64,000 nucleotides of DNA, from contig NC_086120.1 in assembly GCF_963921235.1 (NCBI RefSeq), positions 38,812,001 to 38,876,000 on the forward strand, read 5' to 3'. Positions 1 to 64,000 of the stretch are shown piece after piece; position 1 is the stretch's first letter, and each line of letters starts with the position of its first letter. A program made the position numbers and the translations under genes. The notes beneath the pieces were generated by a model. It made no database searches. It saw only the letters and a list, made by a program, of their open reading frames with translations, and had not been told where the DNA came from. Origin of the DNA: Mobula hypostoma (taxonomy: Eukaryota).

Positions 1-1045
1 CTGAATTACCAAGATGTAGGAGGTTACAGACCATGTGGTGTAGGTAGGTACCTGATGGTTGATATGGACATAGCCGGCCAAAGGATCTATGTCTGCTGTG
101 GATTATCAATGTTGTATCTCTGTTTACTTTCTGATCCTTCGGGTTCTTCTGGGAGACAGGAATGACAATCAGCCTTAATGCCAGCTATCGTTTAGTTTAG
201 AGTACAAACAAACACATAAATACTAAGCAAACTAAATAGAGAGCTGAGAAAAGATGCTAAGAGGTGAATGAATGGTAAAGAATGTGAAGACAAAATAATA
301 AAGGCAACTCTGAAAAATCCATTCTGTTTATAGATAAGATAAGGAAGATTCCTTAAATAAAGATAAACTAATTAATTGGTTACATAATTAAAACAATTGC
401 ATTGTGTGTGTAATGTGCTAATACTTAGTCAATGAAAAATAAAAAAGGTAATAAACTGTTATTATAACTGCTATAACGCTTTCTGCCAAAAAGTGGGGAT
501 GAACTAACAAATACTGTAAAAAAAATACATGTTTCTTAAAAAGTGCAAACCTTATAAAATATATTATTAATAAAACAGTGGTTACAACACCAAGATGTAC
601 CAAGTTACAGTCCAAGTGGTATCGGTAGTTACATGATGGTTGATGTAGACTTGGTGGGCCAAAGGAACCATGTCTGATGTAATTCTCGAGAGCTACCTTG
701 AGTTCAATGATATCTGAACACAGACATTTGCTTCCATTCCATTAGTATGTTTTTCAACTTCCATTTTCAATCTTAGTGTAAAGATATTTCAACTCTCTTT
801 ACAACAAATTATAGTTCAGGAGTTAACAGCCCTGTTTTGCAAATTCCAACTTATATAGTGTAAGCCTTTTATAAGTAAGTAATTGAGAAAATGTGATTTT
901 TCATGAGAAGAAAATTCTAAAATTTTTTGGAATTATTCTTGCAGAAATTATTATCCAATATAGTTTAATAGATAAAAGTACACACGAAGATTGTTTTCAA
1001 CATCACCAGACCAGCTAGATGCTGAACCAATGGGGCTCCTAAGTA

Positions 1046-1251
1046 ACACTCACAACATGCTGGAGGAACTCAGCAAGTCGGGCAGCATCTGTGGAAAAGA
1101 TCGGTCGACGTTTCGGGCCGGAATCCTTCGTCAGGGTTCTGGCCTGAAACGTCGACCGATCTTTTCCACGGATGCTGCCCGACCTGCTGAGTTCCTCCAG
1201 CGTGTTGTGAGTGTTGCTTTGACCCCAGCATCTGCAGATTATTTTGTGTTT
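1046..1251. mobile_element. Fold-back PLE-terminus insertion with 13-bp TSD
   Basis: TSD gggctcctaagta at 1033-1045 and 1252-1264; inverted arms ~1046-1126 and ~1134-1214; contains hammerhead core on - strand. Confidence 0.85.
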
Positions 1252-1421
1252 GGGCTCCTAAGTATATAGGTGTTGAAGTTCTGTAGATCGATACTGTAGA
1301 TAATGAAGCTTTGTTGTACGTTAGATTGTTGTATTACAATGTAATTGTGTGGTTCAGAACTGTTTTGACAGCAGTTATTTACAAATAACTAATTTTTGTT
1401 CTCTGCATCATGTCTCTTCAG

Positions 1422-1607
1422 CTGGGGTATGTTGGCTGCAGCAAGGAAGAAATGGAAAATGCCAAGCTTTGTCCATGACTCGGGTTGATCGAGAGGAATG
1501 TTGCACTAGTGGAAGTGCCCAGGCTGCATGGACAAATCAGGACATACCAGAAAGTGATATCTTAAAACTTATAATTCTTGGTGGAGTGAATTGCTACCCA
1601 TGTCACA
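1422..1607 (+). CDS. FSTL3: FSTL3 coding exon 2 (N-terminal TB-like domain)
   Basis: tctcttcAG acceptor at 1420-1421 and GTAAGT donor at 1608; 186 nt, phase 1/1; encodes GVCWLQQGRNGKCQ...EECCTSG...AAWTN...NCYPCH, the follistatin-family N domain with the FSTL3-type GVCWLQQG start. Confidence 0.93.
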
Positions 1608-1950
1608 GTAAGTAGAGTAACTGTGAAAGACTAGGGACAGCTCTAAAAGCATATGGATGTGCAATATTTAGAAATGGATTGGTGTGAAAATCTAACGTAT
1701 GCGTTTGCCAAGCCTTAAAAGATTTGTCCCATGATTCCAAGTTAACTTGGGTTAGACTTGCCATGGAGATACATCACTAATTCTGGCTAACCCTTCTAGC
1801 TCATGGTATTTTATAGTGAGGGTCCCAACTCATTGTGAGCTGGCCTGTAGATGAGATCATTTTCAGAAATTTGCCACAGTATATTACAATCGATCTTAGT
1901 CCAGAAAGTAGTATTATAATGAGGTCATTCTCATTAAGTGTTTGCCTCAA

Positions 1951-2170
1951 GACAGGAGATTTGATAGAGATAGGCAAAATTATGAGGGATATAAATGCAA
2001 GCAGTCTTTTTCCACTGAGGTGTGTGAAATGTGAAATGTTTAAGGGGTGCATGAGGGGTGACATCTTCACTCAGAGGGTGGTGAGAGTGTGGAACGAGCT
2101 GCCAGTGGAGATGGTGGATGCAGGTTCAATTTCAACATTTAGGAGAAACTTAGATAAGTACATGGATGGG
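1951..2170 (+). mobile_element. CR1/HER1-like LINE ORF2 3' fragment
   Basis: GDLIE..KIMR and FTQRVVRVWNELP...FRRNLDKYMD motifs typical of the CR1 ORF2 C-terminus. Confidence 0.75.
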
Positions 2171-2621
2171 GGAGGGGGCGAGGGTGGGTTTGTAAGGAAG
2201 GAAAGGTAGTAGGGAATTTTCAAAGATCCTCTATCTCAAGCAGTAGGAATTGGTAAAATATCTGCACCAATGTGTCTTAAGTAAAAATGAGTCTATAGGG
2301 TTGTGCACCTCAGAAACAGCCCCTTCATGCAGACCAAGGTATCTACCTGAGCTAGTCCTTCTGCCTGCATTTGGCCTATATCCCTGTAAACTTTGTCCCT
2401 CCAAGTACCCATTCAAATGTCTTTTCAACATTGTAATTGTACCCACTTCTACAGATTTCTCTGGCAGCTTATTCCACATACCCTGCACCTTCCGTCTGGA
2501 AAATGTTAACTTATTCTCCTACTGATCTTAATTTTAAAGAAGGTTTTTCTCCAAGCAACGTAAGTCATAGAAGAGATTGTGGAATGTAGTCCCAAATTTT
2601 GACCGGAATCTTCATCTAAGG

Positions 2622-2701
2622 CGGTGGTTCCCAACCTGAGGTGCACGGTCCCCGTCCTCAATAGTATTGGTCCATGGCATAAAGTAGAATGGGAACCCCT
2701 G
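2622..2701. mobile_element. hAT-Charlie-type MITE (~80 bp)
   Basis: TIR-like CGGTGGTTCCCA...TGGGAACCCCTG; 8-bp flanks atctaagg / atctagag fit the Charlie NTCTAGAN target preference; related copy at 14993-15069. Confidence 0.65.
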
Positions 2702-4689
2702 ATCTAGAGCAGCAAAGCAAATACTGAAATACATTTGAGTTACAAACAGGTGGGAGAATCAGGTTGAGAGGAAAAATACGTCAGCCTTCATTGAATGGCC
2801 GTGCATTCTCGATGACCTGAGTGATCTCATACTGCTCCTGCGTCTTACTGTCTTATGGTTTTGAGAAGGGCCTCAATATAAAACAAGTTTACAATGTTAC
2901 CAACGTACAATCCATTATAAATTGACTTCACCGGCTCCAAGGTATATTTGAGGAGAAATGGAAATGCTGACGAAGATTGGGGAGCAGCAGTTCGCATATA
3001 TTTGTTTTAAATCAGAGTTATATATTACACTTTGGAATGATAAATCACCTCCTTTTATCTATTTTTTCTTCTCCTCTGATGTACTGATCGCCTATTTTGT
3101 CAACTTGTCATTAAAGTACTCCCTTGGACTCATTCCACAGATTACATGGGTGACATTGTTTCATCAGTGAAATTTGATTCAAGGCCCAGAATTCTTAGAA
3201 ATCTTGATAAATCCCTTTTTATCCCACTAATCGCTGCATTAGTTTTATTCCCCAGGAAGTCTGGCTTTGCTTCTTGAGATATAACGCATCCTAACAACTT
3301 TACCGGAACTTTGTTGATCTTGGCAACTGTTAACGATTTACCATTTTATCACTTTAAGACTGCTGCCGTGTATACCTACTAGTTGTTTTTGTAGTGTCGC
3401 GTGCCAATGCCTTATTTGTTCAATGGGTTTATCATCAGAAGTGCTATTGCAATATTTACTACTTAAATTAATTGTCTTTCTTAAAAAAGCAATGAAGCTG
3501 AATAAATATTAGGACTATATACTATTTGACCAGAACTACATATCACATTGCTTGATGTAGGCTGCATCTCTGATGACTTAAACCTGTGTACTCTGCTCAC
3601 ATAATGTTAGAATCATAGAGCATTACAGTACGGAAACAGGCCCTTCACCCCAGCTTCTCCATGCTGGACCATCTCAGCTGGTCCCATTTGGTCGTATTTG
3701 GCCCATATCCCTCCAAATTTAGAAAGAAATAAAAGACCACAAAGCTGGTAACACAAAAAAAAATCCATGCTTGTACTTCAGAATTTTAAGAGCCTTCGGC
3801 ATTATTATTGTAAAATATTGCAGTGGCGGAGATCTTATCGAAAGTTCCATCCCTTGGGAGAAATAAACGGAAACGGCAGAATTATAAAGCCACTTGAGAA
3901 TCTTTTGCTCTAGAGAATTTGCCTGCATTTTTTTACAAATTAAACATAATGCTTAATAAATAATAATCATCTAGGGTTAGGAAGTTATACAGTATCTCAA
4001 TGCAAACTACATTTTTAGAGAAACCCCCAATAAGCAGTACACTTACCTCAGAAAATGAAAATATAAAAATAAACTACAAATGCTGGGAATCTAGAACAAA
4101 AGAACAGAAAATACTGGACTCACTTAGCATGTCAGGCAGCATCTGTGGAAGGGGAAACAGGGTTAATGTTTGGGTTAAAGTATTGGCTCTGTTTCTCTTG
4201 TCACAGATTCTGCCTGACCCACTGATCCCTTCCTTCATCTGCCTTTCCCAAGGTCAGCTAGTCTGATTGCTGCCCATATAGGATGTGGTGTTCATTACAT
4301 AAATCATAAAGATCGTGATTTGCTAAGTGTGAATTAGTAGAATTCCTAAGCAGTTTGCATTACTTTCAAAGTCAAATTTAAGCTTATTGTCATATGCACA
4401 AGTACATCAGCTGTAAAGAAAAGATTACTTGCAGCATCACAGACACACGTAGCAGCATTCAAATTAAAATCAAATAGTTCAGGTGGTTCAATTTAATATC
4501 AGAGAATGTATACAGTATACAGTCTGAAACTCTTATTCTTTGCAGACATCAACAAAACAAGGAATCCCATAGAATGATATGATAGAAACATCAGAACCCT
4601 GAAGCCCCCACAAGCAAAGCATAAATTAAGCAGGTTTTACAAGAAAGAACACAATAAGAATAAAATAAATAAGATACTAATAAGTCGAT

Positions 4690-5025
4690 AAAATTAAAGA
4701 TTAGCTTTATTTGTCATATTTACATTGAAGCATCGAAACATGAGATGAAATGCACTGTTTGCTTCAATGACCAGCACATTCGAGATGTTCTGAGGATAGC
4801 CTGCAGGTGTCACCAAGTTCCCAGCACCAGCGTAGCGTACCCCCTAACCAGTATATCTTTGGAATGTGGAATGAGGAAACCAAAACACCCGGTGTAAACC
4901 CATGTGGTCACGGGAAGAATGAGCAAACTCCACATGCAAACAGTGGCAAGAATTGAACCCTGTGTATTTTATAGCTAGCAGTGTTAGGCATTACGCTAAC
5001 TGCTACACTACCCTGCCACCCACAT
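4690..5025 (-). mobile_element. V-SINE (HE1-like) variant
   Basis: Minus-strand tRNA-like head (GTAGTGTAGCAGTTAGC...GGTTCAATTC) and V-domain-like GGGTTTACACCGGGTG...TTCCTC. Confidence 0.6.
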
Positions 5026-5799
5026 TTGCTACCACAGCACCCGCCAAGTAAGAACCATTGCTATGACATAGGACTCAGCAACCTGGCCCATGTAATTACA
5101 CATTAACTATTGGAAAAATGGAAGTTATACTTATATCATCCATTTACATTCACCCTCACCACTCAGCATGTGACCTCTCAAAATTTTGGGAAGGCTAAGT
5201 CAACTTTATCATTCACTTTGCTCTATTTAAAGTGATGAGAGCTCTCTTCCACTAAATGTTAAGAGAATCTGTACCCCTGAGATGGCATCACGAATAAAGA
5301 CCCAGAACGGGAATGAATGTGATTTGATCCCCTCAAAAGTTTTCCTGATGTACATTTGCCCTATGTTGGTGATTGCTAAATGTACTTGATTTCCAAAAAG
5401 AAGGCTGCCTTTAGTTTCTGTCTTCCTTCAGAAGTACTGGTAAAGTTTTCCAGAGTGCCTTTGGAATTGCTCATCTTTAAGCTCCTTACTTTCCATTATC
5501 TGATACTTTATGAGTGCCAGTGGCTCACTGCTTTACTAACTACATAAAGATCAACTTGAAAGGCCTCAGTTTTGTACATCATTGAATATTAGCTTTTTTA
5601 AATCCTGTTGGCTGTTTTAAAGTTCCAACATTTTTGGATTAGAAGGCAAACTTCAAATAAATAAAGTTGTCCTGAGCAACTAATTTTGTATCCATTGATT
5701 CAGTCCCTACTTAAAATATTATATTTCTCTAATTCATAACTTGACATTTTTAAAAAATATTCCCTTTAACCTTTTCTCCATGTGGCAAATATAATAGAA

Positions 5800-6110
5800 G
5801 AAGGTTCAGGAGCTTGAAGACTCGTACGGCCAGATTTGGGAACAGCTTCTTTTCAACTGTGATAAGACTGCTGAACGGATCCTGACCCAGATCTGGGCCG
5901 TACCCTCCAAATATCCGGACCTGCCTTTCGATTTTTTCTGCACTGCCTTATTTTCCATTTTTCTATTTTCTATTTATGATTTATAATTTAAATTTTTAAT
6001 ATTTACTATTGATTTCTAATCCAGGGAGCGGGAAGCGCAGAATCAAATATCGCTGTGATGATTGTACATTCTGGTGTCAATTGTTTGGCGACTATAAAGT
6101 ATAAAATATA
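5800..6110 (+). mobile_element. Rex1-like LINE 3' end, young family (second copy at 13328-13632)
   Basis: GGGAACAGCTTCTT (NSFF) motif and ATAAAGT-repeat tail; closely similar to 13328-13632. Confidence 0.65.
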
Positions 6111-6649
6111 GTACTCCAGAATTTTTCTTGAAATCTTGAGTTCCAATTTGTAGAATTCAAAGTTCAAATAAATTTATTATCAAAATATTATCCTTGCTAA
6201 TCCACCCTAAGCCCTATTCAATGCTTCTTAGCTGAAACCGCAAGGCCCCTTCTTTCACTGACAAAAAATAATGTTGAGAACATGGGCCACTGCTTTAGCC
6301 CACCTACACTGAATGCTTATAAGATGTTCCACTGCAGAACTCTGCAACTTCACTTGTAGACTTACAACAGAAGACACTTGGCTAATGTTTGACATAAAAC
6401 TGTTGAAATAATGTGCTTTCATGTCAAAGTCAAAGTTAAAGAAAGGCAAAGCCAAAGGTAGATTTATTATCAAACTACACATATGTCACTGAGATTCAGG
6501 TTCTTATGGACATTCACAGTTGAACAGAGAAATACAATAGAATCAATGAAAGCTACACTCAGAAAAAGATAAACAGGCAACTATGCACAAAAGAAGACAA
6601 AATGACCAAATAAAAAATAATAAGTAATAATATTAATTATAATAAATAA

Positions 6650-7695
6650 ATGGCGGGCTCATAGTTGGAGACCTCTTCCCAGAAACTGAGGGGTTCCTTA
6701 TAGCATTACAGGACCTGGCGGTTAACACAAAAAATATCAATAATACATAATAAAAGACCAACACATTCAAGACAACAAATGCATAAAATGCCATGATAAA
6801 CCAGAAACATTCCAACAGATTGCGGGATCCTGCAGCAGTTTAACTCAATCTGATTACTTACACAGGCACAACCAAGTGACAAACATCATTCACCAAAACC
6901 TTGCTTTAAGATACAAACTCATAATAGACACCATATCTTACTATAAATACAAGCTTGATCCAGTTTTAGTCTCAAAGTCCCAAAAATTATATTACAAGTG
7001 ATCCATTATTATAGATGGGATCATCCATATTAACCATCTGGATATAATATTACAGGAACAAGCAAGAAGAACTTACTTAATATATATATAGCCATTCCAA
7101 ACACACATAACATAAATAAATTAATATGTGAAAAACACCAGAAACATGCTGAATTAAAAGAGGAAGTTGATAGACTTTGGAACATGAACAGGGCATACTT
7201 TGTCCCAATAGTAATATCTACAACTGGTATCATTCCAAAGTCACCACACAAAAGCATTGAACAATTTGGCCTACACAGCAATATTTACAGTATGAAGTTT
7301 TTCAGTAAGCCACAATACTAAGTACCACTGGAATAGTCTGAAATGGGCGGCGTGGTAATGTAGTGGTTAGCACAAAGCTTTAAAATGCAGGTGACACGGG
7401 TTTAATTCCTGCCACTGCCATAAGGATTTTACTCATTCTCAATGTGGCCGCGTGGATTTCCTCCCACAGTCCAAAGACGTACCAGCTGGTAAGTGAATAG
7501 GTCATTGTAAATTGTCCCGTGATTAGGCTAGGATTAAATCGGGGGATTGCTGTGGCTCAAAGGCCCAGAAAGGCTCATTCCATGCTGTATCTCAAGAAAA
7601 TAAAATAAAACATCAAAAATTCCTAGCGATTGAGAAATGAGTGTGCTTGGCTATGCCTTTACCTCAGGATTTACCAGCTTGAGCTGAGAAAAAAA
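6650..7695 (+). mobile_element. R4/Dong-clade non-LTR retrotransposon 3' fragment, interrupted by a SINE
   Basis: Degenerate translation DLFPETEGFLIALQD...CIKCHDKPET...SDYLHRHNQV..IIHQNLA...IAIP...EK..K.AELKEEV.RLW...VPIVISTTGIIPK, i.e. CCHC, RHN and restriction-like endonuclease region. Confidence 0.8.
7345..7610 (+). mobile_element. HE1-like V-SINE inserted in the R4/Dong fragment
   Basis: A-box-like GTAATGTAGTGGTTAGC, B-box-like GGTTTAATTCC, body TTCCTCCCACAGTCCAAAGACGTACC, A-rich tail. Confidence 0.75.
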
Positions 7696-8913
7696 ATAAA
7701 AATGATAACGATAACAAAAGTAATACTGAGAACATGAGTTGTAGAGTCCCTGAAAATGAGTCCATAGGTTGTGGAGTTAATTCAGAGTTGAGGTGAGCAA
7801 ATTATCCATGCTGCTTTAGGAGTCCGATGGCTGAAGGGCATTAACTATTCCTAAACCCAGAGGTGTGGATCCTAAGGCTTGTGTACCTCCTTCCAATGCT
7901 GCAGTGAGACGAGACCATGGCCTGGATGGTGAGAGTCCTTGATGATAGCTGCTCTTTAATGGTAATTACTGAAGGTAGCCTATCAACTTGAAGCTATTAT
8001 CATGACACAGCAGAGCTCAGGGAAAGTAACCTATAAATTAAACAATTAAACATATTTGAAACCCTTCTGATTTTTATCAGCTATTGCCTCACAGATATTA
8101 TTTCATTTAACCATATTTTTGCGAGATTTCAGTACCGTAATTTAATTTACCACGTTTTCAATGAATATTCATTTTGCGTGAATACTTTTAATTTTCTTTT
8201 TATGAACTTGGAATTGTTTTCTCACATTTGTCTTGATACAGTGAATAGTTTATCTTGCATACTGGTCTATTACACTGTGCATTTTAGCAGAACAAGGTAA
8301 ATTAATAACACCACAGAACAAAGTGTAACAGCTACAGAGAAACTGCAATGTAGTTAAACAATAAGGCGCAAGATCATAACGAGGTAAATTGTGAGGTCAA
8401 TAGCCCACCTTACTGTCCATCCAGGGAACATTCAGGAGTCTTATAACAGTAGAATAGAAGCAGTCTTTGAGCCTGGTGTCAGCCTTAATTTGGTGGTGTA
8501 TTTTAATGTTTCACTCTGAGATTTAAAGAATACTGAGTGTCAAAAGCAGGCCTTATGTGTCTCGAGACACACTTGTTAAAAGCATCAAGGGAAAATGTTG
8601 TTCCATGCTGCCAAGCTCCATCCCTTCTACAAATGTACAGATAACTTAGCAACTATTCAAGATTCCGGAGTCAAGATGCAAAATTGTTTCATTCTTCAGT
8701 ACGCAAGTGTAAAGGAGAACGAAATGACTGTTACTCTGGATCCGATGCAGCATAAAAAATGCAATGTATACACTAATTAAATTGGTGCATTTTAAAAGTA
8801 GAGGCTTAATACATTTGCAACCCTGACAGTAACAGGACTGACCAGCTTAAAGTAAGAAATGTGCATTGATCAAATCCGAATCACTAAACACTACTGGAGT
8901 TTTTCCTTAAGGA

Positions 8914-9048
8914 AGTCCTGAAGAAGGGTCTCGGTCTGAAATGTTGAATGCTAACCCTTTTCCATAGCTGCTGCCTGGCCTGCTGGGTCTCCAGCATTTT
9001 GTGTGCATTGCTTTGGATTTCCAGCACCTGCAGATTTTCTCGTGTTTG
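8914..9048 (+). mobile_element. PLE terminal fragment with decayed hammerhead motif
   Basis: AGTC-CTGAAGA-AGGGTCTCGGTCT-GAAAT-GTT followed by the family tail GCTGCCTGGCCTGCTG...CCAGCA. Confidence 0.7.
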
Positions 9049-9762
9049 TTTTTCCTAAATTTACAAGTTTTGTTATAATTTACAATTTCTATAGAAGGTC
9101 TTGAATGAGCTCCTTCCTGTACGTGTGGCTACATAATGGTGAGTGGGCTCACCACACAGACACTTACGGGCATCGGACATAGGGCATAAAACATAGGATA
9201 AGCACAAGAAATCCAAAGCAGCTGACACAAAATGCTGGAGGAACCCAGCAGGTCAGGCAGCATCTATGGAAATAAATAAACAGTGGAAGTTTCAGGCCGA
9301 GACCCTTCTTCGGGATTCTGGAACATAGGACACAGGACAATGACGGTACAGCACAGAATGGGCCCTTGTGTCACACAATGTTGTGAGGACCAATATAAAC
9401 CCCTATGATCAATCCAATGCCTGCCTTCTACGCAGCCCATAACCCTCCATCTTTCATACATCCATGTGTGCCTAACTCAGAGTTTCTTAAATGTCCCGAT
9501 TGTGTCAGCCTCATCCATCACGCCCATTATAATGGATAATGGGGCACTGCTGGGTATAGTATTGATGAAATATATGGGTGTGTACAATTTTGTGTTTCAA
9601 CATTTCTTTCAAAGGGGTCAGTTCAAGGTTTTCCAATGACATATTTCATCTTAAATTAATAATAGCAGTGCAAAGTGGCCCTGTTCTTCTGCTTTAGTTA
9701 TGAAATTTTATCTTCTCTATAGTTCAGTGTTTGCAATTGATTATTTTTGTCTATGACTTTAG

Positions 9763-9981
9763 AAACCTGTGACGGTGTGGACTGTGGACCGGGGAAGATC
9801 TGCAAAATGAACAAACATAATAAGCCAACATGCATCTGTGCGCCTGACTGTTCAAATGTCACAAAGAGAGTACCTGTATGCGGAACTGACGGTAAAATCT
9901 ACAAGGATGAATGCAGCCTCCTTTTGGCCAAATGCAGAGGATTGCCAGAACTAGAAGTACAGTATCAGGGAGAATGCAAAA
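9763..9981 (+). CDS. FSTL3: FSTL3 coding exon 3 (follistatin domain 1, EGF-like plus Kazal)
   Basis: gactttAG acceptor at 9761-9762 and GTAAGT donor at 9982; 219 nt, phase 1/1; [31 protein letters not shown]...[35 protein letters not shown] with 10 Cys. Confidence 0.95.
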
Positions 9982-10849
9982 GTAAGTTTTTATTCAACTT
10001 TCCTGGCATGTTAGGTGTTTCCCCCATCATTTTAGATTTCTCACTATTTCTTCATACTATCAAAGGGATTTCAAAGTTCAAAGTAAATTTATTATCAAAG
10101 TACATATAAGTCATCATATACTACCCTAAGATTCTTTTTCTTGCACAGTAGAGCAGTGAAATACAATAGAATCAATGAAAGACAGCACACAAACGAAGAC
10201 TGACAATCAATGTGCAAAAGAAGACAGTCTGTGTAAATACAATAAATAAATAAATAATACTGAGGATATAAGTTGCAGAGTCCTTGAAAGTGAACCCGTA
10301 AGTTGTGGAAGTAATTCAGAGTTGAGGTGAGTGAAGTTATCCACACTGGTTCAGGAGTCTAATGGTTGAAGGGTAATGACTATTCCTGAAGCTGGTGGTG
10401 TAAGACCTCCTTCCCGAAGACAGCAGCATGGCCTTGATGGTGGAGGTTCTTGATGATGAATGCTTCTTTCATGTGGTGGCACCCCTTGTAGATGTGCTCG
10501 ATGGGGAGGAGTTTTCCTGTGATGGACTGGAAGGTATCCACCACTTTTTGTAGTTTTTCCTGTTCTTGCATTGGTGTTTTGATACAGCTATGATGCACCA
10601 GTCAACATGCTCTCTCCACTGTGCATTTACTGAAGTTTGTTGAAGTTTTAGGTGTTTCTATTGATGGCTCTTCTTTATCACAAAGATTCTTTGGACAATG
10701 ATTGGAGCAAGCAAGGATTGTGCTTTCTCTCTGCATACATCAGCTGAGGTTTTCTGGGCTTCTTCAATGTACACATGGAATTAACTATCTATACAATTCT
10801 ATATAATCAGAAATAGAGATCACACTTGGGGTTTGTGCTTTTATTTTAT

Positions 10850-11340
10850 GAATTGAATTGACTTTATTTCTTACATCCTTCACATACATGAGGAGTAAAA
10901 ATCTTCATGTTACGCCTCCATCTAAATGTGCAATGTACAATCATAGTAATTTATAATAATTTATAATAAATAGAACAATCAATGTAACATAGAAATACAC
11001 TCAAATCAGCATGAGAAATGAATTTGAATTTGATTTTTGAATTGACTTTATTTCTTATATCCTTCACACATGTGAGGAGTAAAAATCTTTGTTATTTCTC
11101 CACCTGAATGTGCAATGTGCAAATTATAGTAATTTGTAATAAATAGTATGTACAGTAAGATACATAATAGAACAGTCAATATAGCTTAGAAATACAATTG
11201 TGTCAGCATGAATTAATCAGTCTGATGGCCTGGTGGAAGAAGCTGTCCCAGAGCCTGTTGGTCCTGGCTTTAATGCTGTGGTACAGTTTCCCAGATGGTA
11301 GCAGCTGGAATAGATTGTGGTTGGGATGACTCGGGTCCAT
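10850..11340 (-). mobile_element. LINE 3' end with tandemly duplicated tail
   Basis: Two copies of attgactttatttcttacatccttcaca...gaggagtaaaaatct at ~10856 and ~11041, followed by NSFFHQAIRL-like ORF end on - strand. Confidence 0.55.
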
Positions 11341-11712
11341 AAGTGCATTTATATTACAAAATCACTATACTTCAAAAATACTTATTTAGCGAAAAATCAC
11401 TTTGCTATATCCAGAAAGGGATGTGGAAGCAGCCATATAAATGCAGATCATCGTTTCAGTTGGTGGAGAGCAAACCCTAATTCTGTAAAACCTTAATTAG
11501 AAAGCTGCTACAAAATGAGAAGAGTACTGTAGTAAGTATAAGAAGAGGTCTTATGATTTATGTTGCTGCAGTCATGGGATTAGGCTGGCACAAACAGGCC
11601 TTTCAAACAGCTAATCATTTTCATTAATCTCTTTGGACCCCCTTCAGAGCCAACACGTCTTTCCTTAGATACAGGGTCCAAAGTTACTCACCATATTCCA
11701 AAGGTGGCCTGA

Positions 11713-12012
11713 TTTATAGGCATCCATTAGTCCCAAGAGACCATGGATTTGCGCCTTAGAAAGTTTCCAAGGCGCAGGCCTGGGCAAGGTTGTATGGAAG
11801 ACTGGCAGTTGCCCATGCTGCAAGTCTCCCTTCTCCATGCCACTGATGTTGTCCAAGGGAAGGGCATTAGGACCCATACAGCTTGGCACCAGTGCCATTG
11901 AAGAGCAATTTATGGCTAAGTGCCTTGCTCAAGGACACACATGCTGCCTCAGCCTGATTTGTACTAGCAACCTTCAAATCACTAGACAAACTCCTTAACC
12001 ACTTGGCCACAC
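11713..12012 (-). mobile_element. tRNA-derived SINE with CORE-like domain
   Basis: Head GTGGCCAAGTGGTTAAGG; CORE-like GTGTCCTTGAGCAAGGCACTTAGCC; TSD ggtggcctga at 11703-11712 and 12013-12022. Confidence 0.7.
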
Positions 12013-12242
12013 GGTGGCCTGACTAGCGCCTTGCAACGCCTCAGCAGAATAAGTGTTTAACTTAAGTTGAATAACTTTCGCTTAAAGTATGATTGGTTTT
12101 TCACACAATCTTTGTGTCTATCAGTAAACGTAGATCATATTTTCAATTAGTTGCTGTTGCATCCATTACAAGTTGCACTTCACTGATGGAGAATATACTT
12201 TCCTTGTATTGCTCACCACTGTATGCTACAAATGTCTTCCAG

Positions 12243-12470
12243 AGTCTTGCACGCAGGTTTTGTGCCCGGGAACCTCTATGTGCGTGATAGACCAGACTCA
12301 CAGTGCGCACTGTGTGATGTGCAGAGTGATGCCGTGTCCGGAACCATTGTCGTCTGAGCAGGCGCTCTGTGGCAACAACGGGGTTACCTACCATAGTGTC
12401 TGCCACCTGAGACGTGCCACTTGTTTGCTGGGAAAATCCATTGGTGTTGCCCACTATGGAAGATGTAACT
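12243..12470 (+). CDS. FSTL3: FSTL3 coding exon 4 (follistatin domain 2)
   Basis: tcttccAG acceptor at 12241-12242 and GTAAGT donor at 12471; 228 nt; [27 protein letters not shown]...[34 protein letters not shown], with FSTL3-type SAHCV and LCGNN motifs. Confidence 0.95.
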
Positions 12471-13327
12471 GTAAGTAAAAGATTCCAAGAGTTAAGATTG
12501 TTTAATGTTATTTCCTGTACGTTTCTTGTGTCTTGTGTTTGTAAAGTACTGTAACCCTGACGGGAAATGATAAAGTAGTGGTGGTGGGGCGAGGGGGGAT
12601 GGTGTTGTGGGGTAGGTTAGTGGGTGGAGGTGTGGATTAGCCTTACTCCTTGCAGAAAGTAACTGATTTTCAGTCTGGTGGCCCTGGTGTGGATGCTACA
12701 TAGCCTCTTCCTTGATGGGAGTGAAACGAACAGTCCATATGAAGAAAGGTGGCATCCTTTTTGATGTTACTGGCCTTTTTCCAGCACCATTCTCTATATA
12801 CTGTATGTCCTTGATGGTGGGTAGGCGGGTACTAGTGATGCATTGGGTAGTTTTGACTACCTGTTGTAGAGCCAGCTTGTCTGCCGTTTCCAAACCAAGT
12901 GATGCAGCATTTTGGGATGCTCCGTACGGTGCACCTGTAGAACAGTCCTCCTCTTCAGCCTCCTCTGAAAGTAAAGCTGTCAAATATGTTTGAGCTGAGG
13001 AAGATGGTCTCAGCTTAAACACATGAGAAAATATGACCAGTTTTGTAAAATAAATTAAATTTTTTTGCATCTGGAGGTGTTGGTTTATACATCTGTGTGC
13101 TTTGCATTCATTGACTTATATTTAAAATGGATGCAAAGTGTATGAGACCATAAGATTTAGAGCAGAATGAGGCCAATCAGCCCATTGAGCATATCCTGTC
13201 ATTCAATAATGATGATTTTATTAATGCCTTTCTCCCCATGACTCTTAGTCCCCTTACCAATCAAAACCTATCAAGCTCTTGACTGACTGACCACAGATCC
13301 ATTAAGATCTAATATTATTTTTAAAGA

Positions 13328-13632
13328 TTAGGGAACAGCTTCTTTCCAACTGTGATAAGACTGCTGAACGGATCCCGACCCGGATCTGGGTCGTACCCTC
13401 CAAATATCCGGACCTGCCTCTCGGTTTTTTTTTTTTGCACTACCTACTTTCCATTTTTCTATTTTCTATTTATGATATATAATTTAATTTTAAAATATTT
13501 ACTAATTTTTTAATATTTTTAATATTTAATATTTGTAATCCAGGGAGTGGGAAGCGCAGAATCGAATATCACTGTGATGATTGTACGTTCTAGTACCAAC
13601 TGTTTGGCGACTATAAAGTATAAAGTATAAAG
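13328..13632 (+). mobile_element. Rex1-like LINE 3' end, young family
   Basis: Closely similar to 5800-6110; tail ataaagtataaagtataaag. Confidence 0.65.
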
Positions 13633-13759
13633 GAATTTAAACTTGTAACTTGATTTCTTTAGAATCCCCCATAACATGAACCACCAAGTTTTTGGGACTT
13701 CAACATCTCTTTGTGTTCAAGTATTTTCCATTCAGAAGGCAACAGTGTTTAAATGATAT

Positions 13760-14540
13760 GTTCTTCTTTTCTCTCTCCTCCTTATCCAACTAGCCCCCAT
13801 CACCTTCCCACTTTGCTCTCCCCTACCCCCTCCATCTGCCTGTCACCCGCACACTCTTCCCACTTCCTAACTCTTTCTCCTCATTCATGCTCTACCCTCA
13901 TCTACTATCAAATTCCATTATTTTCAGCTGTTTGCCATGCCCAGATATTGTCTCCCAGCTTCAGGCACCATTCCTACTCTCCCTATCTCTCATCTGCCTA
14001 TCACCCCTCTCACTGGATCCTCCAATCGCCTGCCAGCTCTTGCAACACCCCTTTCCTCCATTTTTATTCCTGCTGTCTTCCTCCCGTCTTTCAGTCATGA
14101 ATGAAAACATTGACCATAAGATATAGGAACAGAATTAGGCCATTTGGCCCATTGAGTCTACTCCACCATTCCATCATGGTTGACTTATTATCCTTCTCAA
14201 CTCCATTCTCCTGCCTTCTCCCCAATTTCTTTTATGAGCTTACTAATCAGGAACTATAAACCTTCACTTTAAGTATATCCAATTACTTGACCTCCATAGC
14301 CATCTGTGGCAATGAATTCCACAGATTCACCACCCTCTGGCTAAAGAAATTACTCCTCATCTATATTCTAAAGGGATGTCCTTGTACTCTGAGGCCTTGG
14401 CCTCTGGTCCTAGACTCTTCCATTATAGGAAACGTCCTCTCTACATCCACTCTACTGCGAATTTCCCTCTACAGATGCTGTCTGACTTGCTGAGTTTCTC
14501 TAGCTCTTTGTTTCTTGCATCTGCAGTCTCTTGTGTCTCT
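13760..14540 (+). mobile_element. PLE 3' region interrupted by an antisense CR1 3' end (~14110-14455)
   Basis: Pyrimidine-rich tract, truncated TCAGTC.TGA motif and family tail GATGCTG.CTGAC.TGCTGAGTT resuming at ~14470. Confidence 0.55.
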
Positions 14541-14570
14541 CTTGTTTGAAGATTATCTTTTTGTTTGCAG

Positions 14571-14644
14571 CCTCTGAAGAAGGAATGAAGCAGAAAGGAT
14601 ACAATCAAGAAAACACGGTGTTTTCAAAACTCCTCGGATGGTAG
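14571..14644 (+). CDS. FSTL3: FSTL3 terminal coding exon 5 (C-terminal tail)
   Basis: tctttttgtttgcAG acceptor at 14569-14570; phase-1 reading gives SSEEGMKQKGYNQENTVFSKLLGW then TAG at 14642-14644; no third FS-domain exon is seen between exons 4 and 5, matching FSTL3 rather than FST architecture. Confidence 0.8.
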
Positions 14645-14992
14645 TTCATAAGCGAATGAAGATATTATTAGCAGAGAAGAAAAAGACATTGGGTAAAAAT
14701 TCCTCTGGTTCGTAAGGTAGTCCCTTTGCTACCTGAGTGTGAACACATGGTCAGAAACAAAACAACCATTCACTTCTTCCCACCGATTATGTGTCTGATT
14801 TGTTGGTGCATGCATTCACAGACCTAGGGCTTGTGAGTTTTTATTTCCATTCCAACATCTCAGTAATTAAAATAGCTTCAGGTTGGACATCACGTTTGCA
14901 TTCTTATAATGCTGTAAGCAGAGCCAAAAGAATCACACAGGACCTGGAAAGAAAGAGTATTACAGTGAACTGCTCTACATTAAAGTCTAGAG

Positions 14993-15069
14993 CAGGAGTT
15001 CCCAACAGTTTTGAGCCATCGACCAATACCATAAGCAAGGGGTCTGTGGACTCCAGTTGGGAGATCCTG
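14993..15069. mobile_element. hAT-Charlie-type MITE
   Basis: CAGGAGTTCCCAAC...GTTGGGAGATCCTG TIRs; flanks gtctagag / gtctatcg. Confidence 0.65.
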
Positions 15070-15494
15070 GTCTATCGTGACATGGATGGAAGTGTTAGAG
15101 TCATCCACTTGTACAGCACAAATCTACGATTCTAATACATGTATTCGCATCAATGTCACACTAGGCATTGAGGATGGGTGTAGATGGGCAAAAAAGGTCA
15201 AGTATGGATTCTTCAGCCCATCATGTCTATACTGAGCATTTTGCCCATCCACATCCATCCAACTTGCCTACATACATTCAAACCACTCTGGCCTTTTACC
15301 TCTTCTCACTTGCCTATCACTTCCCTCTGGATCCCCTCCTCCTTTCCTTGCTCCCATGGTCCATCTCCTTTCCTATCAGATTCCTTCTTCTCCAGCCCCT
15401 TACCTTTCCTACACACCTAGCTTCACCTATCACCTTCCAGTGAGCCTCCTTCCCCTCCCTACCTTTTTATTCTGGTGTCTTCCTCCTTCACTCT

Positions 15495-15532
15495 CAGTCC
15501 TGAAGAAGGGTTTTGGCCTGAAATATCAACTG
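15495..15532 (+). ncRNA. Minimal type I hammerhead ribozyme motif (PLE-derived)
   Basis: CAGTC-CTGAAGA-AGGGTTTTGGCCT-GAAAT-ATC-AACTG: core CUGANGA, GAAA and NUH intact; one stem I mismatch; lies within PLE fragment ~15290-15595. Confidence 0.6.
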
Positions 15533-15792
15533 TTTATTCATTTCCATTGATGCTGCCCGACCTGCAGAGTTCCTCCAGCATTTCGTGTGTGTTACATAAG
15601 GAGCATATCTGTTTATACCTTGCGAGCAACACACAAAATGCTGGAAAAATTCAACGAGTCAGCCAGCATCCATGGAGGGAAATGGACAGTCTACGTTTTC
15701 AGCTACTAAGTTCTTCAAGCTTTTTGTGTGTTTCTGCAGATTGCAGCATTTGCAGCTTCCTGTGACACCTTTTTTACACCTTTCCTATATAG

Positions 15793-16178
15793 TCATTATC
15801 ATCATTATTATGTGCCACGTCATATAACATGGGCGATCATAGTTTATCTTTGACCATGATTATTCTTGGCAAAATTTTCTACAGAAGTGAGTTGCCATTG
15901 CCTTCTTCTGGGCAGTGTCTTTACAAGACCGGTGACCCCAGTCATTATCAATACTCCTCAAAGATTGTCTGCGTGGCGTCCATGATTGCATCACCGGGAC
16001 TTGTGATATGCACCAACTACTCATATGACTATCCACTACTTGGACACATGGCTTCGTGTGGCCCTGATTGGGGGGGCTAAGCAGGTGCTATACCTTTCTC
16101 AAGGGGACCTGCTGGATAGCAGAGGGAAAGAGCACCTTACACTTCCTTTGGTAGAGACTTATCTCCACCCTGGCACCC
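15793..16178 (-). mobile_element. Non-autonomous RTE/BovB-related retroposon with structured 5' end
   Basis: BovB-like tail AGAAGGCAATGGCAACTCACTTC and (ATA/ATG)n end; second copy at 45610-45700 plus 46429-46682. Confidence 0.6.
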
Positions 16179-17705
16179 ATCCTTTGTCTGTCTAAATACC
16201 CCTTAATAAGCCATTTCTCTTACCTCCAGCACCTCCTGGGACAGCACTCTTTGCAAGTGACTCCCTCATCTGGGAAGAGCAAGGGAGGATACCCAAGGGG
16301 ATTAGAGAGCATGAGAAGCAGGCCACCAAAACCTTTTATGGCAATGTGATACTGCAAACAAAACCAAATACCTGTACCTTTTGAATGTTGTTAACAATGA
16401 CTGGAGCCATTTCATAGAATCAGGCCCAAAAAGAAGTGCAATAGGGAATTAAAGTGTACAAGATAACAATAGGCATAGATTAAGATTTTTTTCCTAGGGC
16501 AAAAATGGCTAAAACAAGTGAGCATAATTTTAAGGTGATTGGAGGAAAATGTCGGAGATAAGCTTTTTATACAGAGTGGTAGGTGTGTAGAATGCTCTGC
16601 CAGGGGTGGTGGGAGAGGCAGATACATTAGGGACATTTAAGAGACTCTAGGATAGGCAGATAGTTGATAGAATAATGGAAGCTATATAGGAGAGAATGTT
16701 TAGATTGATCGTAGAGCAGGTTAAAAGGTTGGCACAACATCATGGGCTGAAGAGCACATAGTGTGCTGTAATGCAATTCTCTTCGGTTACAATTCAAAAC
16801 TAAATTAATAAAGTCATCAACAAGTTGTTTATATATCAATTCATCTGAATCCTCATTTCAGCACCAGAACCTGATGCATTTTTACCGAATGTGTGGCATC
16901 AGCAAGCACACAGTTCCACTGGCTGTTCACATTCCAACCATTTGTGCACCTGGATCAAATAATATTGTGTTAACAGCATGTTCAAATGGCAAAGATAAGA
17001 CAATCATTCTAAGGAATACAGGAACTGTCTTCAGTGTATGAGGAGCGAGAGAGAAAACTGATGATTTCTGCCATGATCTCATTTACAAAGCAGATTTGAG
17101 CTCTAAAGGGTTCTAGGGTCCATGCTGCTTCTATACCGTACATTATTGTGGATAGTCTTTGTGAATAACATTGTATGTCTTTTGTATTTGCTCTATTCTT
17201 CTGCCTAGAGCTGCTGCCCTACTGTAGCCTTTAACTATCTGTAATAATTTCCAGAACTTCTCCCGTGACTGGATGTCACAGTCTTCCTTTTCCCTGTGGG
17301 AATGCTACGCATTGCATACTGCACATTTGGAAAACCTCACTATGCTCTATTGACACCTATTAAGTGCCTATTTAGATCATTTAATGACTCAGGAACATTT
17401 TTTTCAAGTTTCCTCTGATAAGACTCACATGAAGAGATATTACAAAAGTCAGTAAGGTTCTTTCCTGAAAATTCATTATGTTCTCAGAGCAGCAAGAGGA
17501 ATTTCAACCCTGCAATGTTTATATTGTACATACTAATACCATATATTTATTGTAAGAAAAGCAGCGAAGAAATACTCCATTTTATTTATACATTATTATA
17601 AATGTTTTTATCAGATGTTTGTCATTACCATCTGATGTAATTATAATTATTTCTCACAAAATTTGCTATTTTTTGATCACATTTTCAACTGTATAAATGG
17701 AATTA

Positions 17706-18430
17706 CAGTGGATTCCGGTTAATTGGGACACATATATTTTGGCCCAGTTAAGCGGCTGCCCCAATTGGCCAAAGTTTCATGGAAGCAGTTAAAAAGATAT
17801 AAAGTAGGTAAACTACCATTTAACTAAGTAACAGATTATGTACTTAAATGAAATACAGAACAAATTAGAACACTACCAATACTACTACAGTACCATAAAA
17901 AGGTGCATTAGTTTGTAACAGTAATCAATGGAGGAATTCACCCAGTGTATGCTGCCGTGTTCTTTACATTGACTGTAAATGAACAAAATCAACGCGGACA
18001 CCGAGGGTCACAAACACTAGGGATTGCCCTGCAGACACCTAGGGTAATTTTTTTCGGCTAGTGTCAAAACTTTTCATGGCATTTGGTAAGGGTCTGAAAA
18101 CTTCTAAATACAAAATTTTAAAAAAATCAAAAAATCACTGCTTTTTAAATTGGCATCTGTTGACTCAAATGGTCAACATAACACAAGCACACACATGCAT
18201 TTTACACTGTTTAAAAACTGTTCACTCTTAACATGTCTACAGAAGCGGACACAACTGACGCTAGTTAGAAACTGTTCAGCAACAGTCTCCTGCCCCAATT
18301 CAGTGGCATGGTGGCCCAAATAAACAAAAGGAATCCCAACTATTTTCTCGGTTAATTTTTGTTCTTTAAGACTTGCCCCAAATAAGCGGCTGCCCCAATT
18401 AACCAAAAGTCCAATAAAGTGAATCCACTG
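17706..18430. mobile_element. Tc1/mariner (pogo/Tigger-like) non-autonomous DNA transposon
   Basis: TA-CAGTGGATTC...GAATCCACTG-TA; repeated subterminal AAGCGGCTGCCCCAATT. Confidence 0.8.
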
Positions 18431-18939
18431 TAGTTTGCATCTTGCCACACTGTGTTAAGCTGTTTGAATCCTACAACTATCTTCATTTGGAATATATTAT
18501 CAGTCATGTAAGATGAAAGATGTACATAGTTAATAACACATTTGGGGATAAGACTACATTGTTTGGTATTAGCAACAAGGATTGGTTGGAAATTTGTCTC
18601 TTGAACTGATCAATTAAAATAATGACCATTAGGAGATCCCATGAATGTCTTTGTTGCTCATAACACACAATGCTTTATCCCCCATTTTATAGCAAACTTC
18701 TGCATCTCAATTACATGCTTGCTGTTATATTGAATTGATATTCTCATGTAATACTAGTTTTGTAGAAAATAAATTGATTTATGAAAGTTGCTGTTTGAAA
18801 ATTTATTTCCACATGTTAATCATTATCAGAATGAAGCCATGGTGTCTACTGTCAAGGACCCATCTGAATTTAGTTTGAGTACTAATCTAACAGATTAAGC
18901 TAAATAAAATACTGCTAGAGGTTTAGTTCAAGATTATTG

Positions 18940-19220
18940 GGGTGGCATCGTGGTTAGCACAATGCTTTTCAGTACCAGTAACCAGGGTTCAAATACCACC
19001 GCTACCTGTAAGGAGTTTGTACGTTCTCCCTGTGAATGCGTGGGTTTCCTCCGGGTGCTCTGATTTCCTCCCACAGTCCAAAGACGTACCAGTTGGTAGG
19101 TTAATCGGTCATTGTAAATTGTCCAGTGATTAGGCTGGGATTAAATGGGGGGATTGCTGGGTGGTGTGGCTCAAAGGGCTGGGAGGGTCTGTTCCATGCC
19201 ATATCCCAATAAATAAACAA
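18940..19220 (+). mobile_element. HE1-like V-SINE
   Basis: GTGGTTAGCAC...GGTTCAAATACC head; GCGTGGGTTTCCTCCGGGTGCTC V-domain; AATAAATAAA tail. Confidence 0.8.
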
Positions 19221-19685
19221 ATTATAAATGCAGTCACTTTATTAAATCTCCAAGCATCGGTAATGAAGGCTCTCCCACAGAAATAATTTAAGAGAAATGC
19301 ACCAATGTAAAAAATGTTTTGATGTACAATGGGAATTTTACAAGTCAATGGTTCACAATCATCCAGCAGGGAATGAAATGTGGTATCTTTGTGACTCCAG
19401 ACCCACTACTGCATGGTACATTCTTGAATACCCTCTGAATATCTCAGCGAGATACTCAGTTGCATCACTACAGGGTCTGCAGTGGTTCAAGGAGACAGTC
19501 TCCACTTCAGCAAAGGCAACTGGAGTATGTGCATTCCGTGAATGAATAAATATGTATCTATTGGAATGTAACGATCATTGCAAATTTATATCTTCAACTG
19601 TTTTTAACCTTTTTGTTGGACTTCTAATTATGAATCATGATGATGTATCCAATTAAAAAACTTAAAAATATTAGTAATAAATATA

Positions 19686-20237
19686 TAGTATTGTGCAAAA
19701 GTATTAGATATATATATATCTAAGACTTTTTCACAGTACTGTGTTTGTCAACATGGAGCAGAAAACAAGTCTGTAAATCTGGCAGAGCAAAGGATGTTGG
19801 GAATGGCGAGGGTGGAATGCCACGGGAGGGGTGTGGGACAGGCGGCAGTGCCAGGGGTTGGGGTAGCATGGATGCAGACACACCCAGCCCTGAGACACCA
19901 GGCAAGATCATTTGATTCCAAACAATTGGTTTATTGATCATTACAGAATGTCTTTCTGGTGCTTCTCCCTTCCCCCTTTTCCCAACCATGATACTCCTCT
20001 CCCTGCCCCCTTCCCACTCTCAGTCCACAATAGATACCCAGATCAGAATCATGTTTATCATCACTCACATATGTCATGAAATTTGATTTTTCTTTTGGCA
20101 ACTGTGCAGTGCAATGCATAAAATTACTACAGTACTCTGCAAAATTTTTAGACACCTTAGCTATATATATATATACACACACACACATACATACATACAT
20201 ATATACAGTATGTGCCTAAGAATTTTGAACAGTACTG
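19686..20237. mobile_element. Composite Tc1-like element with hairpin MITE ends (also 40612-41151; partial at 27458-27965)
   Basis: Each end is a small CAGTACTGTGCAAAAGT...ACTTTT.CACAGTACTG-like inverted repeat; interior shared with 40612-41151 in opposite orientation; TA flanks. Confidence 0.65.
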
Positions 20238-21264
20238 TAGTAGGTTATAATAAATGCAAATTATTACCACATGTACTAGACTCTGTAATACAGTCTGAGA
20301 GATTTTTTAAAATTAAAAAGAAATTGTGTGGCAATCATCATTGTGAAAATTTCCATGCGCTTCAAACTTTCCCATATTCTGAAACTCCCAGCATGAAATC
20401 TCACTCACAGGGAGCACACCATGCATCCTTTAATAGCTGCCAGTCAGCCAGACAATTTTGTGTGCATGAAATTATTGGCCACAGCAATAACTGCCCAGAG
20501 ATGACACATAGCAGAACAATGCATTGGAAACTTTATTCTGATATAATTGGCATCACTCGTAGGCTGAAGAGTTCCCATGATGAGACTAGTTTAGTAGTTA
20601 AATAGCTGGATTAGCAAGGTAACTGCACCATGGATCCTGTAACACAAGTTTAAATCCCACCATGCAACGGGCTAAATTTGGCTTTAAATGTACACTGGAG
20701 TGAAAGGAAATTTCAAAGTTCAAAATTCAAAGTAAATTTTATCATCAGCATATATGTCACCATGTTCTGTACATAGATTACCCTGAGATTCATTTTCTTG
20801 TGGGCATACTCAACAAATCAATAGAATTATAACTACAACAGAATCAATGAAAGACTTCCCAACTAGGGCATTCAACCAGAGTGCAGAAGACAACAAACTG
20901 CAAATAAAAAAAGGAAGAAACAATAATAATTAATAAATAAGCAATAAATATTGAGAACATGAGATGAAGTTTCCACATTGGTTGTTGAAACATTTCAATG
21001 ATGGGACATACTTTAAGAATCATGGGAAACAAGCTTTAAGAATAAAAATACCCGATTGCCTTAAAATCATATCTGGTCAACCAAATCCTTCTACAAAAGG
21101 GAATCTGGTCACTTTAGCTGGCTCGGCTGATGTGTGACTGCAGTTTCATTAATACGGTTGTCTTTTATATTGTTTCCTCCGTTCAAGGGCAGCAAGGATA
21201 GACGGTAAATGTCAGCATAATGAATGATATCCAGATGTCATGAACAAGAAAAAATATACTCTAA

Positions 21265-21790
21265 TAACACTCACAAGATGCAGGAGGAACTCAGCAAGTC
21301 AGGCAACATCTATGGCAGGGAATGCACAGTCGAAGTTTTGGGCTGAGTTTTGGGGTGGCAGAAGGCAGAATAAGAAGGTTGGGGGAAAAGGTAGGTGAGA
21401 CTAGAAGAGGGGGAGGTGGGTGAAGGAGAATAATGTGAGAAACTGAGAGGTGACAGATGAAAGAGGTAAAGGGTTGAAGAAGAAAGAATCTAACAGGAGA
21501 GAATTGTGGACAATGGAAGAGAGGAAAGGAGGAGGGGAATGAAAGGAAGGTGATGGGCAGGTGAGGAAAAGATAAAGGGAAGTGGGTAACCAGAACGGAA
21601 TTGAAAAATAGAAAAGGAGGGAGGGTAGAGAAATTGTCAGAAGTTAGAGAAATCGATGTTTGTGCCTTCAGTTTGGAGATTACCCAGATGAAATATGAGC
21701 TGGTCCTCCTCCAACTTGTTTGGCCTCATAATGGCAGCAGAAGAGACCATGGACTGACATGTCAGAAACGGACTGGGAAGTCAAACTGAA
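21265..21790 (-). mobile_element. PLE 3' fragment
   Basis: Family tail (GGAGGAACTCAGCAAGTCAGGCAACATC), purine-rich tract on + strand and endonuclease C-terminal remnant on - strand. Confidence 0.6.
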
Positions 21791-22884
21791 GCTGATTTTT
21801 TAAAAAATGACAGAAAAGTTAGATTAGAAAATAAAATTGCTTTTCAACAAATCATGCGTGAAAGGCAATTACAATAGATTTTGAAATGTTTGTGTTTAAG
21901 GATGTGGTGAGATCACGCCATATATGCTCAGGAGTATTTGCTCCCTACTGCCCCTCATCTTCATAGCAGTCCAAGTGCTGCTATAGAGACAATACTTTAA
22001 CAGCACTGTCCGCCCTCCAAGTTCTCTACTCACGAGTGACAACAGCCTGTTTACCCCCATTTTCCTGTAGCCACACTCTACAGATTGTTCTAATACAATT
22101 ATTAAACTGGCATTGTTCCTCCTACATTGAAGATTTCCCACATCAGGGATACACAATTTCTGGATCGTCATCCAGGGAACACTTTTTTGAATCTCACCAT
22201 GCAGCTGGTCAAGTGTGGCTAAGATTTAAGATTTTTAGGATTAGCTTTATGTGTCACATGCACATTCAAACACGCAGTCAAATGCTTCATTTACGTCAAT
22301 GACCAACATAGTCTGAAAATGCTCTGGGACAGCCCGCAGGTGTCGCTGTGCTTCTGGCGCCTACAATTTACTCATCCTAATGAGAGAGGAATGAAGGATT
22401 AATCCAGGGCACCCAGAGGAACGTGGCTCCATCTATAGGGATTGATATTGGTATTAGTATTGTTTTATTATTGGTACATGTAACAAGATACAGTGAAAAG
22501 CTTGATGTGCATTCCATTTATACAAATCACTGGGGCAGTACAAGATAAAACAATGAAGTGTAAAATCTACAGAGAAAGTGCATTGCAGGGTAACAATAAA
22601 GTGCAAGGTTGTAATCAGATAGGTTGTGAGATCAAGGATCCATCTTATCATATAAAAGGTCCATTCAAGAGTCTGATATCAGTGGGATAAAAGTTGTCCT
22701 CGAGCCTGGTGGCAGGTGCTTTCAGGCTTTTGTATCTTCTGACAATGGAAGAGGAAAGAAGAGAGAATATTGGAGGTTGGTGGGTCTTTGATTAGCTGGC
22801 TGCTTTACTGAGACAGTGCTGAGTAATAGTGGCAATTTAAAGAAAGGATGCTCCAATGTTACGATTTTGTTATGACCTTGTCAA

Positions 22885-25065
22885 TCAGATCTGGAATATC
22901 TAGCAGTACATTGTCGTCCTTTTTACTTACCACAGGAGTTCTCTGGGGCCATTCTGGTAGCAGTTTACATTCCACCTCAGGCCAATGTCAAGCAGGCTTT
23001 AGATGATCTGAGCAATGGGATCAACATGCACGAAACAGCACACCTTAATGCCTTCACCATTGTTTTGGGAGATTTTAACAAGGCCAGTCTGAAAAAAATC
23101 ACTAAGCAATTACCATCAACAGATCACTTGCAGTACCAGAGGAAACAGCACACTGGACCATTGTTACACCACCATGAAGAATGCCTACCGTGCTATTCCA
23201 CGCCCTCACTTCGGGAAGTCAGATCACCCAGATGTACTTCTACTCCCTGAGAATAGGCAGAGACTGAAGACTGCAGCATCAGTGGTGAGGACCAAGAAGG
23301 TTTGGACAAGAGAAGCACAGGAGCGCCTACAGGACTGCTTTGAATCGGTGGACTGGACTGTATTCAGGGATTCATCTTTGAATCTGAATGAGTATGCTGC
23401 AGTTGTTACCGACTTCATTAAAGCCTGTGTGGATGAGTGTGTACCTACAAAGACTTAATGAGCATTCTCAAATCAAACGCCTTGAATAATCCAGGAGGTA
23501 CGTCGTCTGCTGAAGGCTAGAACTGTGGCATTCAATTCCAGCAACCCAAGCCTGTACCAGAAAACCAGGTATGATTTGCAGAGGGCTGTTTCAAGGGTGA
23601 AGGGACAATTTCAAACAAGGTTGGAGGCGGTATCAGATGCACGGCAACTCTCGCAGGGACTGCAAGACATTACTTCCTGCAAAGCAAAACCCAATAGTAT
23701 GAATGGCAGCAGCCAGCTGGTGGTGTAGTGGCATCAGCGCCGGACTTTGGAGTGAAGGCTCCTGAGTTCGAATCCAGCCAGCATCCGTGCTGGGTTGAGT
23801 GTCGAGCTAGCAACTCGGCCTTGTAAAAACAAGGAAGCCTGCTAAAAAAAACGCTGTCATGACAGCGTCCCGATGACTCCACTCGGAGTTAAGGGCTTTT
23901 TTCTTCTTCTTCATGAATGGCAGCAATGCTTCACTACCAGATGAACTCAACGCCTTCTATGCATGCTTTGAAACGGAGAATACAACTACCACTGTGAAGA
24001 TCCCTGCTGCACCTGATAACTCTGTGATCTCTGTCTCAGAGGCCGATGTTAGACTGTCTTTAAAGAGAGCGAACCCTTGCAAGGCAGAAAGTCCTGATGG
24101 AGTACCTGGTAAGGCTCTGAAAATCCTGTGCCAACCAACAAGTGGGAGTATTCAAGGATATTTTCAACCTCTCACTGCTGTGGGCAGAAGTTCCCACTTG
24201 CTTCAAAAAGGCAACAATCATATCAGTGCCAAAGAAGAATAATGTTGGCTGCCTTAATGACTGTCGCCTGGTAGCACTCACATCGACAGTGACGAAATGC
24301 TTTGAAAGGTTGGTTATGACTAAGCTGAACTCCTGCCTCAGCAAGGACCTGGACCCTATCGTCACAATAGGCCAACAGCAGACGCAATCTCCATTGCTCT
24401 TCACACGACTTTAGACCACCTAGACAACACAAACACCTACGTCAGGATGCTGTTCATCGACGATAGCTTAGCGTTTAGTACCATCATTCCCACAATCCTG
24501 ATTGAGAAGTTACAGAACCTGGGCCTCTTTGCCTCCCTCTGTAACTGAATCCTTGACTTCCTAACCAGAAGACCACAGTCTCTGCGGATTGGTGACAACT
24601 TATCCTCCTCCCTGATTATCAACACTGGCGCACCTCAGGGGTGTGTGCTTAGCCCACTGCTCTACTCTCTCTATACCCATGACTGTGTGGCTAGGCATAG
24701 CTCAAATACCATCTACAAATTTGCTGATGATACAATCATTGTTAGTAGAATGTCAGGTGGTGACGAGCGGGTGCACAGGAGTGAGATATGCCAACTAGGG
24801 GAATGATGCCGCAGGACAACCTGGCACACAACGTCAGTAAGACAAAAGGGCTGATTGTGGACTTCAGGAAGGGTCAGACGAAGGACACATACCAATCCTC
24901 ATAAAGGGATCAGAAGTGGAGAGAGTGAGCAGCTTCAAGTTCCTTGGTGTCACGATCTCTGAGGATGTAACCTGGTCCCAACATATTGATGTAGTCATAA
25001 AGAAGGCAAGATAGCGGCTGTACCTTATTAGGAGTTTGAAGCGATTTGGCATGTCAACAAATACA
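22885..25065 (+). mobile_element. Rex1/Babar LINE ORF2 (APE plus RT), degenerate
   Basis: RPFYLP.EFS...VAVYIPPQAN...VLGDFN, TLDHCYT..KNAY...GKSDH; RT motifs [32 protein letters not shown] and KFADD; stops and frameshifts present. Confidence 0.88.
23712..23912 (+). mobile_element. Full-length tRNA-derived SINE with (TTC)n tail, nested in the Rex1 LINE
   Basis: Perfect 13-bp TSD atgaatggcagca at 23699-23711 and 23913-23925; A box TGGTGTAGTGG; B box GAGTTCGAATCC. Confidence 0.9.
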
Positions 25066-25371
25066 GCTGGGAACTCTGGTGGGATCATTTCAAGATCTTG
25101 AAGCAATGGCTGTCGACATTCCAAGTCACAGATGGTAAATTGCTTGATTATTATCACGTGCTGGGATAGAGTGAAAATCTTTGTTCTGCATGCCATCCAT
25201 ACAGATCACTTCATTACAAAGTGCATTGAGATAGCGCACGGGAACACAACAATATGCACAGAATGAAGTGTTACAGAGAAAAGTGCAGTGCATGCAGACA
25301 ATAAGGTGCAAGGCCATAACAAGGTGTATTGTGAGGTCAGGAATCATTTTATTGTACTAGAAAACCATTCA

Positions 25372-25725
25372 ACAGCAACACACGCGAAATACTGGAGGGA
25401 ATTAGCAGGTCAGGCAGCATCTCTGGAAATGAGTCAACAGTCAATGTTTTGGGCCAAGCCCCTTCAATGGGTCTGGAAAGAAAGTGGGAAGATGCCAGAA
25501 TAAGAAGGCAGGGGAGAGGTGGAGAAGGACAAGTTAGAAGGTGATAATTAAAGTCAGGTGGGTGGGGGTGGGGGTGATGTAAGAAGCTGAGAGGTGATAC
25601 GTAGAAAAGGCAAAGCACTGGAGAAGAAGGAATCTGATAGGAGAGGAGAGTGAACGAAGGGAGAAAGGGAAGGAGGAGGGGCACTATGGGGAGGTTAAAG
25701 GCAGGTGAGGGGAAGAGGTAAGAAG
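25372..25725 (-). mobile_element. PLE terminal fragment with decayed hammerhead
   Basis: Family tail and remnant motif at ~25438-25475. Confidence 0.6.
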
Positions 25726-26324
25726 CAGTATTGTAACAGCAGAATAGAAGTTGTCCTTAAACTGGTGGTACAAGTTTTCAGGCTAATATACACAGTACCT
25801 CATCTATACATTTCATATATATTTACATATGAATGATGGAAGCCAAAACTGGAGCACGATGAGTAGATATGATGGCTCATATTAATTAATACTACATGAA
25901 AAAATTGTATAGAATGTTCTAATGAAGAGCTCAACCTTTGACAGTATTTTTCAATGCAAAGTCCATGACCCAGTGGCAGCTCTCATCTACCACAAGTGTG
26001 GTTCCCTTAGGAATGCTGAAGTATGGTTGGAAATGTGGAAATGTGGCTATCTGGCATGTGGAAACTGGCATATGGCCAGGATCTTACACAGCTGTGCAAC
26101 ACAGGAGCCTGGAAAGTAGGCAGGAGTGCTCAGAGAGGGAGGGGTGAAGAAGCAGAAGGGAGGGGCTCTGTGTGTGGAGAGCGGGCTAAGGGAATTAGGT
26201 GATGGGACAGGAAGAACTGTGGAAGTGAGAGGCCAAGGGGAAGACTCCTGGAAATTATTGACAGACTGGAGAGAGAGAATTTGAGAAAGTCCTCAACTCC
26301 ATGCATTGGGAGCACACGGAAGAC

Positions 26325-26520
26325 CAGCGCAAATGGCAGAAGAAGCACACTATCTCTTACCCCAACTATCTAGCTGACCCATCAGAAACCTCCAGCTCTA
26401 TCTTTGGAAGGGTTTGAGATTCCCTCTTTGGGTTTAGTGGCCACATCAGAACCCACAAAGCTAAAGTTGGCTAGTCATCCTCACTCCTGTGGAATTGCCT
26501 AAAAAGAAGAAAAAAAATGA
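26325..26520 (+). mobile_element. RTE-like LINE 3' remnant
   Basis: Degenerate zinc-finger end (GRV..S.FGFSGHIRTH) followed by GGAATTGCCT and an (AAG)-rich tail. Confidence 0.4.
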
Positions 26521-27297
26521 AAAGAAAAAATGGGGAACCATATTTTAGCTTGCAGAGTCATGGTACTTATAATAGGGAATTGTTTTAGTATTGTTGAAGG
26601 ACTCAAAGGATTCAAAGTACATTTATTATCAAAGTACGTAAGCAGTATACAACCCTGCCTTTTGTAGCTGTAGACATCTACAAAACAAAGAAAAACATGG
26701 AACTCATTCAAAGAAAAACATCAGTTGGGTATCAGATAATTACTAGATTCATGCAATTAAAATTTTCTACATATGTACTAAATAATTAAGGATATTCAGT
26801 CCAATTGTTTAATTTTCAATATTTTTATTTGTATTTCTATTAAACATAAAATACATCTAGGACAATAAAACAATCTAATTCCAATCAGACTGGCTGAAGT
26901 AAGTTGAAATTTCTGACATGACTTCTCAATGCTATCTCTCAAGTTCATAGACCTTGACAATGAATACACACGTGAAGACTTTTGCTCCTTTTTCCCTCTC
27001 TTTCCTCTTTCCTTCATTTTTTCTTCTCTGGCTAATGTCCATTTATGGTTCACATACTTAGCAAGTCATATGTCCACTCAATATTGGATCTTTGCTTTTC
27101 GTATTTCTCACACAACACCCGGACATGTTAATGCATCCCTGTGTTCAATGACCCTAGAGTGGCTTCATCAGAGCCAAGGCACCTTGTTGTTAATAAGATG
27201 CAATCAGTCACTGGCTTGTTGGCATTCCACCAGGAGCCTTCCAATGTTATGTCTTCTTCAGTGATAAAGATAGCTTGCTGGATAGAAAACACGAATG

Positions 27298-27457
27298 NNN
27301 NNNNNNNNNNNNNNNNNNNNNNNNNNNNNNNNNNNNNNNNNNNNNNNNNNNNNNNNNNNNNNNNNNNNNNNNNNNNNNNNNNNNNNNNNNNNNNNNNNNN
27401 NNNNNNNNNNNNNNNNNNNNNNNNNNNNNNNNNNNNNNNNNNNNNNNNNNNNNNNNN
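27298..27457. other. Assembly gap (160 N)
   Basis: Run of N. Confidence 1.
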
Positions 27458-27615
27458 TTGCACAGTACTGTATTAGCTAACGTGGAGCGAAGAGTGAGTT
27501 TGTAAATCTGGCGGGAGCAGAGGACGTTGGGAATGACAAGGGTGGAGTGCCACTGGAAGTTTGTGGGACAGGCTGCAGCGCAAGAGAGCCGGGGACGGCG
27601 GGGTGGGGTAGCGTG

Positions 27616-27822
27616 GGTCGATAACGAGAGGGCATGGGTAAACTGACTATAATAGAATATGCTGGGTATAGAGTTAATACCTCACAATCTTGTTAGTGCT
27701 TTCTCAATGCCACAAATTAATTTTGAATTAAATTAGATTAGATTTATTTGTTACATGTTCATACAGTGAGATGCCTCCTCTCGTTCGCATCAGCAACCAG
27801 CACAGTTTGTCCAAGGATTGCG
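27616..27822 (+). repeat. Direct duplicate of 29139-29345
   Basis: ~205 bp differing by only a few substitutions. Confidence 0.9.
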
Positions 27823-28029
27823 TTGAGACACCAGGCAAGGTAATTCGATTCCAAACAATCGGTTTATTGATCCTTACAGAATTTTTCTCTGATGCTTCCC
27901 TCTTCCTCCCCTCTCTCTGCCCCCTTCTCACTCTCAGTCCACAATAGAGACCCATATCAGAATCTGCTTTAAATATGCTCAATGACTTGGCCTCCAGAGC
28001 CGCGTGTGGCGATAGATTTTACAAAAGGA

Positions 28030-28300
28030 GCTATGGTAGCATCATGGTTAGCACAATGTTATTACAACTCGGGGCGCCGGAGTTTGGTTCCAGCACCGTT
28101 TGTAAGGAAATCGTACGTTCTCGCTGTGACCATGTGGGTTTCCTCTGGGTGCTCTGGTTTCCTCCCACAGTCCAAAGATGTACCAGTTAGTAGGTTAACT
28201 AGCTACTGTGAATTGTCTTGTGATTAGTTTAGGGTTAAATGGGTAAGTTGCTGGGTAGGGCGGCTCCTGTTCCATGCTGTATCTTTAAATAAAATAAAAT
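28030..28300 (+). mobile_element. HE1-like V-SINE
   Basis: GGTTAGCAC head; GTGGGTTTCCTCTGGGTGCTCTGGTTTCCTCCCACAGTCCAAAGA; AAATAAAATAAAA tail. Confidence 0.75.
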
Positions 28301-28509
28301 TTCACAGATTCACCACTCTCTGTCTAAAAATATGTAAGTATAGCTTGCAAAATATAGTGATATACGATTTTATTTTATGCTCTGTATTTTGAATATGCAA
28401 ACTTCACTTTCACTGAATTTATATTTATCTTGCAAGCGCAATATTTTTGAAATCAAGTCATCTTTGGTTACCAGTGGAGATAGATAGAGAGGCAGATCTC
28501 TAGAGCTGC

Positions 28510-28794
28510 AAACTCGAGGAAATCTGCAGATGCTGGAAATTCAAGCAACACTCACAAAATGCTGGTGGAACGCAGCAGGCCAGGCAGCATCTACAGGAAG
28601 AGGTACAGTCGATGTTTCGGGCCGAGACCCTTCGTCAGGACTAACTGAAAGAGGAGATAGTAAGAGAAATAGAAGAGAATAGTCTTCTTTCAGTTAGTCC
28701 TGATGAAGGGTCTCGGCCTGAAACGCCGACTGTACCTCTTCCTGTAGATGCTGCCCGGCCAGCTGCGTTCCACCAGCATTTTGTGTGCGTTGCT
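28510..28794. mobile_element. Fold-back PLE-terminus insertion with two inverted hammerhead motifs
   Basis: ~110-bp inverted arms 28544-28655 and 28684-28794; motifs at 28607-28642 (-) and 28696-28731 (+); imperfect flanking repeat cagatctc(t/c)agag. Confidence 0.85.
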
Positions 28795-31108
28795 CAGATC
28801 TCCAGAGAGTTGCTGGATCCACATCATTTTCCCCTTGCTGTCAATGGCAATATTTCTTTTAAAGAGTCCCAGTTGTTCACTCTTCAAGAATGTAGACCAG
28901 ATAATTGAGATAACAATACTGTACGTCAAACTGAAAGTGTCTGCACACATGGTCCCCTGCTGAGGATAGAGTACTGTACAGACCCAATAGAAAGCATGTG
29001 AATTTTTTTCCCCTCCAATTACAACCAAACTTTGCATGGTTACGTTTTCAAAGTAAATTCATAAAAAAATGAAATGAAACCCCTCAGCCCGAACCCCCTC
29101 TGCTTTAAGTTGTTGAATTTTCACCTTTCCTACCTTCTGGTTGATAATGAGAGGGCATGGGTAAACTGACTATAATAGAATATGTTGGGTATAGAGTTAA
29201 TACCTCACAATCCTGTTAGTGCTTTCTCGATGCCACAAATTAATTTTGAATTGAATTAGATTAGATTTGTTTGTTACATGTTCATACAGTGAGATGCCTC
29301 CTCTCGTTCGCATCAGCAACCAGCACAGTTTGTCCAAGGATTGCGCTGGAGGTAGATTGCAGGTGTTGCCACGTTTCTGGTGCCCCCGCAGCATGCCCAG
29401 AGCTCACTGATCCTAAACCTAACCACATGTGTGTGGAATGTGGGAGAAAACTGGAACACCCACACAGAACAAAACAATCTCCTTAGACGGTGGCGGGAAC
29501 CAAGCCCTCGTAGGTGACCGGTGGCACTGCAAGGCAATTGCACTAACAACTACACAAACATACTGCACATTTAAAGAACACTTTACCCGTTGCAACCTTA
29601 CAAATTTTTAATTTGAAGCAAGATCTTAAGAATTCTGATATGCAGTAACCAAGTACTTGTATTATGGCAATACATTCAATGTGCTGGAGGAGATCAGCAG
29701 GTCAGGCAGCACCAATGGATGGGAATAATCAGTCAATGTTTCAGGCTGAGACCCTTCATCAGGGTTCAATGCTCCTGTATGGTCCTGTCTACCTCAGGTA
29801 TCATTGTACAATATTGTCACAGCTCCTGTATGATTCTGTTGTTGCTCTGAGATCACTGTACAATATTGTCACAGCTCCTGTATGGTCCTGAGTTCCTCCA
29901 GCACAATGTGTGCTGTGCATTGCTCTAAATTTCCAGCACCTGCAGTACCTCTAGTGTCTATGGTTTGTAGTATGGCGTGAGGAGGCAAAGAAAAATGAGG
30001 AGAGAAAATGTGAAATAAGACAAGAACCACAAGACGGCTAGACATAAAACAACAGAACCATTATTCCAACACAGCTTTTGAACAAACACTAGAAATTCCA
30101 ATTGATTGGCATGTCTTTACCATTAAAATAATGATTAAAAAATTTAAAAAAACGATTGACTCCATCTCTCACCAATCTTGCTTATTAAAACGCTGAGGAA
30201 GATTGAAATCATCGAGGTGGGTACGGAGGGCGTGCGAGTGTTCAGCGCTGCCTACTAGCCCCTTGCTCACGGCTGCTAGAGGAGGGTGTCTTCATGTGGC
30301 AGTCTCTCCCTCCCTCTCACTTGCTGCTCTCGAGGGAAGGGTCCTTGCAATCGAATGGTCAGTCTCTCTCTCAATTCTGTCAGAGGCTGGTGCGGGAGCA
30401 AGGACTAATCACTGCAGTTTGTAGATTTGGTCTCTAATTCAGCTTTCTCAAGTGTTCTAGTTTAGGTCACTCCTTTTTGGTTGCTACTTTTGGGTGATTT
30501 TTAAATCGGGGTGGCCTGCAGACTGAGCAGAACTGAAGCATTCCTTTTGATTCTGTGTTTTATATTCTGTGTTTTTACTCTTTTTTTGCTGCCATTTGCA
30601 AGATTTGTTTTTGCAGGTGGGGGAGTTGATTTTCTTTGAACGGGTTGGTTCCATGGATCTTTGTTTTGTGACTGTCTGTGGGAAACTCGAATTTCGGGAT
30701 TGTATGCTGCATACGTACTTTGATAATAAATGTATCTTAATTCTTTGAATCGTTAAAAAATCTAGTGTGTTTTATAATTGGATGTTAATACAACAATTTG
30801 ATTGTATGTAGTACAATGGCATATGAATATTAATACTATTTAAGTAGACTGCTACTCTTCGCCTCAGGACATTATAGAAGCCAGCATCAGAAAACATTGG
30901 TTACCATAAGTATTCCAAAACTATTTTTACTCACGAGGTATTTTTACATTTTGAATTCCGATCATTTTTATTGGAAAGAAAATTCTTGTATTGTGGCAGC
31001 ATTCTCTTCCTAAATTTCTTTGGCTCTTTGGCAAAAAGAAGGTCATCAAGTCTAGTTTTAACTTAGTAATTTAAGTTTTAGTCTTTCTGAGTAATATCCA
31101 GATGTATT

Positions 31109-31289
31109 CTTTTTTTATGTTTTCAAATATTTTTATTGTGAAGCGACGTCAGCTTAACCACAACCGACAATGTCCTAAAGTACAATGTCTTCTTTTTTCT
31201 TTTCTTTCTTATAACAACATAAAGAAAGTCAAATGAATGTATGTATAGTAAACAAGCAAAAAGCAAAGGCAACCCTACCACCCTGTCAA
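31109..31289 (-). mobile_element. 5'-truncated poly(A) retroposed insertion (L1/Tx1-type or processed RNA 3' end)
   Basis: 13-bp TSD atccagatgtatt at 31096-31108 and 31290-31302; AATAAA and A-rich end on - strand. Confidence 0.7.
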
Positions 31290-31574
31290 ATCCAGATGTA
31301 TTTTGTCTGAAATAATTTTAGATTTATTCCAATCAACTTCAATAGAATTTTAAGAAAATTTCCTTTTTGCCTTCATATTAACTTTAATTTCACTGAATAA
31401 TTCTATTAATTTCCATTTAAGTGGCAGAGCTTCAGTGGCTGAAAATATGATGAAACAGACTCATACAGTATAAAGCAGAATGACAGCCAATATGGTGCGG
31501 CTCAATAATTAATTTTGCAATGTTATACATGTTGAATTTCAAATCCTACAAATGATTATTTCCCTGGGTGGAAT

Positions 31575-33520
31575 CCTACCTTTACCTCTCCCCACTGCAC
31601 TTTCCACAGGGATCGCTCCCTCTGCGATTCACTTGTCCATCCGTCCCTCCCCACTAAGCTCCCTCCCAGCACTTATCCCTGCAAGCGGCTTCAGGCACAC
31701 ACCTTGCCGTTCACCTCCATTCAGGGCCCCAAGCAGTCCTTCCAGGCAACATTTCACCTGCAGATCAGCTGGAGTCATCGCCTGATGCGGCCTCCTCTAC
31801 ATTGGTAAGATGCGTCATAAATTGGGGAACTGCTTATGCGAGCACCTCTGCTCCACCTGCCAAAAGTTGAACTTCCCAGTGTCCAAACACTTTAATCCCA
31901 ATTCCCATTCCGGTTCCAATATGTTGGTCCGTGGCCTCCTCTTGTGCCAAGATGAGGCCACCTCAGGGTGGAGGAGCAACACCTTATATTCCAGCTGGGT
32001 AGCCTCCAACTTGATCACATGAATATCGATTTCTCCTTCTAGTAAGTTTTTTTCCTTTCCCTCCCTCCCCATCTCCCTTTCAGGGAATTACAAGGAAGTT
32101 ACTAGCATGGGTGGAGCATTGGCTGATCGGCAGAAAACAGAGAGTGGGAATAAAGGGATCCTATTCTGGCTGGCTGCCAGTTATCAGTGGAGTTCCACAG
32201 GGGTCAGTGTTGGGACCGCTGCCTTTTACAATGTATGTCAGTGATGTGGACTATGGAATTAATAGACGTGGCTAAATTTGCCAATGATACAAAGATAGGT
32301 GGAGGAGTGGGTAGTGTTGAGGAAACAGAGAGCCTACAGGGAGAGTTAGATAGTTTAGAGGAATGGGCAAAGAAGTGGCAAATGAAATACAATGTTGGAA
32401 AGTGCATGGTCATGCGCTTTGGTGGAAGAAATAAACGGGCAGACTACTATTTAGATGGAGAGAGAATTCAAAATGCAGAGATGCAAAGGGACTTGGGAGT
32501 CCTTGTGCAGGATACCTTAAAGGTTAAACTCCAAGTTGAGTCGGTGGTGAAGAAGGCAAATGCAATGTTGGCATTCATTTCTAGAGGTATAGAATATAAA
32601 AGCAGGGATGTGATGTTGAGGCTCTTTAAGGCACTCATGAGACCACAATGTGTGCAGTTTTGAGCTCCTTATTTTAGAAAGGATATACTGACACTGGAAA
32701 GGGTTCAGAGAAGATTCATGAGAATGGTTCCAGGAATGAAAGGGTTACCATATGAGGAACATCTGGCAGCTCTTGGACTGTACTCCCTGGAGTTCAGGAG
32801 AATGAGGGGGGATCTCATAGAAACATCCTGAATGTTAAAAGGCCTGAATAGATTAGATATGGCAAAGTTATTTCCCATGGTAGGAGAGTCTCGGACAAGA
32901 GGGCATGACTTCAGGATTGAAGAATGTCCATGTAGAACAGAGATGCAGAGAAATTACTTTAGTCAGAGAGTGGTAAATCTGTGGAATTTGTTGCCATGAG
33001 CAGCTGTGGAGGCCAAGTCATTGGGTGTATTTAAGGCAGAGATAGATAGGTTCTTGATTAGCCAGGGCATCAAAGGGTATGGGGAGAAGGCAGGGGAGCG
33101 GGAATGATGGAAGAATTGGATCAGCCCATGATTGAATGGTGGAGCAGACTCAAGGGGCCGAATGGCCTACTTCTGCTCCCATATCTTATGGTCTTCTGGG
33201 TCTTCTTCTATTCCCGATGCTGACCTTCTACCCCTTCATACCTGCCCATCACTTTTCCTTGTGTTCTCTCCTCTGCTCCCTTTGCCTATGGTCCATTCTC
33301 CTCTCCTATCAGATTCCTTCCTATCCAACCCTTTCCCTTTCCCACCCCCCTGGCTTCACCTATTACCTTCCAGCTAGCCTGCTTCCCCTCCCTCTCACCT
33401 TTTTATTCTGGTGTCTTCCCCCTTCCTCATCAGTCCTGAAGAAGGGTCTCTATTTGAAACATCAACTGTCTATTCATTTCCATAGATGCCTCCTGAGCCG
33501 CTGAGTTTCTCCAGCATCTT
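31575..33520 (+). mobile_element. PLE GIY-YIG and 3' region interrupted by a CR1 LINE
   Basis: QHFTC.S.GVI..CGLLYIGK..LG....EHL...FPVSKHFN..SH; resumes at ~33200 with hammerhead remnant at 33431-33468. Confidence 0.75.
32081..33198 (+). mobile_element. CR1/HER1-like LINE, 5'-truncated
   Basis: SGVPQGSVLGP, AKFANDTKIGG, WQMKYNVGKC, VVKKANAMLAFISRG; tail CTGCTCCCATATCTTATGGTCTT. Confidence 0.88.
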
Positions 33521-33813
33521 ACATAGAAACATAGAAAATAGGTGTAGGAGTAGGCCATTCAGCCCTTCGAGCCTGCACCGACATTCAGTATGATCATGGC
33601 TGATCATCCAACTCAGAACCCTGTACCAGCCTTCCCGCCATACCCCCTGATCCCTTTAGTCACAAGGGCCATATCTAACTCCCTCTTAAATATAGCCAAT
33701 GAACTAGCCTCAGCTGTTTCCTGTGGCAGAGAGTTCCACAGATTTTGAATGTGATGATTATTTCCTTCTAACTTCAGTCAGACTTCGGAGGTGTCAGATG
33801 TAATGCCCGTGAT

Positions 33814-33815
<2 letters not shown>

Positions 33816-33857
<42 letters not shown>
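33816..33857. repeat. (GT)n microsatellite
   Basis: About 21 GT units. Confidence 0.95.
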
Positions 33858-33860
<3 letters not shown>

Positions 33861-33945
33861 CGCGCATGTACTATATTTGGATGCATGTATTACTGTTTAG
33901 ATTACGTTGTGCCTAATCTTCCAAACCTAAACTTACAATTACACT

Positions 33946-34590
33946 TGTAACGCTTAGGGCTATCAACTCACATTTGTCTAGGGGGAACCCCGTCCGCCCG
34001 CCAAACTGTGTTTAACATTTGCGTAGATGCTGTGTAATGCATCCCGGTACAAACTCACACATAAAATATCAGACAGCACACAAGGTACAATTAACTGATT
34101 ACACTTTATAAATCTTAATGTGACTATGTGGTTAATAGAGATACAAATACAAAAGGAAAAGAAAAAGGCGCCAAACTTATCAGAGTTAAACCAATTCATG
34201 CACAACCGTTGGAGCTGAATTAACGGAGTCTTCTCTCCACCATTCAATCCCCTTCGAGCTCCTCGACCCTCCATCTGGGACCAACCACGGTGGTCTACCA
34301 GAGTGCGTCCATCACGTTGTTCCTCTTCATTCTTCCTCGCTGAAAACCCCCAGGCCCGCTCAAACTAACAGCTTTCACACAGACAGAAAGAATAACATCT
34401 CTTCCATTGGTTAGCAAATGAGTACAAGTCCCATTATCACTAATTATAACCCAAACATACTGCTACAGAGAACCTTACCTCATCAGTCAACATTACAGAG
34501 AAGCCATTTCATTTTAGCACTACACAGAAGCCATCTCATTATTAGCAGTTAGCAGTTAATATTACAGTTAATGATACTGAGAACCCTACA
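33946..34590. mobile_element. Solo LTR
   Basis: TGTA...TACA termini with exact 4-bp TSD CACT at 33942-33945 and 34591-34594; internal short repeats (acagagaagccat-like). Confidence 0.75.
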
Positions 34591-35149
34591 CACTGATAAC
34601 TTGCATTCAATACATTTCGGTGGGGAGCACAGCCATGGAGGTAGGAACAATCCAGCTGATGATTCACTTGATGACAAATGACAATGGATTGTGAGAGTCT
34701 TCGGAGAGTTCACTAATCTTATCTGCCCTGCCATCAATTTGATCTGCCATTCTGCCATCTGAGAGAGAAGGGAGAGTATCTGTAGGGCTTTCACAGGATT
34801 TGCTAAGTCATTTCCTCTGCTTTCCTATTTGGTGGGCGGGGGGGTTGGTGGCATGGTAGCTCAGCGGTTAATGTAATGTCATTGCAGCTCCAATGAACTT
34901 GGTTCAAATCCCGCCTCTGTCTGTAAGTCTTTACAATCCCCCCATGCCCACGTGGGTTTCCTCTGGGTGCTTTTCTTTCCTATCATACCTCAATGACGTA
35001 TGGGATAGTTGGTTAATTGTTCAGGTGGGTGTAATTAGGCTGGCGACTCATTGGGTTGGAAGGACCTGCCACTGTGCTGTGTCTCTAAATATTAAATTAA
35101 AAATACTAAACCCTATTTAAATTTTACTTCACAACAGAAATGATTAACT

Positions 35150-35380
35150 TACTGAGATACAGCGCTCCACCCAGCAAACCCCCGATTTAACCCTAGCCTA
35201 ATCACGGGGCAGTTTACAATGAAAAATTGGCCTACCAATGGGAAAGTCTTTGGACACTGGGAGGAAACCCCAGAGTACCAGGAGGAAACCCATGTGGACA
35301 CGGAGAGTATGTATAAACTCCTTAAGGCAGTGGTGGGAATTGAACCTGGGTTGCCCGTAAAGCATTGTGCCACATTTAGT
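35150..35380 (-). mobile_element. HE1-like V-SINE (a + strand copy lies at ~34845-35095)
   Basis: Reverse complement of the HE1-like head and body. Confidence 0.7.
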
Positions 35381-35402
35381 GTAGTTGGAATACTTAACAC
35401 CA

Positions 35403-36512
35403 CATAAGACCATAAGCCAAAGGGGCAGAATTAGATCATCTGTTCCATTGAGTCTGCTCTGCCATTCAATCATGGCTGATTCTTTCTCCCCTTCCTCAGC
35501 CCCACTCCCTGGCCTTCTCTCTGTAACCTTCGATGCCATGTCCAATGAAGAACCTACCAAGCTCTGCCTTAAATACACCCAATGACCTGGCCTCCACAGC
35601 TCCCTGTGGTAACAAATTCCGCAAATTCACCACCTTCTGGCTAAAGAAATTTCTCTGCATCCCTGTTTTAAATGGATGCTCCTCTATCCTGAAGCTGTGC
35701 CCTCTTGTCTTAGATTCCTCCACCATGGGAAACATCCTTTTCACATCTACTCTGCTTAGGCCTTTCAACATTTGAAAGGTTTCAATGAGATCGCCCCTCA
35801 TCCTTCTAAATTCGAGCAAGTACAGACCCAGAGCCATCAAACATTCTTCTTATGATAACCCTGTCATTCCCGGAATCATCCTTGTGAACCTCCCCTGAAC
35901 CCTCTCCAATGCCAGCACATCTTTTCTTAGATAAGGAGCCCAAAACTGTTCACAATACTCAAGGTGAGGCCTCACCGATGCCTTATAAAGCCACAGCATC
36001 ACATCCCTGCTCTTATATTCTAGACCTCGTGAAATGAATGCTAACATTGCATTTGCCTTCCTCACCACCAACTCTACCCACAAGTTGACCTTTAGGGTGT
36101 TCTGCACAAGGACTCCCAAGTTCCTTTGTGTCTCAGATTTTTGGATTTTCTCTCCATCTGCACACTTATTTCTACTACCAAAGTGCATGACCACGCATTT
36201 TCCAACATTTTATTTAATTTGTCACTTTCTTGCCCACTCTCCTAATCTGAGTAAGTTCTTCTGCAGCCTACCTGTTTCCTCAACACTACCTGCCCCTCCA
36301 CCAATCTTCGTATCATCTGAAAACTTGGCAACAAAACAATTTATTCCATCATCAAAATCAATGATATACAGCATAAAAAGAAGTGGTTCCAACACCGACC
36401 CCTGTGGAACACCACTCGTCACTGGCAACCAACCAGAAAAAGATCCTTTTATTCCCCTTTGCTGCATCCTACCAATCAGCCAATGCTCTAACCATGCCAG
36501 TAACTTTCCTGT
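35403..36512 (-). mobile_element. CR1/HER1-like LINE, 5'-truncated
   Basis: SGVPQGSVL.PLLF, AKFSDDTKIGG, RPHLEYC.QFWAP, RRMRGDLIETF; (TCTTATGG)-type tail. Confidence 0.88.
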
Positions 36513-37044
36513 GATACATGAAGAAGCTTCTCACATTGTTCTGAAATGTTGACTCTTTATTCCTCTCCATGGACGCTGCCTGACTCGCTGAACTCCTCTA
36601 GCATTTTGTATGCGTAGCTTCTCACATTGTTGTAGTTGCTTCTACCTACACCAGGGGTTTGACTGTCATTCACCAGGAGTTTCAAGGTATGCAATAATTC
36701 ATCCACAGTGGGGTACTGATTAGTAATTGGTGTCCAACAGACTGTAATTTCTTGCTTTGACTCACTATATCAGCCAGGGTTGTTTCCCTCACTGTCAGTA
36801 TGTGTTGAGGGCTTACTATTGGACATATTGTGTGAAATGGATACAAATGCATCCAAGACCTGTCTCAGCTCCGCGGACTACAATCACACTGCAGTGCAGC
36901 TGAGGGGTTAAGATTGTCAATGTTTGGAATATCAGGTCCAATCTGAACACCCTCCACTCTGAGCACCTCCCAGTCTGCAGGACCACACTGATCACTCAGA
37001 GGAAAATTCTGGGCTGAGGTCTGTTAGTATTCTTATTTTATTTA

Positions 37045-37335
37045 CTTGTTTAGAGATGTTGCGCAGAATAGACCCACCCGGCCCTTTGAGTCGCACCACT
37101 CAGCAACCTACGACTTCACCCTAGCCTAATCATGGGATGATTTACAATGACCAATTAACCTACAGATCGCTGCATCTTTGAACTGTGGGAGGAAACCAGA
37201 GCACCTGGAGGAAACCCACATATTCCATGGGGAGAACGTACGAACTACTTACAGAGGACGCTGGAATTGAACTCTAACTCTGATGCCCTAAGTTGTAATA
37301 GCATTGAACTAACTGTTACGCTGCTGTGGCGCCCC
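37045..37335 (-). mobile_element. HE1-like V-SINE
   Basis: CTGTGGGAGGAAACCAGAGCACCTGGAGGAAACCCAC on + strand (V-domain reverse complement). Confidence 0.7.
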
Positions 37336-37884
37336 AAGTTGGAAATGTGTTGTAAAGACTGAGCTCAGGTGGTTCCCGATACAACCCTACATATTTGTGG
37401 TCGATCGACGAAAGGTCGCTGACCTGAAAAGTTTGCTCTGTTCTCTGTCTATGGATGGAGAGTGCTTCACACCTCCTCTGATTTTGTTCTTATTTCAGAA
37501 AAAACCTCTGCTGACGGCTATTTGGGTGCAGATGGGAGACCCCAGTGTGGCACGGGCAAACTCAGGAACATGAAAATTAATAAACTGTAGATTGAATTGG
37601 AAGCAAGTATAGTTGGAAACACTCAGCAGGTCAGGCAGCATCCTGATTCAAGGATTTCCCGTTGTCACTTGATCTCTAAAATATACTATGCCCTTGTTAA
37701 TGGATCGGAAAGGTTGATTGCTCGTTTCAGACACTTGGGCACTTATGTCGACCTTTTGCAGTGCTCAGGGCACTTCTGAATCCCAAATGGGCCTAAACTT
37801 CTTGCCTGCTAATTTTAGCATTTGCTTATTGTCAAATAAACTGAAGAGGTGCCTTGGAATTTCTAGGAAAATCCTCCTCAATAG

Positions 37885-38580
37885 CATGGCCCAAACCAGT
37901 CCTTTCAGGTGAGGAAACAGCTCACCTGTGAATCTGCTGCAGCCATCCATGGTGTTTGGTTCACTCGATGTGGCCTCCTCTACATTGATGAGACCTGTCA
38001 CAAGTTGGGGCACCACTTTGACAAGCAACTCCACTCCATCGGCCAAAAGCAGAACTTCCCAGTGGCCAAACATTTTAATTCCAATTCCCATTCCTGTTCT
38101 GACATGTTGTTCCATGGCCTCCTCTTGTGCCTTCTATTCCATCTGAGTAGCTTCCAGCCTGGTGGCATGAATATCGATTTCTTCTTTCAGTAAAAGAAAT
38201 TCCCTCACCCTACCCTCTTCTTCTATTCCCCACGCTGGCCTCTTACCTCTTCTCACCTACCCATCATCCCCGCCCCCCCCCCCAGGTCTTCTGCTCTTTC
38301 CCTTTCTCCTATGGTCAACCCTCCTCTCCTATCAGGTTCCTTCCTCTCCAGTCCTTTACTTTTCCCACCCACCTGGCCACACCTATCACCTTCTAGATAT
38401 CTTCCTTCGACTTTCCTCCCCCACCTTTTTATTCTGGCATCTTCCACCTTCCTTTTCAGTCCCAAAGGATGGTCTCGGCTCTCTGTTCATTTCTATAGAT
38501 GCTGCTTGACCTTCTAATTTCCTCCAACATTTTACGTGTGTTGCTTTGGGTTTCCAGCATCTGCAGACTTTCTCATGCTT
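37885..38580 (+). mobile_element. PLE GIY-YIG endonuclease and 3' terminus
   Basis: RKQLTCES..IHGVWFTRCGLLYIDET..KLG.HF...FPVAKHFNSNSH...FHLSSFQPGGMNIDF. Confidence 0.8.
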
Positions 38581-39369
38581 ATAAAATGCAAAGGTTACCT
38601 ACCTTCAAAAGCCAATGACTTAAAGAACAATGTCTCAAAAAAGTGGCAGCCATCATTAAGGATCCCCACTGCCCAGGACAAGCCATCTTCTCATTACTAC
38701 CATCAGGGAAGAGTTACAGGAGCCTGAAGACACACATTACATTTTTAGGAACAGCTTCTTCCATCTACCATCAGAATTCTGAATGGTCAATGAACCCATG
38801 AACACTACCTCACTATTTTTGCATATATATAAATAAGTAGCGCAAATAAATGTACATATTTGAAATGATGAAGTGTCTTGGCCTGAAATGTCAACTGTTT
38901 ATTCCTTTCCATAAATGCTGCCTGACCTGCTGAGTTCCTTCAACATTTTGTCTTTGTTACTCTGGATTTCCAGCATCTACAGAATCTCTTGAGCTTATAT
39001 ATTTAGGTATTTCTTATTGTAATTTATATTATAATTTATACATTTTACTGTACTGCTGTTGCAAGACAACAAATTTCAGGGCATATATCAGTGATGATAA
39101 ACCTGTTTCTGATTCTGATTCAGTTAGTTTCTAAAATAAATGATGTTGATACGCAGTTTATTATTTTAACTACATCCCCAAACTGACATATCCTCAATAC
39201 ATTATTCATCAACTGCTCTGGGCTACTTGTAGGAATTGTATATTTTAGACCTTGAGCAAAATGTAAATCAGAGATGAATCACTCTGGTTTAAATTAGATT
39301 AAATCTGGTTTAAATTAGATTTTAAAGTTACTCAAAGCAGTAAGTGCTCATGTGCAGTTGTAGAATACA

Positions 39370-39790
39370 CCTGCTGCTATTTGGACATGACTTCAGTGAT
39401 GAACTCGGGGTCATAGGGTGTTTCGGTCCTTTAATCATCAGACATCCTTGACCGGGCGACCCAGCCGGGGGTGATCAGCCCCCGACTTGTGTCCAAGTGG
39501 CGCACTAATCCACAGATTCCCCCCCTCCGGATCCACAGCCACCACGAGGCCTTTTCAGCAACCTCCAGAATGTTCTCAGTGGCTCTCCTGCACTGCAGTC
39601 CTTTAACTCCAAGGCATTTTAGAGTCTGCTGTAATGAATGGCCAGCAAAGCCCCAGCACCCAACTTCGATTGGCTCACAGCGAACTCTCCAGCCATTGCT
39701 CCAGCATTCTGTAACAAGAACTGTGTATCTAGCCCGCTTGCACTCGTTGGCCTCTTCAATCCGGTCTTCCCAGGGGACAGCAAGTTCCCT
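39370..39790 (-). mobile_element. HERO-clade non-LTR retrotransposon 3' fragment
   Basis: Open translation 39787-39521: ELAVPWEDRIEEANECKRARYTVLVTECWSNGWRVRCEPIEVGCWGFAGHSL...AEKASWWLWIRRG, the HERO restriction-like endonuclease C-terminus, followed by the 3' UTR. Confidence 0.82.
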
Positions 39791-40611
39791 TCTTCAAACA
39801 GAGCAAAAGCACGTAATTATGAAAAAATGGAAATGAAAGCATGAGAAATCCCATGCAATGCTTCAAAATGCAGAAGTAAAATATTTGAACAAAGAATCCT
39901 GATTAAGGGTCTCAGCCTGAAACGTTGACTGTTTCATTACCCCCATAGCTGCTGACTGACTTGCTGAGTACCTTCAGCACTTTGTGGGTGTTTCTCAAGA
40001 TTTCCAGCAGCTGCAGAATCTCTTGTGTCTTTGAACAAAGAAAACACCCATGATAAAGTGACAATAATCATTGATCAGTAATTCATTATTTATGAAAATA
40101 AAACAGGTGTTAGAAGCATCAGAAGAGATCAATTGTTGCTTGAAGTGCACAAACCAACACTAGAGGTTCAAATATTTATGAGACATAGAGATTTTAATTT
40201 ATTTAAGAGATTGGTATGCTGTACATTGTGAAAGGCAAGTCAAAGGCCATTTTTGCCAATAGTAATACTGAGATTAGAATTAGAATCAGGTTTAATATCA
40301 TTTACACGATATGAAATTTGTTGTTTTGCAGCAGCAATGCATTACGATACATAATAATAAAATTATAAATTACAATAAGAAATATATAGAAAAATTAAAT
40401 TTAAATAATAGTGCAAAAGGAGAGGGAAAAAATAGTGAGGTAGTATACATGGGTTCATTGTCCATTCAGGAATCTGATGGCAGAGGTACACAAGATTTTA
40501 AAATAAATTTCCTTTCTGAACAAGGGTAGGAATATTAAAACTCAATCAGAATCACTTTATTGCCAGTATGTGAAACATAGCAGACTTGATTTTGGTTTGG
40601 TGCCAAGCATA

Positions 40612-41151
40612 CAGTACTGTGCAAAAGTCTTAGGCACAAATACAGTATATAGATAGAGTGCCTAAGACTTTTGTACACTACTATAGTAATATTATGTATT
40701 GTACTGTACTACTGCTGCAAAAAAAATCAAATTTCATGACATATGTGAGTGATGATAAACCTGATTCTGATATGGGTCTCTATTGTGGACTAAGACTGGG
40801 AAGGGGGGCAGGGAGAGGGGAATCACGGTTGGGAAAAGGGGAAGGAAGAGGGGAGGGAGTGGGGTGAATCAAAGAGACATTCTGTGATGATCAATAAACC
40901 AATTGTTTGGCATCAAATGACCTTGCCTGTTGTCTGAGGGCTGGGTGTGTCTGTACCCCCAATGCCCACCCCAAACCCTGGCACTCCTTCTGTGCCACGG
41001 GTACAACACCCCTCCTGTGGCGAATCCACCCCTCTCTTTCCACCAGATTTACAAACTCGTTCTCCACTCCATGTTGGCAAATACAGTAGTGTTCAGAAGT
41101 CTTACGCACCCCAGCTATATATACGTATCTAAGACTTATTGCACTGTACTT
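40612..41151. mobile_element. Composite Tc1-like element with hairpin MITE ends
   Basis: TA-CAGTACTGTGCAAAAGTCTTAGGCAC start; second mini inverted repeat at 41083-41151; same interior as 19686-20237. Confidence 0.65.
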
Positions 41152-42072
41152 TAAAACACAGGACAATACCATAACAGACAACACAATAACAACCAACAAT
41201 TTACCAATCATATAATGCAAACAGCCATGAGCAATCAGTAATTAACAGAACGGTCACATATGCAAACATCAATAATCAAACTTAAATAAACACGAACATA
41301 TGAACAGATGAAATTTTTATCAACACAACAAGGGGAGCAGGAAGAACCATTTAATGGATGTTCATGGATGGACTTTCTTTAATTCAGTTATGGCAGTATT
41401 GGCAATGAATTAGTCCCACAAAATTAAGTTATCCAATATTTCTTCATATCTCTTTCAGCTTCATCAAAGAAACAGCTGTCCGTCATGTTTGTTATGCTTT
41501 GCAACTTCAAAACATTAAAGTAATTCAAAGGAATTCATGGGAGTCTGGAAATGTGGGTCTAACTTTGTGTTTACATTAAGCAAGGCACGCACGTATCACA
41601 TGGTAGTGTGATGATGCATGCAATTCCTGTATTTATACATATAACCCATAATGAATTATTGAAATGAACAAGAATGATTAATCAGCCATTATATATATGC
41701 TAGATTACTCAAATATTATTGAAACATTGAATACACAACACTCCTCCCTGCTTAGCTATAAACTCCAACTCAATAGAGAATTCATGTCAACTACATACAC
41801 AATATATTATAGAATATAACTGCTACATAGAGACATCGACATCATAGTAAATTTAAAATTCTCCCATTCAGGCCTAAAGATTTAATCGCTTACTCTTGCA
41901 GGACTTCTTACTCTTGTGGGATAACATCTTTTCTGACAAGGGGGATCACTCTGCTTGACAGGTGAGACGCAGCCGTGACGTGAAAGCAATCTCTGTTTCT
42001 GGGGCCTCCTCTGTGCTCGTTGTAGGAATTGATTCTGAGACTGGAGGAAGTGGTTCTGACAGCAGTAGCCAC

Positions 42073-42453
42073 CTTTCTTCTTCTATTTTGTGCATCTTGA
42101 TCTTGAGAAGGTGCATTTAGTTCACTGGAGTATTCTTTTATTAACCCTTCTGTTGCTCCCTTTACGATTGGATCTCTCCTCTTGGTTTTCCCATCCATAA
42201 TATTATCTGACAAATCCTCTGTTTTCCTACCTCAATTGACTCCTTTCTTTTTGGCCTTCCATCCATCCAAATCAGCTTTGGTCTTTGCATCTACTTTTAC
42301 AAGGAACTTTTTGCCTCCCACTTGAAGTTCATGCGATAACCTTAATGTACGCCAAATAGATTCTGGTTCTGTATACGCACAAAAGCAGAATGCTTGCATC
42401 TTTCCTGAAGCTCCTTGAGCTCTCTTCCAGCTTAAAACCAAGCCACATTTGGC
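42073..42453 (-). pseudogene. RBM25: Captured intronless RBM25 coding fragment (RRM C-terminal half plus linker) inside the LTR element
   Basis: 127 codons in one frame: AKCGLVLSWKRAQGASGKMQAFCFCAYTEPESIWRTLRLSHELQVGGKKFLVKVDAKTKADLDGWKAKKKGVN*...KTKRRDPIVKGATEGLIKEYSSELNAPSQ, colinear with recalled vertebrate RBM25 AKCGLVLSWKRVQGASGKLQAFGFCEYKEPES...LVKVDAKTKAQLDEWKAKKK...ETKRRD...IREYSSELNAPSQ; one in-frame stop at 42232-42234. Confidence 0.9.
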
Positions 42454-43190
42454 TTTTTTTCTCTTCCCAATGCAGTCCTTTTATATTTGTCTGCCTGACA
42501 TACTCCTTGTATGTATCCTACTTTGTTACATTTTTTGCAAGCTTTGGCTTTAAATCTGCATTGATCTGGTGTATGTGAGCCCTTGCCACAATGGTAACCC
42601 AATTTGTTCGGCCAAGGAGGTTTCTGTTTCGACTTTACAATTTTGCTCACACTCACTTACATTCCTGAATGCAACTCACTTGCATCTCTCTTGGTGGTTT
42701 CCATTGAAATACCTATTTCAACTGCTCTTTTAAATGTAATTTGTGCCCTCAAGTAGGAGCCACTTTTGAATGCTTTCTTGCAAGATTACTAAAACTAAAT
42801 GATCTCTTAGAGCATGATTAAACCCAGTGCTGAACTGACAACAGACATTCCTTCAGTTCAGCTATTTAGGCTGAAATGAACTCCCCTTCCTTTTGATTCG
42901 GTTGTAAAACTTGAAGTGTTCTGCAATCAACAATGGCTTCAGTTCTAAACGTTTCTGTCTTCCTTTGGCAATATCAGCAAAGCTAACTTCTGCTGGCTTG
43001 GTTGGAGCAGTCAAACTTCTAAGCAAACTATATGCCTTTAAACTGAATGAACTCAGCAAAATTGGTACTTGCTTCTCATAAGTTAATTCATTTGCTTCAG
43101 AATATTGTTGAATTAACTCAGTATATATATATATATATATTCCAGTTATCTTTTTTGTAATCAAATGTGTCAGTTTATCCTATGTAGCCA
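42454..43190 (-). pseudogene. Gypsy gag remnant
   Basis: YSLLRSLTAPTKPA.VSFADI...KPLLIAEHFKFY motif and tandem zinc knuckles YHCGKGSH..DQC.FK...CKKCNKVGY....C; frameshifted. Confidence 0.8.
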
Positions 43191-45700
43191 CCCATTTCTG
43201 CTCTTTATTATGATTATTGTCACTCAGTACTCACTCTTTATGAATTTGTAAATTTTTCCATTTTCTGCCTTTCTTTAAATCTCTATCGTGTCTTCCCTTC
43301 TGAAAAACATGTGCTGGCCTGCATTTTTTTACTCACCATGTTTTTTTTCAGTTCCAACAACTCACTGCACTTCAACAAGTTGATAGCCTTCTCGAGTTCA
43401 TTTTAAAAATAGCTTGGCAGTAATGTTATGTTTTGCAACTTCAAAACATTAAATGGATTTAAAGGAAGATATAAGAGTCCAGGAATGTGGGTATATCTTT
43501 GTGTTTACCTTAAGTGAGGCGTGCATGTCCAATGGCATAGCTTGATGACGTATGCAATTCTCATATTTATACACATAACTTATAATGATTTATTTAAATT
43601 AACACCAATGTTTAATAAACTAATACACAAAATTACACAAATATTATTGAAATATTAAACACAGCGGTATTTTCGCAATCTCTTTGAGATGAGAAGTTTG
43701 ATTTCTCTTTTTATTTATTTTATTTAGAGGAACAGGTCCTTCTGGCCCAAAGAACTGACCGCCAGCAACCCACCTCTTTAACCCCAGTCTAATCACAGGG
43801 AAATTAACAATGACCAATTAATCTACTAACCAGTACATCTTTGGGCTGTGGGAAGAAACCAGAGCACCCGGAGGAAACCTATGCATTTCATGGGGTGGAC
43901 GTATAAATTTTGCATTGGAAAGGAATTTTATTTCATTTCATTGGTTTCAATCTAGTTTGAAATTGTGGTCCCATCAGCCAAAACCCTTGTCAAATACTCT
44001 GTCAAGTTATTCTTCTTTCATTGGCAGTGTGATGTCTTACATAACCTATCAATCTTAAAATCAATAGAAATGAATTTTTGGAGACAGACTCTTGTGATTA
44101 GACAAATGGATTTTTAGGTATACATCTTTAAACCAAGCTCGGTTCTGTCAGAATACATTACTAAATCTCCAAACATCAAGTTAAGGAACATGTAAACTGA
44201 TCTTCTAAAGATGAATGATTACTGAGTGCCAAGAATGTCCACCATCTCCAGCATTCTGCACCAATGATGTGGTCCCACGTTGAGTCACTGATCACAGCTA
44301 CCTCATTAAGTGGTGTCCAAATGAAGACTTAGAAATGCTACGACTACTCAAGTTGGCTAGAGGCTTTAGTGAGTGACTCATGCCCTGATGGCCCCAAACC
44401 TTTTTTACAGGATGCATCAGGAGAGGATGGAATTCTGTTCCCTTGTGTGGATGATTCCAACTCCAAAGATACTCAGGAACCACTCTATCCAGGGTAAAAC
44501 TTCTTAATGATTGACAGCCACCCAAAATATTCACTTCCTCTACTACAATTGTACAGTGACTAAAATTGGAAATGGCAAGTCCTGGAGAGTGTTGTAGAAC
44601 AGAGAGAACTAAGGGTGAGGTTACATCATTCCCTGAAAGAGGAGACACAGGGAGGAGTGTGAAGAAAGTGTCTGGCCCTTGCCTTCATCGTTCAGGGACG
44701 TTGGGTACAGGAGTTGGATGTCATGTTACAACTGTACAAGTCATTGATGAGACTACAGTATCACGTATAGTTCTGGTCACCCATCTATAGATTGAATATC
44801 ATTAAACTGCAAAGGATATAGAAAAGATTCAGAAGGTTGTTACCAAGATTGGAGGGTTTGAGTTATCAGGGGAATCGTCGGTAGAATTCCATGTGGGCAA
44901 GAGGCATGGCAAATGGTGACCTCTCTAGGTACGCAAATTTACGAGACCACAGCCTGAGGCCTAGCTTTTGGGGTCGCATCATCAGAGAGTCTAGAGTCAA
45001 GACCTGGAGTTCAGTGTCCTCATACATTGTCATCAGTGAGTTCTGGGATCAATATTAAAGATGGACAGCCGGTGGTCAATCGGAAGTCTGGAATTCGAAG
45101 CCCATTGGCCAGAGCCATGACATTGTGAGTCCACTGCCGACATTGAAGGCCCAGTGTCTGCGAATCCATGAGTCCATCTGAGGCTGGTGTTAGGAGGAAG
45201 CTTGTCTTGGGATTGAAGGGCTGGGTATGTGTGTAGGATAGGTGGGTGTCTGTGAGGGAGGAAAGTGACTGGTCTATCTGTTTTTGCTTTGTTGCTAGTT
45301 TTGCTCTGTGTTGTGCGACTGAGTACTGTGGGCATGCTATGTTTGCACCAGAATGTGTGGTGACACTTGCGATTGCCCTCAGCTCATCCTGAGGTTGCAT
45401 TGGTTGTGAACACAAACAACGCATTGAACTCTATGTTTCAATGTACATGTGATAAATAAATCTGAATCTGAGAGGCTGGATAAGCTGGGACATTTTTCCC
45501 TGGAGTGTAAGAGGATAAGAGTTGAGCTTATTTTGGCAGATAAAATCATAAGAGACATAAATAAGGTAAATGGTCACTGCCCTTTCCCCTGGATAGGGTA
45601 GGTAGGTTTGAGTGGCAGGGTGGAGATACGTCTCTACCAACAGAGTTGTCAGGCACTCCTTCCATCCGCTCGCCTGCAAGTCACCCTTGGGCAAGGTGTA

Positions 45701-46428
45701 AACACCCGAGGTCCAGAAGCACTTAGGAGTCCTCATGCGAGACTCCCAGAAGGTTAATTTATAGGCTGAATCTGTGGTAAAGAGGGCAAATGCAACATTG
45801 GCATTTATTTCAAGGGAAGTCAAATATAAAAGCAAGGAGATAAAGCTGAGCCTTTACAAGGCACTAGACATGCCACACTTAGAATATTGACAACAGTTTT
45901 GGGGCCAATATCTCAGAAAGGATGTGTTGTCATTGGAGAGAGTCCAGAGGAAGGTCACAAGGATTATTCTGGGAATGAAGGGGTTAACATATGAGGAGCA
46001 TTTGGCAGCTTTGGGCCTGTACTCACTGGAATTTAGAAGAATGCTGGGGGATCTCATTGAAAACTACCGAATATTGAAAGGATTAGACAGGGTGGATGTG
46101 TAGAAGATGTTTCCTATGGCAGGGGTATCCAGAACTAGAGGGCACAACCTCAAAATTGAGCTGTAACCCTTTAGAATAGAGGTAAGGAGTAATTTTTTTA
46201 GCCGGAGAGTAGTAAATCTGTGGGATGCTCTTCCACAAACTATGGCGGAGGCCAAGTGTATGCAAATATTTAAGGTGGAAGTTGATCGTTTACTGATCGG
46301 TCAGGGCATCAAAGGATATAGCAAGATGGCAGGTGTATGGGGTTGAGTGGGATCCGGGATCAGCCATGATGGAATGGCAGGGCAGATTTGATGGGTTGAA
46401 TGGCTTAATTCTGCTCCTATGTCTTACA
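45701..46428 (+). mobile_element. CR1/HER1-like LINE inserted into the RTE-related element
   Basis: VVKRANATLAFISR and PHLEY motifs; CTGCTCCTATGTCTTA tail; TSD gtgta at 45696-45700 and 46429-46433. Confidence 0.8.
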
Positions 46429-47099
46429 GTGTAGCACCTGTTTAGCACAGCCCCCCAACGATCAGGGTCTCTTGTAGTCATGGATATTTGTACGAACGGT
46501 TGGTGCATATCACAAACCCTGGTTATGCAACCACTAATGCCAGACAGACAAGCACTAATGAGTGCACTGCCCAGAAAAATGAAATGGCAAACCACTTCTG
46601 TAGAAAAAGTTGCCAAGTACAATTATGGTCATAGAAAGACCATAATCGTCCACGTCATATGACACAGCACATAATAATGATGCTGTTGTCTAAAGCCATA
46701 GGGAATAGGTGTATGATGAGAGGAGAAATATTTAAAATGGACCTGAATGGCAACTTTTTCACATGTGGAGGGTGTATGGAATGAGCTGCTGAAGGGAGTA
46801 GTAGAGGTAGACATTTAGACAGGGATATCGATAGAGAAGGTTTAGAGAGGTATGGGCCAAACAGAGGCAAATATGATTAGCTCAGGTTGGCATGGATGAG
46901 ATGGGCCAAATGGCCTGTTTCTGTGCTTTGTAAGTACATGGCTCTGTGGATCCATGTTATTTACCAAATGAATTGTGATTTCTGGCCTTGTTTACTTCAA
47001 CACATTGCTAACCTATGACCTCCAGTGCCAAGCAGGACAAGGTCAGCAAGTCAATGGGAGCACAACCACATGCAGGTTTTCCCTAAGCTTCACACAATC

Positions 47100-47790
47100 A
47101 GAATCAGGTTTAGTGTCATTGAAATGTCATGAAATGTGTTGCTTTGCAGCATTGGTACAGTACAAAAGGAAATAAATACAGTATGTTGTTTTTTAACTTA
47201 CACTAAGTAAGTAGTGCAAAAGAGAAAATTATAGCGAGATAGTGTTCATTGTCATTCAGAAATCTGATGGCGGAGGAGAAGAAGCTGTTCCTAAAATGTT
47301 GAATGTGTGTCTTGTACCTCCTCCCTGATGGTACCCATGAGAAGAGGACAGGTCCTAGGTGATGGGGGTCCTTAATGATGGATGCCATCTTCCTGAAGCA
47401 TTGCCTTTTGACGCTCTCTTTGATATTGGGGGCAGGGGGTGGGGACTTGTGTCCATGATGGAGCTGGTTGAGTTTGCAACTTTCTGCAGCTTTTTCTGAT
47501 CCTGCGCAGTGGCCTCTCCAAATCAGACAGTGATGCAACCACTCGGAATGCTCTCCACAGTATATCTGTAGAAATTTGCAAGAGTTCTTGGTGACGTACC
47601 AAGACTTCTCAAACTCCTAATGACCTAAAGCCGTGGTATTGCCTTCTCTGTAACCGCGTCAATATGTTGGGCCCAGGATAGATCTTCAGAGAAGTTAACA
47701 CACAGGAACTTGAAACTGCTCACCCTTGATCCCTTGATGTGGACTAGTGTGTTTTCCCTCAACTTCTCCTTCCTGATGTCCACAATTAAA
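47100..47790 (-). mobile_element. Rex1-like LINE 3' fragment
   Basis: SIIKDPHH.G..LFS..PSGRRY...FRNSFF..AIR.LN; (CTGATT)n tail. Confidence 0.7.
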
Positions 47791-48921
47791 TTTTTGGTCT
47801 TACTGATGTCCTGATTTGAAAATAGTCTGCCGTCCCCTCATCTTTGCTAATTCTAAGTCCTGGAAATGTCCACCTAATAGCTGTGAGAGTATGTTCAGCA
47901 GAAGGACCACAGCTGTTCAAGAAAATATCTTGCCAATGACCCACATATTCCAAAAAATGAATTAGAAATGCAAAAAGAGTAAAGAAACAGGCTGAGATCC
48001 TTTCTTTCCAGATCAACAATCTTTGGACTCAATTTCAAGGAATCTGCAGCACACATTCTCAATGTTACTTATTACTTATTTGTTATTTATTGTTATATTT
48101 GTCTTTTTTCTTTTTGTATCTGGACAATTTATTCTCTTCTGCACTTTGATCATTTACCCATCTTTGTTCCTATGTAGTTTTCAATTGACTCTTTTGTGTT
48201 CATTGGTATCTACGGTGACCCACAAGGAAATGAATCTCAGTGAGTGTATAGTGATGTACTAAGATAATAAATTTGCTTCGAACTTTTCTGTGTAACCACC
48301 TATCATGGAGCATATTCAGAAGCGGCTCCCAGTAAAATTAAACATAATACGCATCTCAAAACGTTCATATTATTTTATCTCATGTATATAATACAACGCT
48401 CTTCTAACGATGTTACTGCATGTTCCAGTGTAAGCATTTTAGTGTCAGAAAGATAAAGAACAGGCAGACAGAGCCATAGACAGGAATTTCAGGTATGCCC
48501 AAGTCCTGCAGGGTGGAACAGTGGATTCCCTGGCTACCCTGCTATCACATGACCCAAAGACGACTAACTTCACTCTTGCTTGGTGCTGTCTGCTGCAGAG
48601 TTAACATTGTTTATGTGACCCACATTTTGCAAGTTGCCCCTATTGGAAATATTTTTTTTCCATTAGGAGTCATTTTGTGCTTCTGAGTTAACCAGCCATG
48701 CAGGCAGCATGATAGCATAGTGGTTAGCACAATGCTTGATAGTGCTGATAATCTCTTCCCAGTGTTCAATTCCCACTGCTGTCTGAAAAGAGTTAGTATA
48801 TTCTTCCTGTGATGGTGTCGGCTTCCTCCCACATTCCAAAAGTCATACGGTTTAGGGTTGCACACACACACAATGCTGGAGGAACTGAGCAGGTCAGATA
48901 GCATCTATGGAAATGAAGAAA

Positions 48922-48959
48922 CAGTTGGCGTTTCAGGCCGAGACCCTTCATCAGGACTG
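48922..48959 (-). ncRNA. Minimal hammerhead motif in the PLE terminal region (decayed)
   Basis: CAGTC-CTGATGA-AGGGTCTCGGCCT-GAAAC-GCC-AACTG; the U of the NUH triplet is mutated. Confidence 0.55.
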
Positions 48960-51069
48960 GAAGGGAAGGAGAAACTAAGCCAGAATAAGAAGGTGGGGTG
49001 AAGGGAAGGAGCACGAGCTAGAAGATGAAACCAAGTGGGTGGGGGAGGAGGGGGAATGAAGTAAAAAGCAGGAAGCTGATAGATGGAAAAGGTAAAGGGC
49101 TGGAGAAGAAGGAATCTGAAAGGAAAGGAGAGCAGACCATGGGAGAAAGGGAAGGAGGGGTAACAGCGTGGGGAGGGGTTAGGCAGGTGAGGAGGGAAGA
49201 GGGAAGGGGAGGAGGAGGAGGAGGAGGAGAATTACTGGAAATTTGAGAAATCGATGTTTATGCTGTCAGGTTGGTGGTTATCCAGATGGAATAAAGGGTG
49301 CTACTCCTCCAACTTGAGAATGGCCGCATTGTGGCGGAAGAAAAGGCATGGACTGACATGTTGGAATGGGAATAGAGATTGGAATTGAATTTTCTGGCCA
49401 CTGGAAAACATAAGGACATTAGAAATAGGAGCAGGAGTAGGCCATCTGGCCCATCGAGCCTGCTCCACTATTAAATAAGATCATGGCTGATCTGGCTATG
49501 GACTCATCTTCACCAACTGCCTTTTCCCCATGGTCCCTAATTCCCCTACTATGCAAAAATCTATCTAAGCTCGTCTTAAAAATGCTGCATTGTGCAGGTG
49601 GAACGAAGGTGCTTGACAAAGTAGTCTCCCAATCTATATCGACTCTACCAATATGAAAACTGGAAGGATGTTTGAGGCCCTGAAGGAAAGTGAGAGAGGA
49701 AGTGAATGGACAAGTGTAGCACGTCTTCCACTTGAAGGGTTAACTCCAGGGGGTAGATGAGTGGGAAAGTACGAATGGACAAGGGATCACAAAGGGAGCA
49801 ATCCCTGTAGAAAGTAGAGAGTGGGCGGAGGGGTAAAGATGTGTTTGGTGGTAGAATCTCATTAAAGATGGCAGAAGTTGCAGAGGATGACATGCTGGAT
49901 ACGGAGGCTCAAGGGTTGGTAGGTGAGGACAAGAGGAACTCTATCCCTGGTAAGGGATGGGAAGATGGGGTGAAGGCAAATGTCTGGGAAATTGAGGAGA
50001 TGTGAGTGAGAGCAGCATAAATAGTGGAGGAAGAAGGAGGACATTTCTGATGTTCTGGAAATGAAAACCTCATCCTGGGAACAGGTATGGTGGAGACAAA
50101 GGAACTAAGAAAATGAAATGACATTTTTACAGGAGACAGGGTGGGAAGAATATAGTCAAGATAGCTGTGGGAGTTGGTTGGTTTATAAAAGATATCGGTA
50201 GACAGCTTGTCTCCAGAGATGGAGACAGAGAGATTGAGAAAGGGGAGGGAGGTGTCAGAAATGGACCAAGTGAATATAAGGCCAATGGAAGTTGGCGGCA
50301 AAGTTGATGAAATTGTGAGCTCAGCATGGGTGCATGAAGCAGTACAAATGCAGTCATCAATGTAGTACAGAAAGAGTTGGGGAGCAATACCAGGGACAGC
50401 TTGGAACTTGGACTGTTTGACATAACCAACAAAAAGGTAGGCATAGGTGTGGCCCATGCAGGTGTGCATGACTACACCTTGAGTTTGGAAAAAATGGGAT
50501 GAGCCGAATGAGAAATTGTTGAGTGTGAAGACCAGTTTTTCCAGATGGAGGAGGGTGGTGGTGGAGGGGAACTGGTTGGGTCTGTTGTCAAGAAAGAAGT
50601 GGAGAGCTTTAAGGTCTTCTTGATGGGGAATAAAAGTTGTTAGGGACTGAATATCCATGGTGAAATTGAGGCAATCTGGCCCAGGCAATTGAAAGTTGTT
50701 GAGGCAATCAAGACCACGTGAAGTGTCATGGGTGTAGGTGGGAAAGGACAGAACCAAGGGGGATAAAATGGAGTTGAGGTATGTGGACACAAGTTCAGTG
50801 GGGCAGGAAATGGCAGAACAATGGGCCTACCTAGACAGTCAGGTTTGTGCATTTGGGTAGGAGATAGAAATGAGCAGTGCAGGGTAAGAGGGTCTATGAG
50901 GTTGGTGGCAGTGAATGCGAGATCTCCAGAGTTGATGAGGTCAGTGATGGTGCGGGAGACAATGTCCTGATGGTTCTGAGTGAGACTTTTTCAAGAGTAA
51001 ATAAGAGGAAGTGTCTGAGAGTTGCCATATGGCCTCAGCAAGGTAGAGGTTATTTACTATTACAAACGT

Positions 51070-51745
51070 AGATTAGATTAGATTATGAGGACACTTAGTC
51101 CTCATTTATTGTCATTTAGAAATGCATGCAGTAAGAAATGATACAATGGTCCTCCAGAGTGATATCACAAAAAAAACAGGACAAACCAAAGACTAACACT
51201 GACCACATAATTGTAACATATAGTTACAGCAGTGCAAAGCAATGCCATAACTTGATAAAGAGCAGACCATGGGCATGGTAAAAAAAAGTCTCAACATTCC
51301 GATTGACTCCCGATAGTCCCGATAGCAGGTGGCAAAAGGGAGAAACTCTCCCTGCCATAAATCTCCAGGCGCTGACAACTGCCGATGCATTGGAAGCACC
51401 CAACCACAGCCGACTCTGAGTCCGTCCGAAAACTTCAAGCCTCCGACCAGCCCCTCTGATACAGCCTCCCGAGCACCATCCTCTGCCGAGCGCTTTGACC
51501 TCGCCCCGGCCGCTGAGCAACAAGCAAAGCCGAGGACTCGGGGCCTTCTCCTCCGGAGATTCTGGATTGCACAGTAGCAGCGGCAGCGAAAAAGGCATTT
51601 CAGAAGTTTCTCCAGATGTTCCTCTGTGCTCTCACATCTGTCTCCATCAAATCAGGATTGTGCACAGCACCTTACTTGACAGATAACAGATATCATTCAC
51701 CGGAGTGGCTGCTGCGCGCTGTGTCGCGCCACCATCTTCTCCTCC
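51070..51745 (-). mobile_element. Non-autonomous LINE-related element nested in the PLE
   Basis: 5' GGAGAAGATGGTGGCG start, CpG-rich body, 3' hairpin GAGGAC-TAAGT-GTCCTC and (TAATC)n tail; similar tail at ~53401-53470. Confidence 0.6.
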
Positions 51746-54277
51746 AGCTTGGTTAGGCCACCAGACTACAATAGCACCCCCTTTGTCTGCAGCTTGGATG
51801 GTGAGGTTGAGATTGGTGAGGAGAGAGTGGAGAGCAGCTTGTTCTGAAGGGGTAGCATTCGAAGAGGAGAGAGGAGTGGTGAAGTCAAGATGGTTGATGT
51901 GTCGTCCGCAATTAGAGATGAAAAGATCCAGAGCAGGAAGAAGACCAGAGTGGGGTGTCCAAGAAGAGGAGGAGGGTTGGAGACGGGAGGAGGATTCATC
52001 GATGTGGAGTGGGGAATCCTTGCCAAAAAAGTGGGCTCAGAGACGGAGGTGTTGGAAGAAGGGCTCGACATCATAGCGAGCGTGAAACTCACTGAGGTGC
52101 GGACGAAGGGGGACAAAGGTAAGGTCCTTGCTGAGAAAAGAACATCCTGCCTCAGAGAGGGGAAGGTTGGAAGGAATGCTGAAAACACAGTAGGAATTAG
52201 AGGAAGTTAGTGTTAGTCAGCTGTGGACATGCCATGTTGGCACTGGAAGTGTGTTTCATCATTGATACGAATGACAATTTTCACTCTATGCTTTGATTTA
52301 CAGTGCATGTGACAAATAAAGCTAAACTCTTTGTTCCTTAAATTCATTTGAGTAATACAATTAACAGTTGAATGGGAGTGCAATTTGCCTCATGATTTGA
52401 ATAAAGTAATTTTGTTTAAGAGAACTTATTAACAAATAAGTACCATTAATAGGACACAGTTAATTCTGAACTCAGATAACTGATTTGCCTTTCTCATACA
52501 CGCTGTGAAAGGACACTGAATATCCATTGTTAATGAAAACTCAAACACTATTAAATGGGTGTAGCTCGCAGCTAATTATTCGGTATCAGTACACCACAAA
52601 AACTAGCATAGACAGTCAAACATAATTAACTGTAAGCGTGTCCAATTTTTACTACTTGACAAATAAGTATTTACAATCACAGCCCAAGCTCAAATAAAAG
52701 GTGTCACATCAAACCAATGTGTGGCATGAATTTATAACAAGCAGAGATGAAGTGGGTGGGCTGGTTCACACACAGCATTTTAGTTGATAACCTCAGCTTG
52801 CTCCAGGATTTTGATAGCAGCAGAATGTGAGCCATCCTCTGGAGGACTGAATGTCATGAGATTTAGAATAGCAACGAACAAAAAAAAATCAAATAGCCCT
52901 ACTTGTAATTTGAATCTGAATCATTAATGACTATTAGAGTCATAGAACAATATAGCACAGAAACAGGCCCTTCGTTCCATCTAGTTTATGTCAAACTATT
53001 ACTCTGCCTAGTCCCACCAAGCTACACCTGGACTAAGGCCCTCCACACTCACCCCATCCATGTACTTCTCCAAACTTCTCTTAAATGTTGAAACCAAACC
53101 CACTTCCACCACTTCTGCTGGCAGCTCATTCCACACTGGGAGAAGCTGTTCCTCCTCATGTTTCCCTTCAACAATTCACCTTTTACCCTTACTCCATGAC
53201 CTTTTGTTCAAAGTGGTTAATCTGTTTCATACCTTACAATACTTAATATTAATGGATTTTAGTTTGTTATTTATGTGCGATTCATCTGTAGATTTTAACT
53301 TTACCTTCATAAGTTATCATGTGTTATGTGTGTAATGTGTACTGCTGTGCCTTACACCCAGGTTCAGAGAAATGTTGCCTCATTTCTATATACATTATAT
53401 TTAGATTATGAAGACACGCAGTCCTCTTTTATTGTCATTTAGTAATGCATGCATTAAGAAATGATACAATATTTCTTGTACATAACCATGTACATGTACA
53501 CATATGGTTATATATGGTTATATATGTTATGTACATGTATATAGTTAAATGACAATAAACTTGACTTGATTACCAAAAATCTCAGTTTCTATGAGCTCAC
53601 ACTATACCAGATGGATTATGAACTCGCACTATTTAAGGAACAATGCTAAATGGATCTTCTTTTATTTACTAAATCATTTGAAAAAAATCAGTCTGTGAAA
53701 ATCATTGTGTCCAGATATGTAATTTGGGAAAATTTAATTGCAATGATCCCAATCTCATACTAATTGCCATTGCAAGGTGTTTCTCATTATACCTACTAAC
53801 AAGTTTCCAAAGTACCTTTCAAAATTATGCAAAATTACATTCATAAGGATTAATATTTGTTTAAAAAATATATTTTTAACTAATGAATTAACTCGCTGTG
53901 AAATGGGGACAGCTGTTATTCCCTTATTAGGGAGAGAGAGCGAGCTTGTGGTATGTCAAATTACCGGGTGAATGAGTAGTCTGTGGTATACTGCAAGTCT
54001 GTGTCTTTATTGATGCTTGCTGTACGCTTGAGTGCTCGGTAGAGGGCGCTAATGCTTTTTGTTGGTGGGGGTGGTAGGGGGGCATTGCCTTGCAGCTGTC
54101 ATTCATTGGGACACTCCTCTGGTTTTGTGGATGTTTGCGAAGAAAAAGAATTTCAGGATGTACATTGTATACATTTCTTTGACATTAAATGTACCTATTG
54201 AAACCTATTGAGTATGGTGCATTAATGTAGCCAATGAATGGTCCTGTAAAAATTTTGTAATAACTTCCAGTTACTTA

Positions 54278-55301
54278 TGTAATGTCCTGGTTTAAGACCA
54301 TGTGTTATCTTATTCACGCGGTTATACTGTTGGGCATAGTATTTTCTGCAGATCTCCTCAAAATAAAAATCTATATATAAAGAGTGTTCCTTTAATTAAA
54401 TTATACACTTAATAATATGCAGTTTCAAGTGAGTATTTTATTTTACTGCCAGTTTATTAGTAAGTTAGGCTTGTTGAGTTAGCCAATAGGGTTTGTCTTG
54501 TTAATATTTTGGCCAATAAGATGCCCGGCAAGAGAATGGGTAAGCATTTTCAACAGAGAGCACAAGATCGAAGAAGTTTTGAGAAGGAAGGAGAAAAGGG
54601 AATGAGCATCAAACAAGGTGGAAGAACATGGTTAAATGCTCACCAAACCCAATTTGGAAGGACCAGTACAGCTGTCTGAAAATACTTATGTAGACTGTGG
54701 TCTCACAGTGAATGTGCAGGTAACTTTCAGTTAGCCAGCTATCACGTGGCAATTGGAGAAAGAGCAGGAGGACATAGTTCAATGCTTTTTCCTTGGATGT
54801 TGTGTGGAAATTTATTTATTTTTCTCTTTCTTGCTTGGACTGGTTCCTCAGCAGAAGAACCATTTTGGTACCATGAGTAAATAGACGGACACAATCTGGG
54901 TGTATTACCAGAGCTTAAACAATTGCGTACATGCTATAAATTGATATATATGTCACAGGCCCTTTTCTTTATTTTGTTTGTTAGAGCTTAAAATATTTTG
55001 TCAATACAATTTAAATCTACGTTCATACTGGTGTGAGCTAAATGTTTGCCTCCTGGCGAACAGTAGATTTGTGTAGGTGCCTGTCAGTATTCATACAGGT
55101 AATTGTCTTATTTTCCTTCAGAAATATTCAAAATTTAACGTTTTTTTTTGCGTTTACTCGAGTTATATCCATCCTAGACCTGTTTATTTTCTGGAAGTGA
55201 TCTTTTTATTGTTATTCCCATGCATTGTAGATTGATGTTGTTATTGATTTGTATTCACAGGAATAGCTAACTCATTGCAAGCCTACGGCGGTAGGGTTAC
55301 A
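54278..55301. mobile_element. Probable solo LTR (~1 kb)
   Basis: TGTAA...TTACA termini; flanks CTTA / CTTC (3 of 4 match); two CCAAT boxes at ~54483 and ~54513. Confidence 0.6.
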
Positions 55302-55434
55302 CTTCAAAGCAGGTTACTCACAAATTTTAATACTCAGATTTAAAATGTCTTATTGTGAGATTTTATTTGTATTTTCGTGCATTATACTTTTAACTACAGT
55401 AAACAGACTACTTAAATAAATCAAAGGAACCATT

Positions 55435-55710
55435 TATTTATTGAGATACAGTGCAGAATAGGCCCTTCCTGGCCTCTGAGTCACCCAGCAAACCCTCGAT
55501 TTAATCCCAGCCTAATCACAGGACAATATACAATGATCAATTAACCGACCAACTGGTACACCTTTGGAGTGTGGGAGGAAACCGGAGCACCTGGAGGAAA
55601 CCCAGGCGGTCACAGGGAAAGCGTACAAACTCCTTACGGGCAGCAGCAGGAATTGAACCTAGGTTGCCTTAGTGTAAAGTGCTCTGCTAACCACTATGCT
55701 ACCGTGCCAC
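55435..55710 (-). mobile_element. HE1-like V-SINE
   Basis: Minus-strand head GGCACGGTAGCATAGTGGTTAGC...GGTTCAATTCC and V-domain. Confidence 0.8.
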
Positions 55711-56224
55711 TCGTGTTTTAAAAGCAAGATCACGGGTGTAATCTGTTTAGGTATAAATGAAGCGTAAATCATAATGAACATTTATCAAACACGAAAACCA
55801 GATTAGTCTGATTCTAATGCCTGATTTAAATCCTATTCATTAATAGAAAATAGTAAAAACAAAATCCACAGAAAACGTTGGAACACTCAGCCTTTCAGGC
55901 AGCATCTGTAGGCATAGTAAACTATCTTTTCAGGCCCAGGACTTCTCATCAGGACATTTTTAAAAGTAAAATTAGGGATACAGTCCATATGAGAATGATG
56001 GATATTTTGCTGAGTTGTGGCTGTATAGAGCTCATATTTGATATATCCCATCATTACCCATTCGGTTGACAACTGTATAAGATTCACAGACAGACAACTA
56101 GATGTGTTATAAATAGTAGAAAGAATGATAATCATGTTCATTATTTAATTGTTGACAAAGAGAATAGAGCAGATATGCATTTATATAGAGATGTGGGGGA
56201 CTTCATATGTTGGAATCTGGAAAA

Positions 56225-57025
56225 GGGATAGTCCTGGAACATCTGGACAGTGAAGTTGTATACATTATGATGCTCTTCATTGACTACAGCTTGGTATTCA
56301 ATACCATCACCTCCTCAAAGCTAATCAATAAGCTTCAAGTCCTTGGCCTCAATACCTTCTTGTGCATTGGATTCTTGATTTCCTCCCTTGCAAACCCCAG
56401 TCAGTTTGGATGGGCAGCAACATCTCCACATTCTCCATCAGCACAGGTGCACCACAAGGCTCTGTGCTTCTTCCCCTGCTCTACTCACTGTATATTTGTG
56501 ACTGTGAGGCTAAGCACAGCTCCAATGACATATTTAAGTTGGCTGATGACACCACTGTTGCGGGCCTCAGGACCCACACCACCAGGTTCAGGAACAGTTA
56601 TTACCCTTCAACCATCAGGAAGGAGGTAGAGGAGCCTCAGGACTCGCACTACCAGGTTCAGGAACAGTTATTACCCCTCAACCATCAGGCTCTTGAACCA
56701 GAGGGGATAACCTCACAGAACTTCACTCACCCCATCCCTGAACCTCACAGAACTTCACTCACCCCATCCCTGAACCGTTCCCACATCTTAAGGGCTCACT
56801 TTCAAGGTCTCTTCATCTCATATCTTCGATATTTATTGCTTATTTATTTATTATTTTTTTCTTTTGTATTTGCACAGTTTTACATATTGGTTGTTTGTCC
56901 TGTTGGGTGCAGTCTTTCATTGATTCTATTATGATTTTTGAATTTACCCACAAGCAAATGAATCTTAGGCTTGTATATGGTGACACATATGGACTTTGAT
57001 AATAAACTTCCTTTGAAATTTGAAC
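56225..57025 (+). mobile_element. Rex1-like LINE, internally deleted, with local tandem duplications
   Basis: MLFIDYS.VFNTI, STGAPQGSVL.PLLYSLY, KLADDTT joined directly to TTRFRNSYYPSTIR; (TTTGAA)n tail. Confidence 0.75.
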
Positions 57026-58004
57026 TTTGATGTTTTCGGTTGGGATTCTGCATTATGTAGCTCACCTTCTGATTTGGTAGGTTGGAGAGTTCAAAGTTAA
57101 TTATGAATGCTCCAATTCCAATAACTCTCATTCTTTTAACTATTAGCTTTATTTGTCAAATGTACATCAAAACATACAGTGAGATACCTCGTTTGCATTA
57201 ATGACTGCCACATTCCGAGGCAGTGCTATGGGCAGTCTGCAGGTGTCGCCATGCCTCTGGCACCAACATAGCATGCCCACAACTTACTGACCCTCACCCA
57301 TACATCATCTTGAATGTGGGAGGAAACCGGATCTTCAGAGGAAACCATTGTGGTCATGGGGAGAACGTACAAACCCCCTATAGACAGCGATGGGAATCAA
57401 GCCCCATTCTCATAGCTGGTGCTGTAGAGCACTACGCAAACGGCTATGCTACCGTTCTCTGTCAATATTAGGAATGTTTTTCTTTTTGGTCAGTCGTATA
57501 TCTGTGATAATAGACTGGTACACTCTCTCCTCTCCATTAGCACAATCTGACCTGTTATTTGCCACATATCACGCTTCATTCTCATCCTCCATTTGCCTCC
57601 ATTAAGTGCTCATCGCCAGTGCAACCTTGTCCTTCTGCTGTTCCTTTTTCCCAGTTCAAGTTCAAGTTTATTGTCATCTGACTGTACGTATATACAACGA
57701 AACAAAACAACGGACCACCGTGTAGCCACACAACATGTAGCACACACAGCACATAAAACAAAATATTATACTATTAATAAATGAAGAAAATATAATGCAA
57801 AATATGTGTAGCAAAGTGCAGTATGGTAAACAGTAAACAGCTCACCGTCCTAGTGATGAGACTTTGGTGGTGGCAGGGTATTCATTAGTCTCACAGCCTG
57901 AGGGAAGATGCTGTTACCAGTCTGGCCATCTTAGTCCTGGAATGTGGGATGGGTGGTAGGGACCCACAACAATAATTTGGGTCCTTCATCTGCAATACTT
58001 CCAG

Positions 58005-58600
58005 TAACAAGGCTCTACAAGGCGCTGGAGAGACTTCACTTGGAGTACTGTGGGCAGTTTTGGTCTCTTTATTTAAGAAAGGATGTGCTGACATTGGAGA
58101 GGGTACAGAGAAGATTCATTAGAATGATTCTGGGAATGAGAGGGTTAACATATGAGGAATGTTGTCTGCTCTTGGACTGTATTCCTTGGAGTTTAGAAGA
58201 ATGAGGGGAGACCTTATAGAAACCTTTTGAATGTTGAAAGGCATGGACAGAGTGGATGTGGCAAAGTCGTTTCCCATGATGGAGGACTCTAGTATGAGAG
58301 GGCATGATTTAAGGATTGAAGAGCGCCCATTCAGAACAGAGATGCGAAGAAATTTTTTTAGCCAGAGGGTGGTGAATCTATGGAATTTGTTGCCACGGGC
58401 AGCAGTGGAGGCCAAGTCATTGGGTGTATTTAAGGCAGAGATTGATAGGTATCAGAGTAGCCAGGGCATCAAAGGTTATGGTAAGAAGGCGGGGGAGTAG
58501 GACTAAATGGGAGAATGGATCAGCTCATGATAAAATGGCGGAGCAGACTCGATGGGCCGAATGGCCGACTTTTGCTCCTTTGTCTTATAGTCTTATGGTC
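58005..58600 (+). mobile_element. CR1/HER1-like LINE 3' part
   Basis: LYKAL.R.HLEYC.QFWS, FFSQRVVNLWNLLP; tail TTGTCTTATAGTCTTATGGTC. Confidence 0.85.
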
Positions 58601-60130
58601 TAAATGTTGTAAATAGGGGGGAGGGAGACCCCAGTGATCCTCTTGGTGGTTTTCACTATCCGTTTTAGGGTCTTGTGGTCCAATGCCTTGCAGCTTCCTT
58701 ACCGCACAATGATGCTGCCAGACAAGACGCTCTCGATGGTGCCCCAGTAGAAAGTTGGTAGAATGGGAGGCGCAGAGAAGCTTGGACACCTCGGTCTCCT
58801 CAGAAGGTGTAGATATTGTTGTGCTTTCTTGACTAGTGAGGAGGTGTTGTGGGTCCAGGACAGATCATTTGTATGTGCACACCAAGGAACTTCATGCTCT
58901 TCACTCTCTCCATGGCAGAGCCATTGATGAGCAATGGAGAATGGTTGACCTGTGCATTCCTGGTCCACCTTCATCCATTCTGTCTTGTCCGTGTTGAGAG
59001 CCATGTTGAGTTCTCACATCATTTGACAAGCCTCTCTATCTCCTCCCTGTATGCCAACTCATCATTGTTGCTGAGGAGGTCGACCATTGCTGTATCATCT
59101 GTGAATTTGATGATGTAGTTCGAGCTGAATCTGGCAGTGCAGTCAAGAGTCAGCAGTGTGAACAGTAGCAGACTGAACGTACAATCCTGGAGGTGGGAGT
59201 GCCATTTCTCAGCATGGTGGAGCTTGAGATGTTGCTGCCAACTCAGACTGACTGGGGTCTTTCCATCAAATAGTGCAAGATCCAGTTACAGATCTCATTG
59301 GGGTATTGAGTCCCAAAGAAGACTACCCCCCAGCCTCTGAGGAATGGTCATGTCAGATGCCAAGCAGAAGTCAATAAACAACATCTTGGCATACAAGGCA
59401 TCCTTTTCTAGGTGGGAGTGGAGGACCGAGGCCATGGCAACATCAGTGAACTGACAGGTGAACTGGAAAGGGTCCGAAGTAGCTGGAAGGTGGGATTTGA
59501 TATGATTCATTACCAGCTGTCCAAAGCACTTCATGGTTGTTGAAGTCAGCACCACTGGGTGGTAATCATTTAGGCCAATTTCCATTGCTCTCTCAGGCAC
59601 CAGGATGATGGTGGCTGCCTTAAAGCCTGCAGAGCCAGTGGACTATTTCAGAGAGATATTAAAGATGTCTGTTAATACCTCTTAGCTGGACCAGACAGTC
59701 CCTCAGCACTCAACCCGCTATGTTTTCCAGCCCTGCAGCTTTGTGTGGGTTTACCCCAGCTGGGGTCCTCTTCATCTCGGCCGCGGCCAGACGGGGTGCC
59801 TCAGAGGAGAGGGGGCTTTCCTCGATGTCACATCATTCAGTTGGTCAAGATGCCCATAAAAAGCATTCAGCCTATCAGGAAGGAAGGCATTGCTGTTGTT
59901 GACACGCAAGGTAGACATAATCATTTATGGATTGTATACATTGCAACATGTGTCGCATGTCCCTGGTGTCTCGAAGGTGCCTGTGGGTTTTCTGTGCATA
60001 CTACCACTTTGGCTTCCTGATGGCATGGGGCAGCGCAGCTCTTGCTGACCTGAAAGTTGTCATGTCCCCCAGATCTGAAGCTATCTCTCTCCCCCATCTT
60101 CTCTGCAACTTAAACTAAGCTGGTGACCCA
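58601..60130 (-). mobile_element. Old Rex1/Babar LINE fragment
   Basis: LNDYHPVVLTSTTMKCF, DPFQF, KMLFIDF, KFTDDT, KKAQQ.L..LR. Confidence 0.75.
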
Positions 60131-60341
60131 GAGGCTGCCAATACTAGAATCTGGAGCAAACAGGGAAACTGCTGGGGTTCTCAGAGGGTTGGGCAACATC
60201 TGTGGAGAGAAATGTACAGTTGACTTTTTCTGCACTGATGAAAGGTCTTGACCCAAAACAATGATTGTCCATTTTCCTCCTGACCCACCGAGATCCTCCA
60301 GTAGCTTGTTCTTTGTTTAAAGTTCCTTCCCCCTTTGTTTT

Positions 60342-60379
60342 CAGTCCTGATGAAGGGCCTTGTCCCCAAACGTTGACTG
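60342..60379 (+). ncRNA. Minimal hammerhead motif (decayed)
   Basis: CAGTC-CTGATGA-AGGGCCTTGTCCC-CAAAC-GTT-GACTG; stem I perfect but GAAA changed to CAAA. Confidence 0.5.
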
Positions 60380-61958
60380 TTTACACTTGTCTAAAAATGC
60401 TGCCTGTCCTGCTGAGTTCCTCCAGCATTTTGTCTGCGTTGCCCTTTTTCCTCTCTTTCAAAGTTCAAAGTAAATTTATTATCAAAGTATGTATATGTCA
60501 CCATATACTACCCTCCAATTCATTTTCTTGCAGGCATTCACAGTAGAAGAAATAAAGGCAATGAGAATCAATGTAAAATACACACGAAGACCGACAACCG
60601 ATGTGCAAAAGATGACAAACTGCAAATACAATAAAAAAATAGATAATAAACAAAAAAACTGAGAACCTGAGTTGTAGATTCCTTTAAGAGGAGTCGGTTC
60701 AGTATGAGGTGAGTGAAGTTACCCACACTGCAGCAGGAGCCTGATACTTGAAGGGTAATAACTGTTCCTGAACCTGGTGGTGTGGGAACTAAGGCTCCTG
60801 TACCTCCTTCCTGATGGCAGCAGTAAGAAGAGAGCATGGCGTGGATGGTTGGGGGTCCTTAATGATGGATGCTGCTTTGCTATGACAGTAACTCAAATAA
60901 CCAAGTATTTGTAAGAGTGGTGTGCAGAAGAACATCTCTAAATGCACAACATGTGGACCCTTAACATGGATGGGCTACAGCAGCAGAAGACCATGAACAT
61001 GCACTTCGTGGCCATTTTATTAGGTAAAAGAAGTACTTAATAAACTGACCACTGTGTATATGTGTCTCAGTATTTTGAATATTTTTCAGTTTAAGATAAT
61101 CCAATACTTCCCATTCACAGCACTGTTGAAGGTTGACTGATTTATGAATGTAAAACATGTAACACAACTGAAACCAGCCTCAGCTGTTGATAAGTAATGT
61201 TCTTCTTAAGTCATTAAACCATCTGGAAATGATTAATCTTTGTTAATAGTAAATATGACTTTTATTTGACAGAAAAAGGAGATTTTAAACCATTTAATCA
61301 TGACTGTTAATATAATCTAGAATTAAGAGTATATGTTTCAGTGGGCAAGACTCCTATTTCAATGGTTCAATGGTGCTATTTAATATTAGAGAATATATAC
61401 GGTATAAACCTGACATTCTTGCTCTTTGCAGACATCCACAAAACAGAGGAAAACCCCAACAAATGAATGACAGAAAAATGCTAGAACCCCAAAGCCCCCC
61501 ACCCCTTCCCACCACAAGCAACAACAAAGCATCAACCCTCCCCCCTTCTCCCTCCCCCCACTTGTTCCAGCAGAAAGCATCAGCACCCACCACCCACCAA
61601 GCAAGCAATAGCGCAGCCCCCAAAGAGAGACCATGATCTGCCGTCCAGTATAACATAAGTATCAAAGAAAGGTTAGCTTTATGTGTCACGTATGCATTAG
61701 AACGTTAAAACACACTTGTATCATTTTGCATTAATGATCAGCACGGTCAGCCCGAGGATTGTGCTGGGGCAGCCCTATTTATACATCTTTGGAATGTGGG
61801 AGGAAACTGAAGCAGCTGGAGGAAACCCACGTGGTCGTCAGGAGAGCATACAACCTGTTTACAGACGGCAGCAGTGATCAAAGCCCAATCAGTGATTGCT
61901 GGCACTGTAAAATGATTGCAATGACAACAACGCTGCCATACCACCTTAAAGTCCAACG

Positions 61959-62040
61959 GGTAGTTGACAGCATTTGAACCTGCGCAGGGAGACCCCAGTG
62001 GATTTCTAGTCCGTCACCTTAACCACTCCCCCATGGCTAC
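61959..62040 (-). pseudogene. tRNA-Ser(AGA) pseudogene
   Basis: GTAGCCATGGGGGAGTGGTTAAGGTGACGGACT-AGA-AATCCACTGGGGTCTCCCTGCGCAGGTTCAAATGCTGTCAACTAC is colinear over 82 nt with vertebrate tRNA-Ser-AGA including the long variable arm; acceptor, D and T stems are disrupted. Confidence 0.85.
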
Positions 62041-62751
62041 TGACCACTAAAGTTTATATACTGAGGGCTATTTAACATTTGAACCTGCTCAGTTAATGGA
62101 ACCTTAGATTAAGGACAATCAGCTCCTGTGGTACTGTTATACAGTACGTGTGACTTTGGAAATTTGTTTACAACTACCTCCCCTGCCCGTTGACCCAGAA
62201 AAACAGGAAGTGATTCTAAAAGAACTTACCAGGAACTTACTAGGAATGACAAAAAAAAAAGTTTTGGCATGGCAGAAGGCATATAAATTACAAACTCATT
62301 AATGTGCAATGAAAAATCAACCTTTTAATGCAAGAAAATGGAGCTGCCACCTTATCAGGTTTCAATGCTCACTGAACATTTGAATGTTTCCAAAACACTC
62401 ATATGGTAATCAACAGAATTACTTCAAAGGTGGTGTGATGAAGAGATATATTGATGTGGTCTGATTTAATTTTTTTTTTAATCCTTTGTTTATTTTCTTG
62501 GTATTTCTTCCTCTTCTCTCTACATGCAGGGCAGAAGTGCAATCTTTAGATTAGTGGAACTCATTGCTTAGGCATTTAGGCTGATGGTTTGACACCAAAA
62601 TTTTATCCAAGACATAAACACACTTCAAGTATGGTTTGGGCCAGATGCCTTATTAATGAGGACATTAACTTGCCATACCTAATGCTCGAAGTAAGCAAAA
62701 AATAAGCATAAAAGATCATCAATGTGCAATGTCAACTTGACACAATAGTCA

Positions 62752-63265
62752 AACACAAGAGATTCTACAGATGCTGAAAATCTTGAGCAACACAAACAAA
62801 ATACTGGATGAACTCAGCAATTCAGGCAGATTCTATGGAGAGGAAATAACAGTCTACATTTCAGGTCAAGACCCTTCATCGGGATTGAAGCCAGAAGGAT
62901 GTTATTAGGAAGACAGGGAAGATAGGTGGGTGGAAGAGGCAGAATGAAGTAGGAAGCTGGAAGATGATAGGTGGAAAAAGTAAAGGTCTGAATAAGAAGG
63001 GAGCTGATAGGAGAGGAGAGTGGACCATGAAGAAAGGGAAGGGGGTGGGGAAGCAGAGGGGAGTGTTGGGCAGCTGAAGATAAGACAAGGAGTGAGAGGG
63101 CAACCAGAATGGTGAATGGATAAAGATAGAAGGAGAGGGGTGGGGAGAGGAGGGAGTAATTTCAGGTAGTTAGAGTAATTGATGTTTTTGTCATCAGATT
63201 GGAGACTACCCATTCAGAATATGATGTTGTTCTTCCAACCTGAGTTTAGCCTCATTGTGGGATTC
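62752..63265 (-). mobile_element. PLE 3' fragment with decayed hammerhead (62850-62887)
   Basis: CAATC-CCGATGA-AGGGTCTTGACCT-GAAAT-GTA-GACTG on - strand, with endonuclease C-terminal remnant and family tail. Confidence 0.7.
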
Positions 63266-64000
63266 AGTTTATCTTCCAGTTCCTATTCTGACATGTCATG
63301 GCCTTTGTTGCCATGACATTGGAATCTGAAACAGCAGAAGACACTGGAAAAGTCAATAGATCAGCATGATCTATAGAAGGAAATGGACAGATACTTTGCG
63401 TTGAGGCCCTTCATCTGGGCTGGATCTGTTAAAGTAATTAATATTTTTCTTTGTCCTTAATGGTATTTACCCATTTACTGTAATAGTTTAAAGTATTTAT
63501 TACTATGATCTAAAAATAATGCCGCCAAACAAATTGAGAATTGTTCATGCAGATGTTCTGGCCTCTAGAGGTGCGGTTCATTTTGTATGAATATCACCTC
63601 CAATACATAAGCTGTTTTTTATGTTATTTCCTATGTGGGTTAGTTTTGATTCAACTTGAAATTCACAGATCTCCATCCACTTTTTATTTTTCCTTGAAAC
63701 AGCAATATCCGAGAGTCTTAAGTTTTTGTGAACATTTAATAGATGTATTTTGAAGGAAGTGTTATGTGTAAGTTCATCACTGTGCCATGAGTTTACTCTT
63801 GTTTACACGGTGCATTTATGGAGTACTGTGTATATGTATAACCTTGGTTAGCACTGGTTGTGAGAATAATCAAGAATATTAGTATATACAAAGTGTGCAC
63901 TGATTCTGTATTGAATTTAAAATGTATCTTACTTAACTTTCTGCAGTATTGCAGTTAAGAAATCTTATTAAAAACCCTGAAGAAAACCTCTATCTTGGGT

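Follow-up and report, generated by a model that had tools for sequence, protein, structure and literature searches.

A 2.2-kb locus on the minus strand of a 64-kb stretch of DNA (the whole stretch analysed, referred to here as the window) is, judged by its sequence, a non-autonomous derivative of a Ty3/Gypsy LTR retrotransposon, to which no clade is assigned as RT is absent. A fragment of RBM25 coding sequence sits between gag and the end of pol. The locus is probably an LTR-mediated retrocopy of an RBM25 mRNA, formed by template switching in a Gypsy particle.

Structure of the element

Read along the minus strand, the element consists of a 5' LTR, gag, the RBM25 insert, a pol tail, a polypurine tract and a 3' LTR, all in one orientation. 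Its site is downstream of a follistatin-family gene. The features are as follows.

43667..43671, minus strand: candidate weak TSD, upstream copy AATAC, matching the downstream copy at 3/5 positions
43424..43666, minus strand: 5' LTR, 243 nt, starting with CG (decayed TG) and ending with CA
43196..43423, minus strand: leader between the 5' LTR and gag, by sequence inspection
42454..43195, minus strand: Gypsy gag, beginning at the first Met and ending shortly after two zinc knuckles, by tblastn with P0145 and P0146
42453..42468, minus strand: 5' junction, a 16-nt purine run ending gag, then RBM25
42073..42453, minus strand: RBM25 insert, probably mRNA-derived, 381 nt (127 codons), firm to 42091
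42072..42090, minus strand: 3' junction zone, purine-rich, readable as an RBM25 lysine run or as pol I-E-E-E-R
41882..42072, minus strand: pol C-terminal tail and stop, about 60 codons with one frame change
41741..41753, minus strand: polypurine tract, purines at 12/13 positions, directly adjoining the 3' LTR
41490..41740, minus strand: 3' LTR, 251 nt, with TG...CA ends
41485..41489, minus strand: candidate weak TSD, downstream copy AACAT, matching the upstream copy at 3/5 positions

The LTRs are direct repeats with 75.8% identity across 248 columns (E = 2e-44), and their local alignment score of 203 compares with a maximum of 38 among 300 shuffles. No primer-binding site was recognisable by eye 3' of the 5' LTR, where there is no TGG start; decay would hide one. 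Both mismatches in the candidate TSD pair are transitions; 2% of random local pairs look like this and 13% agree at any three of five positions, the boundary having been picked after alignment. The primer-binding site and the TSD are too decayed to prove integration of the chimera itself, a point that weighs against template switching.

The gag region matches gag-pol polyproteins P0145 (E = 4e-44) and P0146 in an alignment that spans the first Met through both zinc knuckles. In translation, the knuckles lie at about 42599-42558 and 42539-42498, and each is without one of its four zinc ligands. The gag is full length yet broken, with about four frame changes and three in-frame stops. Among its relatives, P0145 carries protease and RT domains by Pfam, and P0237, of 1367 aa, carries protease-RT-RNase H-integrase. 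The closest relatives are at 48-53% identity (two matches among 13 candidates), while another search returned 554 matches, the best at 52%. No close parent element was found, and the best gag relatives are too distant for a DNA comparison at the junctions.

At the other end of the element, the last 30 codons of the pol tail match the C-terminus of P0146, the best gag match, with a score of 55 that none of 5000 shuffles reached, and when 8526 six-frame windows of the 64 kb were compared with this C-terminus, both top-ranking ones fell within the tail. Its first half (the SEPLPPVSES part) had no significant match to P0146 (470 of 5000 shuffles), and the more distant P0237 matched neither half. 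A preliminary description of this DNA had quoted the tail as SEPLPPVSES...CYPTRVRSP; homology bears out its last 30 codons but not its first half, and the quotation spans two frames. P0146 is matched by the end of gag as well as by the pol tail, two stretches that belong to a single LTR element without being contiguous in it.

With P0145 and P0146, tblastn gave no match in the element to any portion of protease, RT, RNase H or integrase. Since the P0237 polyprotein has 1367 aa against about 247 gag and about 60 tail codons here, roughly 3.1 kb of protease-RT-RNase H-integrase sequence is absent, precisely where the RBM25 insert sits. The preliminary description had already proposed both the minus-strand order of parts, which the LTR alignment, tblastn and shuffles confirm, and the loss of protease, RT, RNase H and the integrase core. 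Neither the element fragments nor the insert matched any Pfam family at cut-off (P0123 included), so their identity rests on the homologue searches; tRNA and Rfam scans were empty.

The RBM25 insert

The insert covers the C-terminal three-quarters of the RRM and the following linker, in a single frame, with no intron and in the sense of gag. A homologue search gave 222 matches among 350 candidates, with a best E of about 1e-45. The top match to the insert is RBM25 of Heptranchias perlo (E = 9e-55), identical at 98 of 127 residues without gaps, and in a tree the insert groups with shark RBM25 (support 96/95). As the top match is a shark protein, the donor was probably the host's own RBM25 gene. 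In the shark protein the RRM spans residues 56-124 and the insert begins at residue 75, so that the first part of the RRM is missing. The PWI domain is absent as well, leaving the functional domain incomplete, and a PDB search returned only a weak match to a PABP RRM. The insert is truncated on both sides inside coding sequence. Of the 381 nt originally assigned to RBM25, the sequence to 42091 holds, and the last 18 nt (42090-42073) are readable as either RBM25 or pol.

Two exon-exon junctions would fall within the insert, near 42393 and at 42232/42231, and the insert crosses both unbroken. Their positions derive from mispredicted gene models of other species: at one border, 6 of 103 named RBM25 models contain a 5-residue insertion, and at the other, 2 of the 103 run off into unrelated sequence. 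With two such intron sites inside it, the insert appears to have been copied from a spliced RBM25 mRNA. These results support the original proposal that a spliced host mRNA fragment replaced pol in a non-autonomous Gypsy element: the best homologue is RBM25 and not another gene, the segment crosses two inferred exon borders, which speaks against a single-exon origin, and the poly(A)/TSD signature of LINE activity is lacking, there being no A-run of at least 6 within the insert or at its 3' end and no flanking duplication of at least 6 nt.

The 64-kb window holds no second copy of the chimera, and no repeat found elsewhere within it is made up of the element's two flanks. No chimeric protein over either junction was present among 120 listed. 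With a 190-residue query, none of 47 matches covered more than 70%, in a weak search that took in only annotated proteins of 104-333 residues among 71 candidates. These results brought no support for the dispersed family suggested in the preliminary description.

Age and decay

The LTRs have diverged by a K2P distance of 0.30, giving a per-LTR clock of 0.15 (95% range 0.11-0.195). The insert contains an in-frame TGA at codon 74 (42234-42232), differs from shark RBM25 at 29 residues and has changed at 16 of 82 conserved residues, for which the best fit is about 0.10 substitutions per site. Its decay is as a neutral model predicts at 0.08-0.15 (P = 0.07 at 0.15 and 0.007 at 0.195), and its terminal branch in the tree is 0.72 versus 0 for the shark protein. 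There are no frameshifts in its 381 nt versus about five in 932 nt of gag and tail, a difference that is not significant (P = 0.13). In the present copy the insert is out of frame with gag. The insert's decay (about 0.10) falls somewhat below the per-LTR clock (0.15); this tells against template switching and would allow for a replacement at the DNA level later on.

The copy is old and dead, and its decay is compatible with neutrality and shows no sign of selection. The LTR divergence, stops and frame changes agree with the preliminary description, which had called the LTRs diverged and the copy old and probably dead; it had missed the TGA in the RBM25 frame. Its analogy with oncogene capture is apt for the route and fails for the product, a stop-containing part of an RRM with no PWI domain, out of frame with gag and without sign of selection. 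The locus is almost certainly inert, with no present function. A functional captured gene (a retrogene or v-onc-like gene) was rejected on the stop at codon 74, the neutral-like decay, the incomplete RRM and the missing PWI domain.

Junctions and route of capture

The 5' junction lies three bases ahead of an inferred exon start (between 42451 and 42450, placed from 3 of 103 named RBM25 gene models). The 3' junction zone, with its two readings, is a candidate microhomology. Both junctions fall at purine runs, two of the six runs of at least 10 in the element, which is only suggestive of microsimilarity. The 5' junction can be read as an A-AAA-AAG heptamer that is followed by RBM25 in frame -1. 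Programmed frameshifting there was set aside, because a single ORF covers gag and pol in the relatives and little can be concluded from the phase of an A-run that has decayed.

Under template switching, a spliced RBM25 mRNA and a Gypsy RNA would have been packaged into one virus-like particle. While synthesising the minus strand, the reverse transcriptase would have departed from the element RNA close to where pol ends, used 381 nt of the RBM25 mRNA as its template and come back to the element right behind gag, probably where short purine-rich sequences are similar. These switches would have replaced about 3.1 kb of pol. Both LTRs and the polypurine tract were retained, and proteins supplied by the particle could thus have integrated a 2.2-kb non-autonomous element, which would then have decayed without detectable selection and is most likely inactive now.

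Read-through and splicing is the other classical route of retroviral capture. Here, an element located within or upstream of RBM25 would have given rise to a chimeric RNA in which a cryptic splice donor, where gag ends, was joined to an exon of RBM25; a template switch would have restored the 3' end, and the product would have integrated. This route directly predicts a 5' junction so close to an exon start, an observation that weighs against template switching; if exons average about 140 nt, a random breakpoint would fall there with an estimated chance of about 5%. The 3' junction is mid-exon, again as predicted. However, the border is preceded by GCC, a codon for the alanine at which the upstream RBM25 exon closes in the shark protein. 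This suggests that the template already had the upstream exon joined; GC would be met by chance at 4-5% of positions here. There is also no other RBM25 sequence within the 64-kb window, and this route is considered unlikely.

Equally unlikely is a replacement at the DNA level, in which a break in an integrated Gypsy element was repaired from RBM25 cDNA or a processed pseudogene, with deletion of pol. Processed pseudogenes are common in cartilaginous fishes, with 14,081 counted according to the available part of one preprint (bioRxiv 10.64898/2026.06.26.734816). Such a history also suits insert decay that is slightly under the LTR clock, but at the point estimate the difference does not reach significance. 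Moreover, the insert lies in the sense of the element and all cis signals are kept, features required by reverse transcription and not by repair.

A more elaborate version of capture by read-through and splicing is distinctly improbable. In it, the locus would belong to a once-mobile, multi-copy Gypsy family of sharks or rays that for a time produced a fusion of Gag with RBM25, or small RNAs matching RBM25, that could have influenced a dosage-sensitive splicing regulator. That a LINE-made retrocopy was inserted into an existing Gypsy element and trimmed on both sides by later deletions is very doubtful, even with LINE remnants in the window (RVT_1 match at 36225-36530) and non-LTR elements that track retrocopy numbers across vertebrates in the part of the source available (bioRxiv 10.64898/2026.06.26.734816): the insert has neither poly(A) nor TSD, its 3' end is deep within coding sequence, and extra deletions of the remaining mRNA and of 3.1 kb of pol would be needed. 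An assembly error that fused a genomic repeat to RBM25, as a transcript or as a gene, might account for the single copy seen, but is hardly credible given that the 29 residue differences, 16 of them at conserved sites, and the stop exclude a live gene or transcript and that the sole N gap in the window is at 27298-27457.

Comparison with known systems

Gene capture of the kind favoured here, by template switching, is a published and widespread class (PMC5131818), and the RBM25-carrying locus changes no concept. LTR-mediated retrocopies are known in Drosophila, mosquito, zebrafish, chicken and mouse as well as in human (Tan et al., 2016; PMC5131818). Microsimilarity was found at 25 of 29 Drosophila junctions, Gypsy switch points occur near exon-exon junctions, and older retrocopies mostly (14/21) carry loss-of-function changes (PMC5131818). 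The RBM25 copy resembles these in being a partial mRNA cut at both ends, in replacing internal ORFs between discontinuous halves of one LTR element, in its sense orientation without poly(A) or TSD at the insert, and in its loss-of-function changes. It differs in its host, apparently a cartilaginous fish and unsampled in that study, and in an age well beyond that of their young cases. Nine supplementary files of Tan et al. make no mention of RBM25; they list parents by Ensembl id, so that absence by name is weak.

Among slowly evolving vertebrates, host mRNA captured by LTR elements is also described for crocodilian ERVs, with KIT-ligand in CrocERV29 and nectin3, replacing a viral gene, in CrocERV31, according to the accessible part of that report (PMC4299795). 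The same part describes these elements as retroviruses with several copies and intact ORFs under purifying selection, whereas the RBM25 element is a Gypsy with one copy seen, a broken part-domain and no sign of selection. According to a published summary, a host mRNA interior within a non-autonomous LTR element is likewise a feature of maize Bs1 and HERV-K/FAM8A1; unlike the RBM25 element, Bs1 holds pieces of three genes and exists in 1-5 copies with shared switch points (PMC5131818).

Acutely transforming retroviruses, in v-onc capture, keep gag, have pol replaced by a cellular mRNA and need a helper. Compared with them, the RBM25 element has no intact fusion protein, no env and no evidence of a selected function.

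No described case of LTR-mediated retroposition in sharks or rays was found in literature searches, and the present locus extends the process to what is apparently a cartilaginous fish. It also shows that the signature of a retrocopy can be read after about 30% LTR divergence, in a copy older than the published young cases. Such fossils may be countable across whole genomes of sharks and rays, which evolve slowly and in which LINEs now receive the credit for retrocopies.

Structure of the element

A piece of mRNA-derived RBM25 sequence has almost certainly taken the place of pol in a Gypsy shell. The minus-strand structure given in the preliminary description is present in the sequence, with paired LTRs, gag, RBM25, the pol C-terminus and a purine tract arranged over a total of 2177 nt.

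43666-43424 and 41740-41490, minus strand: LTR direct repeats, 75.8% identity across 248 columns
43195-42454, minus strand: gag from the first methionine through two zinc knuckles, matching P0145 and relatives
42453-42073, minus strand: RBM25 insert
41884-41882, minus strand: stop codon of the pol C-terminal tail; the 30 codons before it match the C-terminus of P0146, the best gag match

Local alignment of the LTR pair scored 203 against a maximum of 38 in 300 shuffles. The 3' LTR is bounded by TG...CA and directly preceded by a 13-nt tract with 12 purines, and the 5' LTR starts with CG and finishes with CA. A candidate target-site duplication agrees at three of five bases and is decayed at best; no primer-binding site was visible by eye. 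A SINE-like repeat (43762-43907), with nine related matches elsewhere in the window, lies immediately upstream of the 5' LTR. Immediately downstream of the 3' LTR is one copy of an approximately 500-nt repeat (40646-41153 / 19684-20167; 76% identity, opposite strands), which is accompanied by a 28-nt inverted repeat at 40610-40685 and may be a small DNA transposon.

The gag aligns at E 4e-44 with P0145, a Scleropages formosus entry in UniRef that contains protease and RT domains. About four frameshifts and three stop codons disrupt this gag. In comparison with homologous proteins, no match to protease, RT, RNase H or integrase was found anywhere in the element. All four occur in Gypsy order in the single ORF of P0237, a gag relative of 1367 aa; judged by that length, about 3.1 kb of the element would appear to be missing. 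When the final 30 codons of the pol tail were compared with the P0146 C-terminus, none of 5000 shuffles scored as high, and the tail holds the two best such windows among 8526 across the 64 kb. Against P0146, the first half of the tail by itself did not reach significance (470/5000 shuffles), and neither half matched the more distant P0237. P0146 itself (652 aa) has gag, protease and the C-terminal end of pol, with RT, RNase H and integrase unmatched; it may represent an element with an internal deletion or an error of gene prediction.

Identity and origin of the insert

The proposed RBM25 identity was borne out by protein search: the query 42453-42073, translated with X at its single stop, gave 222 RBM25 matches among 350 candidates, with 59-69% identity among the 120 matches listed. 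The best match, RBM25 of the shark Heptranchias perlo, shares 98 of 127 residues ungapped, compared with 89 for the runner-up among 35 named proteins. A 23-row tree pairs the insert with this shark protein (support 96/95), which is the only cartilaginous fish included, and the insert's long branch makes its placement less sure. We infer that the host is a shark or ray and that its own genome was the donor; no further RBM25 sequence occurs elsewhere within the 64-kb window.

Gene models of RBM25 that are mistaken or variant, among 103 with names, served to deduce the exon borders; 37 matches that were unnamed or labelled as contamination were excluded. Six models carry a five-residue insertion between insert codons 20 and 21, consistent with an alternative splice donor, and two diverge into unrelated sequence past codon 74, consistent with intron read-through. 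Three others begin at, or are mis-joined to, codon 2, and the shark model departs from homology a few residues beyond the insert's end. These positions fit what we take to be the human exon borders. On these gene-model positions, the insert spans two intron sites unbroken and begins one codon before a third. The claim of an intronless mRNA source thus holds up indirectly, through gene models of other species, which are consistent with a spliced template.

Junctions, decay and mechanism

The insert probably arose by two template switches of reverse transcriptase. RBM25 mRNA would have been co-packaged with the element, reverse transcriptase would have switched twice, onto that mRNA, and integration would have used proteins supplied in trans. 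Both junctions lie at purine runs; the element has six such runs of at least 10 nt, and these are two of them. At the 3' junction, where purine richness is partly RBM25's own, 18 nt can be read either as an RBM25 lysine run or as pol, as a microhomology would look. In this copy the RBM25 frame does not continue that of gag, which meets a stop seven codons past the junction; the original phase may have differed, as this is a single decayed copy. The 5' junction (42453-42460, minus strand) also reads as A-AAA-AAG, a heptamer in phase with gag that leaves RBM25 in the -1 frame; this is probably coincidence.

Read-through and splicing followed by a single template switch is an unlikely route. The insert opens with GCC, the alanine codon closing the upstream RBM25 exon, which would favour an already spliced template over a gag donor joined to an exon; the weight of this is tempered in that GC alone would turn up at random at 4-5% of positions.

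Over 243 sites the two LTRs are separated by 35 transitions and 24 transversions (K2P 0.30, 95% 0.23-0.39; about 0.15 per LTR). In the insert, 16 of 82 conserved residues (those in at least 90% of 35 named proteins) are altered, and 27 of 29 differences from shark RBM25 are reachable by a single base change. Under simulated neutral decay, a level near 0.10 gives the best fit, and 16 or fewer changed residues would arise with probability 0.42 at 0.11, 0.07 at 0.15 and 0.007 at 0.195. The single stop among 127 codons also matches expectation. Since these changes and the stop fit neutral decay, the simulation on conserved residues gives no sign of a long prior passenger career, nor, with the stop count, of purifying selection. 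The small shortfall in decay leaves room for brief constraint or later replacement; the latter would fit DNA repair of the integrated element from RBM25 cDNA or a pseudogene, in our judgement as improbable as read-through. Missing from the insert are the PWI domain and the initial 19 of some 70 RRM positions, so it probably never functioned as RBM25.

A trimmed LINE retrocopy is very improbable: the insert's 3' end falls inside coding sequence, no A-run of at least six was found within it or at that end, no duplication of at least six bases surrounds it, and it substitutes for element sequence rather than interrupting it. Misassembly is scarcely credible.

Comparison with known captures

Tan et al. 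(2016; PMC5131818) describe LTR retrocopies as partial mRNAs in place of LTR-element internal ORFs; the present element is a further instance of this class. There, Drosophila junctions show microsimilarity at 25 of 29, BLASTOPIA template switches fall near exon-exon junctions, five of seven young retrocopies in zebrafish and four of 10 in chicken are LTR-made, and some have been re-mobilised. The analogy to oncogene capture stands for the route, a host mRNA captured by an LTR element, but not for the outcome, a truncated RRM with a stop and no sign of selection. The element may belong to a dispersed family, as the preliminary description suggests; the 64-kb window holds one copy. A stronger case (PMC4299795) is the capture of KIT-ligand and nectin3 by crocodilian ERVs, with several copies and purifying selection. 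In cartilaginous fishes, 14,081 retrocopies have been counted and their abundance tied to non-LTR elements (preprint, 10.64898/2026.06.26.734816); RBM25 is absent from its main text, and its supplementary tables may list the present locus. Among listed papers on RBM25 retrocopies or retrotransposons and on shark and ray LTR captures, largely outside subscription journals, none was seen to describe this element or any such capture in sharks or rays.

Neighbouring features

Exons of a follistatin-family gene (1325-12475, plus strand) lie in the window, with the RBM25 element about 29 kb downstream.

about 1424-1603, plus strand: FST_N domain match
about 9760-9980 and 12242-12470, plus strand: two follistatin/Kazal domain matches

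No third follistatin/Kazal domain was found in this gene, and two would fit FSTL3 rather than follistatin. Self-matches revealed decayed copies of a single LINE-like element (32087-33199, 35403-36530, 45708-46430 and 58011-58598), one containing an RVT_1 match (36225-36530). A stop-free frame of 305 codons (49912-50826, minus strand), without a Pfam match at E 0.001, resembles a Penelope-type reverse transcriptase remnant. An ALKBH8_N Pfam match (58702-59013, minus strand; E 3e-9) was also seen; this profile often matches LINE 3' ends in fish-like genomes. An assembly gap of 160 N (27298-27457) adjoins 210 nt of sequence present twice at 96% identity (27616-27825 / 29139-29348).
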